From Strigamia acuminata (lineage: Eukaryota), in NCBI GenBank assembly GCA_949358305.1, contig OX442314.1, forward strand, positions 1,426,001 to 1,490,000: a DNA stretch of 64,000 nucleotides, in the 5' to 3' direction. Positions within the stretch are counted from its first letter, which is position 1; each line of letters begins with the position of its first letter. Of this stretch, positions 1-64,000 are shown one piece after another. The translations under genes were made by a program, and so were the position numbers. Under the pieces are notes generated by a model. The model worked only from the letters and a program-made list of their open reading frames with translations. It did not search any database and had not been told where the DNA came from.

Positions 1-19
1 ACGCATTCGGGAATATTTA

Positions 20-1720
20 TTGAATGACAAGGTTGTTGGGATACCACAATCTGAAATAAAAGAATGGAAAAACAAAGTCAAGAACTATTGTTTGGACAAA
101 AAAGAAGTTGATGGTGATCAAATGATCATCTATTTTAACCCTTCGTTCGAAGAGGAATTAAACGATTCGGGAAACGGCTTTAAAGCCGTTGTACCCAGTT
201 CACTCGTAAAACGAGTACTCTTCGCTTGTCATGGCCACCCCCTAAGCGGTCACGCTGGGATGAGTAAGACGCTTGAAAAAACGCGTTTAATATATTTCTG
301 GCCTGGTATGAGTAGAAGTGTCAGGAACTACGTCAAAAGCTGCACGCACTGTGCTCAGTACAAGCCTATTCAACAGAAAAGGCACGCAGCTCCTTACACA
401 CCACACAACATGACCAATCCTTGGGAATGTATTAACATGGACTTGATGGGCCCGAAACCCGCGGGAAGGTCCCAAAACCAGTATATTTTTGTCATTATTG
501 ACAATTGTACCAAGTTCGTTGAAATAAAGGCTTTGACCAAAGCCACGAGCGCTAACTGCGTTCAAGAATTAAGATCTGTTACAAACAGATGGGGACACCC
601 CAAAAAGATTGTGAGCGATAACGGAAAACAATTTGTTTCCGATATTTACAATGAGTATTGCGAAATGTACAACATTCGCCCGTCCCATACAAGCACGTAT
701 CATGCCCGGGCGAACCCGACAGAGCGAGCCAATAGAGATATAAAGACGATGCTGGCTTTGTACACAGATGTGCACACGCAATGGCCACGATATTTAGACG
801 AATTCGCGTTCGCGATGAGAAATAATGTCTCAGCGGCAACGGGCTCAAGCCCGATGCTACTTAACACGGGGAGAATCGTAACATTACCCTTCGACCCAAG
901 GATTATCAAACATGCCAATCCATTTGACAAAGAAAATCCAGAGAAATATGTCAGAGTACTATTGGATGTATTGCGCAGATCGCATCAAGAGATGCATCGC
1001 AGAATTCAATTGAATTTTGAACGGCATAGAAAAATACACGAACAAAAGTTCGTAATTACGGAGTTCGAAGTTGGAGATTTAGTTTGGAAACAAACTCACA
1101 TTCTCTCGTGCGCAGATAAAAATATTTCTGCTGGTTTCGCGGAGAAGAGAGATGGTCCGTGGGAAATTACTAAAGTACTTCCAGGCGGAGCGTATAAATT
1201 ACGCAAATTATCTGATGGTTCGATTGAAAAATCAGTAAATATTAAAGCGTTGTATCCCTATACTCCGTCGTACCCGATTGAGACTTGGAAAATAGGACAA
1301 AAGTCCGCCTCTTACTCGCCTCAAGAAAATCCTAAATGGATGGACGAAAGTAATCAACTTCCGGATGCTGAAGAAATGGAATTAATTCCTGAAACTTCTT
1401 CAGAAATTCCAATGGAATTATCCGACTCAACTTCGGTGCAAATTGACAAATCTGCGCCCATTAAGTCTAAACATAGACATAGACAACGATTAACTGCTAT
1501 AGAAAAGAAAGCGGCGTTGAAAAGAGGTGAAACTCCAAAGAAACCACCTCGAAAACCCCGCAAACCCCAACCGGTAGTTCCACGAACTAGCACTCGTCCA
1601 CGACGAGAACGAAAACCAAATCCTAAATATGCAGATGAAAATTTCGTGCGAAACATCACTGCAGTATTTAAAAAACCATACCAACAACGAGGAAAAGCCT
1701 CAAAGTTCTGTTGGAATTGA
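20..1720 (+). CDS. pol: Ty3/Gypsy pol C-terminal part (integrase), 5'-truncated by the window edge
   Basis: HHCC zinc motif (CHGHPLSGH...CTHC), integrase core (MDLMGP...SDNGKQF...ERANR), GPW/GPY-like motif RDGPWEI, basic tail. Confidence 0.93.
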   Translation: MNDKVVGIPQSEIKEWKNKVKNYCLDKKEVDGDQMIIYFNPSFEEELNDSGNGFKAVVPSSLVKRVLFACHGHPLSGHAGMSKTLEKTRLIYFWPGMSRSVRNYVKSCTHCAQYKPIQQKRHAAPYTPHNMTNPWECINMDLMGPKPAGRSQNQYIFVIIDNCTKFVEIKALTKATSANCVQELRSVTNRWGHPKKIVSDNGKQFVSDIYNEYCEMYNIRPSHTSTYHARANPTERANRDIKTMLALYTDVHTQWPRYLDEFAFAMRNNVSAATGSSPMLLNTGRIVTLPFDPRIIKHANPFDKENPEKYVRVLLDVLRRSHQEMHRRIQLNFERHRKIHEQKFVITEFEVGDLVWKQTHILSCADKNISAGFAEKRDGPWEITKVLPGGAYKLRKLSDGSIEKSVNIKALYPYTPSYPIETWKIGQKSASYSPQENPKWMDESNQLPDAEEMELIPETSSEIPMELSDSTSVQIDKSAPIKSKHRHRQRLTAIEKKAALKRGETPKKPPRKPRKPQPVVPRTSTRPRRERKPNPKYADENFVRNITAVFKKPYQQRGKASKFCWN

Positions 1721-2772
1721 TAAAGTTTTATCCAAAACTTGAAGACTGTAATTATTCACATGTCTGACAGGTGTAGTGATTTATAATCTCAACACCGGGG
1801 GACAAGATATTACGATATTTATGGAAATTTATATTAAAAATATGAATTTGTTGCGATGAATTAAATATTCGGTAGAATATTTTAATTTTTTGGTCGTATT
1901 TACATGTATTTTAACCAAAATACAGAGAATTACTTTGAAAAGTGATAATCTCGCGTAATTACGAAGGTACGAGACTTACGAGGTGTGATTAAACCTCGAA
2001 CCCGACAATTAATAGGGAATAAAATTCCCAGGGTTCATTGCACACAAACACTTCGTTAAACACACGGATACTAGTGACTTCGTCCCTTCAACCGTCTTCG
2101 CTTTTCGACTTGAGAATTTCGACGCTAATTCATTTAGCCGACTTCAAACCCGGAAAACTAGCTTCTAATTGTAAGTAGTTTTCGTTAATATTCTTTGACT
2201 AAAGAATTAGAAAATTGTTCGCAACAATTGAAAATATCGGCGTCCCGATAAAAGTTATAAATTCACGTGCTGTTATAAGCGTGAATCGGCATTAAATCAC
2301 TCTGGAAGTTTAGCTATTCAGTCGAATAGTTGGGTTAAATTTAATAATTATTTATTGAGTTTAAGTACGTGGGCACTAATTATTTAAATCAAGTCGCGGT
2401 CGAGGCTTGCATAAATTATTTAGCGGTGAATTTTCGATTTGAGATATTTATTAGACTAAGTGTTAATTAATTAATACGAAAGTTATCTTTGATATTCGAA
2501 AAGTTGGATTAAATAGTTTAAAGAAACTAAAAGGATTTTTCTTTTGAAAAATCAACAAGTTGCGATTTTTCGATGAAAATCTTTGCCGGCGAGTCCATTC
2601 TCGTGTCATAAACACAAGGGGAATGTGACTCATTAGTGTCACGTGTTAAGGGTTATAAATAACTCGAGTTGTGTATTTTCGTTGCGAACAATACGTTTTA
2701 ATTCTTTGGACTCAAGGAATGACTATTTAGTGTGGAATTATTTTTAATAAAATAATTTATTTGCGTCTGCAG

Positions 2773-4290
2773 ATGGGAAGTGGAAAACACTGTTCAAAAC
2801 GGAGTCATCGACGACACCGTCATGAAAGCTCCAGCTCGTCCACCTCGTCTAGTGACGAGCAACGTCGTTCGGCCGAGCGCGCTTATATGAGGGCCCAACC
2901 GATACCGACGGCGCCCGCCTCGATGTACGCCCTGACGCCGTTGCAACTCGCAACGCTAAACTGGCTGAGCGTCCATCCGGACGGACTTCCGCTCGACTTA
3001 AATGCAATGATGCAGGCCCCATCCACGTCTGCACAGCCAACCGTTTACGAGTCGGCGCAATTGACCCCGCTGGCCCAGGTGGCGTATCCGCCCGCGAACG
3101 TTATCAACGTCCCGTTGGCCCCGCATTCACCCGAATTTCGGCCGCCAACTGCAAGCGTGGCGTCCACCGTCGCCAACACGTCGAATGCGGCTGCACCGAC
3201 TGTGACGGGACAATCATCGTCTGCTATGCATCTTCCTGCTGGTGCTGAGTCTTCTGCGTCAGAATACGGATGGAATGAGCCGCCGCCGGGCGCTTTGCGC
3301 TATTCGGAGCCTGTTTCTCGCAACCGCGAGTACCGAGCGGCCAACAAAGCCAGAAAGAAGGACGAGAAGGCCCGCCTGCGCAAGGAGCAGTGCGAACGAG
3401 ACATGGCAGCCGGAATACCTCACGATAACATCGTGACGGACCAGGCCACGGAGACGATCTGCCCATTTTGCGTCGGCTGTGGGTGGTGCTGCGGTGCATC
3501 CGCAGGTTCTTCTCTAATGCGTTGTCCAAACTGCCGTGGAAGGAAAACGCGACCGCGTTCGGAGCCGTGGCGCAAGGAGGTTCAGCCCCACGTGGTGAAA
3601 GGCATTAAGCCTAACGAGAAGCGATGTTGGGCTCACTGCCCCAAGTGCCGATTGTTTCTAAACAGCCGCGGCGAGGCTGTGTACATCGACCCGCGTTTCC
3701 TCACCTGGACCCGCGCTGAAGCCAACGCTGGTGTAAGAGTCGAACTCTTTCGACAGTCGCCACCGCCATCCGAGGACTCCGAAGTTTCTACTGAAACTGT
3801 CCAAGCTGTCGAAAGCGCCGGAAGCGAGGTACAAGAGGAAATCGTTCGACCAAGAACGATGTCGCGTGGTCGAGGCTGTCTGACGCTCGACCGAGCGAGA
3901 GAAATCGCCAAGGTTCAACGAACCAACATCTTGGCACGAGGGCGAGCTCGTAAGCTTCAACAGGCCGTGGAAGCGTCGTCCAAACCCGTGGAGGATCCTC
4001 CAGTGGCCGAAACCGACGTATCCAGCGCCCCTCCAGCGTCTAAGTCCGAGACTTCGGACGACGCTCAGTTTGAGGACGTCGAAGAGTTGCTTTCCGTCGT
4101 CGATTTCGTGGCGGAGTTGCTCGAGGATCTACCGTTCCCACCTCCGAGCCCAGAGGAAATTGAAGCGTCGGAGGAAGCCGTGTTTTCCGCCGTCTCGACA
4201 GAGGCGACTGAAGAGTCGGATTTTCTGACTTCTGCTGAAGTCGAGAAAAAGGAGGAGAAAGTTTCGACTGACGTCGAAAAGAAGGATTAA
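2773..4290 (+). CDS. Extra ORF of the Gypsy element (~505 aa), Cys-rich putative zinc-binding protein, not env-like
   Basis: Long GC-rich ORF between pol and the 3' LTR. ATG directly follows a CTGCAG acceptor. CxxC clusters (CPFCVGC..CC, CPNC, C..HCPKC), acidic C-terminus, no evident signal peptide or TM segment. Confidence 0.7.
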   Translation: MGSGKHCSKRSHRRHRHESSSSSTSSSDEQRRSAERAYMRAQPIPTAPASMYALTPLQLATLNWLSVHPDGLPLDLNAMMQAPSTSAQPTVYESAQLTPLAQVAYPPANVINVPLAPHSPEFRPPTASVASTVANTSNAAAPTVTGQSSSAMHLPAGAESSASEYGWNEPPPGALRYSEPVSRNREYRAANKARKKDEKARLRKEQCERDMAAGIPHDNIVTDQATETICPFCVGCGWCCGASAGSSLMRCPNCRGRKTRPRSEPWRKEVQPHVVKGIKPNEKRCWAHCPKCRLFLNSRGEAVYIDPRFLTWTRAEANAGVRVELFRQSPPPSEDSEVSTETVQAVESAGSEVQEEIVRPRTMSRGRGCLTLDRAREIAKVQRTNILARGRARKLQQAVEASSKPVEDPPVAETDVSSAPPASKSETSDDAQFEDVEELLSVVDFVAELLEDLPFPPPSPEEIEASEEAVFSAVSTEATEESDFLTSAEVEKKEEKVSTDVEKKD

Positions 4291-5025
4291 AAGGGACAAA
4301 ATTAACATTCGTTATTTTTTCTGAGTGGAAATATTTTTGACTAAAAATATTCCAAGTGTTTTGTTGTGTTTGCGATTTTTCCAGTATTCTCATGAGTAGT
4401 GTGTTCAGTTTTTATTTAAAATTAGAACTAATTATTTAAATATTCTAACGAATATAGTTGATTAAAAATTGGATTCAATTTAATTGTTCTTTCCGAATTC
4501 AATTTGATTTTGTTTGAACTAATCATATTAATATATGTTTGTTTGATTTATTTACAAATTTCATAATTATTTGTGGAAATTTTGTGTTTATTTTGCTTTG
4601 TTCAAAGTGTTGAAGAATTTCAAGTTGAAATTCGTTAATTTTTTATGACAATCGTAATAAAAAATTAGTAGTTTAGATTTTCGATAAATAAAGTTTTGCA
4701 TAAATTTATTTTTATCTTGTTGATTAATAAGCTATAAAGAAGTTTATTTGATGGAGAAAATAAAATTTCTATCGAAATTAGTTTTCTCGAACATGTATCC
4801 ATGTTCGGACGAGTTCATTTCCGTCGCTTAGCAACCGGGAGTTGCGCAGTACAGGGAAGCCGATTAGTCTAATCGGGTGACGAAGTTTCTGAAAGAAATA
4901 ACGTGATTAAGTTTAATAAAATACTTACCCAGTGGATTAATTCGATAGAATTGGGTGAACATTTCTTATACATTAAGAATGACAATTGAAGAGTTAGTAA
5001 ACTCTACGCTTGTCACCGGGGGATG

Positions 5026-6782
5026 TGTGATGATTACAAATCCGTATTTATCAATGTTCACAATAGATGGCGCTGTTTACCAAACGCGCGTAATTCAAAC
5101 TCGATAAAACTAAAAAAGGTGTGATAAATAATTATTTAGACACGGTGAATAAAAATATAACTATTTTATTCGACATAAATTAAGTATTATTTACTTGACA
5201 AGTTGATTCTATCGAATCAATATCCACGCTACTTACCTGTCGAAGGGAACCAACTGGACCCTTCCGGACCCCAACTGGGCCCATCTGGACATAGTCATAT
5301 ATTAGGTCCGGACTAGTGACCCACGAATCCGCCGATTCGTACGCTGATTGGCTGTCGCCAATTTAGTAGTTCTACAGAACTATATAAGCTCCAGTTTCTC
5401 ACCCACTAACCCCCCTGGCTTGATAACTGAACTTGTATATTGTCTGTAGTTGAATTGTTATCGTTTGATTTCATTATTCTCTATCGACACATCAGGCCAC
5501 CTCAGCTCTCCACAGTTAGTATTCATTACTATTTGTTATTGCTGTTGTAGGGCTATTTCGGGAAGGCTAACTCCGGTAATAGACATGCATTCGCATGAAA
5601 TGGCCCCGTAACGTTAGCCAGCTGTTCTACGGGACAGTAGGACTTCGTACGGTGGCTTAATATAACGGTCGTATACAGTACGACCTTGCTAAATGAAAGT
5701 AGGTCCCTCAGCTAACTGGCCACAGTCCGCTGCAGGATGGTTGTTGTAAACAGCCCACGCAGGTTCCCGTCTTTCTACGATTGGTCCTTCCGCTCGTTAA
5801 AAGTCGGTAAAGGCCTAATACACAGGTAACACGCCGGGTTGGTAGCCCGTGAGTAATATCTAAAGATGTTGCGATAAATAACTACCTGGATAATGGTAAT
5901 CCAACGGCAGTGGCCGATTAATATTTTACCCGGTGCTCGATCTGCTGATCCCGTCATCGTAAGGCATGCTGGCGGATGGAGGAGTCAAATCCTCCCGCGA
6001 TGGTTCTCCCGACCGTCGTGACGGTCCCCGCCCCATCGTACCCTCCGGGTTAGTAACCCGTGAACAGGAGTTGAACAACACTGTGCTAAACAAATTACTC
6101 GGGCATTGGTAATCCTGTATTGGCAATATCTTTTAAACCCGGTAAGTCCATAGAAATGTTTACCTGGTGGTTGGTACCACCGATAGCGAACTAAAGCGTA
6201 CAATTAAATACTCGGCGCCTGATCACGAGATCTTGTCGTCGTAAGGCATGCTGGCGGATGGAGTCTCAACAACTCCCGCGACGTTCTCTCAATTGTCGTG
6301 ACGGTCCCCGCCCAATTAATATTTATATAACAATTCATTTGTTGTATTATTTTAATCACTTGACTTTTATTCATTTGAAACAATGGAATATTCTGCCGAA
6401 TATTCCTGTTTATGCGTAGGACTCTTCGCATATTTAGATAAACGATGCTGCGGACCAAATACGTCTCCGTAGCGATATTTGTGACGATGCCGCAAGTCAG
6501 CCGTATCCCTCTGGCTTCGCCCGGATCCTCAACCAGTTGATGCCGCCGTTTACACGCGTCAAGAACCCACCATTTTGTTATTGTTATCATTCAGTAATAA
6601 ATATGTTATGTCACACTAAAAACTGTAAGTTATTTCTGCTCAGCCATGAATTCCTATTTTTACACAGACTTCTGTAAGCTTATCTCGGTTAGGTTGTTGC
6701 TACTCCTAGCAACGTCTTGTTTAAACCGATTGTTTACTTATTTTAAATGGCTATTAAATCAGCCAAAAGTAGAATCGTCACA
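5026..6782 (+). mobile_element. 3' LTR (~1757 bp) of the Gypsy element
   Basis: Preceded by a PPT-like CCGGGGGA. Inverted termini TGTGATGATT...AATCGTCACA. TATATAA near 5382, AATAAA near 6595, internal direct repeat (TCGTAAGGCATGCTGGCGGATGGAG at ~5957 and ~6238). Confidence 0.8.
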
Positions 6783-7970
6783 GAGTAAATAATTTCGACT
6801 ATGGTTATTATTTGGGCTGATTTATTTACACTTGAATTTACACTGAAATTTGCACAGAAATTTATTTTTACATTCGAAAAGTGGGTCGTTTAACTTGACA
6901 TTTACACTATCAGTTGCACTGGTCGTTTAGTGCAAATTACTTTTCGAATGCGCCTAGTGAGCTGAAAAAAATAATCGGACACCCGACTTGTGTGACGTGC
7001 TTGTCACTAAATACTTTTCTAATGCCCAAAAAGGGTCGTAAGCCTTATAGAAACTGCCTATCTTCAGAATCAGGTAGAACTGGCCTAGAGCTTCTTATTA
7101 AAACCTTTGGTTTTTAGAAAATCATGAATTTAACCTCAGAAATTGGACTACTGGTAAATATCAACCCCCAGAGAAAAATGTACGAAAAAATTAACCGGAC
7201 AATATCATTTTCCATCCCAAAAAATTGATTTCACAAAATTAACACGTTGTTGAGCCTTTTTTGCCTTGATAACATCTTGGTTATCAGATTTAGTTGTTTA
7301 GCTATTTTATTTTTGAACTAAATCAGTGTAAAATAATGTGTGAATTATGTTGGTACAGTAAGCAAATAATCGCCTTATGGCAAATAGCTACAGATTCTGT
7401 TAAATAGTATCACAATAAATATCTGATTTCGTGGAGTCTTCAATATATTACAGATTATGACTTTTATTGATTTATTGATGTTGGAAATGGAAGTTGAACA
7501 TGCTAATTAATGGACATTTTCGATTATCATTGATTGACATCCAAGAAGTCTACCTTGAGAATGTCATTATCATTTATTGGTCTAATTTTTCTACATTATG
7601 CAAATTTCAAAGTTGTACATATCAAGAAATGCTTTAGTACTTTTAAACATATGTTAACATTTGGTGTTAATGATTAAAACTGCTACAACAAAATTGTTAT
7701 TTTAAGTAGTTTAAGGATTAAGAACAAATCTTTTGTGAAATTATTTCATTACATTAATTTATTTAGAGTTAAGTATTCAGTTACATCATTTATTTGTGTA
7801 ATTTTTTAGTGGTGTTTGAAGTTGAAGTTACAAATTATGCCGCAATTTATGCATAGTAGCTGCATTCGAAAAGTGTGTTTATGATTGTAGTTAAACACGT
7901 TTTGTTGTGTGTGTGCGCGTGTTTAACCTCGATGTTGATCGCTGAGATGTTGGCTCAAAGATGTCTAGAT

Positions 7971-8285
7971 CAGCGGACCGCAGTCTGGATACGGACCGCG
8001 GAAGGTCGAAACTTGGACCGCAGTGACGTTTTAGCGACGTTTTTCCGTTGGTTTCATTGGTTTTTCGGTGTTTTTTTCTTGTTTTTTCTGTTTTTTTCAT
8101 GTTTTTTAGGTTTTATTGGTATTTATTGAGTTGTGTGTGTGTTTATTGGGGGGTTCATTTGGTTTTTAGTGTTTTTTTCCATTTTCTTAGGTTTTTAGTA
8201 AGGTTTTGAAGTGTTTTTTTTCTGGACCTCGATAAAAATTTTCAATAGTATCCGGACCCCACTTAAAATTACTTGCCGACCCCTG
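7971..8285. mobile_element. hAT-type MITE
   Basis: CAG...CTG termini flanked by the 8-bp TSD GTCTAGAT. Confidence 0.75.
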
Positions 8286-8802
8286 GTCTAGATTTAGCTT
8301 GACAGTAATGAAAGTTTGTCGTTGCTCTGTATTGCATCGTAAACTATCTTTTTGACAGGTTGATCTTTACATAGGTAACATTTTTATCAATATTGCTTTC
8401 TGCAAAATTAAGTACGGTACTCATATTATTTTTTTGACGGATGTTAGTTTCTTTGTCGGTAAAAGAAGACAAATAAAACATTTTACAGAATTAAGAAACA
8501 TCGAGGATATAAATAGTTTAATCAGGAAACTTTATTTTGCTATTTACGGTAATTAATGTTTTTAGTTTTTATTATCGAGCAGATAAAGAGACTATGAAGT
8601 GACTCGTGAATTGATTATAACTTAGCGAATGGTGTGAGAAACATGATTTCATAATATTTAAAAAAAAAATAATTTTTCTTTTTCTGTATTATCTTTTGTA
8701 ATTTGTATTTTTACTGTTTGAAAGCTTGGCAGGTGGTGTTCCTTCAGTTCTTCGAAATTTATTTCTTCGAAAATTCCGAAAAATGATTCATTTCTTCGAC
8801 AC

Positions 8803-11800
8803 TCAGTACTTCAAAACCGAATTCTTAGCTTTAAATGAAATGTAATACAAGTAGATATCTTGTAATAGTTGTGGGATGGCAAGAATAGAAAGACCAATCA
8901 TTAGTGCAAAAGCGTTTCCAATATCGCAGAACAGTGCAGTGATAGCATAGGAACGAATTTCAGTGTAATTTTCTATTATATTATTCATGGGAGCTATGCC
9001 GAGAAAGTTGATAGGAATAGTTTCATTATGTTGGTACGTAACAGTGATTTCGTAAACTTGTTCTTCGCACGGTGGATGACAATCACAATCTTTCTTTAAA
9101 TCAGTTTGCAGAGATATCTTTACAAATGATGACATTGAAGTTTTAGCATCTTCAGCATTGGCGCATGGGGTCAAGGTGGTCTCGTCCATGAATGGCAGTC
9201 TAACAGAAAAAACCAAAGTTCTAGGAGTTATCTTGAAATTTACTGTTATGTATGAATTATGATGTAATTTTTACGTTCATTTTCAAGCTAAAATACATGA
9301 TTTTCGATGTTAGCTGAAAAATCGATGTTTTTTGTCTGAAAATCAACGTTTTAGCCCAATAACAGAGCTTTTAGGCCAAAAATCGACATTTTCTTCTAAA
9401 TAACGTCGCGCGATGATTATTGGTCTATAAAAAGTTTATTTTCGGGCTAAAAACATGGTTTGAGGCTACAAGCATCGATTGTCGGGCTAAAACCATCTGT
9501 TTTTGAGCTAAAAGATCTAAAGTAACCTAGCGGTCGCATCACAGCCGCTTGATGGCGCCACCCTTGTGTACTACGTGAAACGATTGCCATGAGAACAACG
9601 GGAAATGGGGAGAGTGCCGCCTCTTATACTATTAAATGGCTTTCAGCCAATGGGAATGCTGTGTGTCACATTAGCCAATAGAAGGATTGCCACACTTGCA
9701 TTGAAACAGGCTTTAGTAACTTTGAAGGCCCTGATATCAGTAACTGTAGCTTGTACTCTTTTTAACGAATCGCAAGGGAGTGGAAAAATCGATTCGTTAT
9801 AACGAGAATTCGTTAAAACGAATTAGCTGAAAAAAATAAAATTTCATCATGAACAACATTATTTATTCAAAATATCATGTTAATTTTATCCCAATTCTTA
9901 AAAATTGTTGAAATTGTAAAACGGGTCAAATTAAACTCAACTGCTACAATTGATAGCTTCTTGCCATTGTCAATGGCATTAAAAATGTTCAACTTGTTCT
10001 GAATAAAAATTTCCTTTCGTATGGCAGCCATTTTAAAACAGAAAATTTTTCATTTTTTTAAAATGTGTTCCTAACATGGGCATAGGATGTTGTGAGTTAC
10101 CTATGTGATCAGTTTTGAAAATTCGTTATAACAAGGGCTTGTGGGTATTACAGTGTATGTGAAAACTTGTTTCTTACAACGAATAATTGGTAATATTGAA
10201 ATTTGTTATAACGAATAATTCGTTATATTGAAATTTGTTATAACAAATAATTGGTTATATTGAAATTCGTTATATTGAAATTTGTTATAACGAATAATTC
10301 GTTATATTGAAATTCGTTACCGGTATAACGAAAATATTTAACATGGTGTTCTATGGCTGGCCAACCAAGTCATTCTTAACAATTCGTTCTTTCGATAATT
10401 TGTTATATCGTGATTCATTATGAAGAGTTTTGACTGTACTACTAAGGTATGCAGTGTTGTATCGAACTAGAACTAATAGTTCGCGTTCGCGAACTTAGTT
10501 CGTAGTTCGCGAACTAAGAACTGTGGTGATTCCGAATCACCTGAAGATAAATTGATAAGATTTATCGTGTTGATGAATCCGACCGCCAGGAGCGCTACTA
10601 GAAATAGACTAGATTGACTAGTCTCGCATTTCTGCGGATCTGAATAATCAGAATAATTTATATATGACGTCACTTCCGGTCAGTATATAAGACCGAGGCT
10701 TGACCGGAAATGACACTACAGTTACCAATCTCAGCAAGAGCACCATTTTCCTCACCTTTCAGGCCGTTTCATCGGATTGATCGAGGACCGGTGCCCGCTG
10801 ATAAAATCAACTGTAAGCAACAAGCCGCATTTATTTAACGTGGCCAATCCACGTTAGAATAAATATCCGAATCTATCGTTTAATTCGCACGAAGCGAATT
10901 CCCGCGTGTTTGTTCGAAAACACGTGTCAACCGAACATAATTTCGGGACTAATCCACGATCGATACGAATCGCCAATCGATCGCCGAAGAAAATCACGTA
11001 CGCCACGTGTTCCGCAAGACGTATTCCACACGAAACGGATCTCGTTTAGTTTGGGCTCACCGAACGCATTGGCGAAAGAATTCTGCGCACCACGCGTACG
11101 GAACAAGACGGATTCAGTTTGGATTCAACCTAACACTTTGGCGGTAATTAACACGCGCGCCACGCGTCCCAAACGAAGTAGGCCTCGTTTGATTTCACAT
11201 CCAAACTGCTAAGCGAATTGAGACTGACTCGATTCGCGAAGTGTAAAAAATATAACCCTAGACAACAACAGAAGCCACGTGTAAGTCTAAACAATTGAGG
11301 GCTAATTGTTTAGCAACAACTCGTATTCGCAACAGGATCCGAGACCATCAATCATACATTTATCTGACTGTATTAATTATTCCTAAGTTAATAATAAAGT
11401 GTATTGCTTGTCCCGACAAAGTATTTGTATTTCTTAACCACAAAGTCGAATCACGACAGAACGCGAACTAGTTCACCTTTTTTAAAGAACTTAAAAAACT
11501 AACAAAGTTCGTTTTTTTTACGCGAACTACGTTCTAGTTCGTTAACTAGTTCGTTCTTCCGACGTTATATGTCACGGCCAATCACAGACGATGATTCCAT
11601 TCGTTTTTAGTTTTAAACAAGTCGAATCATTGAAAAGTGTTCGTTTCTTTCATTTGACTTGCCGGGAAGTCGACTGTTAAGTATCGGCGGTGCTTTTGCG
11701 CGTGTCGCTTGTTGCGACCGTGCGGCTTGCCGAAGAAAACTTGTCATTGTTCCGGGTAAGAAATGGTGTTTCCGTTCGATTTTTCAGGTACTAGAATGAT

Positions 11801-14800
11801 TTGTGGTAATTTTCCACTCATTGCGAACCCAATTCATCGATTTAACGTTGTTTTTCGCCAAAAAAGGTTGATTTTTGCAGCAAAATTTCGGAAAATTTCG
11901 GAAAAAACTCAATTTTTCTGGTAAATATGTTTCGTCGAAGGATTTCTATAATTGTAACCATAATTTTTAAATAAAAACATGTCATTTCGCTATAAAACGT
12001 TCGGTTGTTTTCGATTTCTCAAAAATTCGGGATTTTCTTGTTTTCATGGTAAAAAAATATCCATTTTTGGTCGAATTTATTTCCTGTAAACACTAATAAT
12101 TTAATAATTTTTACAGTAAATTAATGTCTTATTCCAGTATAAAATGGTGTAAATAAAAATTTGAATTCACAAAAAAAAAGTTTGTAAAGTGAACTGAACT
12201 AGAACTGAACTAGAACTGAACTAGAACTGAACTAGAACTTAGTTCACTTTGAGATTTCGGGGTGAACGGGAACTAGAACTAGTTCAGTAAATTGAAAATG
12301 GTGATGAACGAGAACTAGAACTAGTTCGCGATTTAGTGAACTAGATACAACACTGAAGGTATGTAACTTGTATTGCAAGAGCACTACCACCTCATACCTG
12401 CAAGTCAGAGATTCACGAAACTTTTTTGTATAGCAATTGTTGTGGCATTTTTTGTATTCATTTTTTCCCAAACATGGACGTAATTTTGCGTTGAATCTGA
12501 TATTCTACAAATATGATTGTACAGTAATGAGCTGATATTTAAATACTTACACTTGGAGTACTTAGTTGTTGATTTTCTAAATCCTACTTACATTAAACGA
12601 CTTAAAATAGGCCATTGTATAAGAGGTACCCAATATATTAATCTGTCTACTGAGAATTGAGGCAATTTGAGCGCCTTCTGGTCTTATATAAAGCTAAAAA
12701 AAAATGTTAGAATCATGGTTTAAAATATTAACTACCTGACAGAAATGGTGTCACATTCTTGCTGCAAGAACAATATACCGAATTTGACCATTTCTAAAAA
12801 TTTTGTGAAATTCTCAAATATACAGTATTACAGTAATTTCAATATGAAATTATTTTATCTCAGTACAGCCCTAATTATTTTGAACACCTTTCTAAATCTC
12901 ACTTCCATCATTTGTTGCGACCTGCAGTGTGTAATGATTGATCCAAATTTGAAAATTTTAAATGTTTTGATTATTCCTCATTTTTTTTAGAGCATGTTTC
13001 TACCTCTTAAAATCTATTTTAATTTATTGGATTATATATTATTGACATGCCATTAAAAGTGAAAAGAACCAGTTATAGTGGCTCGCCCTAAAATTCGCAT
13101 CAATACACGATGATGATTATTAATAATTTTTATATACAGTACAGTAGGCGCATTCGAAAAGTCATTTGAACTAAACGACCAGTGTAACTGGTAGTATAAA
13201 TGTCAAGTTAAACGACCCAATTTTCGAGTGTAAATAAATTAGCCCAAATGCGGCCGAACATCGGCTGCATTCAATAGATTAAAGTCTGCCAAATACGATC
13301 ACACAAATGCGGCCGAACAACAGCCGCATTCGATCGCACAAACGTAAATCATTGAAACCGATCTAACGAAAATCCAAGATGGCTGCCAGCAAGACCCGAA
13401 TTGAATGAGAAAACTCGTTGAACAGAGATTTAAACGTAGCTTGCAGGTAGTTTCCGTTTAACCAGTTAACACGACATTTACGCGAATTAATTCGTGAAAA
13501 TGAGTGTAAACACATTTACACTCGTTTTGATGACTTGTGGACAAAAAAACTTCCCTGCAGTTTAGCTGTTTTAAGTTCATCTACCAGGTAGCATAAAAAT
13601 CCATTGAGATTTAATGACATCAATGGTGACCCCGGTCTCTTGTCTTGCCCTAACAACAGTATTAAAAGATAAGCTGGCCAAACAATGATGTCATTGGTTG
13701 GATTTTATACAAGAACAGCCAAAAAACAGCGAAGTACGACTGTACATACCGTACTGCCTCATTTAAACGCCCGGATTCATTCGGACGCCGGGCCCTTATA
13801 ACGCCGGGCAGTCGTACACACAAAAGGTTATAGACGCCAGCCCCGTATTAACGCCGGGTTTCAAATTAGCGCCGGGCAAACGGGGAATGGCCAATTACGG
13901 CTACAAAACGTTTCGGAAGTGCTGCTCAAAAACGCTGCTGCAATTTTTGGCACTTCAAATCCGGGTGCCTTTGCTGTTTCTGATCACTTTTTTACTTAAT
14001 GGGATGTGTAGATGATTGCAAAATATAAAAATAAAAATTTTTTTCAAAAAAAATTTTTCATTTGCTATTTTGTTTTTCCGAAAATTTATTTTGGACTATT
14101 TTTCTGGTTAAACGCCTGGTTCGAATAAACGCCTGGTTTTAAATTACCGCCTGGCGGGTTGGCCCAAAAACATTAAACGCCCGGGCGTTTAAATGAGGCA
14201 GTATGGTAAGCCTAATGTCCAATTATGCAAACAAATCGGTTTTATAAGCACTCATGTCTCCAGATTAATCATGATATCTTATTACCCTGCTTTAAACCCT
14301 ATGCCAATGTCCATGGGTTTACCAGCTTGTTGGAATTTCAGTCAAACAACATTTACTGGCATGATGATGAAATTTTTTTTTAAATTAAAAAAGCCCAGAT
14401 GAATAATTATGTAGGAATGTAAGCATTAAATAGGAGTTTTCTTGATATTCTGAAGGGTATTACTACTATTTGAGTCAATTTATAGGAATTGAACGCACCT
14501 GTTGAAAAAATTTCACACTCACTTACATTGGCATGCCGGTGAAAACGGGGTTTATCAGCATGCTGGTAAAACTCGCACTTTACCGGCATGCGGCTTAAAG
14601 TGGGGTAATAGGGAAATTGGTGTTCTATACTGTATACAAGAGATGAGTATTGTGTACCCGTACCCGTAACCATTACCCTACCCGCCTAGAACCGGGTACG
14701 CGCTGGTTACATGGTGCTAACGTCGTAAATTAAATATGTACGATGTACGTACTGTGTATTTACAATGTTAGCACCACTTTGAGAATTGAACACATCAACA

Positions 14801-17800
14801 CAACAAGCATGCACATGCAGTGTCTTCCTCGTCGTCGTCGCCCAAGCCCCATATTGTTAATGCTTTTAAGGTATGGGTACGGGTAAGTAGGGTGTGGGGA
14901 TGCCCGGGTACGGGCGGGTACGGGTACAGAATTTTATTGCAGGCGGGTAACGAGTACGGTTTTAACGCCAATGCTCATCTCTGCTGTACACGTTTCACAT
15001 GCAGAAAATGGGATTTGGTGGGTAAATTTGGCATCAAAACAATAGGTGTAGACTGTGGAATCGTGTCTTTGTACAGTATTACCTGATAAAGATGGTCAGT
15101 ACAATTACTTAACGGTACTGTTTTCCGTAAATTAAAGAAAATAGTTGTAACGTGTCCAGCATATTTTGCAGGTGCTATAAGAAAAAATCAAATTTATGTA
15201 AATTTGGGTAGAATACATTTTTCTTTTCAATTCCAAAAGTATATTTTTCTATTGACCAGTTCAATTTCGCTCTAGGGAACTTGTTCAGTGTTTACCAATA
15301 ACAGATTTCCAGCATGTTCCTGTGTGCATTTTCAAAGGAGTCCAGTCTGCTGTGAAGTCTAATCCAAACACCTGTAAAACAAAACACTTTGTATTTTATT
15401 TTAGGCCGGATACCTACTGTAGAAGAAACGTGGCAACTTGCAACCAACTAACCAAAATATATAATTATATGCTATTCTAACTAGTCCATACCTTTCCAGC
15501 AATTTTGATTAATACTTTATCTACTATCGGTGTTTGATATCTCCACAAATCTTCTAATGACAAATTTTGCGATCCGAATTTTTCGTTCATTAAATCCAGA
15601 AAATTGATCTTGCAGGATTCTTTGCGTTTTTTCTTGGCATGTGTTTGCATGTAGTTTGCCATTATAGGTCCAGTGCCACAGGCAATTAAATTAGGCCAGT
15701 GTATTGTGTCATTTTCTTGGATGGTTACTACAAGTCTTGTTGGTTCACTCAAGAAAAGTGAAATTTTGCATTTTGATACGTAAGAAGCCAATGCAACAGA
15801 TGTGCACAGTATGATCGTGTAAAATATTTGATACACAATGTTGGTTCCAACTGATCCTGATTTACCAGTCGTACTCCTTTGGCGCATCAACGCGTTCACT
15901 TGTTTTGTGATTCGTTGTTTGGTTTTTATATCAAGACGAACAGGTTTTATGTATTTGTAAGCAATAAATCCTGCTAATTGTACAATTTTGATCAAAGATA
16001 AGAGAGAGTAGCCTAATGAGAATCCCAAATTTCCACCAAAGTCTATCAATAAGTCTGAAAAGCCGTATATGAATTCCTCGGTCATTTGTACATATACAGG
16101 TTCTGGTTCTCTAAATCTCCAAACCAATAGATCACGATCAGGTTCTACAAAATAATGATAAGGAGAAATGTATAATAGTACATATAAAAAACATATACGG
16201 AATTTATGACATAGCATTAAGTTTACTAATTTATATTTATATGTGTAGGAACATCATTTCACTACATTTAGTGTAAGGTAAAAGTGGGTTGCGGTTGAAG
16301 TTTTTAGTTATAGTTATAAAATTTGAGTCAACCTTATACTAGTACATGTCACGTGATTACCGAATTAGTAATGTCTCATTCGCATAAAAATAGGGATTTC
16401 CTGTTTTTAACTGTTGCAATACAATGCTGCAACTTTATTATACTGTATGTGAATTTAAAGGGATCAAAAGCACAAACAATTAGATAAACTATAACATGTG
16501 CGGGGTGGCGCTACTGTCGCGAAATAATATATCGCAAATCCAGAAATCGCGATTTTCGCAATTACAAATTTTGAAAAAATGTATCGCGAATGACATATAT
16601 CGCGAATGAAATATATCGCGAACAAGATATATCGCGAATAATCAAATCGCGAAAAGAAGAAAACGCAAAAAAAAGAAAACGCAAAAAAAAAGAAAATTTG
16701 AACGATAAAAAGAAAAAGAAAACGCGAAAAAAAAGAAAATTCGAACGAGAAAAAGAGAAAAAAAACGCGAAAAAAAAGAAAATTCCAACGAGAGAAAGAA
16801 AAAGAAGACGCGAAAAAAAAGAAAATTCCAACGAGAAAAAGAAAAAGAAAACGCGAAAAAAAAGAAAATTCCAACGAGAAAAAGAAAAAGAAAACGCGAA
16901 AAAAGGAAACCATCCATTACTTCGAGACCAGCAGTCAAAGTCAAAGTCGCCGAGCAGGTCGGCTAGCAACGTCAACTCTCGCTCGCGCCGCTTATTTGGC
17001 GTTTTCGTTATGTGCAAGCTCGAGAATTAAACGCCTTCGCCGCCGAGCCAAAATAAATCGGAATGTCGAATAAAACAGTCTACGTTCACATGATCACCGG
17101 AAATTCGACTTACTCACCACTGGCGGTGCCGAGCGTCGAAGCAAACGTTGCGGATGGTTGTTTGGAGTTCAGGTTTTTGTTTTTATTCCAATTTCACGTT
17201 TTCTTTTTTTTTTTCGTGATTTGTTTTTTCACGATACACAAATTCGCGTTCCATCAGATTCGCGTTTTGCGATTCACGGATTCGCGGTACGTCAGATTCG
17301 CGTTATGCTGTCTAACAGCAAATAAAATCGCGATTTCTAGATTTGCGATTCCTTTTTTCGCGACTTCAAATGCGCCCCACATGTGCTCCCCCATGAATGA
17401 AGCGGAAAATTCAAAATGGTGGCGAAAGAGGTCAATGCTAATCCAAATTTCTAGTCAGTGACGTAAACGGATTCCTTTACTTTAACGACGCCCGTTTTAG
17501 CGACGCCGTGTTTAAGCTGCTTAGATTCAGCTAGGTTAGGTTAGTTTAGGTCAGGTCAGGTTAGGTTAGGTTAGGTTAGGTTAGTTTAGGTCAGGTTAGG
17601 TTAGTTTGGTTAGGTTAGGTTAGTTTGGTTAGGTTAGGTTAGTTTGGTTACGTTAGGTCAGGCTACGTTAGGTTTAATTAGGTTAAGAAACGGCATTGCT
17701 AAAACGGGCATCGCTAAAGTGAAGTATACAGGGTGAATAAAAAGTCTGGTTCTCTACTAAATATTTCTGAAAGTGCTGACAATGCATCTAATTCAATGAT

Positions 17801-20800
17801 GGCAAAGTATTAAAGTTGGTTGGGACAATCTTTTGATAACTCGAAATTTGACCTTGAGATGTTCCTTCAAGGTTATTTGAAAATTATCTCAGAAATCGTT
17901 AGAGATAGACAGAAATTTCCAATTGTAAACTTGTAGAGCAACATATGTTTAGTCTAAAAATGACTAATTCTCAAATCTTTTGTACTAAAAAATTTTAAGA
18001 AAATCGCAATTCCAGTTATCATTTCAACAACTTTATGGCATTGTCTACCCCAGTGGTTTCCAAACATTTTTGGTTCAAGGCGCCCCTGTAGGTGGTTCAG
18101 CGTTCCTGTAGGCCCGCCGTGGTACTCAGTTTGGGAACCACTGGTCTACCCAATGACTTGAAGATGCTCGTTTTGACAAATAGGAATCGTTTCATCAGAG
18201 ACAAAGCGATAGCTGAATGTGGATAGTGATCTCGAGGAACTCCTCTCACTATAGGGGATTTGGACTTTTTTAAGAAAAAATGTCGAAAATATTTTAAATT
18301 TTGTTCAATTTTCAACAAAAAATTCAAAATTTTTATTAAATGTATTTGTAAAGATTCGGGGATTCGGAACGGGATTCGAAAGCCCATGTCAGAGATTTGG
18401 TTGAATGTCGTACTCCCTGATTGAAACTATTAATTGTATTTGTGATTTTATAACTAGTATTTATGATTGCATGTTGAACTGTTGATGTACAATTGTTGAT
18501 AAAAAAATTGTCGCCTTATCCCAAAGGACAATTGTGGCCATGGTATGTTTTGACTTTTGTAACTTTTTATCAGAGTCAGCAAGGGAGGAGAAGACCTAAT
18601 TTCTGCAAGCCTTCTGTTATGTTTAGGGAAAAAAAGGCGACAATTCTTTTGTCCACAATTGTACAATTAGTTGCATTATGTAAATGGGTAAAACTCACCT
18701 TTGAAAGTTTGCTGTAGAACAAATAAAGCACGTGTTTGACAAGGTCTTAAGCATTTACAGTCCGTTGTTGCCGATGTAGACACTGCAGCTTTAAATGAAT
18801 CTTCAAATACTTCACTAACAAGTGTTTTGTTTGTTTCCAGACTACAGTCTAATTGTTTTTTTGTACTCATCATGTATGGCAATCTAACAACAGTTTGCTT
18901 TTACTCATCAAAGAACTCTTTAACCCTCGGAGGCATAAGGGTAAAATGTGCTGTTTTGGTATATGGCATTCCGGATTTATGGACAATTTTCAGGTCCATT
19001 GGTCAAAGCACAATTTAGTTTTTTTGTAGTTCTCTACTAATTTTATAGAGGGTGCAATATGTTAAGGCAATAATAATGAAATTTGAACCATCTGGTGGTG
19101 GTTTTAAACACTACTGCAAAAAGGCTGCGAACTGGAGCGCTCTTTACTAAGCTTGTTAACGGATCGGATTGGATCGGATTTCTGGCCAATCCGCATCCGA
19201 TCCGAAATAGTGCGGATCGGAAAATGCGGATCCGATCCGATCCGCATTCCCAGATCAGCCAATCCGATCCGATCCGATCCGATCCGCAATCAATCCGCGG
19301 ATTGCGGATCAATCCGCAGATTTTTTCGTCGATACCCGATGAAAAACGGGGTCCGACGCCCTACTGTCGAATGTCGCGGTCGTCGATTATCGGGCGTCAG
19401 CCGTTGACTGTCGGGCGTTAGCTGTCGATTGTCGGCCGGACGTTTTCGGATCTCGCGCCCGTCAACCGTCGATTGGCGGGCGGACGTTTTTGGCTCTCGT
19501 GCCCGTCGATTGGCGTAAATAACAGTTTTTTAAATTATATAACATTATTTTATTTACGAATTATAAAATCATCAAATAAAATAACATTAAACATTAAATG
19601 ACGGGCGCGAGAGCCAAAAACGTCCGCCCGACAATCGACGGTTGACGGGCGCGAGAGCCAAAAACGTCCGCCCGACAATAGACGGTTGACGGGCGCGAGA
19701 GCCGAAAACGTCCGGCCGACAATCGACAGCTAACGCCCGACAATTTGATTGTTTTTTTCCGAATAACAACGGAATTACAAGTGTTTACAGTACAATTAAC
19801 AATAACTTATTGCTAATTGTATTGTAAACAGTTGTAATTCCGTTGTTATTCGAAAAAAAAACACGTTAAATTTATTTTTTTTTAAATGGCGGATCGCTCG
19901 GATCAATCCGCGGATTCGCCCAATCCGATCCACGGATTGATGGCTCGGATTGGTCACCCATCCGATCCGATCCGATCCGCAGGCGGATCAGTCAAAAAAC
20001 CATCCGCATCCGATCCGAGCGGATCAAATCCGCGGATTGGCGGATCGGATCGGATCGGGTTAACAAGCTTACTCTTTACTGAACCAGCAAAGCCAGTTTA
20101 AAAGTTATGCTGGAGCTTTAAGGGGCTGAAAATTTCAATTCAGAATAAATAATTAAATAAACAACTAATACATACAACTTATTTCATATGAATCAAAGTC
20201 TGACACTACAGGGTGTCCTAAAAGTCTGTACCCCTCCAAATATTTCCTGAGCAATTGCATCTAGGTCAACTTTGATGAAGCGATCGTATAGGAAGTTGGG
20301 TGCGAGCAATCCAATGACGTCATCTGATTTGACCTTGAAGGCCATTTTCAAGGTCATACACGTGCTAACTTCTAAACCAATCAGGTTAGAGCAAAAAAGT
20401 CAATTACAAAGTTGTAGAGCACCATCAAATTAGTACTATCCAATTGATGTTAGTCATCTTAAGTGAAATGTTTTCTTTTTAAAAAGGAGACAAATCAGCT
20501 GAAATAAAGCCAGCCATTGTGACAAAACTTAAATTGCTATTAGAAAAATACTGAATTACTTAAATAAACGTATTCAAATGTGCATTATTATGCAAGTAAA
20601 CAAGAAAAACCACTGCTTTTTTTTAATGCCTCAATAATTATTTTATCACAAGAATAAAAAATTTCACTTTGCGGATTTTTTTTCTGATTTGCCTCCTTTT
20701 TATGAAGAAAACATTTAACTTAAGATGACTAAAATAAGTTGGATAGTACTAATTTGATGGTGCTCTACAACTTTGTAATTGGAAATTTTGCTGTATCTTA

Positions 20801-23800
20801 AACGGTTTAAAAGTTAGAAAGTGAATGACCTTGAAAATGACCTTCAAGGTAAAATTTGATAACGTCATTGGATTGCTCTCACCCAACTTCCAATATGATC
20901 GCTTCATCAAAATTGGCCTAGATGCAATTGCTCAGGAAATATTTGGAGGGGTACAGACTTTTAGAACACCCTGTATAAACAAAAACACAAATTTTCTGCA
21001 AAAAAAAATGGATAGGGAAAATATTTTCCCATTAAAGAAACAGCTTGTCCATAAATCCGTATACCCTTATGCCTCCGAGGGTCAAAGTAAAATAGTACGG
21101 AGTAATAAATAACAATCTCAAAAGTTTAGTTCTGTCGTTTCTGCGTGCTTTACTTCTTGAAACCACTACTCGTTTCTTGTGGTCAATATATTGCATAGTA
21201 TAATTGACGGTGATCACAAGTAGCCGATTAGCCAGGTTCTGAAGTTAGGGGGAGCGAACACGTAAAAAGGCACCATAACACACAATTTAAAAAGGCAGCA
21301 TGACTTTTTTGATAAATTTCCAATGAAATTTGAGAATTTTCAATAAAATTTCCAGCAAAATTTGACAATTTTTAAGATAAACTTTTTATGCATTTTTATC
21401 AAATTTGATAATTGTTAGATAATATTGAACGAAATTTTATAAATAGCGGTGCCTGGTGTGCCCTTCGTCTCTTTTGGGTTTTGAGTTTTTTTAGGGAGTT
21501 TATTGGAGTTTTTGCGGGGACGGATGATGTGTGGGGTTTGAGGCGGGAAATTGTTGACTTGTTGCTGTCAAGAGTTTTGCAATTTCTGTCGAGAAGAAAA
21601 AGTTGAAATTCGGTTCCCAAAAAAATTTTTAAAATCTTTTTAGATGAAATAATTAAATTTTGACTAAAATTGAACATAAACTGACCAGAAACTGACCGAA
21701 AACCAAATATAAATGATTATTTTTCAAATTATCGAAACCCCTTTTTTGAAAAAAATGCAAAAAAAAATTTTCAAAGGAAAAAACTAATGAAAACACATTT
21801 TTGACCTCAAACAGACCCCGAACTGACCAGAAAGCCAAAAACAATTACTCCGTAATTTTTTTTAATTTTCAAAACCCCATCCAATAAATCAAAACAAGCT
21901 GGGATTTGTAATGCAGGGAAGCATTACATATTAGACTTCTAAACCCTGTCCTTTTGTCCCTAAATAAAACACCGAAATAAAAGAAAATAAAGTAATTTTA
22001 AAAAAAAAATTTTTTTTGCCAATATAAAGCAACAACAAACAAAATCCCACCAAAATTTGATATGATATGCTGCGGAATTGTTGCATCTGGGGTTTGCTAC
22101 AATCGGGAAATAAATCGCGCGGAAAACGTATCGCAACGTATGGCTTACGGCAGGGTTTCCCAAACGGTGAGGCGCGCCTCACTGGTGGGGCGCGAGCTGA
22201 TTATTGGTGGGGCGCACCCATTATACATGCTTAAATAAAACAAGCTTATTTTGCAAACTTTTGTAAATTTTTAACCAAAAGTATATAAAATTATACAAAG
22301 TTTTATGCAAAATTATATAAAAATTAGTATATTTTTAAAAATTTAATGCACTGGTAGATGAAGTGGGGCGCAGAAGATCGCCCTGCTTAAAAAGTGGGGC
22401 GCGATGCTAAAAAGTTTGGGAACCCCTGGCTTACGGGATCCGCCAGGTGGCGCTAGTACAATGTTACAACTTCCGATGCGCGGACGGAAGTAGTATTATT
22501 TGACGGCTAAAAGTGTACAAAATCGTGTTTATTAATTCAACTGGAGGTTGGAAAATTTCGAAAAGTTCCTAGGATACCAATACAGGTACGCTGAATTTAT
22601 TGCCGTTATCTGTTTATCTCCACCTGCTATAGATTTTGAGATATGGATGCGTACGGACAGACAGACAGACGGACAGAACCGTTTCCTGAGACTCTCTAAA
22701 CATCAGGTTTAGAAGTCTAAAAACACCAAATTTATGAGTCATAATTTGTATTACTTCATTTCGTCATTGTGTCTTTTCATCGCCAGGGTTTTTTCATCTC
22801 GTCGCCCTTCATTTTGTCGCCGTGTTTTTTCGTCGCCAAAAATGGCGACGAAGTGAAGGGCGACGAATTGAAAGGACATAATCAGAAACGAACCACAAGA
22901 ACTTTTCGTATTATTTGTAATGTGGATAGTGTCTCACTTGCAATGTCTCTCCTCATCCTTTCTTACCAAACAATCTTCATAGCATTTGATGATTTGATGT
23001 TTGTTGGGCTCGCAATAAGGGTGTCTTGTGGCCAAAAAATTGTACTGTAAATTGAAATTTAGTTTAATTTAGACATCAGTCAACTCTGTAATTTGTGACA
23101 GTTTGTTTACTTTACGTAAACTGAGCTGCATGTCAGCTCTAATTCCCGCTTGTACAGCACGTGTATCACGGAAAGGTTTTATGTAATCATAAATGAACGT
23201 CTAAAATATATTTTTTTTACAAAGCATTAAAATCAGAATCGACATTTGTTTTTAAATTTATGTTTCAATTATTGTATAGATTCTTACGGCAACAATAGAT
23301 AGCTGGCATGTACCATTCTTTCTAAATCTTAGGCTGAAAGTTGTCCTTTCATCTGCTGGTATATCTTAGAAGGAAAATAAATATGGAATAATTTGACATA
23401 ATACGACAACATATTGAGTTAATACATTCGGTGCATTCAATCTCAAAATGTAAAAAAAAAACGATTCTAAAAACTTGATTATAGAATTGGTTTTTAACTT
23501 TGACCGAGTTAAATTTAACTCGTTCAAAGTAAAACTTAAGCATGCGTAGTTCTGATTTAAGTGTTCTGGAATCAAGTTCTCTTGATCCCAGAACTAGTTC
23601 TGAACAGAAAATGGTATCCAGGAAAAAAAACAAAAAAATACCGGCTGTATTCGGTGGGATGAATGCGGCCTAAATATTTTTGAATTTGTTATTTGTATAT
23701 GAACTATAAGCTGTTGTATTGACCTCAGCAGAGCTGTTTGGATGGCATTTGTCCGGTTCACACAGCACTAACTAACTCTACAGGTTTATTTACCAAAATC

Positions 23801-26800
23801 AAGAATCAGTGAATTTCCGTTTATCAGGTTTTCCTGGGTCATCCGAACGCCATCTCCTTTTAGTGATAATATATTTCCATTGTTTAATGTGATATTGTAA
23901 TAAATGTTTTTGCCCTGAAAATGAATTATTTAAAGTTTAGTTAGTTGACATGTAAATTTTTTAAATTTATTTTATGGGGCTTTGGTCATATCGTATATGG
24001 CCGTGGTGGTTCCCAAACTTTGGAGCGCCGTGACTGGCCTACAGGGACAGCGCGAGATTTGAACAGATGGGTAGTGTACAACAGGTTCATCTGTCTAACT
24101 AATTGATGCCATAAATAAATTATCTACGATTTTTGTGATAATTTTTTATGAATAATCGCACCAGGTCACTGCAACTGTCAGATGTGTGTAGGCTAGTTCA
24201 CATGCATGCGTTGCTGCATCAGCTTCAATGACAAGCATGAAGCACAATGCGCAAGCATATGCCATCGCGCGTTATCAATGCTGCAACGCAAAACCAGGGC
24301 TGGATTCGGTACAAATTTAGTACCGGGAAATCTGGATGGGTTGGGCCACAGGGAAAGGCTACGGGGGGCTGTAACGCACAAATTCACAACACATTTTGGC
24401 CAACGCACATTGGTGATGCAAACGTAACGGAAATGTAACGGTAATGTAACGATAACGGTAACTTAGCTAACTAAAATGTAACGGTAACGGTTGGTAACTA
24501 GTTACTTTTTTTGCCAAGTAACGGTTGGTAACTATACTCTGTCTGACCTTAAGAATAAAGAAAAATTCCCCCCTTTTGAGGCCTTTTCACTGGTGTAGTG
24601 ATACGGAAAAGTAGAGCAATATACCAGGTTTTAATAAATGTTTTAATAAATGTTATTTTGTATTTTGCCATGGTATTTTGTATTTTGCTGTGGTATTTTG
24701 TATTTTGCTATGGTATTTTGTATTTTGCTATGGTATTTTGTATTTTGCTATGGTATTTTGTATTTTGCTATGGTATTTTGTATTTTGCTATGGTATTTTG
24801 TATTTTGCTATGGTATTTTGTATTTTGCTATGGTATTTTGGGACAGTATTTTGGTACTGTATTTTGGTACCGGTACGGTATTTTAGTACGGTATTTTGGT
24901 ATGGTATGTTGGTACCATTGGAACCAAATATGTTTTGGTACAAACATATTTGGTTCCAATGTGTTGTGACCTCAAATGTTCCTTTTATTTGGAATATTTG
25001 GAGTATAAGAAATTAATAATTTAATCTATTTAATGTGTTAAATAAATTGTTTTACATTCCCTTTAATTATATGGAAATACTAGAAATTGGTAATTTGAGG
25101 AATCAATTTATTTTAGTGTTTTTAATGAATTATTTGTTAAAATAATTACATATTTTTGCTTGCTTGTGCAAATAAAATACTCATTTTATTTGCAATTGCC
25201 AAGTGCTTTCGGCTGTTAAACAGAAGCCGTTAGGACTGCTATGGCAACCTAACTGCCAAATTGGGGGGTTGCTATGGCCAGCTCCTAATTTGCACCGTTG
25301 CTGGGCACGAAGTGTGCCAGGTGCATGCCACGCATGCGCACTCGGCCGATTTTCCGGCCAAAGTTTGAGTAATAAATTCGTTTATTACTCACTCTTTGCC
25401 TCCTCCTCACACCGTTCACACCGACACAACTTTGTTCAACCAAACCAACACTGTTTTGTCTGTGATCCGTGAGTAATTGCAAAGTTTCAACTGATTTGCT
25501 TGATGCCAATCCACATCAAGTGACTCCTTCCCGGACGACGAAGTCCGAGCAACCGTTGTTTCCGCCGCCACCCGAAGATAAACGTACACACGCCATCGTA
25601 GACCGACGCCTGGAAGACGCCAAGCCGACGAGGGACGACGCGCGCCAAGCCGACGAAACCTCGACGCTAGCCACCGACGACGGTAATTCGAGTGATATAT
25701 GTTGAAGACAGACGCCAGCCAGCCGCCGAGTTGACGAGGGACGACGCGCGAAAGCCGACGAAACCTCGTCGCTCGACCTACTGACGACGGTAATTTACCG
25801 AGAAGAAACGGACCTGAAGACCGAATTCGACAGTGCGAACCACGCCATTGGATTCGTGAGTCTTCAACGGAGAATTTCCCGTTTCCAATCGAGGGTTCAC
25901 ATCTCGTATTCTCCACTTTGGCCTGGCTATCTAGCTGGCCACGATTCTGGCTCCACAGCCGAATCACTTTGCGAAATCTCACGATTTCGCGCCCATTTGT
26001 GTGCATTTGCACCAATTTTCACGGCGATCCGTTGCCGCCATTTTCCAAACTTATTGTTTCCGCGCGCGCGAACAATTCCATTGTTCTCGCGCCTTTCTCT
26101 TCTTTCCTTGTTTAACTTTAGCAATATTCACTTAATTATTTATTTATCCCTTGTATTCATATTACTCCTTAATTTTAACATTAATAAAACCATTTTTTAA
26201 ATTATTTGTTATTATTGCATTTGCTACCAAAAAACCCCTAGACACAAAAACCACAGCCAAAATACCCCTAGACACCAACTTAACTGCCAAACCCGATAGA
26301 AGACCTTTTGCGGCATTCAACTGCTTTCCACAGGTTGAATACCGGGACCTTTTGCATTGAATTAGATTAATATTCTGTGCAATTATTATTATCATAATTT
26401 TGGGAACATCCAGGAACGCAACAAATGGTACCAACATACTGTAACCAAAATACTGTAACAAAATACCGTACCAAAATACCGTACCGGTACCAAAATACAG
26501 CACCAGAATACTGTCCCAAAATACCACACCAAAATACAAAATACCATACCAAAATACAAAATACCATACCAAAATACAAAATACCATACCAAAATACAAA
26601 AATAACATACCAAAATACCAAAATACCATTGTATATTTACTTTATTTTAGGATTATCAGGCTTAATAAAACCTGAGTTTTTATTAAAAGCTGGTGTATTG
26701 CTCTACTTTTCCGTATCACTACACTAGTGAAAAGGCCTCAAAAGGTGGGGGATTTTTCTTTATGCTTAAGGTCAGACAGAGTATAGTTACTTTTTTTGCC

Positions 26801-27608
26801 AAGTAACGGTAACGGTAACTAGTTACCAAATTCAAGTAACGCACACAACACTACAAACAAATTATTACATTGCAGTTCTTTACGAGGTACTGTACCTCGT
26901 AATGAACTGCAATGTAATGATTTTTTTTTTAATAATAAATGATTAAAAATAGCTTGGTTGGATGGTTGGCAATAGAAAACAATGTTATAAAATTTTGATA
27001 CAACAAACTTTCGTTATAACGAACAGATATTTTGGGTCCTTTGCGATTCGTTATAACGAAGCTCGACTGTATTCAGGTTTTGTGATTTTGAAACTTGATC
27101 TACAAGAAGAACACAATAATGTAAATACCTTCTTTATGTGCATTGATTGTAGATTCACTGTTAAATTAGATTGCAGCCAGAAACGATTGTAATCGGTAAT
27201 ATTAGTTTCCATATTTATAAGTCCTCGAACTACATTCGAACAGCTTTTAGTCATTCGTTCGAATGCGATTAAGCCCGACACTCCGTATTGCGCCCAGTAC
27301 TCACTCAAACCTGGCGTATCCATTGCGGAAAACATTATTTTCGGTAACGAAGTCGTATGAATTTCCATGAATTCAACTTCCACTTTGATCGGTTCATCAA
27401 GATAAAAGATTATTCTGTCTGCCGTTTGGTAGCAGCAGATGCCGATACAAGCAAGGAAAGTAACTAACCAAATTACACGAGAACAATATTTTTCTTTGTT
27501 CAAAACATTGTCTAGAACTTTCAATTCTTCCTTATCGATCAATGATGCTTGTATTTCTCGTTTCACATAAAGTTTAATATTTTTCATTCGTTCAGCAACT
27601 GTATTCAT
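8803..27608 (-). CDS. Multi-exon DEG/ENaC (degenerin/pickpocket-like) channel gene encoding two tandem subunit repeats
   Basis: Exons read by eye: 27608-27129 (TM1, FYLDEP..LPKI), 23914-23794, ~23363-23288, 23044-22938 (CEPN..CYEDC..HCK), 18883-18699 (LPYM..CKCLRPC), 16144-15492 (TM2 GGNLGFSLGYS, linker, TM1', WPNLIAC), 15371-15296 (GTCW), small exons at ~15170-15000 and ~12690-12590, ~12505-12396 (CHNNC..TCR), 9199-8803 (LPFM..CDCHPPC..TM2' GNAFALMIGLS). GT/AG phases fit at the junctions checked; the small middle exons are approximate. Confidence 0.82.
9745..10438 (-). mobile_element. pogo/Tigger-like deletion derivative with a transposase HTH (CENP-B N-terminal/psq) remnant at 9880-10031
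   Basis: Terminus TACAGTCAAAACTC on the minus strand, repeated TTCGTTATAACGAA motifs, and peptide MAAIRKEIFIQNKLNIFNAIDNGKKLSIVAVEFNLTRFTISTIFKNWDKI. Confidence 0.65.
10452..12355. mobile_element. hAT-type non-autonomous element containing a nested solo LTR
   Basis: TIR CAGTGTTGTATC...GATACAACACTG, 8-bp TSD AAGGTATG, subterminal GAACTAG repeats. Confidence 0.88.
10522..11458 (+). mobile_element. Solo LTR (Gypsy-like, ~937 bp)
   Basis: TGTGGTGATTC...GAATCACGACA termini, 4-bp TSD GAAC, TATATAA near 10685, AATAAA near 11393. Confidence 0.8.
13754..14201. mobile_element. Tc1/mariner/pogo-type MITE
   Basis: TIR CTGCCTCATTTAAACGCCCGG...CCGGGCGTTTAAATGAGGCAG with TA TSD. Confidence 0.85.
14638..14983. 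mobile_element. hAT-type MITE
   Basis: TIR-like AGAGATGAGTATTG/CAATGCTCATCTCTG, TACCCG subterminal repeats, near-identical 8-bp flanks CTGTATAC/CTGTACAC. Confidence 0.7.
16502..17378. mobile_element. Non-autonomous DNA transposon with GGGG...CCCC termini and an internal ~43-46-bp A-rich tandem repeat
   Basis: 8-bp TSD ACATGTGC on both sides, imperfect TIRs rich in ATCGCGA, repeat AAACGCGAAAAAAAAGAAAATTCCAACGAG at ~16650-16905. Confidence 0.75.
17476..17724. repeat. Small inverted-repeat element enclosing a degenerate (TTAGG)n tract
   Basis: ACTTTAACGACGCCCGTTTTAGC...GCTAAAACGGGCATCGCTAAAGT flanks about 30 TTAGG/TCAGG/TTTGG units (17531-17685). Confidence 0.75.
18051..18143. mobile_element. 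93-bp hAT MITE
   Basis: TIR CAGTGGTTTCCAAAC...GTTTGGGAACCACTG, 8-bp TSD GTCTACCC. Confidence 0.85.
19148..20071. mobile_element. hAT-type MITE with (ATCCG)n subterminal repeats
   Basis: TIR TAAGCTTGTTAAC...GTTAACAAGCTTA, 8-bp TSD CTCTTTAC, internal inverted 41-bp repeats. Confidence 0.88.
20209..20973. mobile_element. Tc1/mariner-type MITE with long TIRs
   Basis: CAGGGTGTCCTAAAAGTCTGTACCCCTCC...GGAGGGGTACAGACTTTTAGAACACCCTG, TA TSD, ~280-bp imperfect inverted arms. A related truncated end starts at ~17729. Confidence 0.88.
22151..22428. mobile_element. hAT MITE
   Basis: TIR CAGGGTTTCCCAAAC...GTTTGGGAACCCCTG, 8-bp TSD GCTTACGG. Confidence 0.87.
24535..26783. mobile_element. Foldback-like non-autonomous DNA transposon with ~400-bp TIRs containing 20-bp tandem repeats
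   Basis: TACTCTGTCTGACCTTAAG...CTTAAGGTCAGACAGAGTA with TA TSD. (TATTTTGCTATGGTATTTTG)n in both arms in opposite orientation. Inserted into an older GTAAC-repeat element (~24410-26852). Confidence 0.85.
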
Positions 27609-27720
27609 TTTGCTCTATAATTGATGAATATTATTAAGTGCTTTTACTTTCATTTCTCTAAGTAATTTTTTTTTCTTACAAACATATTTTGCCTTTCTGT
27701 GGCACCAAACCCTACCTTTC

Positions 27721-28244
27721 TGAACAGCCTCGTTGCAAAACACTTTGTCCAATAAATAATTTTACAAGCGTTGACAATATCAACTCGAATTTCGAGAACT
27801 GCGTAATCCAAAGAAACCACTAATGCATCTCGAGCTCTTCAAAGTGCAGAAACTATGGCAATTAAAAAAATACATTTTTTGTTGTGCTAGTGATTAATGA
27901 AATTAGTATACTATGCACACATTTTCATGTCACTCAAAAAACACTTAGGTTTATTAAAAATGTAAGTTTTAATTTTGCTAAGTGAACAGCCTCGTTGCAA
28001 AACACTTTATCCAATAAATAATTTTACAAGCGTCGACAATATCAACCTGAATTTCGAGAACTGTGTAATCCAAAGAAACCACTAATGCATCTCGAGCTCT
28101 GCAAAGTGCAGAAACTATGGCAATTAAAAAATACATTTTTTCTTGTGCTAGTGATTAATGAAATTAGTATACCATGCACACATTTTCATGTCACTCAAAA
28201 AACACTTTGGTTTATTAAAAATGTAAGTTTTAATTTTGCTAAGT
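27721..28244. repeat. Direct tandem duplication, 2 x ~262 bp, just upstream of the DEG/ENaC start codon
   Basis: TGAACAGCCTCGTTGCAAAACAC starts at 27721 and 27983; the copies are nearly identical. Confidence 0.9.
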
Positions 28245-29643
28245 GTTAATTATCAAAAAAATGTTTGTAAAGTATCATGAATAATACATCTGTGCTGAAC
28301 ATTACGGTACATCTATAATGAAATTAGAACATTCTCACTTCTGTCATTTCATGGTCACGCAGGCAGTCAATGGCGTTTTTTATTGACAACTTTCTCATTT
28401 TATGTTCTCTCCCCAAGAGAATGATAGAGAACGGATTGTTCCCCATGCGCCGGTTCCTGTTCCATAGGTTCCAGGTCCACAGGCACCTCCGGAACCGCAG
28501 CTCTACCTTAGGATGAGGAGCTGCAACAGGACAGCATGATCATTACAGCAGTGGGGCAGCCGGTCATAAAATATTTTGCCATTTCTAGGGAACTTCTGGC
28601 AAATGACATTCTTGCCAAAAGAAATTACTTTGACAAAAATCATTTGAGAATTAAAGAAATATTTTTTTAGTGCAGTAATAGTTCTATACTCAAAACCGGT
28701 ACAACGTTGTTTTAACTCTTACGTGTATTGGTGGAGCCGGATTACGCCTAACTGTGGACTGTGCTCTACTACGTAGAAAAGTAGTTCTGTTTATTTTCAA
28801 TGAACATCAGTGTCAAAGTGATTAGAATGATGGATTTTATTTATTTGATAATAAAATGTTTATTTTATTTGTTAAATAAGCTTTTCCCCCATTTTAATCA
28901 ATCAAACATTGTTAGCATCGTAGTTTGTTGGTTTCTTTCAAACAAAGGTTTAGCTTTTTATTGGTTGTTTTGCCTAGTTAGATTACAATTCTGGTGTTGT
29001 GAGCTACTTTTTTGTGCCACTACACCAGTGAGATGGCTCAACCAATAGGAGTTAGGACAACGTTGAACCGGTTTGGTGTACACACGCAACTTACAGTATC
29101 AACGATTGTGCATTAACTCTCCCCACCCCAACCTAGGGTCAATTTTGACCCCGAAAAGTGTTTTTTATTTTTTTTTCTATTAAAAAAAAAGTTTTTCATT
29201 CTGATTTTTTTTGTTTATTGCTTTTTTATCATTTAAAACAATAAAAAAAATATGAGAACTGAAAATTTAAAAATATTTTTTTTTGCTAATATGTTCGATT
29301 TTGGGCTAAAAACAAAATTTTAAGGTAAAAAATGGTATTATTTGGTCCAAACTAATTTTTTTTTTTACTAAAACCATCGTTTTTTTTACTAAAACAATCA
29401 ATTATATTACAGCTTAGGCAATAAATGTTGTTAACTATAGGCTTGTCCAATTATTAAAATAAATACTAGTACTTTAAAGAAAAAATACCAGGTGGAGGGG
29501 TTGACCCCTACTTATGGTCTAGCCCGAGACCTGACCCCAGTCCAATTTTACTAGCCAAGTTTTTTGCACGCGTTTTTGCGCGTCCAAGTTTAAATTTGGT
29601 TATTCTTTGGTTTTTTCGCTTTTTTGCATCGTTTACCTTCATT

Positions 29644-31262
29644 TCACGATGGGTCCTACTAAACCGAGAGGTAAGAAGCCATCCAATGAATCCAGTGATG
29701 TTTCCAACGCCAAAAAAGCACGGGAACCGCGTGGACGCTTGCCCACAGCTAAGCCTAACGTCGTCACGACACGCGCTGATGTTCATCGCGATCCCGTCGC
29801 ATCTCCATCCTCATCGAGAATCCTATTAGATGGGTCCATCGTCAACGTTCCGTCAGGCGAGGAGATCGAGCAGTTAGATGAACGTTTCAACGACGTACGG
29901 AATTCGATCGGGGCCGAATTTACCGACTCGCAAGCCGCGAAAAATTCGGCGCCCGTTACCGACTTGGGACTGTCGTCCCAAGCAATCGAGAAGCTCATAT
30001 TTATGGCTTTCTCGCAAAATCAGGCAGGTGGGGCTCCTCTTCAGCGGGAGGAGTCTACCGAGCGATCCGAAATGTCTCGATCTCGTAGAGACGAGTGGGG
30101 GTCGACTCAGTCTGTAAATCACGTAAGTAACCTTTTTTGAAAATATAAAAGGATTGTTTTTAAAAATATTCACACTCTCGTTTCTGACTGGTTGTAGTCG
30201 GATGTTTTAGAGTACGATTCGGACTCCACTTCTCGCTCTAGCTCGTCGGATGAAGAGCGACCGATTACCGCAAAATTGTCCCGAAAGGACCGTGAAATCT
30301 TGCGTCTTAAGCGGGAGCTTGACAAGAGAGGAAAACAGTCCGTTTCCTCGCGCACAACTCCGTCCCATTTAGACGGGGACTCAGAACGTTCGTCGGACGA
30401 TTCCGATAACAACGACGAGGATGCGCCTTTTCTCCACGAAGCGTCGGCCAAAGAAATTGTGCGAATTTTAAGCAAACCGACTTCAACGGCCAAGAATAAC
30501 AGCTTTAAAGCCGATTTTCCCTGCCCAACTCGTCAGGTTCCCTTTTTGAAGAGGAAGAAGATGGACGAAGATGTGGAAGCCTACGTGGGGGCACGAAACA
30601 CGTCCTTCTCCATTCCGCGAGAACGTTTTTTGCGTCGATTAAACGGCATGATGGCGCGTGTTGGATCGATTACGGCCAGAATCTACGATCGTTCGTCAAC
30701 AAACGACCCCATGAACAAAGAAGAATTGCTTTACGCCAACAAAGCCATTTTCCAACAAGTTCGAAACGCTATGAATGCAATTAGCGACGAACGACGGTTT
30801 AATGTCGTTCAGGGTTTGGGCACAAAGAAATCCGACATGGTGAAACATTTCCGAAATTCGGAGGGCGATACCCTTTTTCAGGGACAATTTTTCGAGAGAT
30901 TCAGTAATCCATATTATCGATTTTGAAAAATATTCAAAAAGCACTTTTACAAAACTTTTTGTTTTTTCCTTTTAGAAAAGCAAGCCGATCAATTCGCATC
31001 GGTGGATAGAGCCAGGAGTAAAAACCCCGCCAAGGGTACGCGCCGCGATAGTCGAATCCGTCGTAATTTTAGTCGCCCCGTCGAGAATTTTCAGCGCAGA
31101 GATTATTCCCACGCACGACAGGACGACAGGGATCAGAGTAGAAGCTTCCATACCCCGGATTACAACAAAGGGCAACAGCAGCCCTTTCGTAAAAGCCCCT
31201 TCCCCAACAACCGGGGAAGGGGTCGTGGCGGCTTCGCTAGAAACGGTAACGGCCTGGTGTAG
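29644..31262 (+). CDS. DIRS-like gag/ORF1, apparently in three exons (29644-30122, 30198-30903, 30976-31262)
   Basis: Removing GT..AG segments 30123-30197 and 30904-30975 gives one ORF with a DIRS-gag-like DTLFQGQFFERF motif and an RGRG tail overlapping the pol frame. Confidence 0.65.
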
Positions 31263-31481
31263 CCACTTTTCCTTCCCCGACGTCTGTTTCTCATCTGGAC
31301 GTTTACCTCTTTGTCACGACACTTGGTCCTTTATCACTTCAGATTCTTGGGTCCTCGATACGGTCAAAGGGATAAAATTGGAATTTTTAAATACACCTGT
31401 TCAAACAGAATTTTGTACACCGATTTTCGACCGGGTTAAACATGAATTGATCAGAGAGGAAGTTGAGGCCATGATCCTTAA
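31225..31481 (+). pseudogene. DIRS-like pol N-terminus, interrupted at TTAA
   Basis: GRLPLCHDTWSFITSDSWVLDTVKGIKLEF...EEVEAMIL resembles the DIRS pre-RT motif (GRL..F...W...T.D.WVL....GY.LEF...E...ML.KGAI). Similarity stops at CTT AA|CCTT. Confidence 0.75.
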
Positions 31482-32334
31482 CCTTCGGAAGCGAGTGCAC
31501 CCGCAAAATCCGCACTTTGGGAGTGACTATTCCTCGGATTCCGGCCGGACCAAACTCTTCCGGAAAATGTCCGGGGGAATGCTGAGAGTGCCGATAGACG
31601 ACATTCGATTTTATGTCGTGGATTTTTGTGCGGTTTGCGCCGTGTTTATTATTCGTACGAGATTTGGTATTTTCGCAGGGTTGTTGTCGCGCGAGATTCA
31701 TCGGGGTAAAGCGAGTTCATCAACGACCTCGCCGGTGAATGTTGCTAAAAATCTGTGCAAGTGTTGTCAAATATTGCCGTGATTCGATGGAATTTTTGTC
31801 AGACATTGGGAAATTTTTTTTGACTTGTCCAACGCGCCAGTAAATCGAGCGTCCACACGCGCCCACATGCGTGAACAGTGCACTCGCCCTCCGCGCCCCG
31901 TCGGCGTAGGCGCCGGCCGTCCCCCCTTTCTCTCTCTCTCTCTCTCTTCCGCCCGGGAATCGCCCTTCCGCCCGTCACCGAATTTTGTCAATATCTGATA
32001 AATTTCCACAGAATTGCAGCGACATTGTACGGGATATTTCTGCCCGATTTGACGGACTTATGTAAAACATTGTTGAAATTCCGTGGAAATTTATAAAATA
32101 TTGACAAAGGTTGGTGACCGACCCACGGCGCGTTGCGGCGCGGTCGGAGCACGCGACCCAATCCCCCCCTCCCCCCGTCCCCAAAAAACCACGCCCCGAG
32201 GAACCCCGAGGTTCGGTTTCCGACCGGGTCGCCTCTTGATCCGACCCGGGGCGCGTCACGGCGCGGTCGGAGGACGGCCCTCGCCCCCAAAAACCACACT
32301 CCGGGTCACGTGGTCTCGCACCCGACTCTCTCAG

Positions 32335-35300
32335 TTATCCCGTTACGGCCCTTGGCCGTAACGGGCCGTTACGGGATCGTGACGGGACCGTCGGCGGCCC
32401 GTTAACGGCCCGCACGGGCCGTGACGGGATCGTGACGGGACCGTTGGCGGCCCGTTAACGGCCCGCACGCGCCGTGACGGGACCGTGACGGGACCGTCGG
32501 CGGCCCGTTAACGGCCCGTACGACTCCATGCGGGCCGTTGACGGGCCGTTAACGGGCCGTTAACGGGCCGTTAACGGCGTAAATCGAAAAAATCAACAAC
32601 CGACAACACGTACGTGAAAACGCGTACAACATTCATAGACATTAATCTCGAATCCTGTTTTTGGTTTTACGCCGTTAACGGGCCGTTAACGGGCCGTTAA
32701 CGGCCCGTTAACGGCCCGTTAACGGCCCGCGTGAGGTCGTACGGGCCGTCGGCGAGCCGAAGTCCGGGAACGAAGGCCGTGACGGGATCGTGACGGGACT
32801 GTCGGCGGCCCGTTAACGGCCCGCACGCGCCGTGACGGGACCGTGACGGGACCGTCGGCGGCCCGTTAACGGCCCGTGCGGGCCGTTGCGGGATCGTGAC
32901 GGGATCGTCGACGGCCCGTTAACGGCCCGTGCGGGCCGTTGCGGGCCGTTGACGGGCCGTTGACGGGCCGTTAACGGGCCGTTAACGGGCCGTTACGGCG
33001 TGAATCGAAAAAATCAACAACCGACAACACGTACATGAAAACGCGTACAACATTCATAGACATTAATCTCGAATCCTGTTTTCGGTTTTGCCCCGTTAAC
33101 GGGCCGTTAACGGGCCGTTAACGGGCCGTTAACGGCCCGTGCGGGCCGTTGCGGGATCGTGACGGGACCGTCGACGGCCCGTTAACGGCCCGTGCGGGCC
33201 GTTGCGGGATCGTGACGGGACCGTCAGCGGCCCGTTAACGGCCCGTGCGGGCCGTTGCGGGATCGTGACGGGATCGTCGACGGCCCGTTAACGGCCCGTG
33301 CGGGCCGTTGCGGGATCGTGACGGGACCGTCAGCGGCCCGTTAACGGCCCGTGCGGGCCGTTGCGGGATCGTGACGGGATCGTCGACGGCCCGTTAACGG
33401 CCCGTGCGGGCCGTTGCGGGCCGTTGACGGGCCGTTGACGGGCCGTTAACGGGCCGTTAACGGGCCGTTACGGCGTGAATCGAAAAAATCAACAACCGAC
33501 AACACGTACATGAAAACGCGTACAACATTCATAGACATTAATCTCGAATCCTGTTTTCGGTTTTGCCCCGTTAACGGGCCGTTAACGGGCCGTTAACGGG
33601 CCGTTAACGGCCCGTGCGGGCCGTTGCGGGATCGTGACGGGACCGTCGACGGCCCGTTAACGGCCCGTGCGGGCCGTTGCGGGATCGTGACGGGACCGTC
33701 AGCGGCCCGTTAACGGCCCGTGCGGGCCGTTGCGGGATCGTGACGGGATCGTCGACGGCCCGTTAACGGCCCGTGCGGGCCGTTGCGGGATCGTGACGGG
33801 ACCGTCAGCGGCCCGTTAACGGCCCGTGCGGGCCGTTGCGGGATCGTGACGGGATCGTCGACGGCCCGTTAACGGCCCGTGCGGGCCGTTGCGGGCCGTT
33901 GACGGGCCGTTGACGGGCCGTTAACGGGCCGTTAACGGGCCGTTACGGCGTGAATCGAAAAAATCAACAACCGACAACACGTACATGAAAACGCGTACAA
34001 CATTCATAGACATTAATCTCGAATCCTGTTTTTGGTTTTACGCCGTTAACGGCCCGCGTGAGGTCGTACGGGCCGTCGGCGAGCCGAAGTCCGGGAACGA
34101 AGGCCGTGACGGGATCGTGACGGGACCGTCAGCGGCCCGTTAACGGCCCGTGCGGGCCGTTGCGGGATCGTGACGGGATCGTCGACGGCCCGTTAACGGC
34201 CCGTGCGGGCCGTTGCGGGCCGTTGACGGGCCGTTGACGGGCCGTTAACGGGCCGTTAACGGGCCGTTACGGCGTAAATCGAAAAAATCAACAACCGACA
34301 ACACGTACGTGAAAACGCGTACAACATTCATAGACATTAATCTCGAATCCTGTTTTCGGTTTTGCCCCGTTAACGGGCCGTTAACGGGCCGTTAACGGGC
34401 CGTTAACGGCCCGTGCGGGCCGTTGCGGGATCGTGACGGGACCGTCGACGGCCCGTTAACGGCCCGTGCGGGCCGTTGCGGGATCGTGACGGGACCGTCA
34501 GCGGCCCGTTAACGGCCCGTGCGGGCCGTTGCGGGATCGTGACGGGATCGTCGACGGCCCGTTAACGGCCCGTGCGGGCCGTTGCGGGATCGTGACGGGA
34601 CCGTCAGCGGCCCGTTAACGGCCCGTGCGGGCCGTTGCGGGATCGTGACGGGATCGTCGACGGCCCGTTAACGGCCCGTGCGGGCCGTTGCGGGCCGTTG
34701 ACGGGCCGTTGACGGGCCGTTAACGGGCCGTTAACGGGCCGTTACGGCGTGAATCGAAAAAATCAACAACCGACAACACGTACATGAAAACGCGTACAAC
34801 ATTCATAGACATTAATCTCGAATCCTGTTTTTGGTTTTACGCCGTTAACGGGCCGTTAACGGGCCGTTAACGGCCCGTTAACGGCCCGCGTGAGGTCGTA
34901 CGGGCCGTCGGCGAGCCGAAGTCCGGGAACGAAGGCCGTGACGGGATCGTGACGGGACCGTCAGCGGCCCGTTAACGGCCCGTGCGGGCCGTTGCGGGAT
35001 CGTGACGGGATCGTCGACGGCCCGTTAACGGCCCGTGCGGGCCGTTGCGGGCCGTTGACGGGCCGTTGACGGGCCGTTAACGGGCCGTTAACGGGCCGTT
35101 ACGGCGTGAATCGAAAAAATCAACAACCGACAACACGTACGTGAAAACGCGTACAACATTCATAGACATTAATCTCGAATCCTGTTTTCGGTTTTGCCCC
35201 GTTAACGGGCCGTTAACGGGCCGTTAACGGGCCGTTAACGGCCCGTGCGGGCCGTTGCGGGATCGTGACGGGACCGTCGACGGCCCGTTAACGGCCCGTG

Positions 35301-36660
35301 CGGGCCGTTGCGGGATCGTGACGGGACCGTCAGCGGCCCGTTAACGGCCCGTGCGGGCCGTTGCGGGATCGTGACGGGATCGTCGACGGCCCGTTAACGG
35401 CCCGTGCGGGCCGTTGCGGGATCGTGACGGGACCGTCAGCGGCCCGTTAACGGCCCGTGCGGGCCGTTGCGGGATCGTGACGGGATCGTCGACGGCCCGT
35501 TAACGGCCCGTGCGGGCCGTTGCGGGCCGTTGACGGGCCGTTGACGGGCCGTTAACGGGCCGTTAACGGGCCGTTACGGCGTGAATCGAAAAAATCAACA
35601 ACCGACAACACGTACATGAAAACGCGTACAACATTCATAGACATTAATCTCGAATCCTGTTTTTGGTTTTACGCCGTTAACGGGCCGTTAACGGGCCGTT
35701 AACGGCCCGTTAACGGCCCGCGTGAGGTCGTACGGGCCGTCGGCGAGCCGAAGTCCGGGAACGAAGGCCGTGACGGGATCGTGACGGGACCGTCAGCGGC
35801 CCGTTAACGGCCCGTGCGGGCCGTTGCGGGATCGTGACGGGATCGTCGACGGCCCGTTAACGGCCCGTGCGGGCCGTTGCGGGCCGTTGACGGGCCGTTG
35901 ACGGGCCGTTAACGGGCCGTTAACGGGCCGTTACGGCGTAAATCGAAAAAATCAACAACCGACAACACGTACGTGAAAACGCGTACAACATTCATAGACA
36001 TTAATCTCGAATCCTGTTTTTGGTTTTACGCCGTTAACGGGCCGTTAACGGCCCGTTAACGGCCCGTTAACGGCCCGCACAGGCCGTGACGGGATCGTGA
36101 CGGGACTGTCGGCGGCCCGTTAACGGCCCGCACGAGCCGTGACGGGATCGTGACGGGACCGTCGGCAGCCCGTTAACGGCCCGTACGACTCCATGCGGGC
36201 CGTTGACGGGATCGTGACGGGACCGTCGGCAGCCCGTTAACGGCCCGCACGGGCCGTGACGGGATCGTGACGGGACCGTCGGCGGCCCGTTAACGGCCCG
36301 CACGAGCCGTGACGGGATCGTGACGGGACCGTCGGCAGCCCGTTAACGGCCCGCACGGGCCGTGACGGGATCGTGACGGGACCGTCGGCGGCCCGTTAAC
36401 GGCCCGCACGAGCCGTGACGGGATCGTGACGGGACCGTCGGCGGCCCGTTAACGGCTTGTACGGGCCGTTACGGGATCGTGACGGGACCGTCGGCGGCCC
36501 GTTAACGGCTCGCACGGGCCGTTAACGGGGTCGTTACGGGACCGTCGGCGGCCCGTGCGGCGGCCTCGCCAACCTCGTGCGGCCCGTTAACGGCCCGTAC
36601 GGGCCGTTACGGGGCCGTTGCGGGATCGTCGGCGGCCCGTTAACGGCCCGCACGGGACAA
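32335..36660. repeat. Palindromic higher-order tandem repeat
   Basis: ACGGGCCGTTAACGGCCCGT-type palindromes inside ~53-bp monomers. A ~95-bp AT-richer spacer (AATCGAAAAAATCAACAACCGAC...CTCGAATCCTG) recurs 9 times, at ~32580, 33000, 33476, 33951, 34274, 34750, 35106, 35581 and 35938. Confidence 0.95.
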
Positions 36661-37169
36661 CGGGCGCCAACGAGCGCCGGTAGTCCCGGTAATTTGTTTC
36701 AAAATAAATATTTGTCACCGTCTCCCCTCCCTCCTCCTCCTCCCCCTCCTCTCCCTCTCGAGGCCAGACACGGCCGCTCCAAAATACGAACCACGACGAT
36801 GCCTCCGTACCGATAGACCGAGTGGGTCGCGCGACAGACAATGCGCGCAAACTACCGTCGGCGCACGGTGTGCACGGCGCAACACCACGGAAGTAACTAC
36901 CGGTGCGCCCCTCGTGCGTGCGAGGCAACCCCGAGCTCGCTTAAAGAAGCCACGCAACAACGACCGAGTTCGTTTATCTATTTATTTATTTTTTATTCGT
37001 CTAGCATTTTAAACGAATCGATGAAAACAAATGAAAACAAACAAACAAATTAATAAACAAATCGAATACATAAAAAAATAAAATAAAATAAAATAAAATA
37101 AAATAAAATAAAGATGAAATGAAATGAAATAAAATGAAATATTGGCCGTTTCGATCCTCGATGTCGCCT

Positions 37170-38009
37170 TTATCTGCCTATCCATCTATTCTGAAATGAG
37201 AGAAGAAAAGATGAGTATTCGAAGAGGCGCTTAGTGGAGAATTCGCTCACTGTCCCGTTTCTTCGACTCGCGGGTAACCGCCGGTGCGTCGGAGGAGCCA
37301 CCAGTGTTGGGTGGCGGCTAAAAAAAAAAAAAAAAAAAAAAAAACGAATGTTTGTCGAAATACGGGGAAAAAAAGGTGCGTACATGCACGGTGAACGTTT
37401 TCCACCGACTGACTCACTCACCATGCGCATCAGCATTCTAACTATAGCGCGGTGCGCGTCCAACGCCAAACGCGAGAACACGGGGCCTCCAGCCGGGAGC
37501 AACTCGACTCCATCGGCGACGTCTCGGTCGTCGCTCTCTTCCTCCTCTTCCTCTTCATCTTCTTCTTCTTCCTCTTCTTCTCCTTCTCCTCCCTCTCCTC
37601 CTTCTTCGCCCTCTCCCTCCTCCGCCACTGTCTTTGCCGGAGCCTCCAGCCCGCCCGACAAGGGAGCGGCGGACGACGTAGATGGGACGGCGTCGCTCGA
37701 CGACGAGGCGACGACGCGCGCTGGCGACGATTCTCCGTCTTGACGCGGCTGGAAAATGGAGGGGGAATAGGCGAATGAATAGACGAATGAACGACGACAA
37801 TCTTGACGGGATACCTTTTTGGTTGGCGCCGGATCGCCCGCTTCCCCGGGACGCTTTACCGTTCGCTGCGTCTCCGGCGACTGTGGCTGCGTCGGCGTCT
37901 CCGACGTCCCCGGTGACGGTGGTTGCGACGGTAGCTGCGACTGCGGCGGCTGCAGCTGCGTCAGCGCCTCGTTCTCGCTCCCACTCTCGCTCTCGTTTTC
38001 GATCGGCAT
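37170..38009 (-). CDS. Intron-containing, low-complexity acidic/Pro-Ser-rich protein of the giant element; 3' exons uncertain
   Basis: ATG follows a TTCTCTACAG acceptor. Short GT..AG introns (AAG|GTATCC...TTTCCAG; ATG|GTGAGT...TTTTAG), poly-Glu tract. No recognisable domain. Confidence 0.5.
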   Translation of the reverse strand: MPIENESESGSENEALTQLQPPQSQLPSQPPSPGTSETPTQPQSPETQRTVKRPGEAGDPAPTKKVSRQDCRRSFVYSFAYSPSIFQPRQDGESSPARVVASSSSDAVPSTSSAAPLSGGLEAPAKTVAEEGEGEEGGEGGEGEEEEEEEDEEEEEEESDDRDVADGVELLPAGGPVFSRLALDAHRAIVRMLMRMVSESVGGKRSPCMYAPFFPRISTNIRFFFFFFFFSRHPTLVAPPTHRRLPASRRNGTVSEFSTKRLFEYSSFLLSFQNRWIGR

Positions 38010-39769
38010 CTGTAGAGAAGGAATAAATTAAATTAAATTGAATTAAATCGAAGCGCGAGCGCGGTAAAACCGAAAGAAGAAGGGGTGGAGGTGAGGAAAA
38101 GAGACCGAAGGACGAGCGAGAGGGGGGCGCTATAGTTTCACCGCACGACTCGTTGCACTATACGAATTGCCCCGAAACAAACGCCTATTTATTTCTTTAT
38201 TTTTTTTTATTTATTCATTCATTCGTTAATCTCGTCCACTCGTTAAGTTTTATCAAATTCGTTAAACTCGTTCGTCCATTCGTCAAATTGGTCGTTTCGT
38301 CTAGCGACGAGAACAACGGCGACGCTAACGTTTACGCGAGTAACTCGGTGAGTTCGTGCATTCTGCGCACGCAAAACGCGAACGCGGCCAATTGACAAAA
38401 TAACATTTTACAAGTAATGGTTTAATAATTTACCTCCGTGTGCGAAGCGCGTGTCGCGTCCATTGTGTCTGTCTGTCTGATTTTGGCGAATGAACCGACG
38501 CGACGCCCGGTGATAACAATGGCGATAATGACACGCGACGTAGCATACTTCTAGCTAAACAACAATAATAATAATAATTCATTAAAAAAATAAAATGAAA
38601 TAGAATAATTAAATAAACAAACAAAATAATAAATAGATAAATAAATAAATAAATAAATAAATAAGTCGAAAATAAATAAACTAGCGGCGGGACGGGCCGA
38701 GGTCAGAGATTTTGCTCCGTTCTCACGTCTGTCTATTCCGGGTAGAGGGAGGGAGCGAACGGGCGCGCGCCGGACATCGCTCGGAATTAAAAAACGGGTA
38801 ACGGGGGAAGACAGACAGTCGAAATTTGATTCCCCGGTCGTGGAATCGACTCCGCGACCCGTGCTTTAACGGTTAATTGGATTATCTTCGTCGTGACTTA
38901 TCGGGATAAAAATTTTATAGAAAATCGGCCGTATCGTATTTTATTTTCATCTTCCGAGGGTCTCGCGTCGTCGTTGTGGACGGGAGTCTTCCCGAACACG
39001 TTCGACGGGCTTCGCGAATGCTTTCAGATCGGACGCGGAACTCGGGCCCGCCGCTCGGTCGAGCGGCGCCAGTACCCGCCGAGCGGCGCGGTATCCGATC
39101 AAATAACTCCCTTGCTTCGTCACGGTCTCGGACTGGCCTTCGGGCCGGTCAAAATAACAAATAAATGAATAAATCGAAAATAGAACGCCCCCGTCCCGGC
39201 GAGACTAGGGGCGGGTGGCGTCGTTGAGCGGCGGCAGCGGCGGCGGTAGCCCCGACGACTCGCCCCGAAAATAAGCTCCCGCACCAGCATTCCTTCGTCC
39301 GTCTAAACCTCGCAGCGCGTGCGGTCGCGTGCATTCTACTCGTGTCCGGTGTGGCGATCGGTACAGAGTAAAAAAAAGATCACCCGAAAAAGAAAGACGA
39401 TTAAAGTTTTAATTCTCCGGTCGTGGAACCGACTTTGCGGTTCGTGCTTTAACCGTTAATTAGGTTATCTTCGTCGCGACTCGTCGTAATAAAAATTTCA
39501 CAGAAAATCAGCCGTTTCGTATTTTATTTTCATCTTCCGGGGGTCTCGCGCCGTCGTTGTGGACGGGAGTCTTCCCGAACACGTTCGACGGGTTTTGCCG
39601 ACACTTTCAGATCGAATGCGGAACTCGGGCCCGTCGCTCGGTCGAGCGGCGCCAGTACCCGCCGAGCGGCACGGTATCCGATACCCGTCTTTTTTAAACC
39701 TCCCTTGCTTCGTCGGTCTCAGACTGGCCTTCGGGTCGGTCAAAATAAATAAATAAATAAATAAATGAA

Positions 39770-39820
<51 letters not shown>

Positions 39821-42625
39821 GTAGGTCGGGAAATAGAACGCGTTCGTCCCGGCGAATAGTGGCAGCTGGGGTCGTCGAGTGAGTGGCGGCGGCAGCGGCA
39901 ACCTCGATGACTCGCCCCGAAAATAAAGTCCCGCGTCGGCATCCCTTCGTGCGTCCTTCGTCCGTCTAATCCTCGCAGCGCGTGCGGTCGCGTGCATTCT
40001 ACTCGTGTCCGATGTAGCGACCGGTACGAGGTAAAAAAAATATCACACGAAAAAGAAAGACGATTAAAATTTTAATTCTCCGGTTGTGGAACCGACTTCG
40101 CGGTTCGTGCTTTAATCGTTAATTAGATTATCGTCGTCGCAATTTATCGGAATAAAATTTTTACGGAAAATTGACATTTCCGTATTTCATTTTCATCTTT
40201 CGGGGGTCTTGCGCCGTCATAATCGGAGCGAGTCTCGCTCGATGCGTTCGACGGACTTTGTGGGAGTTTCCAGATCGCCAGCGGAACGAGGGGCCGTGGC
40301 TCGTCCGAGCGGCGCAGTACCCGTCGAGTGGCGCGGTACCCGAGTTCTTGCATCCAACGGTGGACACATCTTTGTCGAGAGCACCTCTCGGTCTCAGACC
40401 GGCCTTCGGGCCGGTCAAAAAAAATAAACAAATAAATAAATAAATAAATAAATAAACGAGTCGGCGAATAAAGGCGGTTGGGGTCGCTGGACGGTGGCGG
40501 TGGTGGTGGCAGCGGCAACCCCGACGACTCGTCGCAAAAGATAAGCTCCCGCGCCGGCATCCGTTTGCTCGTCTAAACCTCGCAGTGCGCGTGCGGTCGC
40601 GTGCATTCTACTCGTGTCCGATGTGGCGATCGGCATAGATCACCCGAAAAAGGAAAGACGATTAAAATTTTAATTCTCCGGTCGTGGCACCGACTTTGCG
40701 GCTCGTGCTTTAACCGTTAATTAGGTTATCTTCGTCGTAATTCGTTGGAATAAAATTTTTATAGAAAATCAGCCGTTATGCATTTTATTTTCATCTTCCG
40801 GGGGTCTCGTGCCGTCGTAGTAGGCGTTAGTTTCAATCATCGCGTTCTACGGATTTTGAGGGGATCCTCAGATCGAGACCAAAGTGAGAGGGCCGTCGCC
40901 CCCGTCTCGTGCGCCGCTCGATCCCCGTTGGATGACAAGATGGCATTCGCCTCTCCCACCCGAGGATCGGTCGGTGGTGCGGTATTTATGCTTGTGCACC
41001 AAATGGGTGGTCGACAGGTCCCCAATCGGTCTCGGGCTCAGACTGGCCTTCGGGCCGGTCAAAATAACAAATAAATGAATAAATCGGAAATAGAACGCTC
41101 CCGTCCCGGCGAGACTAGGGGCGGGTGGCGTCGTTGAGCGGCGGCAGCGGCGGCGGTAGCCCCGACGACTCGCCCCGAAAAAAGGCTCCCGCACCGGCAT
41201 TTCTTCGTCCGTCTAAACCTCGCAGCGCGCGTGCGGTCGCGTGCATTCTACTCGTGTCCGGTGTGGCGATCGGTACGGGGTAAAAAAAAAATATTACACG
41301 CAAAAGGAAAGACGATTAAAATTTTAGTTCTCCGGTCGTGGAACCGACTTTGCGGTTCGTGCTTTAACCGTTAATTAGGTTATCTTCGTCGCAACTCGTC
41401 GTAATAAAAATTTCACAGAAAATCAGCCGTTTCGTATTTTATTTTCATCTCACGGTGGTCTGGCGCCGTCATAGTCGACGGAAGTCTCTCCGAACACGTT
41501 CAACGGGCTTCACGAACGCTTTCAGATCGAATGCGGAACTCGGGCCCGCCGCTTGGTCGAGCGGCGCAGTACCCGCCGAGCGGCGTGGTAGCCGGGTTCT
41601 CGCGTATGGCGATAGGGGGTCCTTTCTAAACAAACACCTCTCTCGGTCTCAGACTGGCCTTCGGGTCGGTCAAAATAATAAATAAATGAATCGGAAATAG
41701 AACGCACCCGTTCTCGCTCGGTCTACCGGCGAATGGGAGCAGTTGGGGCCGTTGAGCGGCGACGACAGCAGCCCTAACGACTCGTCCCGAAAATAAGTTT
41801 CCGCACCGACATCCGTTCGCTTATTTAAACCCCATGACGCGCGCGTGGTTGCCTGCATTTTTCGGCTTGTTTCGACACGTTTCGACGTCGACGCGCGACC
41901 GTGAGCAAAGTCCTCAGCAACATATGGACATGAGTGTGTCTTTGCTCGCGATCTACGCGTTTGAGCGCGTTACGACGCGCGATAATGCACGTGATGCGAT
42001 GGGGGTGAGCGCGACACGGGCTTTTGGCGCGGGCGTCGGTAATGATGTCCGTCAACGTGGATGAATGTCCGCGAAGTGTTTGGTGTTTATGGCAACGCAC
42101 CAGGACGCAATTAACAACCAACAAGAATTAAAAATATAACTGTTTAACAAAAAGAAACTCCTATAATGTTGAAACAATAAAGAAAACGCAAAATTCAGAT
42201 TCAAATTTAGATTTGAATTAGGTCAGATTAGGCCAGGTTGTAGATCCACAGACTCTCGAGACGACAACAAGAAAATAAAAAGGATGCGTTTATCGTTTGT
42301 AGGTAGAATCTCGCGCCGAGTTAAATAAAAGTCTTTAAAAAATAGAAATCGATTTCCCGGTCGTAGAATTAATTTTGTGTCATGTGATCCAGTCATTAAT
42401 TAGATTTTCGTGGTAGATGTTGCGTGAAACAAGATCGTGAACGTCTCAATTGGTTTACGATTTAAATTTCATCTCGCAATACACGCTGCACCAACGTAGT
42501 CGACGCGAGTTTATATCACTGCACTCGATGGGTTTTGTGAGCATTTTTAGACCAATCGATCGTACAGCTTGTTTGCTAGTCTTCCTTTCGAGGTCAGTAG
42601 TTAACTCTTTGCACTCAATCTGTAC

Positions 42626-45600
42626 TGTCGCATACCGACATTGTTGATTATACACATTATCAAATACCATTGTATCCGATTTCACAATATTGAACAATTA
42701 CTTGGTTGTCAGGCTCACAACCCTGACAACCAAATTGTTATTACCTTTTCCGAATATTAAATAAACAGTCTGACTCAAAATCTCTTTCAAGAAACATCTC
42801 ACTAATGCCATGCCCAAAGACATGGCATTCTATTTCGGCCCCAAATCTTCAAGTATAAATCTATAAGTGGATCACACATACAGATCACACATTGGCGTCG
42901 TGATCGTTTCGAATTTGTGTTTTGACAATTCATCTGGCCTGAAAGATAAGTGTTTTTGCGCCATATTATCGTGAAATAAATTCACTTATGCCTTTTATCA
43001 GTTTTGGAATGCGTATTCGACTGTAGTGTAAAGACTTTCATCAACATGGCAGTTGTGGATTCCGCACGATTCACCAAGAGCGCAGAAGCAAACCATTGAC
43101 GGCGAACATTCGGGACGTCGTCTGCTAATTTTTCCAGTTTCGCGAACGTCAGTCGAACGTCGCTTCACCGCCTTTCAATGCGAACGTCGGTCGAACGTCG
43201 CTTCACCGCCTACCAACGCGAACGTTGGTCGAACGTCGTTTCATCGCCTTCCAACGCCAACGTCGATCGAGCATCGATTCGCCGCCTGTGAGTCCGACGC
43301 GAACGTCGGTTGAACATTGTATCACTGCACGAAATTGGATCCACCGCCGCTTTGCTCGAATGCTCCGTCGAATCGGGACCACAGGCATCTCAACGCCGGA
43401 TGAACGTCGTTTTTTCTTGGTTATCTTCAGAATGCAGATAAGACTTTTGAATTTATTGTGTATTAATTTTCACTCGTGTCATTGATGAGGTTGGACGATG
43501 CGCAGTTCCAAGGCTTAGTGCCCATTGCACCCACGTCTTCCAAATGAGTCTTCACCAGTGGTCAGCGGCGATTTTTTGCATCACATCATCTTAAATCCTG
43601 GCGGACCCCACCGAGGATAACAAGGTGGTCATGACTCTTCCCCCGGCGGCCCCTGCCGGTTCTGTTCCACCAGCTTTATTGGGAATTCCCGTGCCTTTCG
43701 TGGGCTCCACTGCGGAGGATTGGGCACTCTATTTAGAGCATTTTGAGCAGTTGGTCTCTCTCAATGACATTCCTGCCTCAAAAAAGCGTGCTTTTCTTCT
43801 CTCAGTGGTTGGTGCACCTACATACCAACTAGCCCACAATTTATTTGCACCAAGCAAGCTCTCTAGCCAGACTTTCCTCGACATCACCAAGAAACTCCAG
43901 GAACATTTCACCCCTGCACCGAGGCCAGTGGTTCAGCGTCACTTGCTGGGTTCCCGCGTGCGTGCGCCAGATGAATCGATGAGCAACTACATCGCGGCAT
44001 TGCGGGGCCTGGCGGAAAGGACTGGCGCCACGACAACGGATCAGATCGAGCAGCTGGTCCTTGACCAATTAATCAGGGGAGTCGGTGTCGAGCAGCTCCG
44101 CCAGAAGCTACTTGGTGAAGAAAACCTGACCTTGGACAAGGCCTCATCAATGGCCATAGGTTTTCAGGCTGCCACTCAGGGCAACGCCATTTATAAGTCT
44201 TCCGCAACCGTTCCGATGCAACATTTTTCTGCAAACCACCCCCCCCAAGCAGCACTTTTCCAGCTTCAGACCACCGCCTCATCGAATCAGCAACCATCTA
44301 GGCCCAGGCTTCCATTCGCCAAATCAAGTGGCAGGTCCCCACGACAAGGGTTTCAGGACGGCTCCCGAATGCCCGCGCAAGCAGCTGGACCACCAATGCG
44401 TCCAATGCAGCCTTCTGGGTCCAGGGCGTTGTGTAACGGATGCGGTCAGACACATGCTCGATCGGTCTGCCCTTTTCAGACCGCCGTGTGCCGCACGTGT
44501 GGCCGCACTGGACACATCGCTGCTGTTTGCAGAAATGGACAGCCATCGCCGCAGAACCTTCTCCGTGCCACACGATTTGGCCCTGGACAATCCACAACAC
44601 CCCAAGCCACTGGGACTTTTGGTCGCCGACCGTCGCCGCCTCCTCGTTTTCGTCAGCTGACCTCACCTATGAATTACGTGGCCGCACAGCCGATGTTGGG
44701 TCAGCAGTGGACAGTTGACGGGCCCCTCGACTTTCAGCATTCATCTATTGGCCAACCTGTGTCATCTGGGCCGCTTTCCAACGTGGTTAGCGGTCAGAAC
44801 TCTAATGTCCCGCCATCAATTTTTTCACCCGCACCTATTTTAAATAATGCCAATGTCAATCAGGTATATGCTAACGAACCTGGCCTAAATCCGGATTACT
44901 CACTATATTACCTCAAGAGTGACAAATGTCTACTCCCACCCATAGTGGTTGAGGCTCATGTTAATCATATTCTTCTCTATTTTCAGTTGGATACGGGGTC
45001 CGAGTACACCGTTATGGGATCAGATGCTTTGGCTTCCATCGAGCAACACAGTAACCAGGTGGTAAGGCGGTACCCTCCCGCGATTAATTTATTCGCGTAC
45101 CCCCACGTTTCGATTCCTTTGCTGGGGATAGCTATGATGACAGTCACCGTCCAGGCCACCACAGTTAGGATGCCCATAGTGGTTACTCGTGACCCTGGTC
45201 CACCCGTCATGGGACGCGATTCAATCGCACGTTTTGGTTTAATACCGGGGTTGGCATATGCCTTTGACGATGCATTGTGCATTAGCTCGTTAATTCATCA
45301 AGATGGCGAGAGCTTATCATCAATTGCACTTCATTTGACTGCTCTTTCGAGCGCCATACATAGCGTTTCACCTCAGGTTGGTCCCAACATTTTTAATTTA
45401 TCGAAGGTCGAGTCGGCCTCCCTTCCTCAGTCTCCCGATGCAATTGCGCATTACATTATGCAAAAATACGATGCAGTTTTCCAGCCTGGTATTGGGACTT
45501 ACACAGGCCCCCCGGTTGATTTGCATGTTCAGCCGGGGACGCGCCCGTTGTTCTTTCGCCCGAGACCTATCCCACATGCCAAGCGACCTTTGGTTGACCT

Positions 45601-48600
45601 GGCAATTGACCAATTGATTAGCCAGGGGGTTTTTCGGCCCATTCAGCATTCTGAGTGGGCCACCCCATTGGTTGTTGTTACAAAGGCCAATGGGGGTTTG
45701 CGTTTGTGTGGGGATTATAGAGCTACCGTTAATCGATTTATTCTCCCTGATCCCTACCCCTTGCCATTGGTCGCTGACCTGTTAGCCGGGCTGGCCAACG
45801 CAAAGTATTTTACACTCTTAGACTTGAGGCAGGCTTATCAACAAATACCACTAACCGTCCGCTCATCGTTGCTGGTGGCGGTCAACACCCATCGAGGTCT
45901 TATGGCGGTTACGCGCTTGCCTTCCGGCACCGCACCGTCTTCCGGAATTTTCCAGCGCATAGTGGATGGAATTTTTCGGGGTGTGCCCTGGGTTTCCGTC
46001 TATCAAGACGACATACTAGTGGCGACCCCAACCCTGGAATTACATCTCCACACTCTAGTCCTAGTGTTCGACAAACTTGCCAACAAGGGCTTGCGAGTTT
46101 CGCATGACAAGTGTCAATTGGTGAAAACAAGTGTCCAATATTTGGGCCATTTCTTGACACAGCAGGGCATCACCCCTGCCCTTTCTAAGGTGCAGGCTGT
46201 GCTAAATTGCCCTTCACCTACAACTGTCACCACACTCAAGTCCTTTCTTGGCATGGTCGTATACTATGCCTCCTACGTTCCGCGCATGGCCCACCTCTCC
46301 GCTCCCCTCTACGCGCTTTTGCAGAAGGAAGCGGAATGGGTGTGGGGCCCTAAGCAACAGGCGGCTTTTCAACAGCTAAAAGACATTTTAGCTTCGCCAG
46401 AGGTTCTCACCTACTATGATTTGACCAAACCACTATTGTTAATTTGTGATGCATCCCCTTATGGCCTTGGAGCCGTCCTTGCACACAAATTTAGTGATGG
46501 CTCAGAGCGTCCTGTTGCGTATGCGTCGCGTACCTTGTCTTCAGCTGAGCAGAATTATGCTCAGTTGGACAAGGAGGCAGCGGCTATTGTGTTCGGGTTA
46601 AAGAAATTCCATAGCCACTTGTCTGGCACTTTCGTTTCCATATTTACCGATCATAAGCCCCTCCTTGGCATACTGGGACCTGATAAACCCATCCCAAATA
46701 TCATCAGCCCTAGGCTCTTGAGGTGGGCGTTGTTGTTAAGCACCTACCATTATGCCTTGATATATAGACCCGGTGCTCAGCTGAGAGAGGCGGATGCTTT
46801 GAGTCGTCTTCCATTGCCCGCCCCAGATGTGCCGGCGGCTGAGTTTGATGCCGCTTACCCTACCGACATCCGAATGTTGTCTGCGTCTGGCTCCGCATAT
46901 ATTACCAGGGAACGTTTGGTTCAGGCCACTTTGGCCGACCCCCTTCTCCAGTCTTTGGCGTCTTACGTCACCGCTTCTTGGCCCGCTTTGCGTCCTGCTG
47001 CTGTTCCGTCACCTTATTGGCAGCGCAGGCAAATGATGTCTCTTGCGCACCAGCTCCTTTTTGTGAACGACCGTGTCATTGTGCCACTGTTCCTGGTCCC
47101 GGATTTGCTTCAATCCCTGCATTTCCATCATGTGGGAATTGTGGCGATGAAGCGCCGGGCCAGGCCTTTTGTTTGGTGGCCCGACATGTCTCGTCATATC
47201 GAGCAATTCGTGGCGCAGTGTCATCCCTGCCAACAAACGCGTCCCCTGTCTCCCCGCGCGCCACTGGTGTCTTGGCCGGCCCCTGACGGCCCCTGGGATA
47301 GGATTCACGCCGATTTGGCCGGGCCTCTCCACGGCACTATGTTTTTGGTCGTGGTTGATGCGTTTTCTGCCTGGATAGAGGTTGCGGCCATGCGGACTAC
47401 CGTATCCGCTGCCATCATTACGGTTTTACGGCGACTTTTTGCCACCCACGGGTTGCCTCGGGTCCTGGTCACGGACAATGGTCCCCAGTTTAGCTCCGCC
47501 GAGATGGGGGAGTTCACCCGGGCCAATCATGTTAAGCATTTGTTTTCTCCACCGTACAGCCCTTGGTCTAATGGTCAAGCCGAGCGTGCTGTGCGGTGGA
47601 CAAAGGAGCAGTTATCTCGTGCCTCATCCAATAGATGGGACTTGGTCATTCCTCGTATCTTGATGACCCAACACGCCACTCCTTCTAGACTGGACGGGGT
47701 CTCTCCATCCGTTCGCCTTTTTAATCGCCAAATTGCCGATGTGTGGCATCAGTTGGTTCGGTCTTGGGCGGTCGCGACCCACCTCCGGTCGCCTGGGGCG
47801 GTTGTGCCTTCAGCTTTGCGCCTCCCTATTGGGGCGCCTGTCTGGTATCGAGTTTTTCTCGCGCGCTCGTTCAAGTGGGCTAGGGGTTCAGTGATTGCTG
47901 TGCGGGGTGAAGTGGTATATGAGATTCGTACCGACTCCGGGGAGGTCATCATTCGACATTTAAACCATTTGCGCAAATTTCAGGGGGAAACCCTCAGCCT
48001 CCCCTCCACCTTAACCCCGGCAACCACAGCGCCTCCCTCTACGCGCGCCCTACCAGCCATTCTCTTACCATCTAATACCTTGGCCCCCCATGGTGGTGCC
48101 GCGATAGATTTTGCTGCGAGACCCCGGCCTACTGTTTTACCTGCAACTCAGGCATCTGTTTCCAGCTCACCACTTTCATCTGCTTTCACTTCACCTCATA
48201 CCTCGGCAGGAAACTCTTCAGGAAATTTATCTGCTGAACTACATCTTTCATCCAGTTCCACCCCCCCTAATTCACCTCATGAATCACCTTTATCTCCATC
48301 AATTCGACCCTCATCATCATTAGTTAGACTAATATTAGATGCCGATCGTCAAGCTCCTACATTTCCGGATCAAATGGTCAGCGGGTCTGGACCATCATCG
48401 CAGGTCGCGACAGTCTCCACACCTGTACCTGTCCAGCCCACTTCATCTGTTCTGCTTGATCCGGCTTTGCTTACACAGCGCCTGCGTGCCATACTGCAAA
48501 AAGACCAGCAGCCTCCAGCTCAGCCCACCGGTCCACCTGACACCACATCATTGCGCAGATCTGAGAGGCTCAAACAACTACCTGGACACCCGAAGCAGAA

Positions 48601-48892
48601 TGTGCCTAAACAATAGGGGGGAAGGGTGTCGCATACCGACATTGTTGATTATACACATTATCAAATACCATTGTATCCGATTTCACAATATTGAACAATT
48701 ACTTGGTTGTCAGGCTCACAACCCTGACAACCAAATTGTTATTACCTTTTCCGAATATTAAATAAACAGTCTGACTCAAAATCTCTTTCAAGAAACATCT
48801 CACTAATGCCATGCCCAAAGACATGGCATTCTATTTCGGCCCCAAATCTTCAAGTATAAATCTATAAGTGGATCACACATACAGATCACACA
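42626..48892 (+). mobile_element. Full-length Ty3/Gypsy (Mag-like) LTR retrotransposon
   Basis: 266-bp LTRs at 42626-42891 and 48627-48892 (TG...CA, identical by eye), 5-bp TSD TGTAC, PBS-like TGGCGTC after the 5' LTR, PPT AGGGGGGAAGGG. Confidence 0.97.
43631..48616 (+). CDS. gag-pol: Single gag-pol polyprotein (gag, CCHC knuckles, protease, RT, RNase H, integrase)
   Basis: CRTCGRTGHIAAVC, LDTGS, YQDD, CDASPYG, VVDAFS...TDNGPQF...AERAV; uninterrupted ORF. Confidence 0.96.
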   Translation: MTLPPAAPAGSVPPALLGIPVPFVGSTAEDWALYLEHFEQLVSLNDIPASKKRAFLLSVVGAPTYQLAHNLFAPSKLSSQTFLDITKKLQEHFTPAPRPVVQRHLLGSRVRAPDESMSNYIAALRGLAERTGATTTDQIEQLVLDQLIRGVGVEQLRQKLLGEENLTLDKASSMAIGFQAATQGNAIYKSSATVPMQHFSANHPPQAALFQLQTTASSNQQPSRPRLPFAKSSGRSPRQGFQDGSRMPAQAAGPPMRPMQPSGSRALCNGCGQTHARSVCPFQTAVCRTCGRTGHIAAVCRNGQPSPQNLLRATRFGPGQSTTPQATGTFGRRPSPPPRFRQLTSPMNYVAAQPMLGQQWTVDGPLDFQHSSIGQPVSSGPLSNVVSGQNSNVPPSIFSPAPILNNANVNQVYANEPGLNPDYSLYYLKSDKCLLPPIVVEAHVNHILLYFQLDTGSEYTVMGSDALASIEQHSNQVVRRYPPAINLFAYPHVSIPLLGIAMMTVTVQATTVRMPIVVTRDPGPPVMGRDSIARFGLIPGLAYAFDDALCISSLIHQDGESLSSIALHLTALSSAIHSVSPQVGPNIFNLSKVESASLPQSPDAIAHYIMQKYDAVFQPGIGTYTGPPVDLHVQPGTRPLFFRPRPIPHAKRPLVDLAIDQLISQGVFRPIQHSEWATPLVVVTKANGGLRLCGDYRATVNRFILPDPYPLPLVADLLAGLANAKYFTLLDLRQAYQQIPLTVRSSLLVAVNTHRGLMAVTRLPSGTAPSSGIFQRIVDGIFRGVPWVSVYQDDILVATPTLELHLHTLVLVFDKLANKGLRVSHDKCQLVKTSVQYLGHFLTQQGITPALSKVQAVLNCPSPTTVTTLKSFLGMVVYYASYVPRMAHLSAPLYALLQKEAEWVWGPKQQAAFQQLKDILASPEVLTYYDLTKPLLLICDASPYGLGAVLAHKFSDGSERPVAYASRTLSSAEQNYAQLDKEAAAIVFGLKKFHSHLSGTFVSIFTDHKPLLGILGPDKPIPNIISPRLLRWALLLSTYHYALIYRPGAQLREADALSRLPLPAPDVPAAEFDAAYPTDIRMLSASGSAYITRERLVQATLADPLLQSLASYVTASWPALRPAAVPSPYWQRRQMMSLAHQLLFVNDRVIVPLFLVPDLLQSLHFHHVGIVAMKRRARPFVWWPDMSRHIEQFVAQCHPCQQTRPLSPRAPLVSWPAPDGPWDRIHADLAGPLHGTMFLVVVDAFSAWIEVAAMRTTVSAAIITVLRRLFATHGLPRVLVTDNGPQFSSAEMGEFTRANHVKHLFSPPYSPWSNGQAERAVRWTKEQLSRASSNRWDLVIPRILMTQHATPSRLDGVSPSVRLFNRQIADVWHQLVRSWAVATHLRSPGAVVPSALRLPIGAPVWYRVFLARSFKWARGSVIAVRGEVVYEIRTDSGEVIIRHLNHLRKFQGETLSLPSTLTPATTAPPSTRALPAILLPSNTLAPHGGAAIDFAARPRPTVLPATQASVSSSPLSSAFTSPHTSAGNSSGNLSAELHLSSSSTPPNSPHESPLSPSIRPSSSLVRLILDADRQAPTFPDQMVSGSGPSSQVATVSTPVPVQPTSSVLLDPALLTQRLRAILQKDQQPPAQPTGPPDTTSLRRSERLKQLPGHPKQNVPKQ

Positions 48893-51800
48893 TGTACGAG
48901 TCGCGGTAGCCGGGTTCTTGCATTCTATGATGCTGTTGGTTCCAACGGCGATACGCGTCTCCCGCCTCTCGGTCTCAGACTGGCCTTCGGGCCGGTCAAA
49001 AAAAAAGAAAAAAATTAATAAATAGATAAATAAGTCGGGAACAAAACGCATCCATCCCGACGAATAGTGACAGTTGGGCTCGTTGAGCGGCGGCAGCGGC
49101 GGCGGTAGCCCCGACGACTCGCCCCGAAAATAAGCTCCCGCACCGGCATTTCTTCGTCCGTCTAAACCTCGCAGCGCGCGTGCGGTCGCGTGCATTCTAC
49201 TCGTGTCCGGTGTGGCGATCGGTACGGGGTAAAAAAAAAAATATTACACGCAAAAGGAAAGACGATTAAAATTTTAATTCTCCGGTCGTGGAACCGACTT
49301 TGTGGTTTGCGTTTTAACCGTTAATTAGGTTATCTTCGTCGCACTTTATCGCAATAAAAATTTTATAGGAAACCCGCCGCTCCGCATTTTATTTTCACCT
49401 CCCGGGGGTCTTGCGCCGTCGTATTCGATGGCAGTCGCCTTCGGTGCGTTCAATTGACCCCGTGAGTGCTTTCGGATCGAGACCGATGTGAGAGGTCGAC
49501 ATTCACGCCCCGACGATCGGTGCGGACCACTGGCATTTTTTCACCCATCCGTTTATCGGTCGTCGGTCCGATGCACGCTCCAGCCAGTGATTTTGTCGAC
49601 GGGTCTCCGAGAGCGGTCTCGGTCTCAGACTGGCCTTCGGGCCGGTCAAAATAATAAATAAATAAATAAATAAATAAATGGATCGGAAATAGGTCGCACC
49701 CGTCCCGGCGAGAATAAGGGTGGGTGGCGTCGTTGAGCGACGTCAGCGGCAGCGACGTCAGCGGCAGCGACAGCCCCGACGACTAACTCGCCCCGAAAAT
49801 AAGGTCCTGCGCCGGCATCCGTTCGTTCGTTCAAACCTCGCAGCGCTCGTGCGGTCGCGTGCATTCTACTCGTGTCCGACGTGGCGATCGGTACGGAGTA
49901 AAAAAAAAAAGATCATCAGAGAAAGGAAGACGATTAAAATTTTAATTCTCCAGTCGTGGCACCGACTTTGCGGTTTGTGCTTTAACCGTTAATTAGGTTA
50001 TCTTCGTTGTGGCAGATTCGAATAAAAGTTTTACAAAATAATCGTCGTTTTACATTTTTAAATCATTTCCCAGGGACCGTGTACCGTCGCAGTCGATGCG
50101 AGTCCCGGTCATCGCATCCGATAGACATTGCGGACGTTTTTCAGATCGAGACTGGAGTACCTGTTGAGTACCAAATGGCCGGTCGGTCGTTGGTGTGGTT
50201 CCGTCTCCTAAAATGTTCGTCGCCATTTTCTGTTGGTCGAGTCGCCTACCATCCAATGGTCGGTCGGTGGGTCTCGGTCTCAGACTGGCCTTCGGGCCGG
50301 TCAAAATAACAAATAAATGAATAAATCGGAAATAGAACGTCCCCGTCCCGGCCAGAATAGGGGCAGGTGGTGTCGTTGAGCGGCGTCAGCGGCAGCGACA
50401 GCCCGGACGAATCGCCCCGAAAATAAGGTCCTGCGCTGGCATCCGTTTGTTCGTTCAAACCTCGCAGCGCTCGTGCGGTCGCGTGCATTCTACTCGTGTC
50501 CGACGTGGCGATCGGTACGGAGTAAAAAAAAAAAAGATCATCAGAGAAAGGAAGACGATTAAAATTTTAATTCTCCGGTCGTGGCACCGACTTTGCGGTT
50601 CGTACTTTAACCGTTAATTAGGTTATCTTCGTCGTAATTCGTTGGAATAAAAATTTTATAGAAAATGAGCCGTTTCGTATTTTATTTTCATCTTCCGGGG
50701 GTCTCGCGCCGTCGTTGTGGACGGGAGTCTTCCCGAACACGTTCGATGGGTTTTGCCAACACTTTCAGATCGAACTCGGGACTCGGGCCCGCCGCTCGGT
50801 CGAGCGGCGCACAGTACCCGCCGAGCGGCGCGGTATCCGATATAAAAGGACCCTTGCTTCGCCACGGTCTCAGACTGGCCTTCGGGCCGGTCAAAATAAT
50901 AAATAAATAAATAAATAAATAAGTCCGAAAATGGAACGTATCCGTCCCGACGAATAGATGCGGTTGGGGTCGTTGAGCGACAGCGGCGGCAGCGGCAGCC
51001 CCGACGACTCGCCCCGAAAATAAGCTCCCTTACCGGCATTCCTTCGACCGTCTAAACCTCGCAGCATGCGTGCGGTCGCGTGCATTCTACTCGTGTCCGA
51101 TGTGGCGATCGGTACGAGGTAAAAAAAATATCACACGAAAAAAGAAAGACGATTAAAATTTTAATTCTTCGGTCGTGGGACCGACTTTGCGGTCCGTGCT
51201 TTAACCGTTAATTAGGTTATCTTCGTCGTAATTCGTTGGAATAAAAATTTTATAGAAAATGAGCCGTTTCGTATTTTATTTTCATCTTCCGGGGGTCTCG
51301 CGCCGTCGTTGTGGACGGGAGTCTTCCCGAACACGTTCGATGGGTTTTGCCAACACTTTCAGATCGAACTCGGGACTCGGGCCCGCCGCTCGGTCGAGCG
51401 GCGCACAGTACCCGCCGAGCGGCGCGGTATTTGATACCCGTCTCTGTAAAAGCAGCCGTGCTTTTTCGGTCTCAGACTGGCCTTCGGGCCGGTCAAAATA
51501 ATAAATAAATAAGTCGAGAATGGGCCACCGCCGGCCGGTGGGGCCAATCGTCGCGGGTGGGTGGGGCAGGCAGCCAACCGTCCACCGATCGATCGATCGA
51601 TTGATTGATCGACCGACCAATCAATCGGTTTTCAGATTTCGGGTTTTCACGGGTCCCAGGTTTTTCAGGTTTTTCAGATTTTTCAGATTTCAGATTTCAG
51701 ATTTCAGATTTCAGATTTCACATCGAATAATGTACGGAGTCTCTTCGGTGCCATTCTCATTTTGACCGTTAAGGACAGACAGACTGCTCCTCGACCAGGA

Positions 51801-54051
51801 CCGACTAATGCGACAACTAGACCCGTCGCCCGTCGCGCGAGCCCGCCTCATTTTTTTCGCTCGTTTATTCACGCTTAGTTTTAAGAAAAATTTTCAAATT
51901 TTACAAATGTACACAAATAAAAAGACCGTTTACTTTTCGCTCCAATTGTTTATTCTTTATACGCCTTTACAACTCTTACGAGAAGATAAATAGAAAGCGA
52001 GAAAATATAATCGATCAACCACGCCGTCGGCGCCTAACCCGAACCCGTAGTCCCCGCTTCGTTCTTCTCCTCCCCGTTCACGGGACGGGCCGAACACCGA
52101 ACACCGAGCGCCGAGCGCTGCGCGGGCACCTGGTGGCGCAACCGGGCAACATGACGCGGCACGATTCAAAACGCCGATCGTTTATTCGTTTCATTTTATT
52201 TTGTTTCGTTTCGTTTCATTTTATTGTTTCACTTTGTTTTATTTTGTTTCATTTTTTCTTTTTAATTCGCATCGCCGAGCGTCGCGTCGCAGCGCCGTGA
52301 CATCGAGGTGAACAGCGGATCAAGCTTTTTCCCGCCATTGTTGTGCCCTTCTCCTTCTTCGCGACGCACACGCGTACATATATCGGTTCGCTGGACTCCG
52401 TAGAGTGGGAAAAACAAACAAACAAACAAACAAAAAAAAAACGAACAAACGAGTAAGTAAGGCTATCCAATCGCATTATTTCTTAAAAAAAAAACAAACA
52501 AACGAGAGAAGAAACGGAACGGGCGAATAAAAACGGCGTGCCATGCGGGACAGCGTGCGTGAGCACGGAGGAGGGGGGAAACCCCGTCGATATCAAACGA
52601 CTAGATTCAACGTTGGTTTTGTGGTTACTACTCGCGGCGCTATTATTTGTCCGTCCGTTCGTCCGTTAATCGGTCTAATGAATTAACCAATTAATTGATT
52701 AAACGACCAATTCGTTTATAAGTAGGCGATTGATCGACGAAAATGGACGACGAGCAACGAGGAGTGGGCGAAGAACGGACGGGAGTGAACCCCGAGGGCG
52801 GAGGTGTCACGGAGACCCACGCGGAAACAGGCGCCGAGGAGGTGGTGCACGTTTTGTCGTCGCCGAACGGAACAGCGGGAACCGAGAGCGCGGACCCGGG
52901 TGCCAGCCAGTCGTTTCCGAGCACGTTGTCCGGATTGGAAGGTGTACGCAAACCCCGTCCAATGTAAGTACCACGGCGCGACCGGGTTCGTGCGGGATAC
53001 CATTTACATTCGTTTTCGTTTTTCGATAGACGACTCGACAGCGACAACGACGACGACAGCGACAATGGCAATGGCAACAACGGCGGTGGCGGCGACAACG
53101 GCAACGGCGGCAACGAAGCCAACGACGGCAACAGCGGCGGTGACGGGGCAACGGGGCGCGAGGTCGAAGCCATGCAAGCCAAGATCAACACCCTGGAAGT
53201 TGAACTGGAAGAATTGAGGTCGAACCTCGCCAACCACGGCGAAAGACTGGGGGCTCTCGAGGCGATGCTCCCAGTCCCTCCCAGCGGGTCGCAGTCGCAA
53301 CAAACAGACTTTGGCTCCTACGACTCTGCGAAGGTGAGCAACGGCGCCCGCCCGTGTCGTCGATTCACTCGTTTTTTCTTCTTCTTCTTCTTCTTCTTCT
53401 TCTTCTTCGTTCAGGACAAGCCCGTTCACAGCAGGGTGGGGATGTGTTGGCTGTGCCGCAGGAAGCGCGCGAACTACGCCTACGACGACGACGACGGCGA
53501 CGGCGACGACGACGACGGCGATGGGGGCGGATGGAAACCGGCTGGCCCACTCAAGGACATTGGCGATCACTGGCGGAGTGTGCACACCGTAGCCAGAGAC
53601 TTTGAGGCGGCCAGGCAATTGCTGCGCGGCCACATCGGCACATTCGACGGCTTTTGCCAGGTACGTATGTATGCATGTGTTTCCTCGCGCGGTCTCTCGG
53701 TGTCGTCGCTGAACAAATCGTATGTTTTTGTTTTTTTTGTTTTTTTTACCCGACAGGAACTGTTTTCGACGACGGAGCACGCGTCCGACTGCCCTTTGTG
53801 CGACACGCAGCCGGATGACCTGAGGCAACATCTTTGGACGAAACATAAATTTTACGTACCGATCGCGACGATAAGGTCGAGCATCGACCAAAGGGGATGC
53901 GACGAACCGAAACTACCGGCGCCGAAACGCCCGGCGCCGCAACGTGTCCCGGATCAACCGAAACGACGAAAGGGCGAGGCAGAAAAGAAGGTGAAAGAAA
54001 AACGCCTCGGTTTATTCGTTCGTTCATTGATTATTTTAATTTTTTATTCAC

Positions 54052-54183
<132 letters not shown>

Positions 54184-54500
54184 ACACACACACACAGGTA
54201 GTCATCCCAGTAGAACAAAGCAACTTGGACCTGATGAAGGAAGGGTACACGAAGTGGATGTCGAACGTGCGTGACTGACTCGCGTCGAGGACTCGATCAA
54301 TCTATCGATCGAATTGACTCGTTCGTTTTCTTTTTCAGGAAGCCATCGACATGGTGCAACAACGCCCGGTGCTGGATCTCCTCTTCGGAAAGGACAAAGT
54401 CAGGGGCTTGTTTTCCATGCCCGCTTCTTTCCCTTCCCCGCGTCCCTCTCCTCTCGCTGGTACCTTTCGCATTGCCCCCGCTGCTGCAACTGCTCTTCGC

Positions 54501-54860
54501 ACCGCCGAGCAACGCGCCAAATCCGCCGCCGAGCAACGCGCCAAATCCGCCGCCGAGCAACGCGCCAAATCCGCCGCCGAGCAACGCGCCAAATCCGCCG
54601 CCGAGCAACGCGCCAAATCCGCCGCCGAGCAACGCGCCAAATCCGCCGCCGAGCAACGCGCCAAATCCGCCGCCGAGCAACGCGCCAAATCCGCCGCCGA
54701 GCAACGCGCCAAATCCGCCGCCGAGCAACGCGCCAAATCCGCCGCCGAGCAACGCGCCAAATCCGCCGCCGAGCAACGCGCCAAATCCGCCGCCGAGCAA
54801 CGCGCCAAATCCGCCGCCGAGCAACGTGCCAAACCCACCACCGAGCAACGCGCCAAATCT
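54501..54860 (+). repeat. Coding 24-bp tandem repeat, (SAAEQRAK) x ~15
   Basis: GCCGCCGAGCAACGCGCCAAATCC units in frame within exon 6. Confidence 0.95.
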
Positions 54861-55368
54861 ACTGTTGTTGCCGCTAAACACGCCGGATCCATTAAACGTG
54901 CAGACGACAATAGCAACAGCAGCAGCAGCAGCGGCGGCGACGACGACGGCGCCGAGGACAGTGGTGCCGACCTCTTCACCGGCGCCCGCCCCGATCGTGG
55001 TGCCGGTGCCGGTGCCACCAGCAAGTCCCGAGAATACGACGTCGACCTCTCGCGCGATCCCATCACCGTACGCGGCTTCACTTTCGTGCGTAGTCGGGTA
55101 CCCGGCATCCCGCTCGTCCGCGACGACGACGATGATGAGGAACGCGCTCGCCGCGAAGTCCGCAAGAAGAACCGCGCGAAGGTAGAGTGCGAAGGCCAAA
55201 TGATCCGCGCACAGAGTCGCGAGATACAGCGTCGGCGAGAAAGTGAGTTCGAACTCGAACACGCCGAACACGAGCCCTCGCCCGGGCACAGTCGCGGCAC
55301 CGGGTCGCGGTCGCGGTCGCGGTCGCGGTCGCAATCGCGGTCGCAGTCGCAGTCGCGGTCGCAGTCGC

Positions 55369-58300
55369 TGTAGCAGAAGAGTGCGCAAATGTGTGTGAAA
55401 AACACGTGGAAGCGTGCTTAGCAAAGCACAATGGCGGCGCACTACACGTACGCACGAAAATGACGGCGATATCGGAATTAACCAGACGGCGATATCGGAA
55501 TTAACCTGACTGCCGCACTTTAAAGTGCTTATATGCAGTGGGAAACAACTAAACATATGCTAAAAGTATAAAACGTTTAATGAAAACAATAAAGCAACTT
55601 ACAAACGAATCCATTTCTTATCTGGATGAGGAAAAGCATGGTTGTGCACAGGCAGCCATGTTGGATTTGGAAAAAATAATGAGAAGTGACACCTAGTGCC
55701 GGTTATTGACATTATACAGAATAAATCACTGAATGGAAGAACAAATCATGTGAAAATACAAACAATAGTATGGAATTACACACGAGACAGCGTAAAACGA
55801 ATAGTAACATCGAGATCAATTAAATAAGAACTAAAACACGCTGTATATCTAAACATAACAGAAAATCAAGGAAATAACAAATATATTCATCGATACAAAT
55901 TGGTCTTCTGACCAACAAATCCCCTCTTCGATGGAAATATTTATCAGGGGACAAGATGAACGTGAACTGGAATTACAGTTGATAATCGTCGGGAAAAGAA
56001 AATCATAAATTCGAATCATCGAGCCGGGTACTGTCGTGGTTATCACTTAACTAAGCTCGGAATTCCCACAGAAACTCGATGATCCTCGAAATCGGGTGAA
56101 ACTAAATCAGGAATGTCACGATAAGGTTTATACTTGGAAGATCTTCGAGGTTAATGATCGCAGACGTTCGGATGAAAGCCATTTCGTAAAAATGTCTGCG
56201 ATATTCACTTCGGATGCAACTTTTCGAAGATCGAAGACTCCTGTCGTATACCACTCCCTGAGCCAATGATACTTCACGCGAATGTGTCGAGTCTTCGCGT
56301 TCTCAATGTCGTTAGACGTGAATTGGATAGCGGCCAGGGCATCGGAGTAAACAACAGGTCGAGCTAATCGATTGAGAATCGGGAAATCGGTGTACACGGA
56401 GTCCAACCAGAAAAGCTCCTTCACACACTCTACTAGGGCGATAAATTCCGCTTCCATAGTAGAGCATGCAACGGTCGACTGTTTTCGACAGGACCAGCCG
56501 ATAGGGACGTTACCGATGTACACGATGTGTCCTCCGAAACTCAAGGAGGTTTCCGGGTCGCTCGCCCACGATGCGTCGGTGAAAGCCGATAACTGACTCG
56601 ATGTGCAGCCAGATAACTCGATACAAAGGTCTGCAGTATTTGCCACGTACTGCAGAACCTGGAGAAGAGCGCGGATGTGGGTTCGGTTGTAGCACGTGTT
56701 ATACTGTGCTAGAGCGATGACGGAGTACAAGATGTCGGGGCGAGTCCTCGATGCCAAAAACAATAGAGAGCCGATTACCGATCGATAGGGAAAATCTTCT
56801 AATTTCTCTGTTGACCCACGAACGAGTGTTGTTCCCGGGGTCACTGGCACCTTAACTCGGTTGTTAGTTGATGTCCCGAACTTCTTTACAATTTTAGCGA
56901 TGTAAGCACGTTGTGTAATAAACGTGCGTCCGGCGTCGCGGATGAACTCGACGCCTAGGAGCTTCGTGATCGGGCCGAGATTTACGATATCGAATTTCGA
57001 ACTGATGAGTCTAATCAGCTGTGTGAAAACACTGTCGGATGCATAGAATACAACGATGTCATCCACGTAAACCAGCATGACAGCGGTGTTGCCGAGTACG
57101 TAGACACAATTGCATGCCGGCATCTTTCGAAATCCGAGGGCCCGAAGAGTTTCGTCGAGTTTTTCGAACCATTGCCTGCCGGATTGGTGGAGCCCATATA
57201 GCGACTTGAGGAGAAGCCACACGTTGTTCGGGTCGGAGCATGTGGCACCTGCGGGGATTCGCATGTAGACTTTATGCTTGAGCTCCCCATACAGGTACGC
57301 ACATTTCACATCGAGATGGGCGTCCTTCCAACCGCGGAGTACGACGAGAAGGCAGAAAAATAGACGAATTAACACGAAGTTCACGACCGGGCTAAATACT
57401 TCATCGAAATCTACACCGAGGGTTTGGTAAAAACCTTGCGCTACTAAGCGTGCTCGGTATCGAGTGACGGTTCCGGTTGCATCGGTCTTTAGCTTAAAAA
57501 TCCACTTGCAGCCGAGTATTGTTGTGTCCGGTGGTCGGGGAACTTCGGTGTAAATCTCCCGCTCTTTGAAAGTGTCCAGTTCCTCTTGGATGGCTTCCCG
57601 CCACTTCGGAGCGTCGTTGAATTTCGGAATTTCGGCGAACGAAGCCGGTTCGGTTCGGCATAAATGAGCCGCATGACGAACGCCCGGAAGAACTGGTAAC
57701 TTGTGCTCGAGATTACCGAAGAAAAATAGTCCGGGGTCATAATCGATGTTATTTAACATACAATATTCTTCGATATCATTGTATGACCGCAATCGGATTT
57801 TCGGAGTCGGAAAATAATAGACATCGATTAAGATTTTTCCGGGTTTTTGATCCTTTCTCAGATGTTCCTCGCGTACCCATTCACGGCACTCGCTATCTCC
57901 ACCGACGAATCGCCACTTATGAGTGGTGTGGCGCGCAGTCGCTGGTGAACTGGGATCGGGGTCGAAGATTTGCAACCCTTGCGTAGCGTGATCGTCGACG
58001 CGTTGTTGACGACGGGTTGTAATGAACCTTGGCGTCGGTACCGGTGTTTCGCGGGGAAGTGGAGGTGCTGCCGAACGTTGAGGCGAGGGTGGAGCGGATG
58101 TACGAGGAGTTGTTGGAGGCGATTGTCGAGCCGATTGTTCCGCTGATGCGTCAACGCGTTCGGATGTTTCCGGATAAATCGACAATTCGTCCATCTCTCG
58201 GATGTCGAGGTCGGTGTCACGTTCCTCTTCGTACGAGATATGATGGGATTGACGAAGAGACGCAGAACCCGGAGGTAATGTCGCACATAAATCCAGCAAT

Positions 58301-61300
58301 GCCCGTTCCGGAGTTGTCGGTGGTGGTATGTGGATGTGCGGAAAAGCCGGAGGCGTGTGCATCGAAGCAGATGCCGTCGACACACGTTCGGAATCGTTCG
58401 CAGAATGTTCTGACGCCTCGGAATCAGATCCCTTCGGCCACTGATGGAAATGGAGGTTCTCATCGAATGTAACGGTTTGCTGTCCGGGACCAGTAAACGA
58501 TTGTTGCGGCTGCTGCGTCGAAATTTTGATGGATTTCCGATACGACTGCCGCTCATCGATTTTAACGTGAATAGATTCGTAGACTTGGTTGTCAGTTGGG
58601 TTCCAAATTCTGTATCCACGGGTCCCTGAAGCGTAGCCGACTAGATATCCCTCCCAGGCCCGCGGATCCAGCTTCTTGCGGCCTGGTGCGGTGTAGTGCA
58701 CCCAGCACTTGGAACCGACTTTTCGTAGATGTCGTAACGAAAGGGCTCTCTGTCGCCAAAGGATGTACGGGACCTGATTATTAAGTCGAGAGTGAGGGCT
58801 CCGATTCTTGATGTAGGCAAACGTGACCGCTAGCTCGGCCCAGAGCGCCTCCGGCAACTTGGTTTCGGATAAAACGGCACGAAAGTTGTCGGCCATTGTC
58901 CGGTTTATGCGCTCGGCCGTGCCGTTCATCTGTGGTGATGACGGATTTGTTCGTTGACCTTGGATGCCCTTATCTTGTAGATATCGGAGAAACTCGTTTG
59001 ACATAAACTCTCCGCCTCGATCAGTCCGAATTGCTTTTATTTGCGTGTCCTGGATTCTCTCAACTCGAGCGACGAAGTCCTTAAAGGTTGCGAAAACCTG
59101 CGATTTCTGGGCTAGCGGTATAATCCAGCAATAGCGTGTTGCGTCGTCGATGACGGTAAGGACGAAACGTGCTCCTCCAAACGATGGAACTGGGGCTGGC
59201 CCCCAAATATCCATGTGGAGAAGGTCCAAAGGCTTCGTAGTCGAGGGATTCGGATCAGGCTTATGAGAAGCTTTTGTCGATTTGGCTATTCTGCAATCGT
59301 TGCAGGCCAATTCCCTGCTCACTTCCCCTGGTGACATTCCGTAAACTTGGTCGTTTGCGGCCAACAGCTTCATTCCATTCGTATGAAGGTGGCCAAGCCG
59401 GCTATGCCATAAGCCGGTGGCGTCCTTGACGGAGGCTGGATTGGCGATGACCTTCTTTTTAGGTTGAGACGGGTTGCCGAGGGGAGGAAAGGAATTTGCA
59501 TTTGGAATTGCAATAGGAGTTGCCGTTGGGATTGACTGTAGGGCACTCGCATAGGAAGGAGGGGTGGTCAAATCGTTGTGGATTTGAGTAGGGATAGGAG
59601 GAGGAGTCGGATTGGTTGGAATGGGAGCTTGTTGGACGAGAATTTGCTTCACGGGTTCAACTAGCGGCATTTCAATCCGAAAATCCGTAATTTCTCTTTG
59701 CTGTCCTTTTCCCTTTTTCGGTTTGGGAATTTTAATAAAATCCTCTTCTGTTGTCACGTACATTTGCGGCGGTAGCGTTGGAGTCGGTTGTACAGTGGGA
59801 GAAACCGTTGTCGCAAATGTCGGATTTGTACACAAACCGTCCACATAATAAAGACCTCCTCTCTCCTTTGCACGGATAAGAGGGCTGCGAATGTCCGATT
59901 CGTAAACATGTATCTCACTATTGAAAATGTGGATATGATGTCGCGCCTTGTCTATCTTCGAAACCGAAATCAAGTTTGCCTCGAAATTCGGCGCGTAAAG
60001 AACATTGGTCAAATTCACGGTGCAGCGGGTCTTGTCGATGGCCATTAACAAACGAACCGTTCCTTTGCCCGTGACTTGGGACTTTCCCTGTCCCAACTCA
60101 ATGTCGAATGGAATGACATCGGTGAACTCGGTGAAACCTGCACGCACGTGAGATACGTGATCTGTAGCGCCGCAATCCAGAATCCACTCATTGGATTGCA
60201 TAAAATGAGCGACTGGACGTTGGATAACCTGCGGCGCATTGACGAAATATGTCCCCTCTCGGTGTGGATGCGAGCTTTCTCGGGGACGCGCGTTGTTGGC
60301 CTTCGCAGCAGCGTTCTTGTTGCGCCTGCGACTTTTGCTCCGAGAATTACGTTGGAGTGAAACCGTAGGTTGGCCCTGTTGTTGACGGGGCGGACGTGGA
60401 CATCGGTTCGCGTAATGTCCGAGCTGGTCGCAATTAAAACACTTCACCGTCGAGATATCACGAGGTCCGGATTTATTACGCTGACGAAATTGTCCCTTCG
60501 AAGCATGGGCCGACGTGTTAGTAGTTCCGAGCAACCCAATTGACTTGAGTCTCATGTGTTCGGAAATTAGCTGCTCGGCGACATCCTTCGGCGTGAATTG
60601 AGGATCCGGCCAGTGGTATATGGCGAATGTTGCCTGAGCATATTCGGGCGGCAGACACTTTAAATACTGGTATGCGTGGTGAATCGGACTGATGACTTCA
60701 TTGACGTCGCTTAACTGGCGCACGTAATTGTCCACGCGGGCAATGAAATCTGGCATATCTTCGCCAGGTTGGAGTTGGAGGCTGAGAAACTCCCAGCGCA
60801 TCGCCGCTTGACGGGCTCTAGAGCTGGGCGCGTAGGTTTTCGCCAACTTGTCCCACGCCTCCTTTGGCGTGTTACAGGTTTCCAAAACAGTACGCTTGGC
60901 GGGGCTCACATGGAGGTATATGAGGCCTAGCGCCTTGTCCCTCTTTATGTTGAAGCGATCAAGTTCTTTAGCCGTCAGGGTGGCAATGTGTTCTGCCTCT
61001 TTATCCTCCGTTATGTGACGCCAAAGTCCTTCAGATTTCAAGAGAAACTGCATCGACAATCGCCATTGTTCGTAATTGTCGACACCAAGAACCGTAATTA
61101 AATTGTTCGGATTCCCTGATTTGTGCATTTTGAATCGCTGGACGAGACACGACGCGGAGAACACACAGGCTCAGAGAGTGGCACAAAATCGGAGCACAAT
61201 TCACTATTCGGAGCACTGCACTACACGGTTCCCTCGGTGTTCGAGGCGAAAAACCACAAATTGGGCAATTCCTTCTGAAGGAATCAAATAACCTCCGGTT

Positions 61301-62683
61301 GCCAGTCTGAGAGGGTCCGATCGGCTTCCTGGAGCCGCGGGAAACCTCACTTGTACCACGACAAGCACAACCGGAGAATACGTGTAAGCGTGATCGGACT
61401 CGATCGAAGAGCAAACACGATTCTAAAGGAACCCCCAAAAGCCTTAAATTTATCTTAAAATTAACAATGGTATTTCGAAAAAGGAGAAATAGGTGAATCG
61501 ATCGCGGTTGCGATCCTCGCGCAAATGAAGGCGCGGCTCGGCTTTCTCGAAAAGCCGGAGAAAACGCAATTCGGACGTTAATGTCCGAATTCTTCTCGAA
61601 AAATTCGAGGCTCTTCTTCCTCTTGATAGATCGCAGATTACGACCGTTCACCGGGGAACTAAGCCGCCAATAATCGAGTATTGGGTTCTCGTTGGAACCG
61701 TCGCACTTCGCTAAACGGTGACGGAATTCGAAAAAGTCGCGAAATCTGAAAAAGAAAATAATTCGTCTCGAAATCCGCGAATCCCGCGTGGTTTCGGACG
61801 ACATTAACTGAAGAATTGCTGGAAAAACAGCCTTGGCTGTGGTGAAACGTTGAAAACTGAAAAATACAATATTTGCCTAGAAATTTGCGAATCCCGCACA
61901 ATTTCTGGCAAAATTAAATTCGAAAATGGTGAGATCGACGTCGTGAATGGTCCTAAACGTCGGTTGAACGTCTCAGACAGCAGCGAGAACGTCGTGCAGA
62001 CGTTTTTGGGTCGAAAAAAGGTTGAAAATCTGAAAATAACAAGTTCGGCGCAAATTCGCAAATTTTGCGAATTTTACGTCGATAATTAGCCGAGAATGTT
62101 GCTAATTTAATAGCAAACCATCCTCTGCTACCAATGTAGCAGAAGAGTGCGCAAATGTGTGTGAAAAACACGTGGAAGCGTGCTTAGCAAAGCACAATGG
62201 CGGCGCACTACACGTACGCACGAAAATGACGGCGATATCGGAATTAACCAGACGGCGATATCGGAATTAACCTGACTGCCGCACTTTAAAGTGCTTATAT
62301 GCAGTGGGAAACAACTAAACATATGCTAAAAGTATAAAACGTTTAATGAAAACAATAAAGCAACTTACAAACGAATCCATTTCTTATCTGGATGAGGAAA
62401 AGCATGGTTGTGCACAGGCAGCCATGTTGGATTTGGAAAAAATAATGAGAAGTGACACCTAGTGCCGGTTATTGACATTATACAGAATAAATCACTGAAT
62501 GGAAGAACAAATCATGTGAAAATACAAACAATAGTATGGAATTACACACGAGACAGCGTAAAACGAATAGTAACATCGAGATCAATTAAATAAGAACTAA
62601 AACACGCTGTATATCTAAACATAACAGAAAATCAAGGAAATAACAAATATATTCATCGATACAAATTGGTCTTCTGACCAACA
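55369..62683 (-). mobile_element. Full-length Ty1/Copia LTR retrotransposon (MBD-containing)
   Basis: 549-bp LTRs at 55369-55917 and 62135-62683 (identical by eye), 5-bp TSD GTCGC, PBS TGGTAGCAGAGGATGGTTT complementary to the tRNA-iMet 3' end, PPT AGAGGGG. Confidence 0.97.
56128..61128 (-). CDS. gag-pol: Copia gag-pol polyprotein (gag CCHC, protease, integrase, MBD, RT, RNase H)
   Basis: CFNCDQLGHYANRC, WILDCGATDH, WHSRLGH, IRTDRGGEF, RARLVAQG, YVDD, TDASW, ADIFTK in Copia order, with an MBD-like segment between integrase and RT. Confidence 0.95.
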   Translation of the reverse strand: MHKSGNPNNLITVLGVDNYEQWRLSMQFLLKSEGLWRHITEDKEAEHIATLTAKELDRFNIKRDKALGLIYLHVSPAKRTVLETCNTPKEAWDKLAKTYAPSSRARQAAMRWEFLSLQLQPGEDMPDFIARVDNYVRQLSDVNEVISPIHHAYQYLKCLPPEYAQATFAIYHWPDPQFTPKDVAEQLISEHMRLKSIGLLGTTNTSAHASKGQFRQRNKSGPRDISTVKCFNCDQLGHYANRCPRPPRQQQGQPTVSLQRNSRSKSRRRNKNAAAKANNARPRESSHPHREGTYFVNAPQVIQRPVAHFMQSNEWILDCGATDHVSHVRAGFTEFTDVIPFDIELGQGKSQVTGKGTVRLLMAIDKTRCTVNLTNVLYAPNFEANLISVSKIDKARHHIHIFNSEIHVYESDIRSPLIRAKERGGLYYVDGLCTNPTFATTVSPTVQPTPTLPPQMYVTTEEDFIKIPKPKKGKGQQREITDFRIEMPLVEPVKQILVQQAPIPTNPTPPPIPTQIHNDLTTPPSYASALQSIPTATPIAIPNANSFPPLGNPSQPKKKVIANPASVKDATGLWHSRLGHLHTNGMKLLAANDQVYGMSPGEVSRELACNDCRIAKSTKASHKPDPNPSTTKPLDLLHMDIWGPAPVPSFGGARFVLTVIDDATRYCWIIPLAQKSQVFATFKDFVARVERIQDTQIKAIRTDRGGEFMSNEFLRYLQDKGIQGQRTNPSSPQMNGTAERINRTMADNFRAVLSETKLPEALWAELAVTFAYIKNRSPHSRLNNQVPYILWRQRALSLRHLRKVGSKCWVHYTAPGRKKLDPRAWEGYLVGYASGTRGYRIWNPTDNQVYESIHVKIDERQSYRKSIKISTQQPQQSFTGPGQQTVTFDENLHFHQWPKGSDSEASEHSANDSERVSTASASMHTPPAFPHIHIPPPTTPERALLDLCATLPPGSASLRQSHHISYEEERDTDLDIREMDELSIYPETSERVDASAEQSARQSPPTTPRTSAPPSPQRSAAPPLPRETPVPTPRFITTRRQQRVDDHATQGLQIFDPDPSSPATARHTTHKWRFVGGDSECREWVREEHLRKDQKPGKILIDVYYFPTPKIRLRSYNDIEEYCMLNNIDYDPGLFFFGNLEHKLPVLPGVRHAAHLCRTEPASFAEIPKFNDAPKWREAIQEELDTFKEREIYTEVPRPPDTTILGCKWIFKLKTDATGTVTRYRARLVAQGFYQTLGVDFDEVFSPVVNFVLIRLFFCLLVVLRGWKDAHLDVKCAYLYGELKHKVYMRIPAGATCSDPNNVWLLLKSLYGLHQSGRQWFEKLDETLRALGFRKMPACNCVYVLGNTAVMLVYVDDIVVFYASDSVFTQLIRLISSKFDIVNLGPITKLLGVEFIRDAGRTFITQRAYIAKIVKKFGTSTNNRVKVPVTPGTTLVRGSTEKLEDFPYRSVIGSLLFLASRTRPDILYSVIALAQYNTCYNRTHIRALLQVLQYVANTADLCIELSGCTSSQLSAFTDASWASDPETSLSFGGHIVYIGNVPIGWSCRKQSTVACSTMEAEFIALVECVKELFWLDSVYTDFPILNRLARPVVYSDALAAIQFTSNDIENAKTRHIRVKYHWLREWYTTGVFDLRKVASEVNIADIFTKWLSSERLRSLTSKIFQV

Positions 62684-63167
62684 GTCGCAGTCGCGGTCGC
62701 GGTCGCGATCGCAGTCGCGGTCGCGGTCGCAGTCGAAGGAGTCGCGATCGAAGGAGTCGCGATCGAAGGAGTCGCAGTCGCAGTCGTGGTCGCAGTCGCG
62801 GTCATCTTCTTCGCGGCCGTTTTCGCAACCGTTCAAGGTAAGAAACGAAAAATCTCGTCCCGTATTGTCTCGTTTTTCTTTCTTTCTTTCTTTCTTTCTT
62901 TCTCGTATCCGTTCACAAATTCGCTCGTTTCAAATTTCAGACGTCCCTGTATCGCCACGATCGGAGTGGTGCCGCTGGCTCCAAGGCAACCGGTTGCGAC
63001 AGTATCTACTGTCTCGGGGTGGCCGACCCGCGGATCAAATGCTCCGAGTGTTTATGCTCGGTGCACGAAGAGTGCGTGGGGCGGCCGTGGACCAAACGAC
63101 TCGGCCGAAGCGAAGGTTTTGTCTGCAGCGGTTGTCGCGACGAACCCCTCTGCTCCAAACTGCGGTA

Positions 63168-63214
<47 letters not shown>

Positions 63215-63766
63215 CGGTGTTGATCGTTTTTCGTTCGTCGAACTAATCCCGAATTTCTCTCGCAGGTGCTCCGTCTACACGACCAAAGAGGGCCTGGCCC
63301 GCAAAGAGCACGCTTGCTACCGGCACATCGCGAATGTCCTCCGAGGCGAGTCGGCGAGTTGGCGGATGAGCGCGTTTAAAGGGACCACCAGCGCGCGAGA
63401 AGACCTGGTGACGGACCAACACGAGGCGTTGATCAGAGACAAGGCGGTGGTACGGGTTAACGAATCGTTCGCTCGTTCGTTTGTTTGTTCGCTCGTTTAA
63501 ATTTCCATTCACGTTTCAGAGTCGATGGCTGGTTCGCAAGATCGAGGGTCTCTACGAAGCGGAGGTCGGTTTGCTTCCACCGAAAGGCATTCCCCGCATG
63601 CCGCCGGATCGTCTCGCGACGATAGTGCCCAAGGTCCTGGTCCCGGAGTACATGGTCCGGTTGATCGCGGCAACGGAGGATATCGACCGAGACCACGCGG
63701 AGTTTCTATTGGAATACTGTGACCGTCCGCCGTATGCACTCGACGACCGGAGCTTCGAGTCGGTGT

Positions 63767-63910
63767 GAGCGAGCGAGCGAGCGAGCGAGCGACCGACCGA
63801 CTTAGAACGACCGACCGACCGACCGACCAACCGACTTAGAACGAACGACCGACCAACCGACTTAGAACGACCGACCGACCGATTGACCGACCGACCGACC
63901 GACCGACTTA
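63767..63910. repeat. (GAGC)n/(CGAC)n tetranucleotide repeats downstream of the PHD gene
   Basis: Directly visible. Confidence 0.85.
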
Positions 63911-64000
63911 GAATGACGCGAGCTGGACAGGCAGACAGCGAGCGAGCGAGGTGGACGACCGAACGCGCGAGCGACATCGACGACGTCGTCCGCGACCTAT

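Follow-up and report, generated by a model that had tools for sequence, protein, structure and literature searches.

Ten related units were found in the window, the whole 64,000-nt stretch of Strigamia acuminata DNA analysed here (contig OX442314.1, positions 1,426,001 to 1,490,000). Each is likely to hold one predicted gene for a small folded RNA, and a common hairpin closes all ten. That the units are transcribed RNA genes appears probable, and given this, a decoy role is moderately favoured. The best overall explanation, which we put forward tentatively, is that each is a small-RNA gene transcribed independently by Pol II, with an abundant product that serves as a protein decoy.

Array layout and the folded segment

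The original prediction had described a ten-unit array of structured RNAs with a constant scaffold. Indeed, ten UUCG hairpins of the form GACYGGCC-TTCG-GGYCGGTC were found, all on the plus strand, and each unit in the table ends at the 3' end of its hairpin. Separate repeated units with a plus-strand structured segment and a constant handle are supported. The predicted full motif is exact in eight of ten units and in 0/100 shuffles; the exceptions are unit 1, with a deviating linker, and unit 4, with one altered stem base. Similarly, YCAGATCG is exact in 8/10 units, whereas unit 7 carries a G in place of A and the version in unit 6 is TAGACC. Hairpins lie 590-675 nt apart, except those of units 5 and 6 (1,054 nt after subtraction of the insert). 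A window search with a unit model returned the ten units and no further copies.

Every unit can be divided into an upstream block, a folded segment, an AATAAA-rich tract and a spacer. Unit 6 is the most diverged, and its candidate RNA is split by a gypsy element. As predicted, no reading frame is open across all units, and a codon-phase signal is absent (p 0.63-0.98); protein coding by the units was ruled out on these grounds. Among public sequencing runs, two matching ones were listed, of unstated kind and from one study; none is listed as RNA, and they say nothing on expression.

Features of the array and its probable carrier, in window positions
Feature	Positions	Strand	Remarks
Unit 1	38827..39150	+	Upstream block 38827-39025; candidate RNA 39026-39150 (125 nt, type I)
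Unit 2	39410..39741	+	Upstream block 39410-39608; candidate RNA 39609-39741 (133 nt, type I)
Motif A, distal conserved island (unit 2)	39410..39430	+	Homology of diverged unit 6 starts here
TTAATTAG island (unit 2)	39456..39477	+	Followed by hypervariable 12-nt patch
TTTCATC island (unit 2)	39527..39535	+	Its A (-77) is an alternative start
Proximal conserved island (unit 2)	39548..39570	+	Centred ~50 nt before AGATCG
P1 5' strand (unit 2)	39609..39614	+	Preferred RNA start
Constant 3' handle (unit 2)	39714..39741	+	P1 3' strand, 2-nt linker, 8-bp cUUCGg hairpin
(TAAA)n tract with AATAAA words (unit 2)	39742..39820	+	
Spacer between units	39827..40072		79-94% alike, indel-rich, conserved fold absent
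Unit 3	40073..40416	+	Upstream block 40073-40271; candidate RNA 40272-40416 (145 nt, type I)
Unit 4	40671..41060	+	Upstream block 40671-40869; candidate RNA 40870-41060 (191 nt, type II)
Unit 5	41325..41671	+	Upstream block 41325-41523; candidate RNA 41524-41671 (148 nt, type I)
Unit 6	42350..48997	+	Upstream block 42350-42548; candidate RNA 42549-42625 + 48898-48997 (177 nt)
Unit 7	49275..49647	+	Upstream block 49275-49473; candidate RNA 49474-49647 (174 nt, type II)
Unit 8	49943..50302	+	Upstream block 49943-50142; candidate RNA 50143-50302 (160 nt, type II)
Unit 9	50568..50892	+	Upstream block 50568-50766; candidate RNA 50767-50892 (126 nt, type I)
Unit 10	51162..51494	+	Upstream block 51162-51360; candidate RNA 51361-51494 (134 nt, type I)
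Probable carrier left end	31478..31500	+	TTAA then CCTT; GC climbs 0.40 to 0.54
Carrier subterminal array	32361..36556		11-bp and 53-bp GC-rich palindromic repeats
Gypsy LTR retrotransposon	42626..48892	+	6.27 kb, inside body of unit 6
Probable spliced carrier gene	52743..63768	+	Interrupted by copia element

The first six bases of the folded segment (125-191 nt) pair just 5' of the hairpin. This stem (P1), which had been predicted to close the body through AGATCG and CGGTCT, has 6/6 pairs in eight units but only 5/6 in the other two. When folding starts at AGATCG, P1 reaches a probability of at least 0.5 in 7/9 units; the number falls to 4/9 from -76, 1/9 from -141 and 0/9 from -198. Weak P1 stems occur in units 3 and 9 (0.19 and 0.32); the best one is that of unit 7, and the three type II bodies, dissimilar as they are, extend P1 to 11-12 bp. 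A pyrimidine-purine step marks the AGATCG start in 10/10 units. The 28-nt handle carries 3 substitutions in 8 units, compared to 12 predicted from the spacer rate (Poisson p 0.002), and its cUUCGg loop is stable in RNA.

Consensus folding was limited to the stretch from AGATCG to the hairpin, with an SCI of 0.75 for type I. The type I fold was equalled by 0/80 column shuffles on the plus strand and 8/80 on the minus strand. Type I bodies alone exhibited no strand preference (3/80 and 1/80 shuffles as good, respectively), and type II folds were better than shuffles on both strands. Non-Watson-Crick helix variants were read as G-U 12 times on the plus and twice on the minus strand (p 0.013), a count that leans toward plus because its helices were picked on that strand. 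The prediction that hairpin variants keep pairing on the plus strand holds insofar as the changes favour G-U there, but all of them are one-sided. The suggested check for covariation came out negative: 0/14 scaffold pairs had changed on both sides, and the observed score was equalled by 500/500 shuffles. Folding z-scores of whole RNAs are modest (-0.5 to -2.1); a long stem in unit 7 has a z of -4.1.

The bodies (91-157 nt) are diverged paralogues of two types, 34-88% alike and 56-71% predicted paired, with a longest unpaired run of 4-24 nt. In type I units a variable linker is present; in units 1, 2 and 5 its unpaired runs reach 16-24 nt. Elsewhere in the window the best matches of the bodies measure 14-15 nt. 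Between copies of the element, units 7 and 8 show almost no variation.

Upstream block, flanking sequence and carrier

The sequence of the upstream block drifts, while its 198-nt length is nearly fixed: one gap was counted per 133 substitutions, whereas the spacer has 13 per 105 (Fisher p 0.0004), and unit 6 retains the spacing at 39-65% identity. The fixed-length diverged segment of the original prediction is real, but it spans the whole 198 nt and not the last 80 alone. Consensus folding of the block found no conserved fold (p 0.35; nominal p 0.03 on the minus strand). A shared hairpin in the last 80 nt was rejected (SCI 0.23, p 0.47); its variants gave G-U 12 times on plus and 10 times on minus, with 17 mismatch types. 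Single units do fold there, and just a basal stem would be possible.

The block, which lacks a conserved fold, reads better as promoter DNA in front of a putative RNA 5' end. The PSE of snRNA-type promoters is centred 50-55 nt before the start (PMC1761439), a position that the proximal island would occupy, and judged by this position the conserved islands are compatible with either +1 or -142 as the start. Motif A matches 5/7 invariant letters of the Drosophila PSEA. The proximal island is just 54-72% alike between the most distant units. In 5/10 units a TATA-like word lies ~30 nt 5' of the A of the TTTCATC island. The strict 198-nt spacing exceeds what a PSE requires (50-55 nt), a point against the Pol II gene reading.

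The predicted A-rich tail was recovered throughout, with AATAAA 3-20 nt past the hairpin in 10/10 units; by eye, no U- or GU-rich element was seen 3' of the tract. The spacer drifts freely and is lost in unit 6. Its fold was matched by 31/50 shuffles, and spacer hairpins were rejected as no better than shuffles.

A giant mobile element had been proposed to carry the array. A large repeated carrier is supported, but its mobility rests on one end and on sequencing depth, and no transposase was found among 15 frames scanned in the window. Judged by that one end, the carrier is likely a piggyBac-type element. At piggyBac termini, CC follows TTAA. Kolobok elements use TTAA too, but begin with RR (PMC9587614). 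The carrier measures more than 32 kb in the window, past which its right end lies, counting two nested retrotransposons, one of which, the gypsy element, has identical 266-bp LTRs, TGTAC on either side and an intact 1,673-aa frame; some contigs skip it. Unit-specific contigs have a depth equal to other element-unique contigs and 20-30x that of the gypsy interior, so the carrier looks high-copy, depth being a hint and not a copy number. The product of the probable carrier gene is acidic, C2H2-like and RS-rich, with 8-aa repeats, and PHD-like by eye; no homolog was found, with just scores under 0.9 in one search. One weak 23-residue match (L001) and a sub-threshold zf-Di19 were also noted for carrier proteins. 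A channel fragment encoded by the host likewise had no relatives in the search made.

Comparison with known RNAs

As the original prediction had it, the units belong to no described family by Rfam 15, which gave no match at gathering score in the window; five weak matches (E 0.9-4.2) all lie outside the candidate RNAs. ARAGORN found no tRNA, and a tRNA-, 7SL- or 5S-derived head was not found (Rfam 0). A 3' terminal stem-loop, a trait of Sm-class snRNAs and HSURs, is present in 10/10 units, and an Sm site (RAU3-6GR) before it in 0/10. Pol III is disfavoured because T4-T6 runs lie inside 4/10 bodies and none follows soon after the hairpins, where no T run occurs within 135 nt and the first T4 appears after 135-329 nt. 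The internal B box pattern is matched at 7/7 letters in 3/10 units and at 5-6 elsewhere, and overlaps P1. A telomerase template word of 5 nt occurs in just 1/9 bodies, too few for a telomerase RNA. Exact matches were found neither for the handle in metagenome, viral and prokaryote collections nor for an upstream motif in metagenomes, and an open-access library yielded, among the papers listed, no comparable small-RNA array on a transposon.

HSURs 1-7 of Herpesvirus saimiri resemble the array in that a selfish element encodes several small RNAs, transcribed by Pol II with an snRNA-type promoter and 3' signals (PMC4378190, in part), as would be the case here. In contrast to them, the array lacks the Sm site and has an AATAAA tract past the hairpin and a long closing stem, and its carrier resembles a DNA transposon with spliced genes rather than a herpesvirus. 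Adenovirus VA RNAs and the EBERs of EBV, ~160 nt and highly structured, act by dose as decoys of dsRNA-binding proteins, which is also the model adopted for the array; they are Pol III products with U-rich ends (PMC4378190, in part), unlike the units, in which T runs stay within bodies. Ten diverged genes are present here, compared to two there. In 7SK RNA the 5' end pairs just before the 3' hairpin, as in the units. A GAUC word within a helix is a further likeness (PMC8406779, in part). The units are however much shorter, and identity with 7SK was rejected: a single GAUC lies in P1, and both a U tail and an Rfam match are absent. SINEs and transposon-internal tandem repeats likewise have a terminal hairpin and (TAAA)n tail, or tandem units inside an element, but in the units no tRNA, 7SL or 5S head is present, and constraints on length and pairing are part-specific. 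Teratorn, a piggyBac-herpesvirus fusion, is also a giant piggyBac-type element, and the portion of its description consulted (PMC6431247) mentions no small-RNA array; the carrier here has no viral gene or transposase in the window and an invertebrate-like host.

Proposed decoy RNAs and competing explanations

If the units are Pol II decoy genes, the 198-nt block would serve as their promoter, and the factors reading it would sit at fixed spacing. Transcription would start at the purine of AGAUCG (~-77 and ~-142 being alternatives), and the RNA would end at or just past the hairpin, via the AATAAA tract. The handle, with two similar short helices and the UUCG loop, may dock one protein; the largely paired bodies could contribute double-stranded bulk; and ten genes in many element copies might reach a dose sufficient to titrate the docked protein. 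The target would be a host RNA-binding or silencing protein, and the beneficiary the likely piggyBac-type carrier. VA RNAs and sfRNA are precedents for structured decoys (PMC4378190, in part). Ten different bodies exceed what a pure decoy needs.

Alternatively, specificity may reside in the bodies, which would pair with host RNAs or chromatin, or each be diced into small RNAs of its own, while the handle loads an effector, possibly the zinc-finger/RS protein. Host miRNAs are paired by HSURs (PMC4378190, in part), ten distinct bodies are kept while spacers have been homogenised, the linkers of type I units offer unpaired runs, and unit 7 has its long stem. We nevertheless consider this rather doubtful: the unpaired segment has no fixed length, matches elsewhere in the window are short, and the bodies are paralogues and not captured foreign pieces, with a repertoire that looks frozen in units 7 and 8. 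A guide role, one of the functions originally proposed, is disfavoured because the bodies are paralogous, mostly paired and devoid of a fixed-length unpaired stretch, and because units 7 and 8 hardly vary across copies; a CRISPR-like array, which needs fixed-length, unpaired and unrelated spacers, is likewise disfavoured. A variant in which P1-UUCG-handle RNAs load the orphan zinc-finger/RS/PHD-like protein, and bodies aim it at host RNAs or loci such that silencing is disarmed or inheritance biased, seems unlikely. The units could also be DNA elements without a stable RNA, fixed-spaced protein sites with a stem-loop serving the life cycle of the carrier as ssDNA, terminator or insulator. The strongest constraint is indeed on length, in a block lacking a conserved fold, DNA hairpins tolerate G-T pairs, and the carrier has palindromic subterminal repeats. 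The RNA-stable loop, the extended P1 of three dissimilar bodies and the AATAAA tract directly after every hairpin would be left unexplained, and we judge this decidedly unlikely.

We give slightly less credence to one long plus-strand RNA whose units are separated by (trans-)splicing at the YAG that precedes ATCG and, in the AATAAA tract, by poly(A) cleavage, with the upstream block as intron or outron. YAG is present in 9/10 units with pyrimidines before it, and AATAAA follows all hairpins, but unit 7 combines the best P1 stem with the lack of AG, a common GT donor was not seen in the alignment, and introns do not account for exactly 198 nt. Finally, the array might be what is left of tandem SINEs, or a transposon's neutral internal repeat, folded through GC richness and conserved through gene conversion. 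The head-to-tail order, contig joints suggesting that units were gained and lost among element copies, the modest z-scores and the absence of two-sided covariation are consistent with this. Yet indels are suppressed in the upstream block, the handle is conserved in excess, no tRNA or Rfam head was found, and unit 6, without its spacer, still has islands, spacing, P1 and hairpin; such a repeat is the least credible origin, and the uneven drift along the unit speaks against a neutral satellite.

Batteries of dedicated structured small RNAs belong to the viral repertoire, as with HSURs and VA RNAs. If true, such a battery on a giant and apparently very successful DNA element would suggest that transposons can weaken host silencing through RNA, and might account in part for the high copy number of elements larger than 20 kb. 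RNA-programmed counter-defence would likewise have viral counterparts, and none in transposons was found in the literature searched. As one scaffold occurs here in ten natural variants, handle, promoter and bound protein can all be tested directly.

Anatomy and predicted structure of the units

The units show a repeated gene-like anatomy, with constraints specific to each part: a 198-nt upstream block, a folded segment, an AATAAA-rich tract and a spacer. The UUCG hairpins of the original prediction were recovered, ten in number and every one on the + strand, and its full motif was exact in 8 of 10 units compared with 0 in 100 shuffles. As claimed there, the units have no common reading frame, and codon phase is absent from the conservation. 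A covariance model built from nine units recovered all 9 plus, at 50 bits, the right-hand half of unit 6, with no match above 6 bits beyond those units in the 64 kb. Rfam families and ARAGORN tRNAs gave no match for the units. The array is a real, selected feature and falls outside every family tested.

The proposed end-pairing of AGATCG held. This closing stem (P1) joins the first six bases of the folded segment to the six before the 2-nt linker that leads to the hairpin, with 6/6 pairs in eight units and 5/6 in two. In units 4, 7 and 8, which form type II, P1 reaches 11-12 positions; in general it is predicted to be strongest for an RNA starting at its first base (probability ≥0.5 in 7/9 units). 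Identity of the bodies, the variable parts between, is 59-88% within type I (units 1, 2, 3, 5, 9 and 10; one pair group at 57-58%), 48-61% within type II and 34-49% between types. Two inner hairpins are common to type I bodies. The type I consensus fold was matched by 0 of 80 column shuffles on the + strand and 8 of 80 on the - strand, that of type II by 0 of 80 on each; strand preference was absent from type I bodies taken without the handle (3' strand of P1, linker and hairpin). Wobble variants numbered 12 on + and 2 on -, although the way in which the helices were chosen biases this count towards +, and the handle carries 3 substitutions versus 12 expected at the spacer rate. Two-sided changes were absent from scaffold pairs across units, and whole-RNA folding z-scores were modest (-0.5, -1.9 and -2.1 in three units). 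Thus, support for the structure comes from conservation and from changes on one side of a pair, and not from the covariation sought as a check on the original prediction.

Upstream block and predicted transcription

Across all ten units the upstream block has 192 substitutions and 3 one-base gaps. In the same eight units, gaps to substitutions were 1 per 133 in the block and 13 per 105 in the spacer (p 0.0004), where part of the gaps sit in slippery repeats. Motif A, a distal island, lies 45 nt from the TTAATTAG island in all nine units measured; the distance from there to TTTTCATC is 71 nt (8/8) and from TTTTCATC to YCAGATCG 80 nt (8/8). The spacer of unit 6 is not shared with the other units; its homology begins at -200 (AGATCG start, +1), in register, with islands at -190, -150, -80 and -60 to -40. 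No common fold of the block was detected on the + strand (SCI 0.35, p 0.35); the - strand reached a nominal p of 0.03 (SCI 0.27). With its islands at constant distances and without structure, the block resembles promoter DNA.

PSE centres lie 50-55 nt upstream of the start, according to the available part of the source (PMC1761439). Two pairings fit this distance: the AGATCG start with the proximal island, and a -142 start with motif A, although at -142 the A is missing from unit 6. A CA at -77 is present in all ten units, five of which have a TATA-like word 30 nt upstream. We tentatively place the predicted start at +1; a start at -77 is doubtful and one at -142 improbable. A hypervariable 12-nt patch was seen at -131 to -120 in each unit (e.g. 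window 39478-39489), between two conserved islands. It differs even where units are 98% alike further on; should the RNA start at -142, the patch would form a guide-like segment at its 5' end.

T4-T6 runs within 4 of 10 bodies, and the lack of any T4 within 135 nt downstream of the hairpin in every unit, disfavour Pol III. AATAAA is found at most 20 nt 3' of each hairpin, and a pattern scan detected no Sm site in the units. These signals suggest transcription by Pol II, with 3' ends formed in the poly(A) or the Integrator manner.

Proposed role and competing explanations

In the proposed mechanism, ten RNAs, each transcribed separately, would share one docking handle and act by dose as decoys. 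We hold this dose-driven role of the predicted RNAs as a tentative preference. Among the roles originally named (guide, decoy, small-RNA precursor), the decoy is favoured and acquired guides fit less well, since the bodies are paralogous in two types, are mostly paired (predicted 56-71%, unpaired runs of 4-24 nt), have, like the upstream blocks, no convincing matches elsewhere in the window, and look frozen across copies (contigs of units 7 and 8). That the bodies act by pairing, or serve as small-RNA precursors, is rather unlikely. Less probable again are units that are DNA elements and not RNA genes, or that are cut out of one long transcript and not transcribed separately; least probable is a neutral repeat, set against a selected feature.

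The available part of PMC4378190 describes abundance-driven PKR inhibition and Dicer loading by VA RNAs, a likely role of flaviviral sfRNA as Dicer decoy in arthropods, and snRNA-like Pol II HSURs, including one that pairs with a host miRNA and thereby destroys it. By analogy, the array may have a mode of action similar to that of HSURs or VA RNAs. However, the units lack the Sm site of HSURs and the Pol III end of VA RNAs and belong to neither, nor do they classify as 7SK, telomerase RNA, SINEs or guide arrays. No description of such a transposon-borne array was found in searches of an open-access literature library.

Carrier element, nested insertions and copies

At 31478, TTAA is followed by CCTT and GC rises from 0.40 to 0.54. 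An inverted repeat lies within 700 nt after this point. Next come palindromic tandem repeats (4.2 kb), genes that look spliced and, beyond them, the array. This TTAA is probably the left terminus of the carrier, a giant element of the piggyBac type. By eye, the frames at 29535-31477 (+), truncated by the TTAA, resemble the start of a DIRS-type retroelement; Pfam gave them no support. No transposase was found among 15 frames scanned, and the right end lies beyond the window. The carrier recalls Teratorn, as far as described in the available part of PMC6431247, but shows no viral genes in the window.

Features surrounding the array (window coordinates)
Feature	Position	Strand	Remarks
DEG/ENaC (ASC) channel gene fragments, three	8803-27614	-	AT-rich left half; host genes
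Higher-order array	32361-36556		4.2 kb; GTTAAC-centred palindromes, recurring AT-rich 100-nt unit
Second probable spliced carrier gene	37170-38009	-	low-complexity, acidic; directed away from array
Gypsy element, intact	42626-48892	+	inside unit 6; identical 266-bp LTRs, TGTAC either side
Orphan gene, probably spliced	52743-63768	+	acidic start, C2H2-like fingers
Copia element, intact	55369-62683	-	identical 549-bp LTRs

The channel gene fragments identify the window as animal DNA. The acidic gene has no convincing Pfam match. The orphan zinc-finger-like gene, a candidate partner of the RNAs by proximity only, contains ~15 copies of an 8-aa repeat; its C2H2-like fingers, an RS-rich stretch and a PHD-like cysteine pattern were recognised by eye, and no homolog was found in any search. 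The copia element sits among the RS repeats of this carrier gene, which is CpG-rich. The element's MBD match is weak (E 0.019); PF01429 occurs in 9 of the 120 relatives listed, one named from a spider. The element resembles the CopiaMBD family of a centipede and spiders, as presented in the available part of PMC6673714, which hints weakly at an arthropod host.

The array was matched in two sequencing runs of one study (X1 and X2), and even cover of spacers and gypsy interior suggests that the reads are DNA. In X1, depth was 11,956 and 16,457 for element-unique contigs, 10,495-13,465 for unit-specific contigs and 464-567 for the main gypsy interior; X2 gave 23,129-24,000 versus 982-1,245. This hints at a ~20-30-fold excess of carrier over gypsy interior, a ratio only, as depth is not copy number. 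Deep contigs skip the gypsy element (12,767 and 2,431 in X1; 9,957 in X2), so unit 6 is likely intact in most copies. Both runs also contain a second, diverged gypsy variant (87 differences over 693 nt). Units 7 and 8 (1,051 nt) have 10 substitution sites at ≥3%, counted from contigs, which omit rare variants; the unit 7 RNA contains none of these sites, the body of unit 8 contains one, and the handles are free of them. Contig joints give a hint of unit gain and loss. At window 50272, ahead of the handle, X2 has a loose end (12 records with an agreement of 0.65, perhaps a blend) that by eye fits no unit of this window, and other element copies may carry further unit types.

What the first reader, a model, noticed from the sequence alone, without database searches (positions are those of the whole stretch)
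39095..51470. Hypervariable ~25-60-nt slot just 5' of the conserved handle (candidate guide)
Seen: units 9 and 10 are essentially identical for ~270 bp, then differ in the slot (ATAAAAGGACCCTTGCTTCGCCA vs ACCCGTCTCTGTAAAAGCAGCCGTGCTTTTT) and reconverge at CGGTCTCAG. Units 1, 2, 3 and 5 share the same two-hairpin body but have different slots (unit 5: GGCGATAGGGGGTCCTTTCTAAACAAACACCTCTCT). Some slots are mosaics: unit 2 shares GATACCCGTCT with unit 10 and CCCTTGCTTCG with units 1 and 9. Inference: divergence focused at a fixed position next to a constant scaffold is what programmable guide RNAs look like. I saw no target within this window.
Basis: partly seen in the sequence, partly recalled or inferred. 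Interest (0 to 1): 0.8.

Follow-up and report, generated by a model that had tools for sequence, protein, structure and literature searches.

The report
Small-RNA gene array in giant transposon
Ten related units inside a large, multi-copy, likely mobile element of an animal genome are predicted to each make a short folded RNA with shared ends and a unit-specific middle, and because the three middles checked barely differ between copies of the element, this is more likely a fixed family of regulatory RNAs than a reprogrammable guide array.

Summary
Ten ~600-nt units end in a 97%-conserved 28-nt handle (UUCG hairpin). The 28-62 nt before it are the most divergent part (0.48 identity against 0.87 for the hairpin upstream). 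The programmable-guide reading is not supported: (1) contigs spanning slots 3, 4 and 5 carry 0-2 differences at full element depth in two studies; (2) 5 of 15 slot pairs descend from each other; (3) in three units the whole 126-157-nt interior differs; (4) only 4 of 9 slots are predicted largely single-stranded; (5) no effector gene lies in the visible part. The anatomy fits snRNA-like mini-genes: an almost indel-free 215-nt upstream block at fixed spacing (154 nt in 9 of 10 units), a predicted closing stem starting in an initiator-like context, and a 3' hairpin, giving predicted 125-191-nt RNAs. The array lies in a >32-kb element with a TTAA|CCTT (piggyBac-type) left end, read at 18-55 times the depth of a Gypsy LTR. 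Best reading: a fixed, HSUR-like family of structured regulatory RNAs carried by a giant mobile element. Expression, targets and partner proteins are untested.

The parts
31482..31500 (+). Left end of the large element: TTAA target site followed by CCTT (piggyBac-type), interrupting a DIRS-like RT reading frame
   Evidence: junction and frame; piggyBac rule CCYT/TTAA from PMC5601938 passage; DIRS label recalled, no Pfam hit; right end not in window
32270..36650 (.). GC-rich subterminal tandem repeats built of palindromes
36900..38560 (-). Inferred intron-containing element gene, acidic and low-complexity, no family
   Evidence: six-frame reading and splice-like sites; Pfam none
38640..51500 (+). 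Array of ten paralogous units (intact units 2-5 and 7-10: 590-675 nt)
   Evidence: no copies elsewhere in the window
39394..39608 (+). Example (unit 2) of the almost indel-free 215-nt upstream block; inferred promoter (invariant clusters at -61..-39 and -27..-18)
39026..39150 (+). Predicted RNA 1 (125 nt); slot 39095-39122
39609..39741 (+). Predicted RNA 2 (133 nt); slot 39678-39713, mosaic of unit-10-like and unit-1/9-like pieces
40272..40416 (+). Predicted RNA 3 (145 nt); slot 40340-40388, fixed across copies
   Evidence: records 2 and 9 (0 differences)
40870..41060 (+). Predicted RNA 4 (191 nt); wholly different interior
   Evidence: record 19 (318 nt, 2 differences)
41524..41671 (+). Predicted RNA 5 (148 nt); slot 41591-41643, fixed across copies
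   Evidence: records 5 and 21 (0 differences)
42549..48997 (+). Unit 6 RNA, diverged, split by the Gypsy insertion; slot 48908-48969
42626..48892 (+). Gypsy LTR retrotransposon (identical 266-nt LTRs, 5-nt target duplication); a passenger, apparently absent from most copies
   Evidence: record 23 (690-nt contig leaves the window sequence at 42625 at full element depth)
49474..49647 (+). Predicted RNA 7 (174 nt); different interior, 12-bp closing stem
50143..50302 (+). Predicted RNA 8 (160 nt); different interior, 11-bp closing stem
50767..50892 (+). Predicted RNA 9 (126 nt); slot 50836-50864
51361..51494 (+). Predicted RNA 10 (134 nt); slot 51430-51466 ends in a 7-bp hairpin
52740..63768 (+). 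Inferred intron-rich element gene (coiled coil, zinc-finger-like, RS-rich, weak PHD finger), split by a Copia element; no homologues found
   Evidence: searches empty
55369..62683 (-). Copia LTR retrotransposon (identical 549-nt LTRs, 5-nt target duplication); a passenger

Best explanation
Each unit is likely a self-contained snRNA-type mini-gene of a giant, likely TTAA-inserting element, predicted to make a 125-191-nt folded RNA whose shared ends would bind host proteins and whose fixed, unit-specific interior would act on particular host or element RNAs. Shown: ten paralogous units; a rigidly spaced upstream block; a near-invariant 28-nt handle; patchwork exchange between units; interiors 3, 4 and 5 almost unchanged across copies of the element. 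Inferred: the block is a promoter; transcription starts at the purine that opens the closing stem (AGAUCG pairing with CGGUCU); the RNA ends after the UUCG hairpin. Most speculative: the interior works as a hard-wired antisense adaptor, or as a long-hairpin source of small RNAs or a decoy, that helps the element persist against host silencing, as herpesvirus HSURs and adenovirus VA RNAs do. The slot is the 3' part of this interior. It diverged by mutation and short recombination events and escapes homogenisation because it differs in length, because it carries specificity, or both.
For: Spacing from the upstream anchor to +1 is 154 nt in 8 of 9 intact units and 155 in unit 8, and 154 in the diverged unit 6. 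The block has 1 gap per 134 substitutions, against 7/62 in the GC segment (Fisher p=0.002) and 18/179 in the RNA domain (p=0.001) (8 units). It shows no codon periodicity (44/40/42 variable columns). Invariant bases cluster at -61..-39; animal PSEs are centred about 50-55 bp upstream (PMC1761439 passage). +1 lies in YYANWYY in 9 of 10 units (motif recalled; background 0.01 per position). The + strand folds better than shuffles (z -1.4 to -5.0) and better than the - strand in 9 of 10 units. 125 of 126 cells of the closing stem and end hairpin pair, and the 3 one-sided changes stay paired through G-U on the + strand. The closing stem extends to 11-12 bp in units 4, 7, 8 and to 7-8 bp in units 2, 5, 10. 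Slot-spanning contigs have 0-2 differences at element depth: X1 11,934 and 14,462; X2 22,320; X3 2,676 and 3,755.
Against: There is no expression evidence. No pair has a change on both sides, and the shuffle control gives no support (500 of 500 reach the observed values). Without the end hairpin, 4 of 9 domains fold little better than shuffles (z -0.03 to -1.53), and the closing stem is weak in units 3 and 4. Related units are not independent, so the initiator and PSE matches are close to one observation each. The D. melanogaster PSEA core (ATTC-CAA) is absent at -61, and the host's own snRNA promoter is unknown. An Sm-like site occurs in 1 of 8 units and an oligo-T terminator in 0 of 8. No target, partner protein or Rfam family was found. 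Only one end of the element is visible, and no transposase.
Confidence: 0.42

Rival explanations
1. Programmable guide array (OMEGA-, CRISPR- or TIGR-like). Each slot is a guide that an element-encoded effector beyond the window loads through the handle.
For: Constant handle (0.97) beside the divergence peak. Four of nine slots keep 9-24-nt predicted single-stranded runs. Loose ends show at least two further slots not in this window. Slot 5 has an 18/20 match at 37464-37483, a score reached by 2 of 1,950 shuffled slots. The element continues past the window.
Against: Slots 3, 4 and 5 are fixed across copies in two studies. Slots descend from each other. Lengths run 28-62 nt, and three interiors are wholly different. 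Fanzor guides are 14-15-nt 3' extensions taken from DNA flanking the transposon end (PMC10432273 passages), unlike these internal slots. No effector in 128 stretches. The 18/20 match has the same sense as the inferred mRNA and lies in a predicted paired arm; 9 of 10 slots are at background.
Confidence: 0.07
2. A DNA-level repeated cis-element or structured satellite. The rigid block is a protein-binding array (origin, enhancer, recombination or chromatin site), and the hairpin-rich interior and slot are unconstrained spacer that drifts and escapes gene conversion through indels.
For: Strict length with loose sequence suits a DNA-protein complex. No two-sided covariation. Slots alone fold no better than shuffles (1 of 10 at p<0.05). 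Nearest neighbours switch along the unit, as in concerted evolution. The element is rich in palindromes and microsatellites.
Against: A 28-nt handle stays 97% identical between two divergent flanks. It has a UUCG loop, and its variants favour + strand G-U pairs. Strand asymmetry of folding in 9 of 10 units. Closing-stem extensions differ by unit.
Confidence: 0.22
3. One long host transcript with repeated exon-intron units, from which the structured RNAs or microRNA hairpins are processed (C19MC-, Sfmbt2- or SNORD116-like), rather than ten promoters.
For: Each of 8 units has a 45-47-nt segment, 93% conserved, between an acceptor-like CCTCGCAG and a donor-like GT or GC. Long imperfect hairpins lie inside most domains. 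MicroRNA clusters do grow as repeat units (PMC3212979 passages).
Against: Intronic RNAs do not need a fixed 154-nt spacing. The branch-like motif is only about 10 nt from the AG. No splicing data. No C/D or H/ACA family match.
Confidence: 0.16
4. Tandem SINE-like retroposons whose conserved 3' stem-loop plus (TAAA)n tail is a LINE reverse-transcriptase recognition site.
For: A stem-loop followed by a simple repeat closes every unit; this is typical of L2/CR1-mobilised SINE tails (recalled).
Against: No tRNA-derived head. No dispersed copy in the window. Units sit head to tail, and listed unit contigs run at the element's common depth.
Confidence: 0.05

Closest known systems
Herpesvirus saimiri HSURs and HSUR-pre-miRNA chimeras (review PMC4378190, passages)
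   Same: A set of short structured RNAs of a large DNA element; snRNA-type promoters; base-pairing with host RNAs (miR-27, miR-16, miR-142-3p). Conserved 3' ends with variable 5' parts are recalled.
   Different: No shared Sm site here (1 of 8 units); the 5' end is predicted to pair into a closing stem; non-vertebrate-looking host (inferred); no viral gene seen; expression unproven.
Adenovirus VA RNAs and EBV EBERs (same review)
   Same: About 125-190 nt; predicted terminal stem enclosing long imperfect hairpins; plausible Dicer substrate or decoy.
   Different: Those are Pol III RNAs ending in oligo-U; here no T4 run follows the hairpin (0 of 8), there are ten divergent paralogs, and the conserved block lies upstream.
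Fanzor and ghost omega-RNAs (PMC10432273, passages)
   Same: Eukaryotic transposon context; conserved scaffold next to variable sequence.
   Different: There the guide is a 14-15-nt 3' extension from DNA flanking the inverted repeat and differs per insertion; here slots are internal, fixed per paralog and related by descent, with no nuclease in view.
Teratorn (PMC5601938, passages)
   Same: Giant element with a CCYT end at TTAA, tens of highly similar copies, many unannotated genes.
   Different: Teratorn has a piggyBac transposase and herpesvirus core genes; neither is in the 32.5 kb visible here. The word microRNA does not occur in its main text.
Sfmbt2 (C2MC) and C19MC microRNA clusters (PMC3212979, passages)
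   Same: Head-to-tail repeat units with hairpins and microsatellites, shaped by duplication and conversion.
   Different: Those are single host loci inside an intron; this array sits in a multi-copy element and has a rigidly spaced upstream block and a constant 3' handle.

Membership tests
Fanzor/TnpB omega-RNA (OMEGA) | Guide is a short 3' extension derived from DNA flanking the element's end, variable between insertions | tested here: not met
   Slots are internal, 7-20 kb from the visible end, and slots 3, 4 and 5 are fixed across copies
Fanzor/TnpB omega-RNA (OMEGA) | RuvC nuclease gene in the element or in trans | tested here: inconclusive
   None in 128 stop-free stretches; the rest of the element and genome were not available
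CRISPR/TIGR-type array | Short repeats with unrelated spacers of uniform length that match targets | tested here: not met
   Slots 28-62 nt in ~600-nt units; 5 of 15 pairs homologous; 9 of 10 at background in the window
Sm-class snRNA / HSUR | Sm site (AU4-6G) before the 3' stem-loop | tested here: not met
   1 of 8 units, and there inside the interior
Sm-class snRNA / HSUR | PSE centred about 50-55 bp upstream of the start | tested here: inconclusive
   Invariant cluster at -61..-39 from the inferred +1; no match to the Drosophila core; host PSE unknown
Sm-class snRNA / HSUR | Capped, discrete, expressed RNA | not testable with these tools
   No run on record as RNA was offered
Pol III viral RNAs (VA/EBER), Y/sbRNA, tRNA-derived SINE | Oligo-T terminator, tRNA-like head or Rfam match | tested here: not met
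   0 of 8 T4 runs; no tRNA; no Rfam match at gathering score
microRNA cluster | Precise ~22-nt duplex reads from a hairpin | not testable with these tools
   Long hairpins predicted; no small-RNA data
piggyBac superfamily | Terminal repeat starting CCYT at a TTAA target | tested here: met
   Left end only; rule from PMC5601938 passage
piggyBac superfamily | Matching right inverted repeat and DDD transposase | tested here: inconclusive
   No second end in the window; no transposase in the stretches scanned
Teratorn-like virus-transposon fusion | Viral core genes | tested here: inconclusive
   None in the visible part; the element runs past base 64000

The most novel reading that the evidence does not exclude
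A giant piggyBac-ended element in an animal carries its own battery of snRNA-promoter-driven guide RNAs: a shared handle loads an element-encoded or host protein, and each unit-specific interior directs it to a fixed target (host silencing genes, rival transposons or the element's own genes), with new specificities made by recombination between units. This would be an undescribed RNA-guided system in animals, evolved by paralog shuffling rather than spacer capture.
Probability: 0.12. Interest if true: 0.9.

Novelty: new variant of a known kind. Interest (0 to 1): 0.5.

Why it matters
Families of snRNA-like regulatory RNAs are known from vertebrate DNA viruses. My two searches for such an array in a giant transposon (listings only) showed none. 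If these units are expressed, they show a selfish element keeping ten diverging RNA genes under one promoter design, a direct test case for how large mobile elements evade or steer host small-RNA defence. The element itself (over 32 kb, many near-identical copies, genes without homologues in four searches) is undescribed in the collections searched and worth characterising whatever the slots do.

Tried and rejected
Protein-coding units: rejected; no codon periodicity, interior lengths fall in all three frames, no Pfam family in the array. Conserved RNA structure in the upstream block: weak (RNAalifold covariation term -2.4 on +, +0.2 on -); a hairpin near -41 has shifting registers. Rfam: 0 at gathering in the window; 3 and 2 chance-level matches. 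tRNA/tmRNA: 0. Exact handle or block motifs: 0 in JGI metagenomes, 0 in IMG/VR. Homologues of element exons: none (the tools call such blanks weak). Host degenerin stretch gave no hit, so the host group is not fixed. Targets in the window: background for 9 of 10 slots; 14-15-nt matches of five interiors are to one near-palindrome or a short common motif. Expression: no RNA holder listed; run X6 had no contig laid; neither says anything on expression. In one search no X3 contig carried unit 9's own slot letters, but a filter can drop contigs, so this is not counted. Earlier scan notes: nothing on this genome or sequence; seven notes on other genomes did not bear on it. No whole genome is held, so a genome-wide target search and the right end of the element remain open.
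Full report
Setting. The window is from an AT-rich animal genome (degenerin/ASC exons on the host side); no whole genome is held. From about 31482 to the window end lies a GC-richer element. Its left end is TTAA followed by CCTT and interrupts an RT-like reading frame, which is the piggyBac rule as stated for Teratorn (PMC5601938, passages). Palindromic subterminal repeats follow, then an inferred minus-strand gene, the array, and an inferred intron-rich plus-strand gene with a weak PHD finger (Pfam E 0.005; PDB E 0.004). A Gypsy and a Copia element, each with identical LTRs, are passengers. Four searches found no homologue of the C-terminal exons. I scanned 128 of 139 stop-free stretches of 65 aa or more against Pfam; the 11 left out lie left of the element end, and the subterminal repeats and the two LTR elements were not in this scan. 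Only two low-complexity matches came back.

The observation. Ten handles occur, and every quoted string is in place. Units 9 and 10 share 232 exact bases (285 with 4 mismatches), diverge in the slot and rejoin at an identical 28-nt handle. Over 8 intact units, mean identity by segment is 0.78 (GC segment), 0.93 (exon-like segment), 0.94, 0.79 and 0.68 (three parts of the upstream block), 0.56 (interior) and 0.97 (handle). In the six units with the common body, the hairpin is 0.87 and the slot 0.48. The slot is therefore a real divergence peak. It is not a uniform cassette, however: in units 4, 7 and 8 the entire 126-157-nt interior differs. Five of 15 slot pairs are more alike than shuffles (0-4 of 100), one is borderline and nine are at background. 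Nearest neighbours change along the unit and 16 exact tracts of 45 nt or more are shared in patchwork, which points to gene conversion or unequal crossing-over.

Anatomy. A hexamer at the start of the interior (AGAUCG) can pair with the first six bases of the handle (CGGUCU) and close the variable domain. Its inner pairs have probability 0.74 or more in 7 of 9 units and are weak in units 3 and 4. The stem extends to 11-12 bp in units 4, 7 and 8, to 8 in unit 10 and to 7 in units 2 and 5, so the slot's 3' end is often predicted to be structural. Two bases later comes an 8-bp hairpin with a UUCG loop, then (TAAA)n. Of 126 cells in these two helices 125 pair. The three one-sided changes keep pairing as G-U on the plus strand, but no pair changes on both sides and shuffles give no support. 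Domain plus hairpin folds better on the plus strand in 9 of 10 units; without the hairpin 4 of 9 domains are weak. Predicted single-stranded runs in the slot are 16, 24, 16 and 9 nt in units 1, 2, 5 and 9 and at most 6 nt in the other five. Upstream, 215 nt are almost free of indels: spacing is 154 nt in 8 of 9 intact units and 155 in one, and 154 in the diverged unit 6; there is 1 gap per 134 substitutions against 7/62 and 18/179 elsewhere (p 0.002 and 0.001). The block is not coding and shows weak structure. Invariant bases cluster at -61..-39 and -27..-18, and +1 sits in YYANWYY in 9 of 10 units (initiator motif recalled). Animal snRNA PSEs are centred 50-55 bp upstream (PMC1761439, passages), and the C. 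elegans PSE core is 21 bp (PMC2527325, passages). The geometry fits; the sequence could not be compared with the host's own promoters.

Three runs from two studies hold 70-81% of the array's words; by their long contigs (29-48 kb) they appear to be DNA. At 95% stringency over 39830-42720 only 5 substitution places and 4 indel places were listed, one of them in slot 4. Contigs spanning slot 3 (0 differences; depth 11,934 in X1, 22,320 in X2), slot 5 (0 differences; 14,462 in X1, 2,676 in X3) and slot 4 (2 differences in 318 nt; 3,755 in X3) have the depth of neighbouring element sequence. Among the longer pieces I took from table 8, element contigs are 18-55 times deeper than the Gypsy LTR and 109-185 times deeper than diverged low-depth copies (unit-sized X3 pieces at depth 1,019-2,745, and low-depth variant pieces, were not all included). 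The tool warns that depth is not a copy number and that contigs drop rare variants, so I read this as tens to over 100 near-identical copies, chromosomal or not. Slots are thus fixed per paralog in the cases seen. Loose ends show at least two more slots and one more block variant than the window holds, so the family is larger, and a two-base variant near slot 9 is common in X1 and X2. Slots 1, 2, 6, 7, 8 and 10 were not tested at high stringency. A 690-nt X3 contig leaves the window sequence exactly at the Gypsy junction at full depth, so most copies appear to lack that insertion.

Targets. With the array masked, 9 of 10 slots match the window no better than shuffles. Slot 5 matches 18 of 20 bases at 37464-37483; 2 of 1,950 shuffled slots reached 18, about p 0.01-0.02 after ten slots. 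The match has the same sense as the inferred mRNA there and falls in a predicted paired arm, so I leave it unexplained and probably chance. The window is far too small for a real target test.

Mechanism. The simplest account of the rigid block, the paired start, the constant 3' hairpin and the fixed interiors is a family of snRNA-type mini-genes, each making a 125-191-nt RNA with common protein-binding ends and its own interior (confidence 0.42). Gene conversion keeps the shared parts alike. A divergence peak under conversion can mark selected specificity, but large indels also block conversion (PMC3924837, passages), so the peak alone cannot separate guide from spacer. It would work like HSURs or VA RNAs (PMC4378190, passages) but fails their membership tests (no shared Sm site, no oligo-T). 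It fails the Fanzor test, where the guide is a 14-15-nt flank-derived 3' extension (PMC10432273, passages). Rivals: DNA-level repeat with an unconstrained interior (0.22), intronic or microRNA cluster on one transcript as in Sfmbt2 (0.16; PMC3212979, passages), programmable guide array (0.07), SINE-like tandem (0.05).

Literature seen. Eight searches as listings with abstract openings; keyword passages of seven papers; no full text and no supplements, so supplementary annotation of giant elements could hold a similar array. Recalled, from no call: the initiator consensus, the DIRS label, L2/CR1 SINE tails, C19MC and SNORD116 layout beyond, conserved HSUR 3' ends.

Verdict. Observation confirmed; programmable-guide reading not supported; fixed antisense or small-RNA function open. 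Likely an undescribed array of structured RNA genes in an undescribed giant element, without expression data. Interest 0.5.

Noticed in passing
window 31482-64000: Giant multi-copy element with a piggyBac-type left end, GC-rich palindromic subterminal repeats and intron-rich genes without homologues; the right end lies beyond the window. It may be a Teratorn-like element or a new giant transposon.
   Followed up: partly
window 32270-36650: About 4.4 kb of nested 53-nt and 316-475-nt repeats built on a palindrome containing TTAA, with a recurring AT-rich spacer; resembles a viral hr-type origin or a transposase-binding array (recalled).
   Followed up: no
window 37464-37483 vs 41592-41611: 18/20 match between slot 5 and the minus strand of the neighbouring element gene; borderline significance, same sense as the inferred mRNA.
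   Followed up: partly
window 42626-48892 and 55369-62683: Gypsy and Copia elements, each with identical LTRs and a long open frame, inserted very recently into this copy of the large element.
   Followed up: partly
window 62900-63768: Exons with a PHD-like finger and a C-terminal domain with only a faint RTC4-like Pfam match (E 0.09); no relatives among 1.84 billion representatives.
   Followed up: yes
window 29600-31481: DIRS-like gag and RT start (label recalled, no Pfam match), cut by the large element at TTAA.
   Followed up: partly
window 15477-16217 and 27051-27608: Host degenerin/ASC channel exons; one frame runs from a channel C-terminus into what looks like a new N-terminus, suggesting tandem or fused genes.
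   Followed up: no
window 51630-51720: Run of short repeats just after the array that resembles the motif at the inferred start site of each unit.
   Followed up: no
runs X1-X3, loose ends at 41603, 41641, 40742, 50639 and 50672: Further slot and block variants not present in this window, so other units or subfamilies of the array exist.
   Followed up: no
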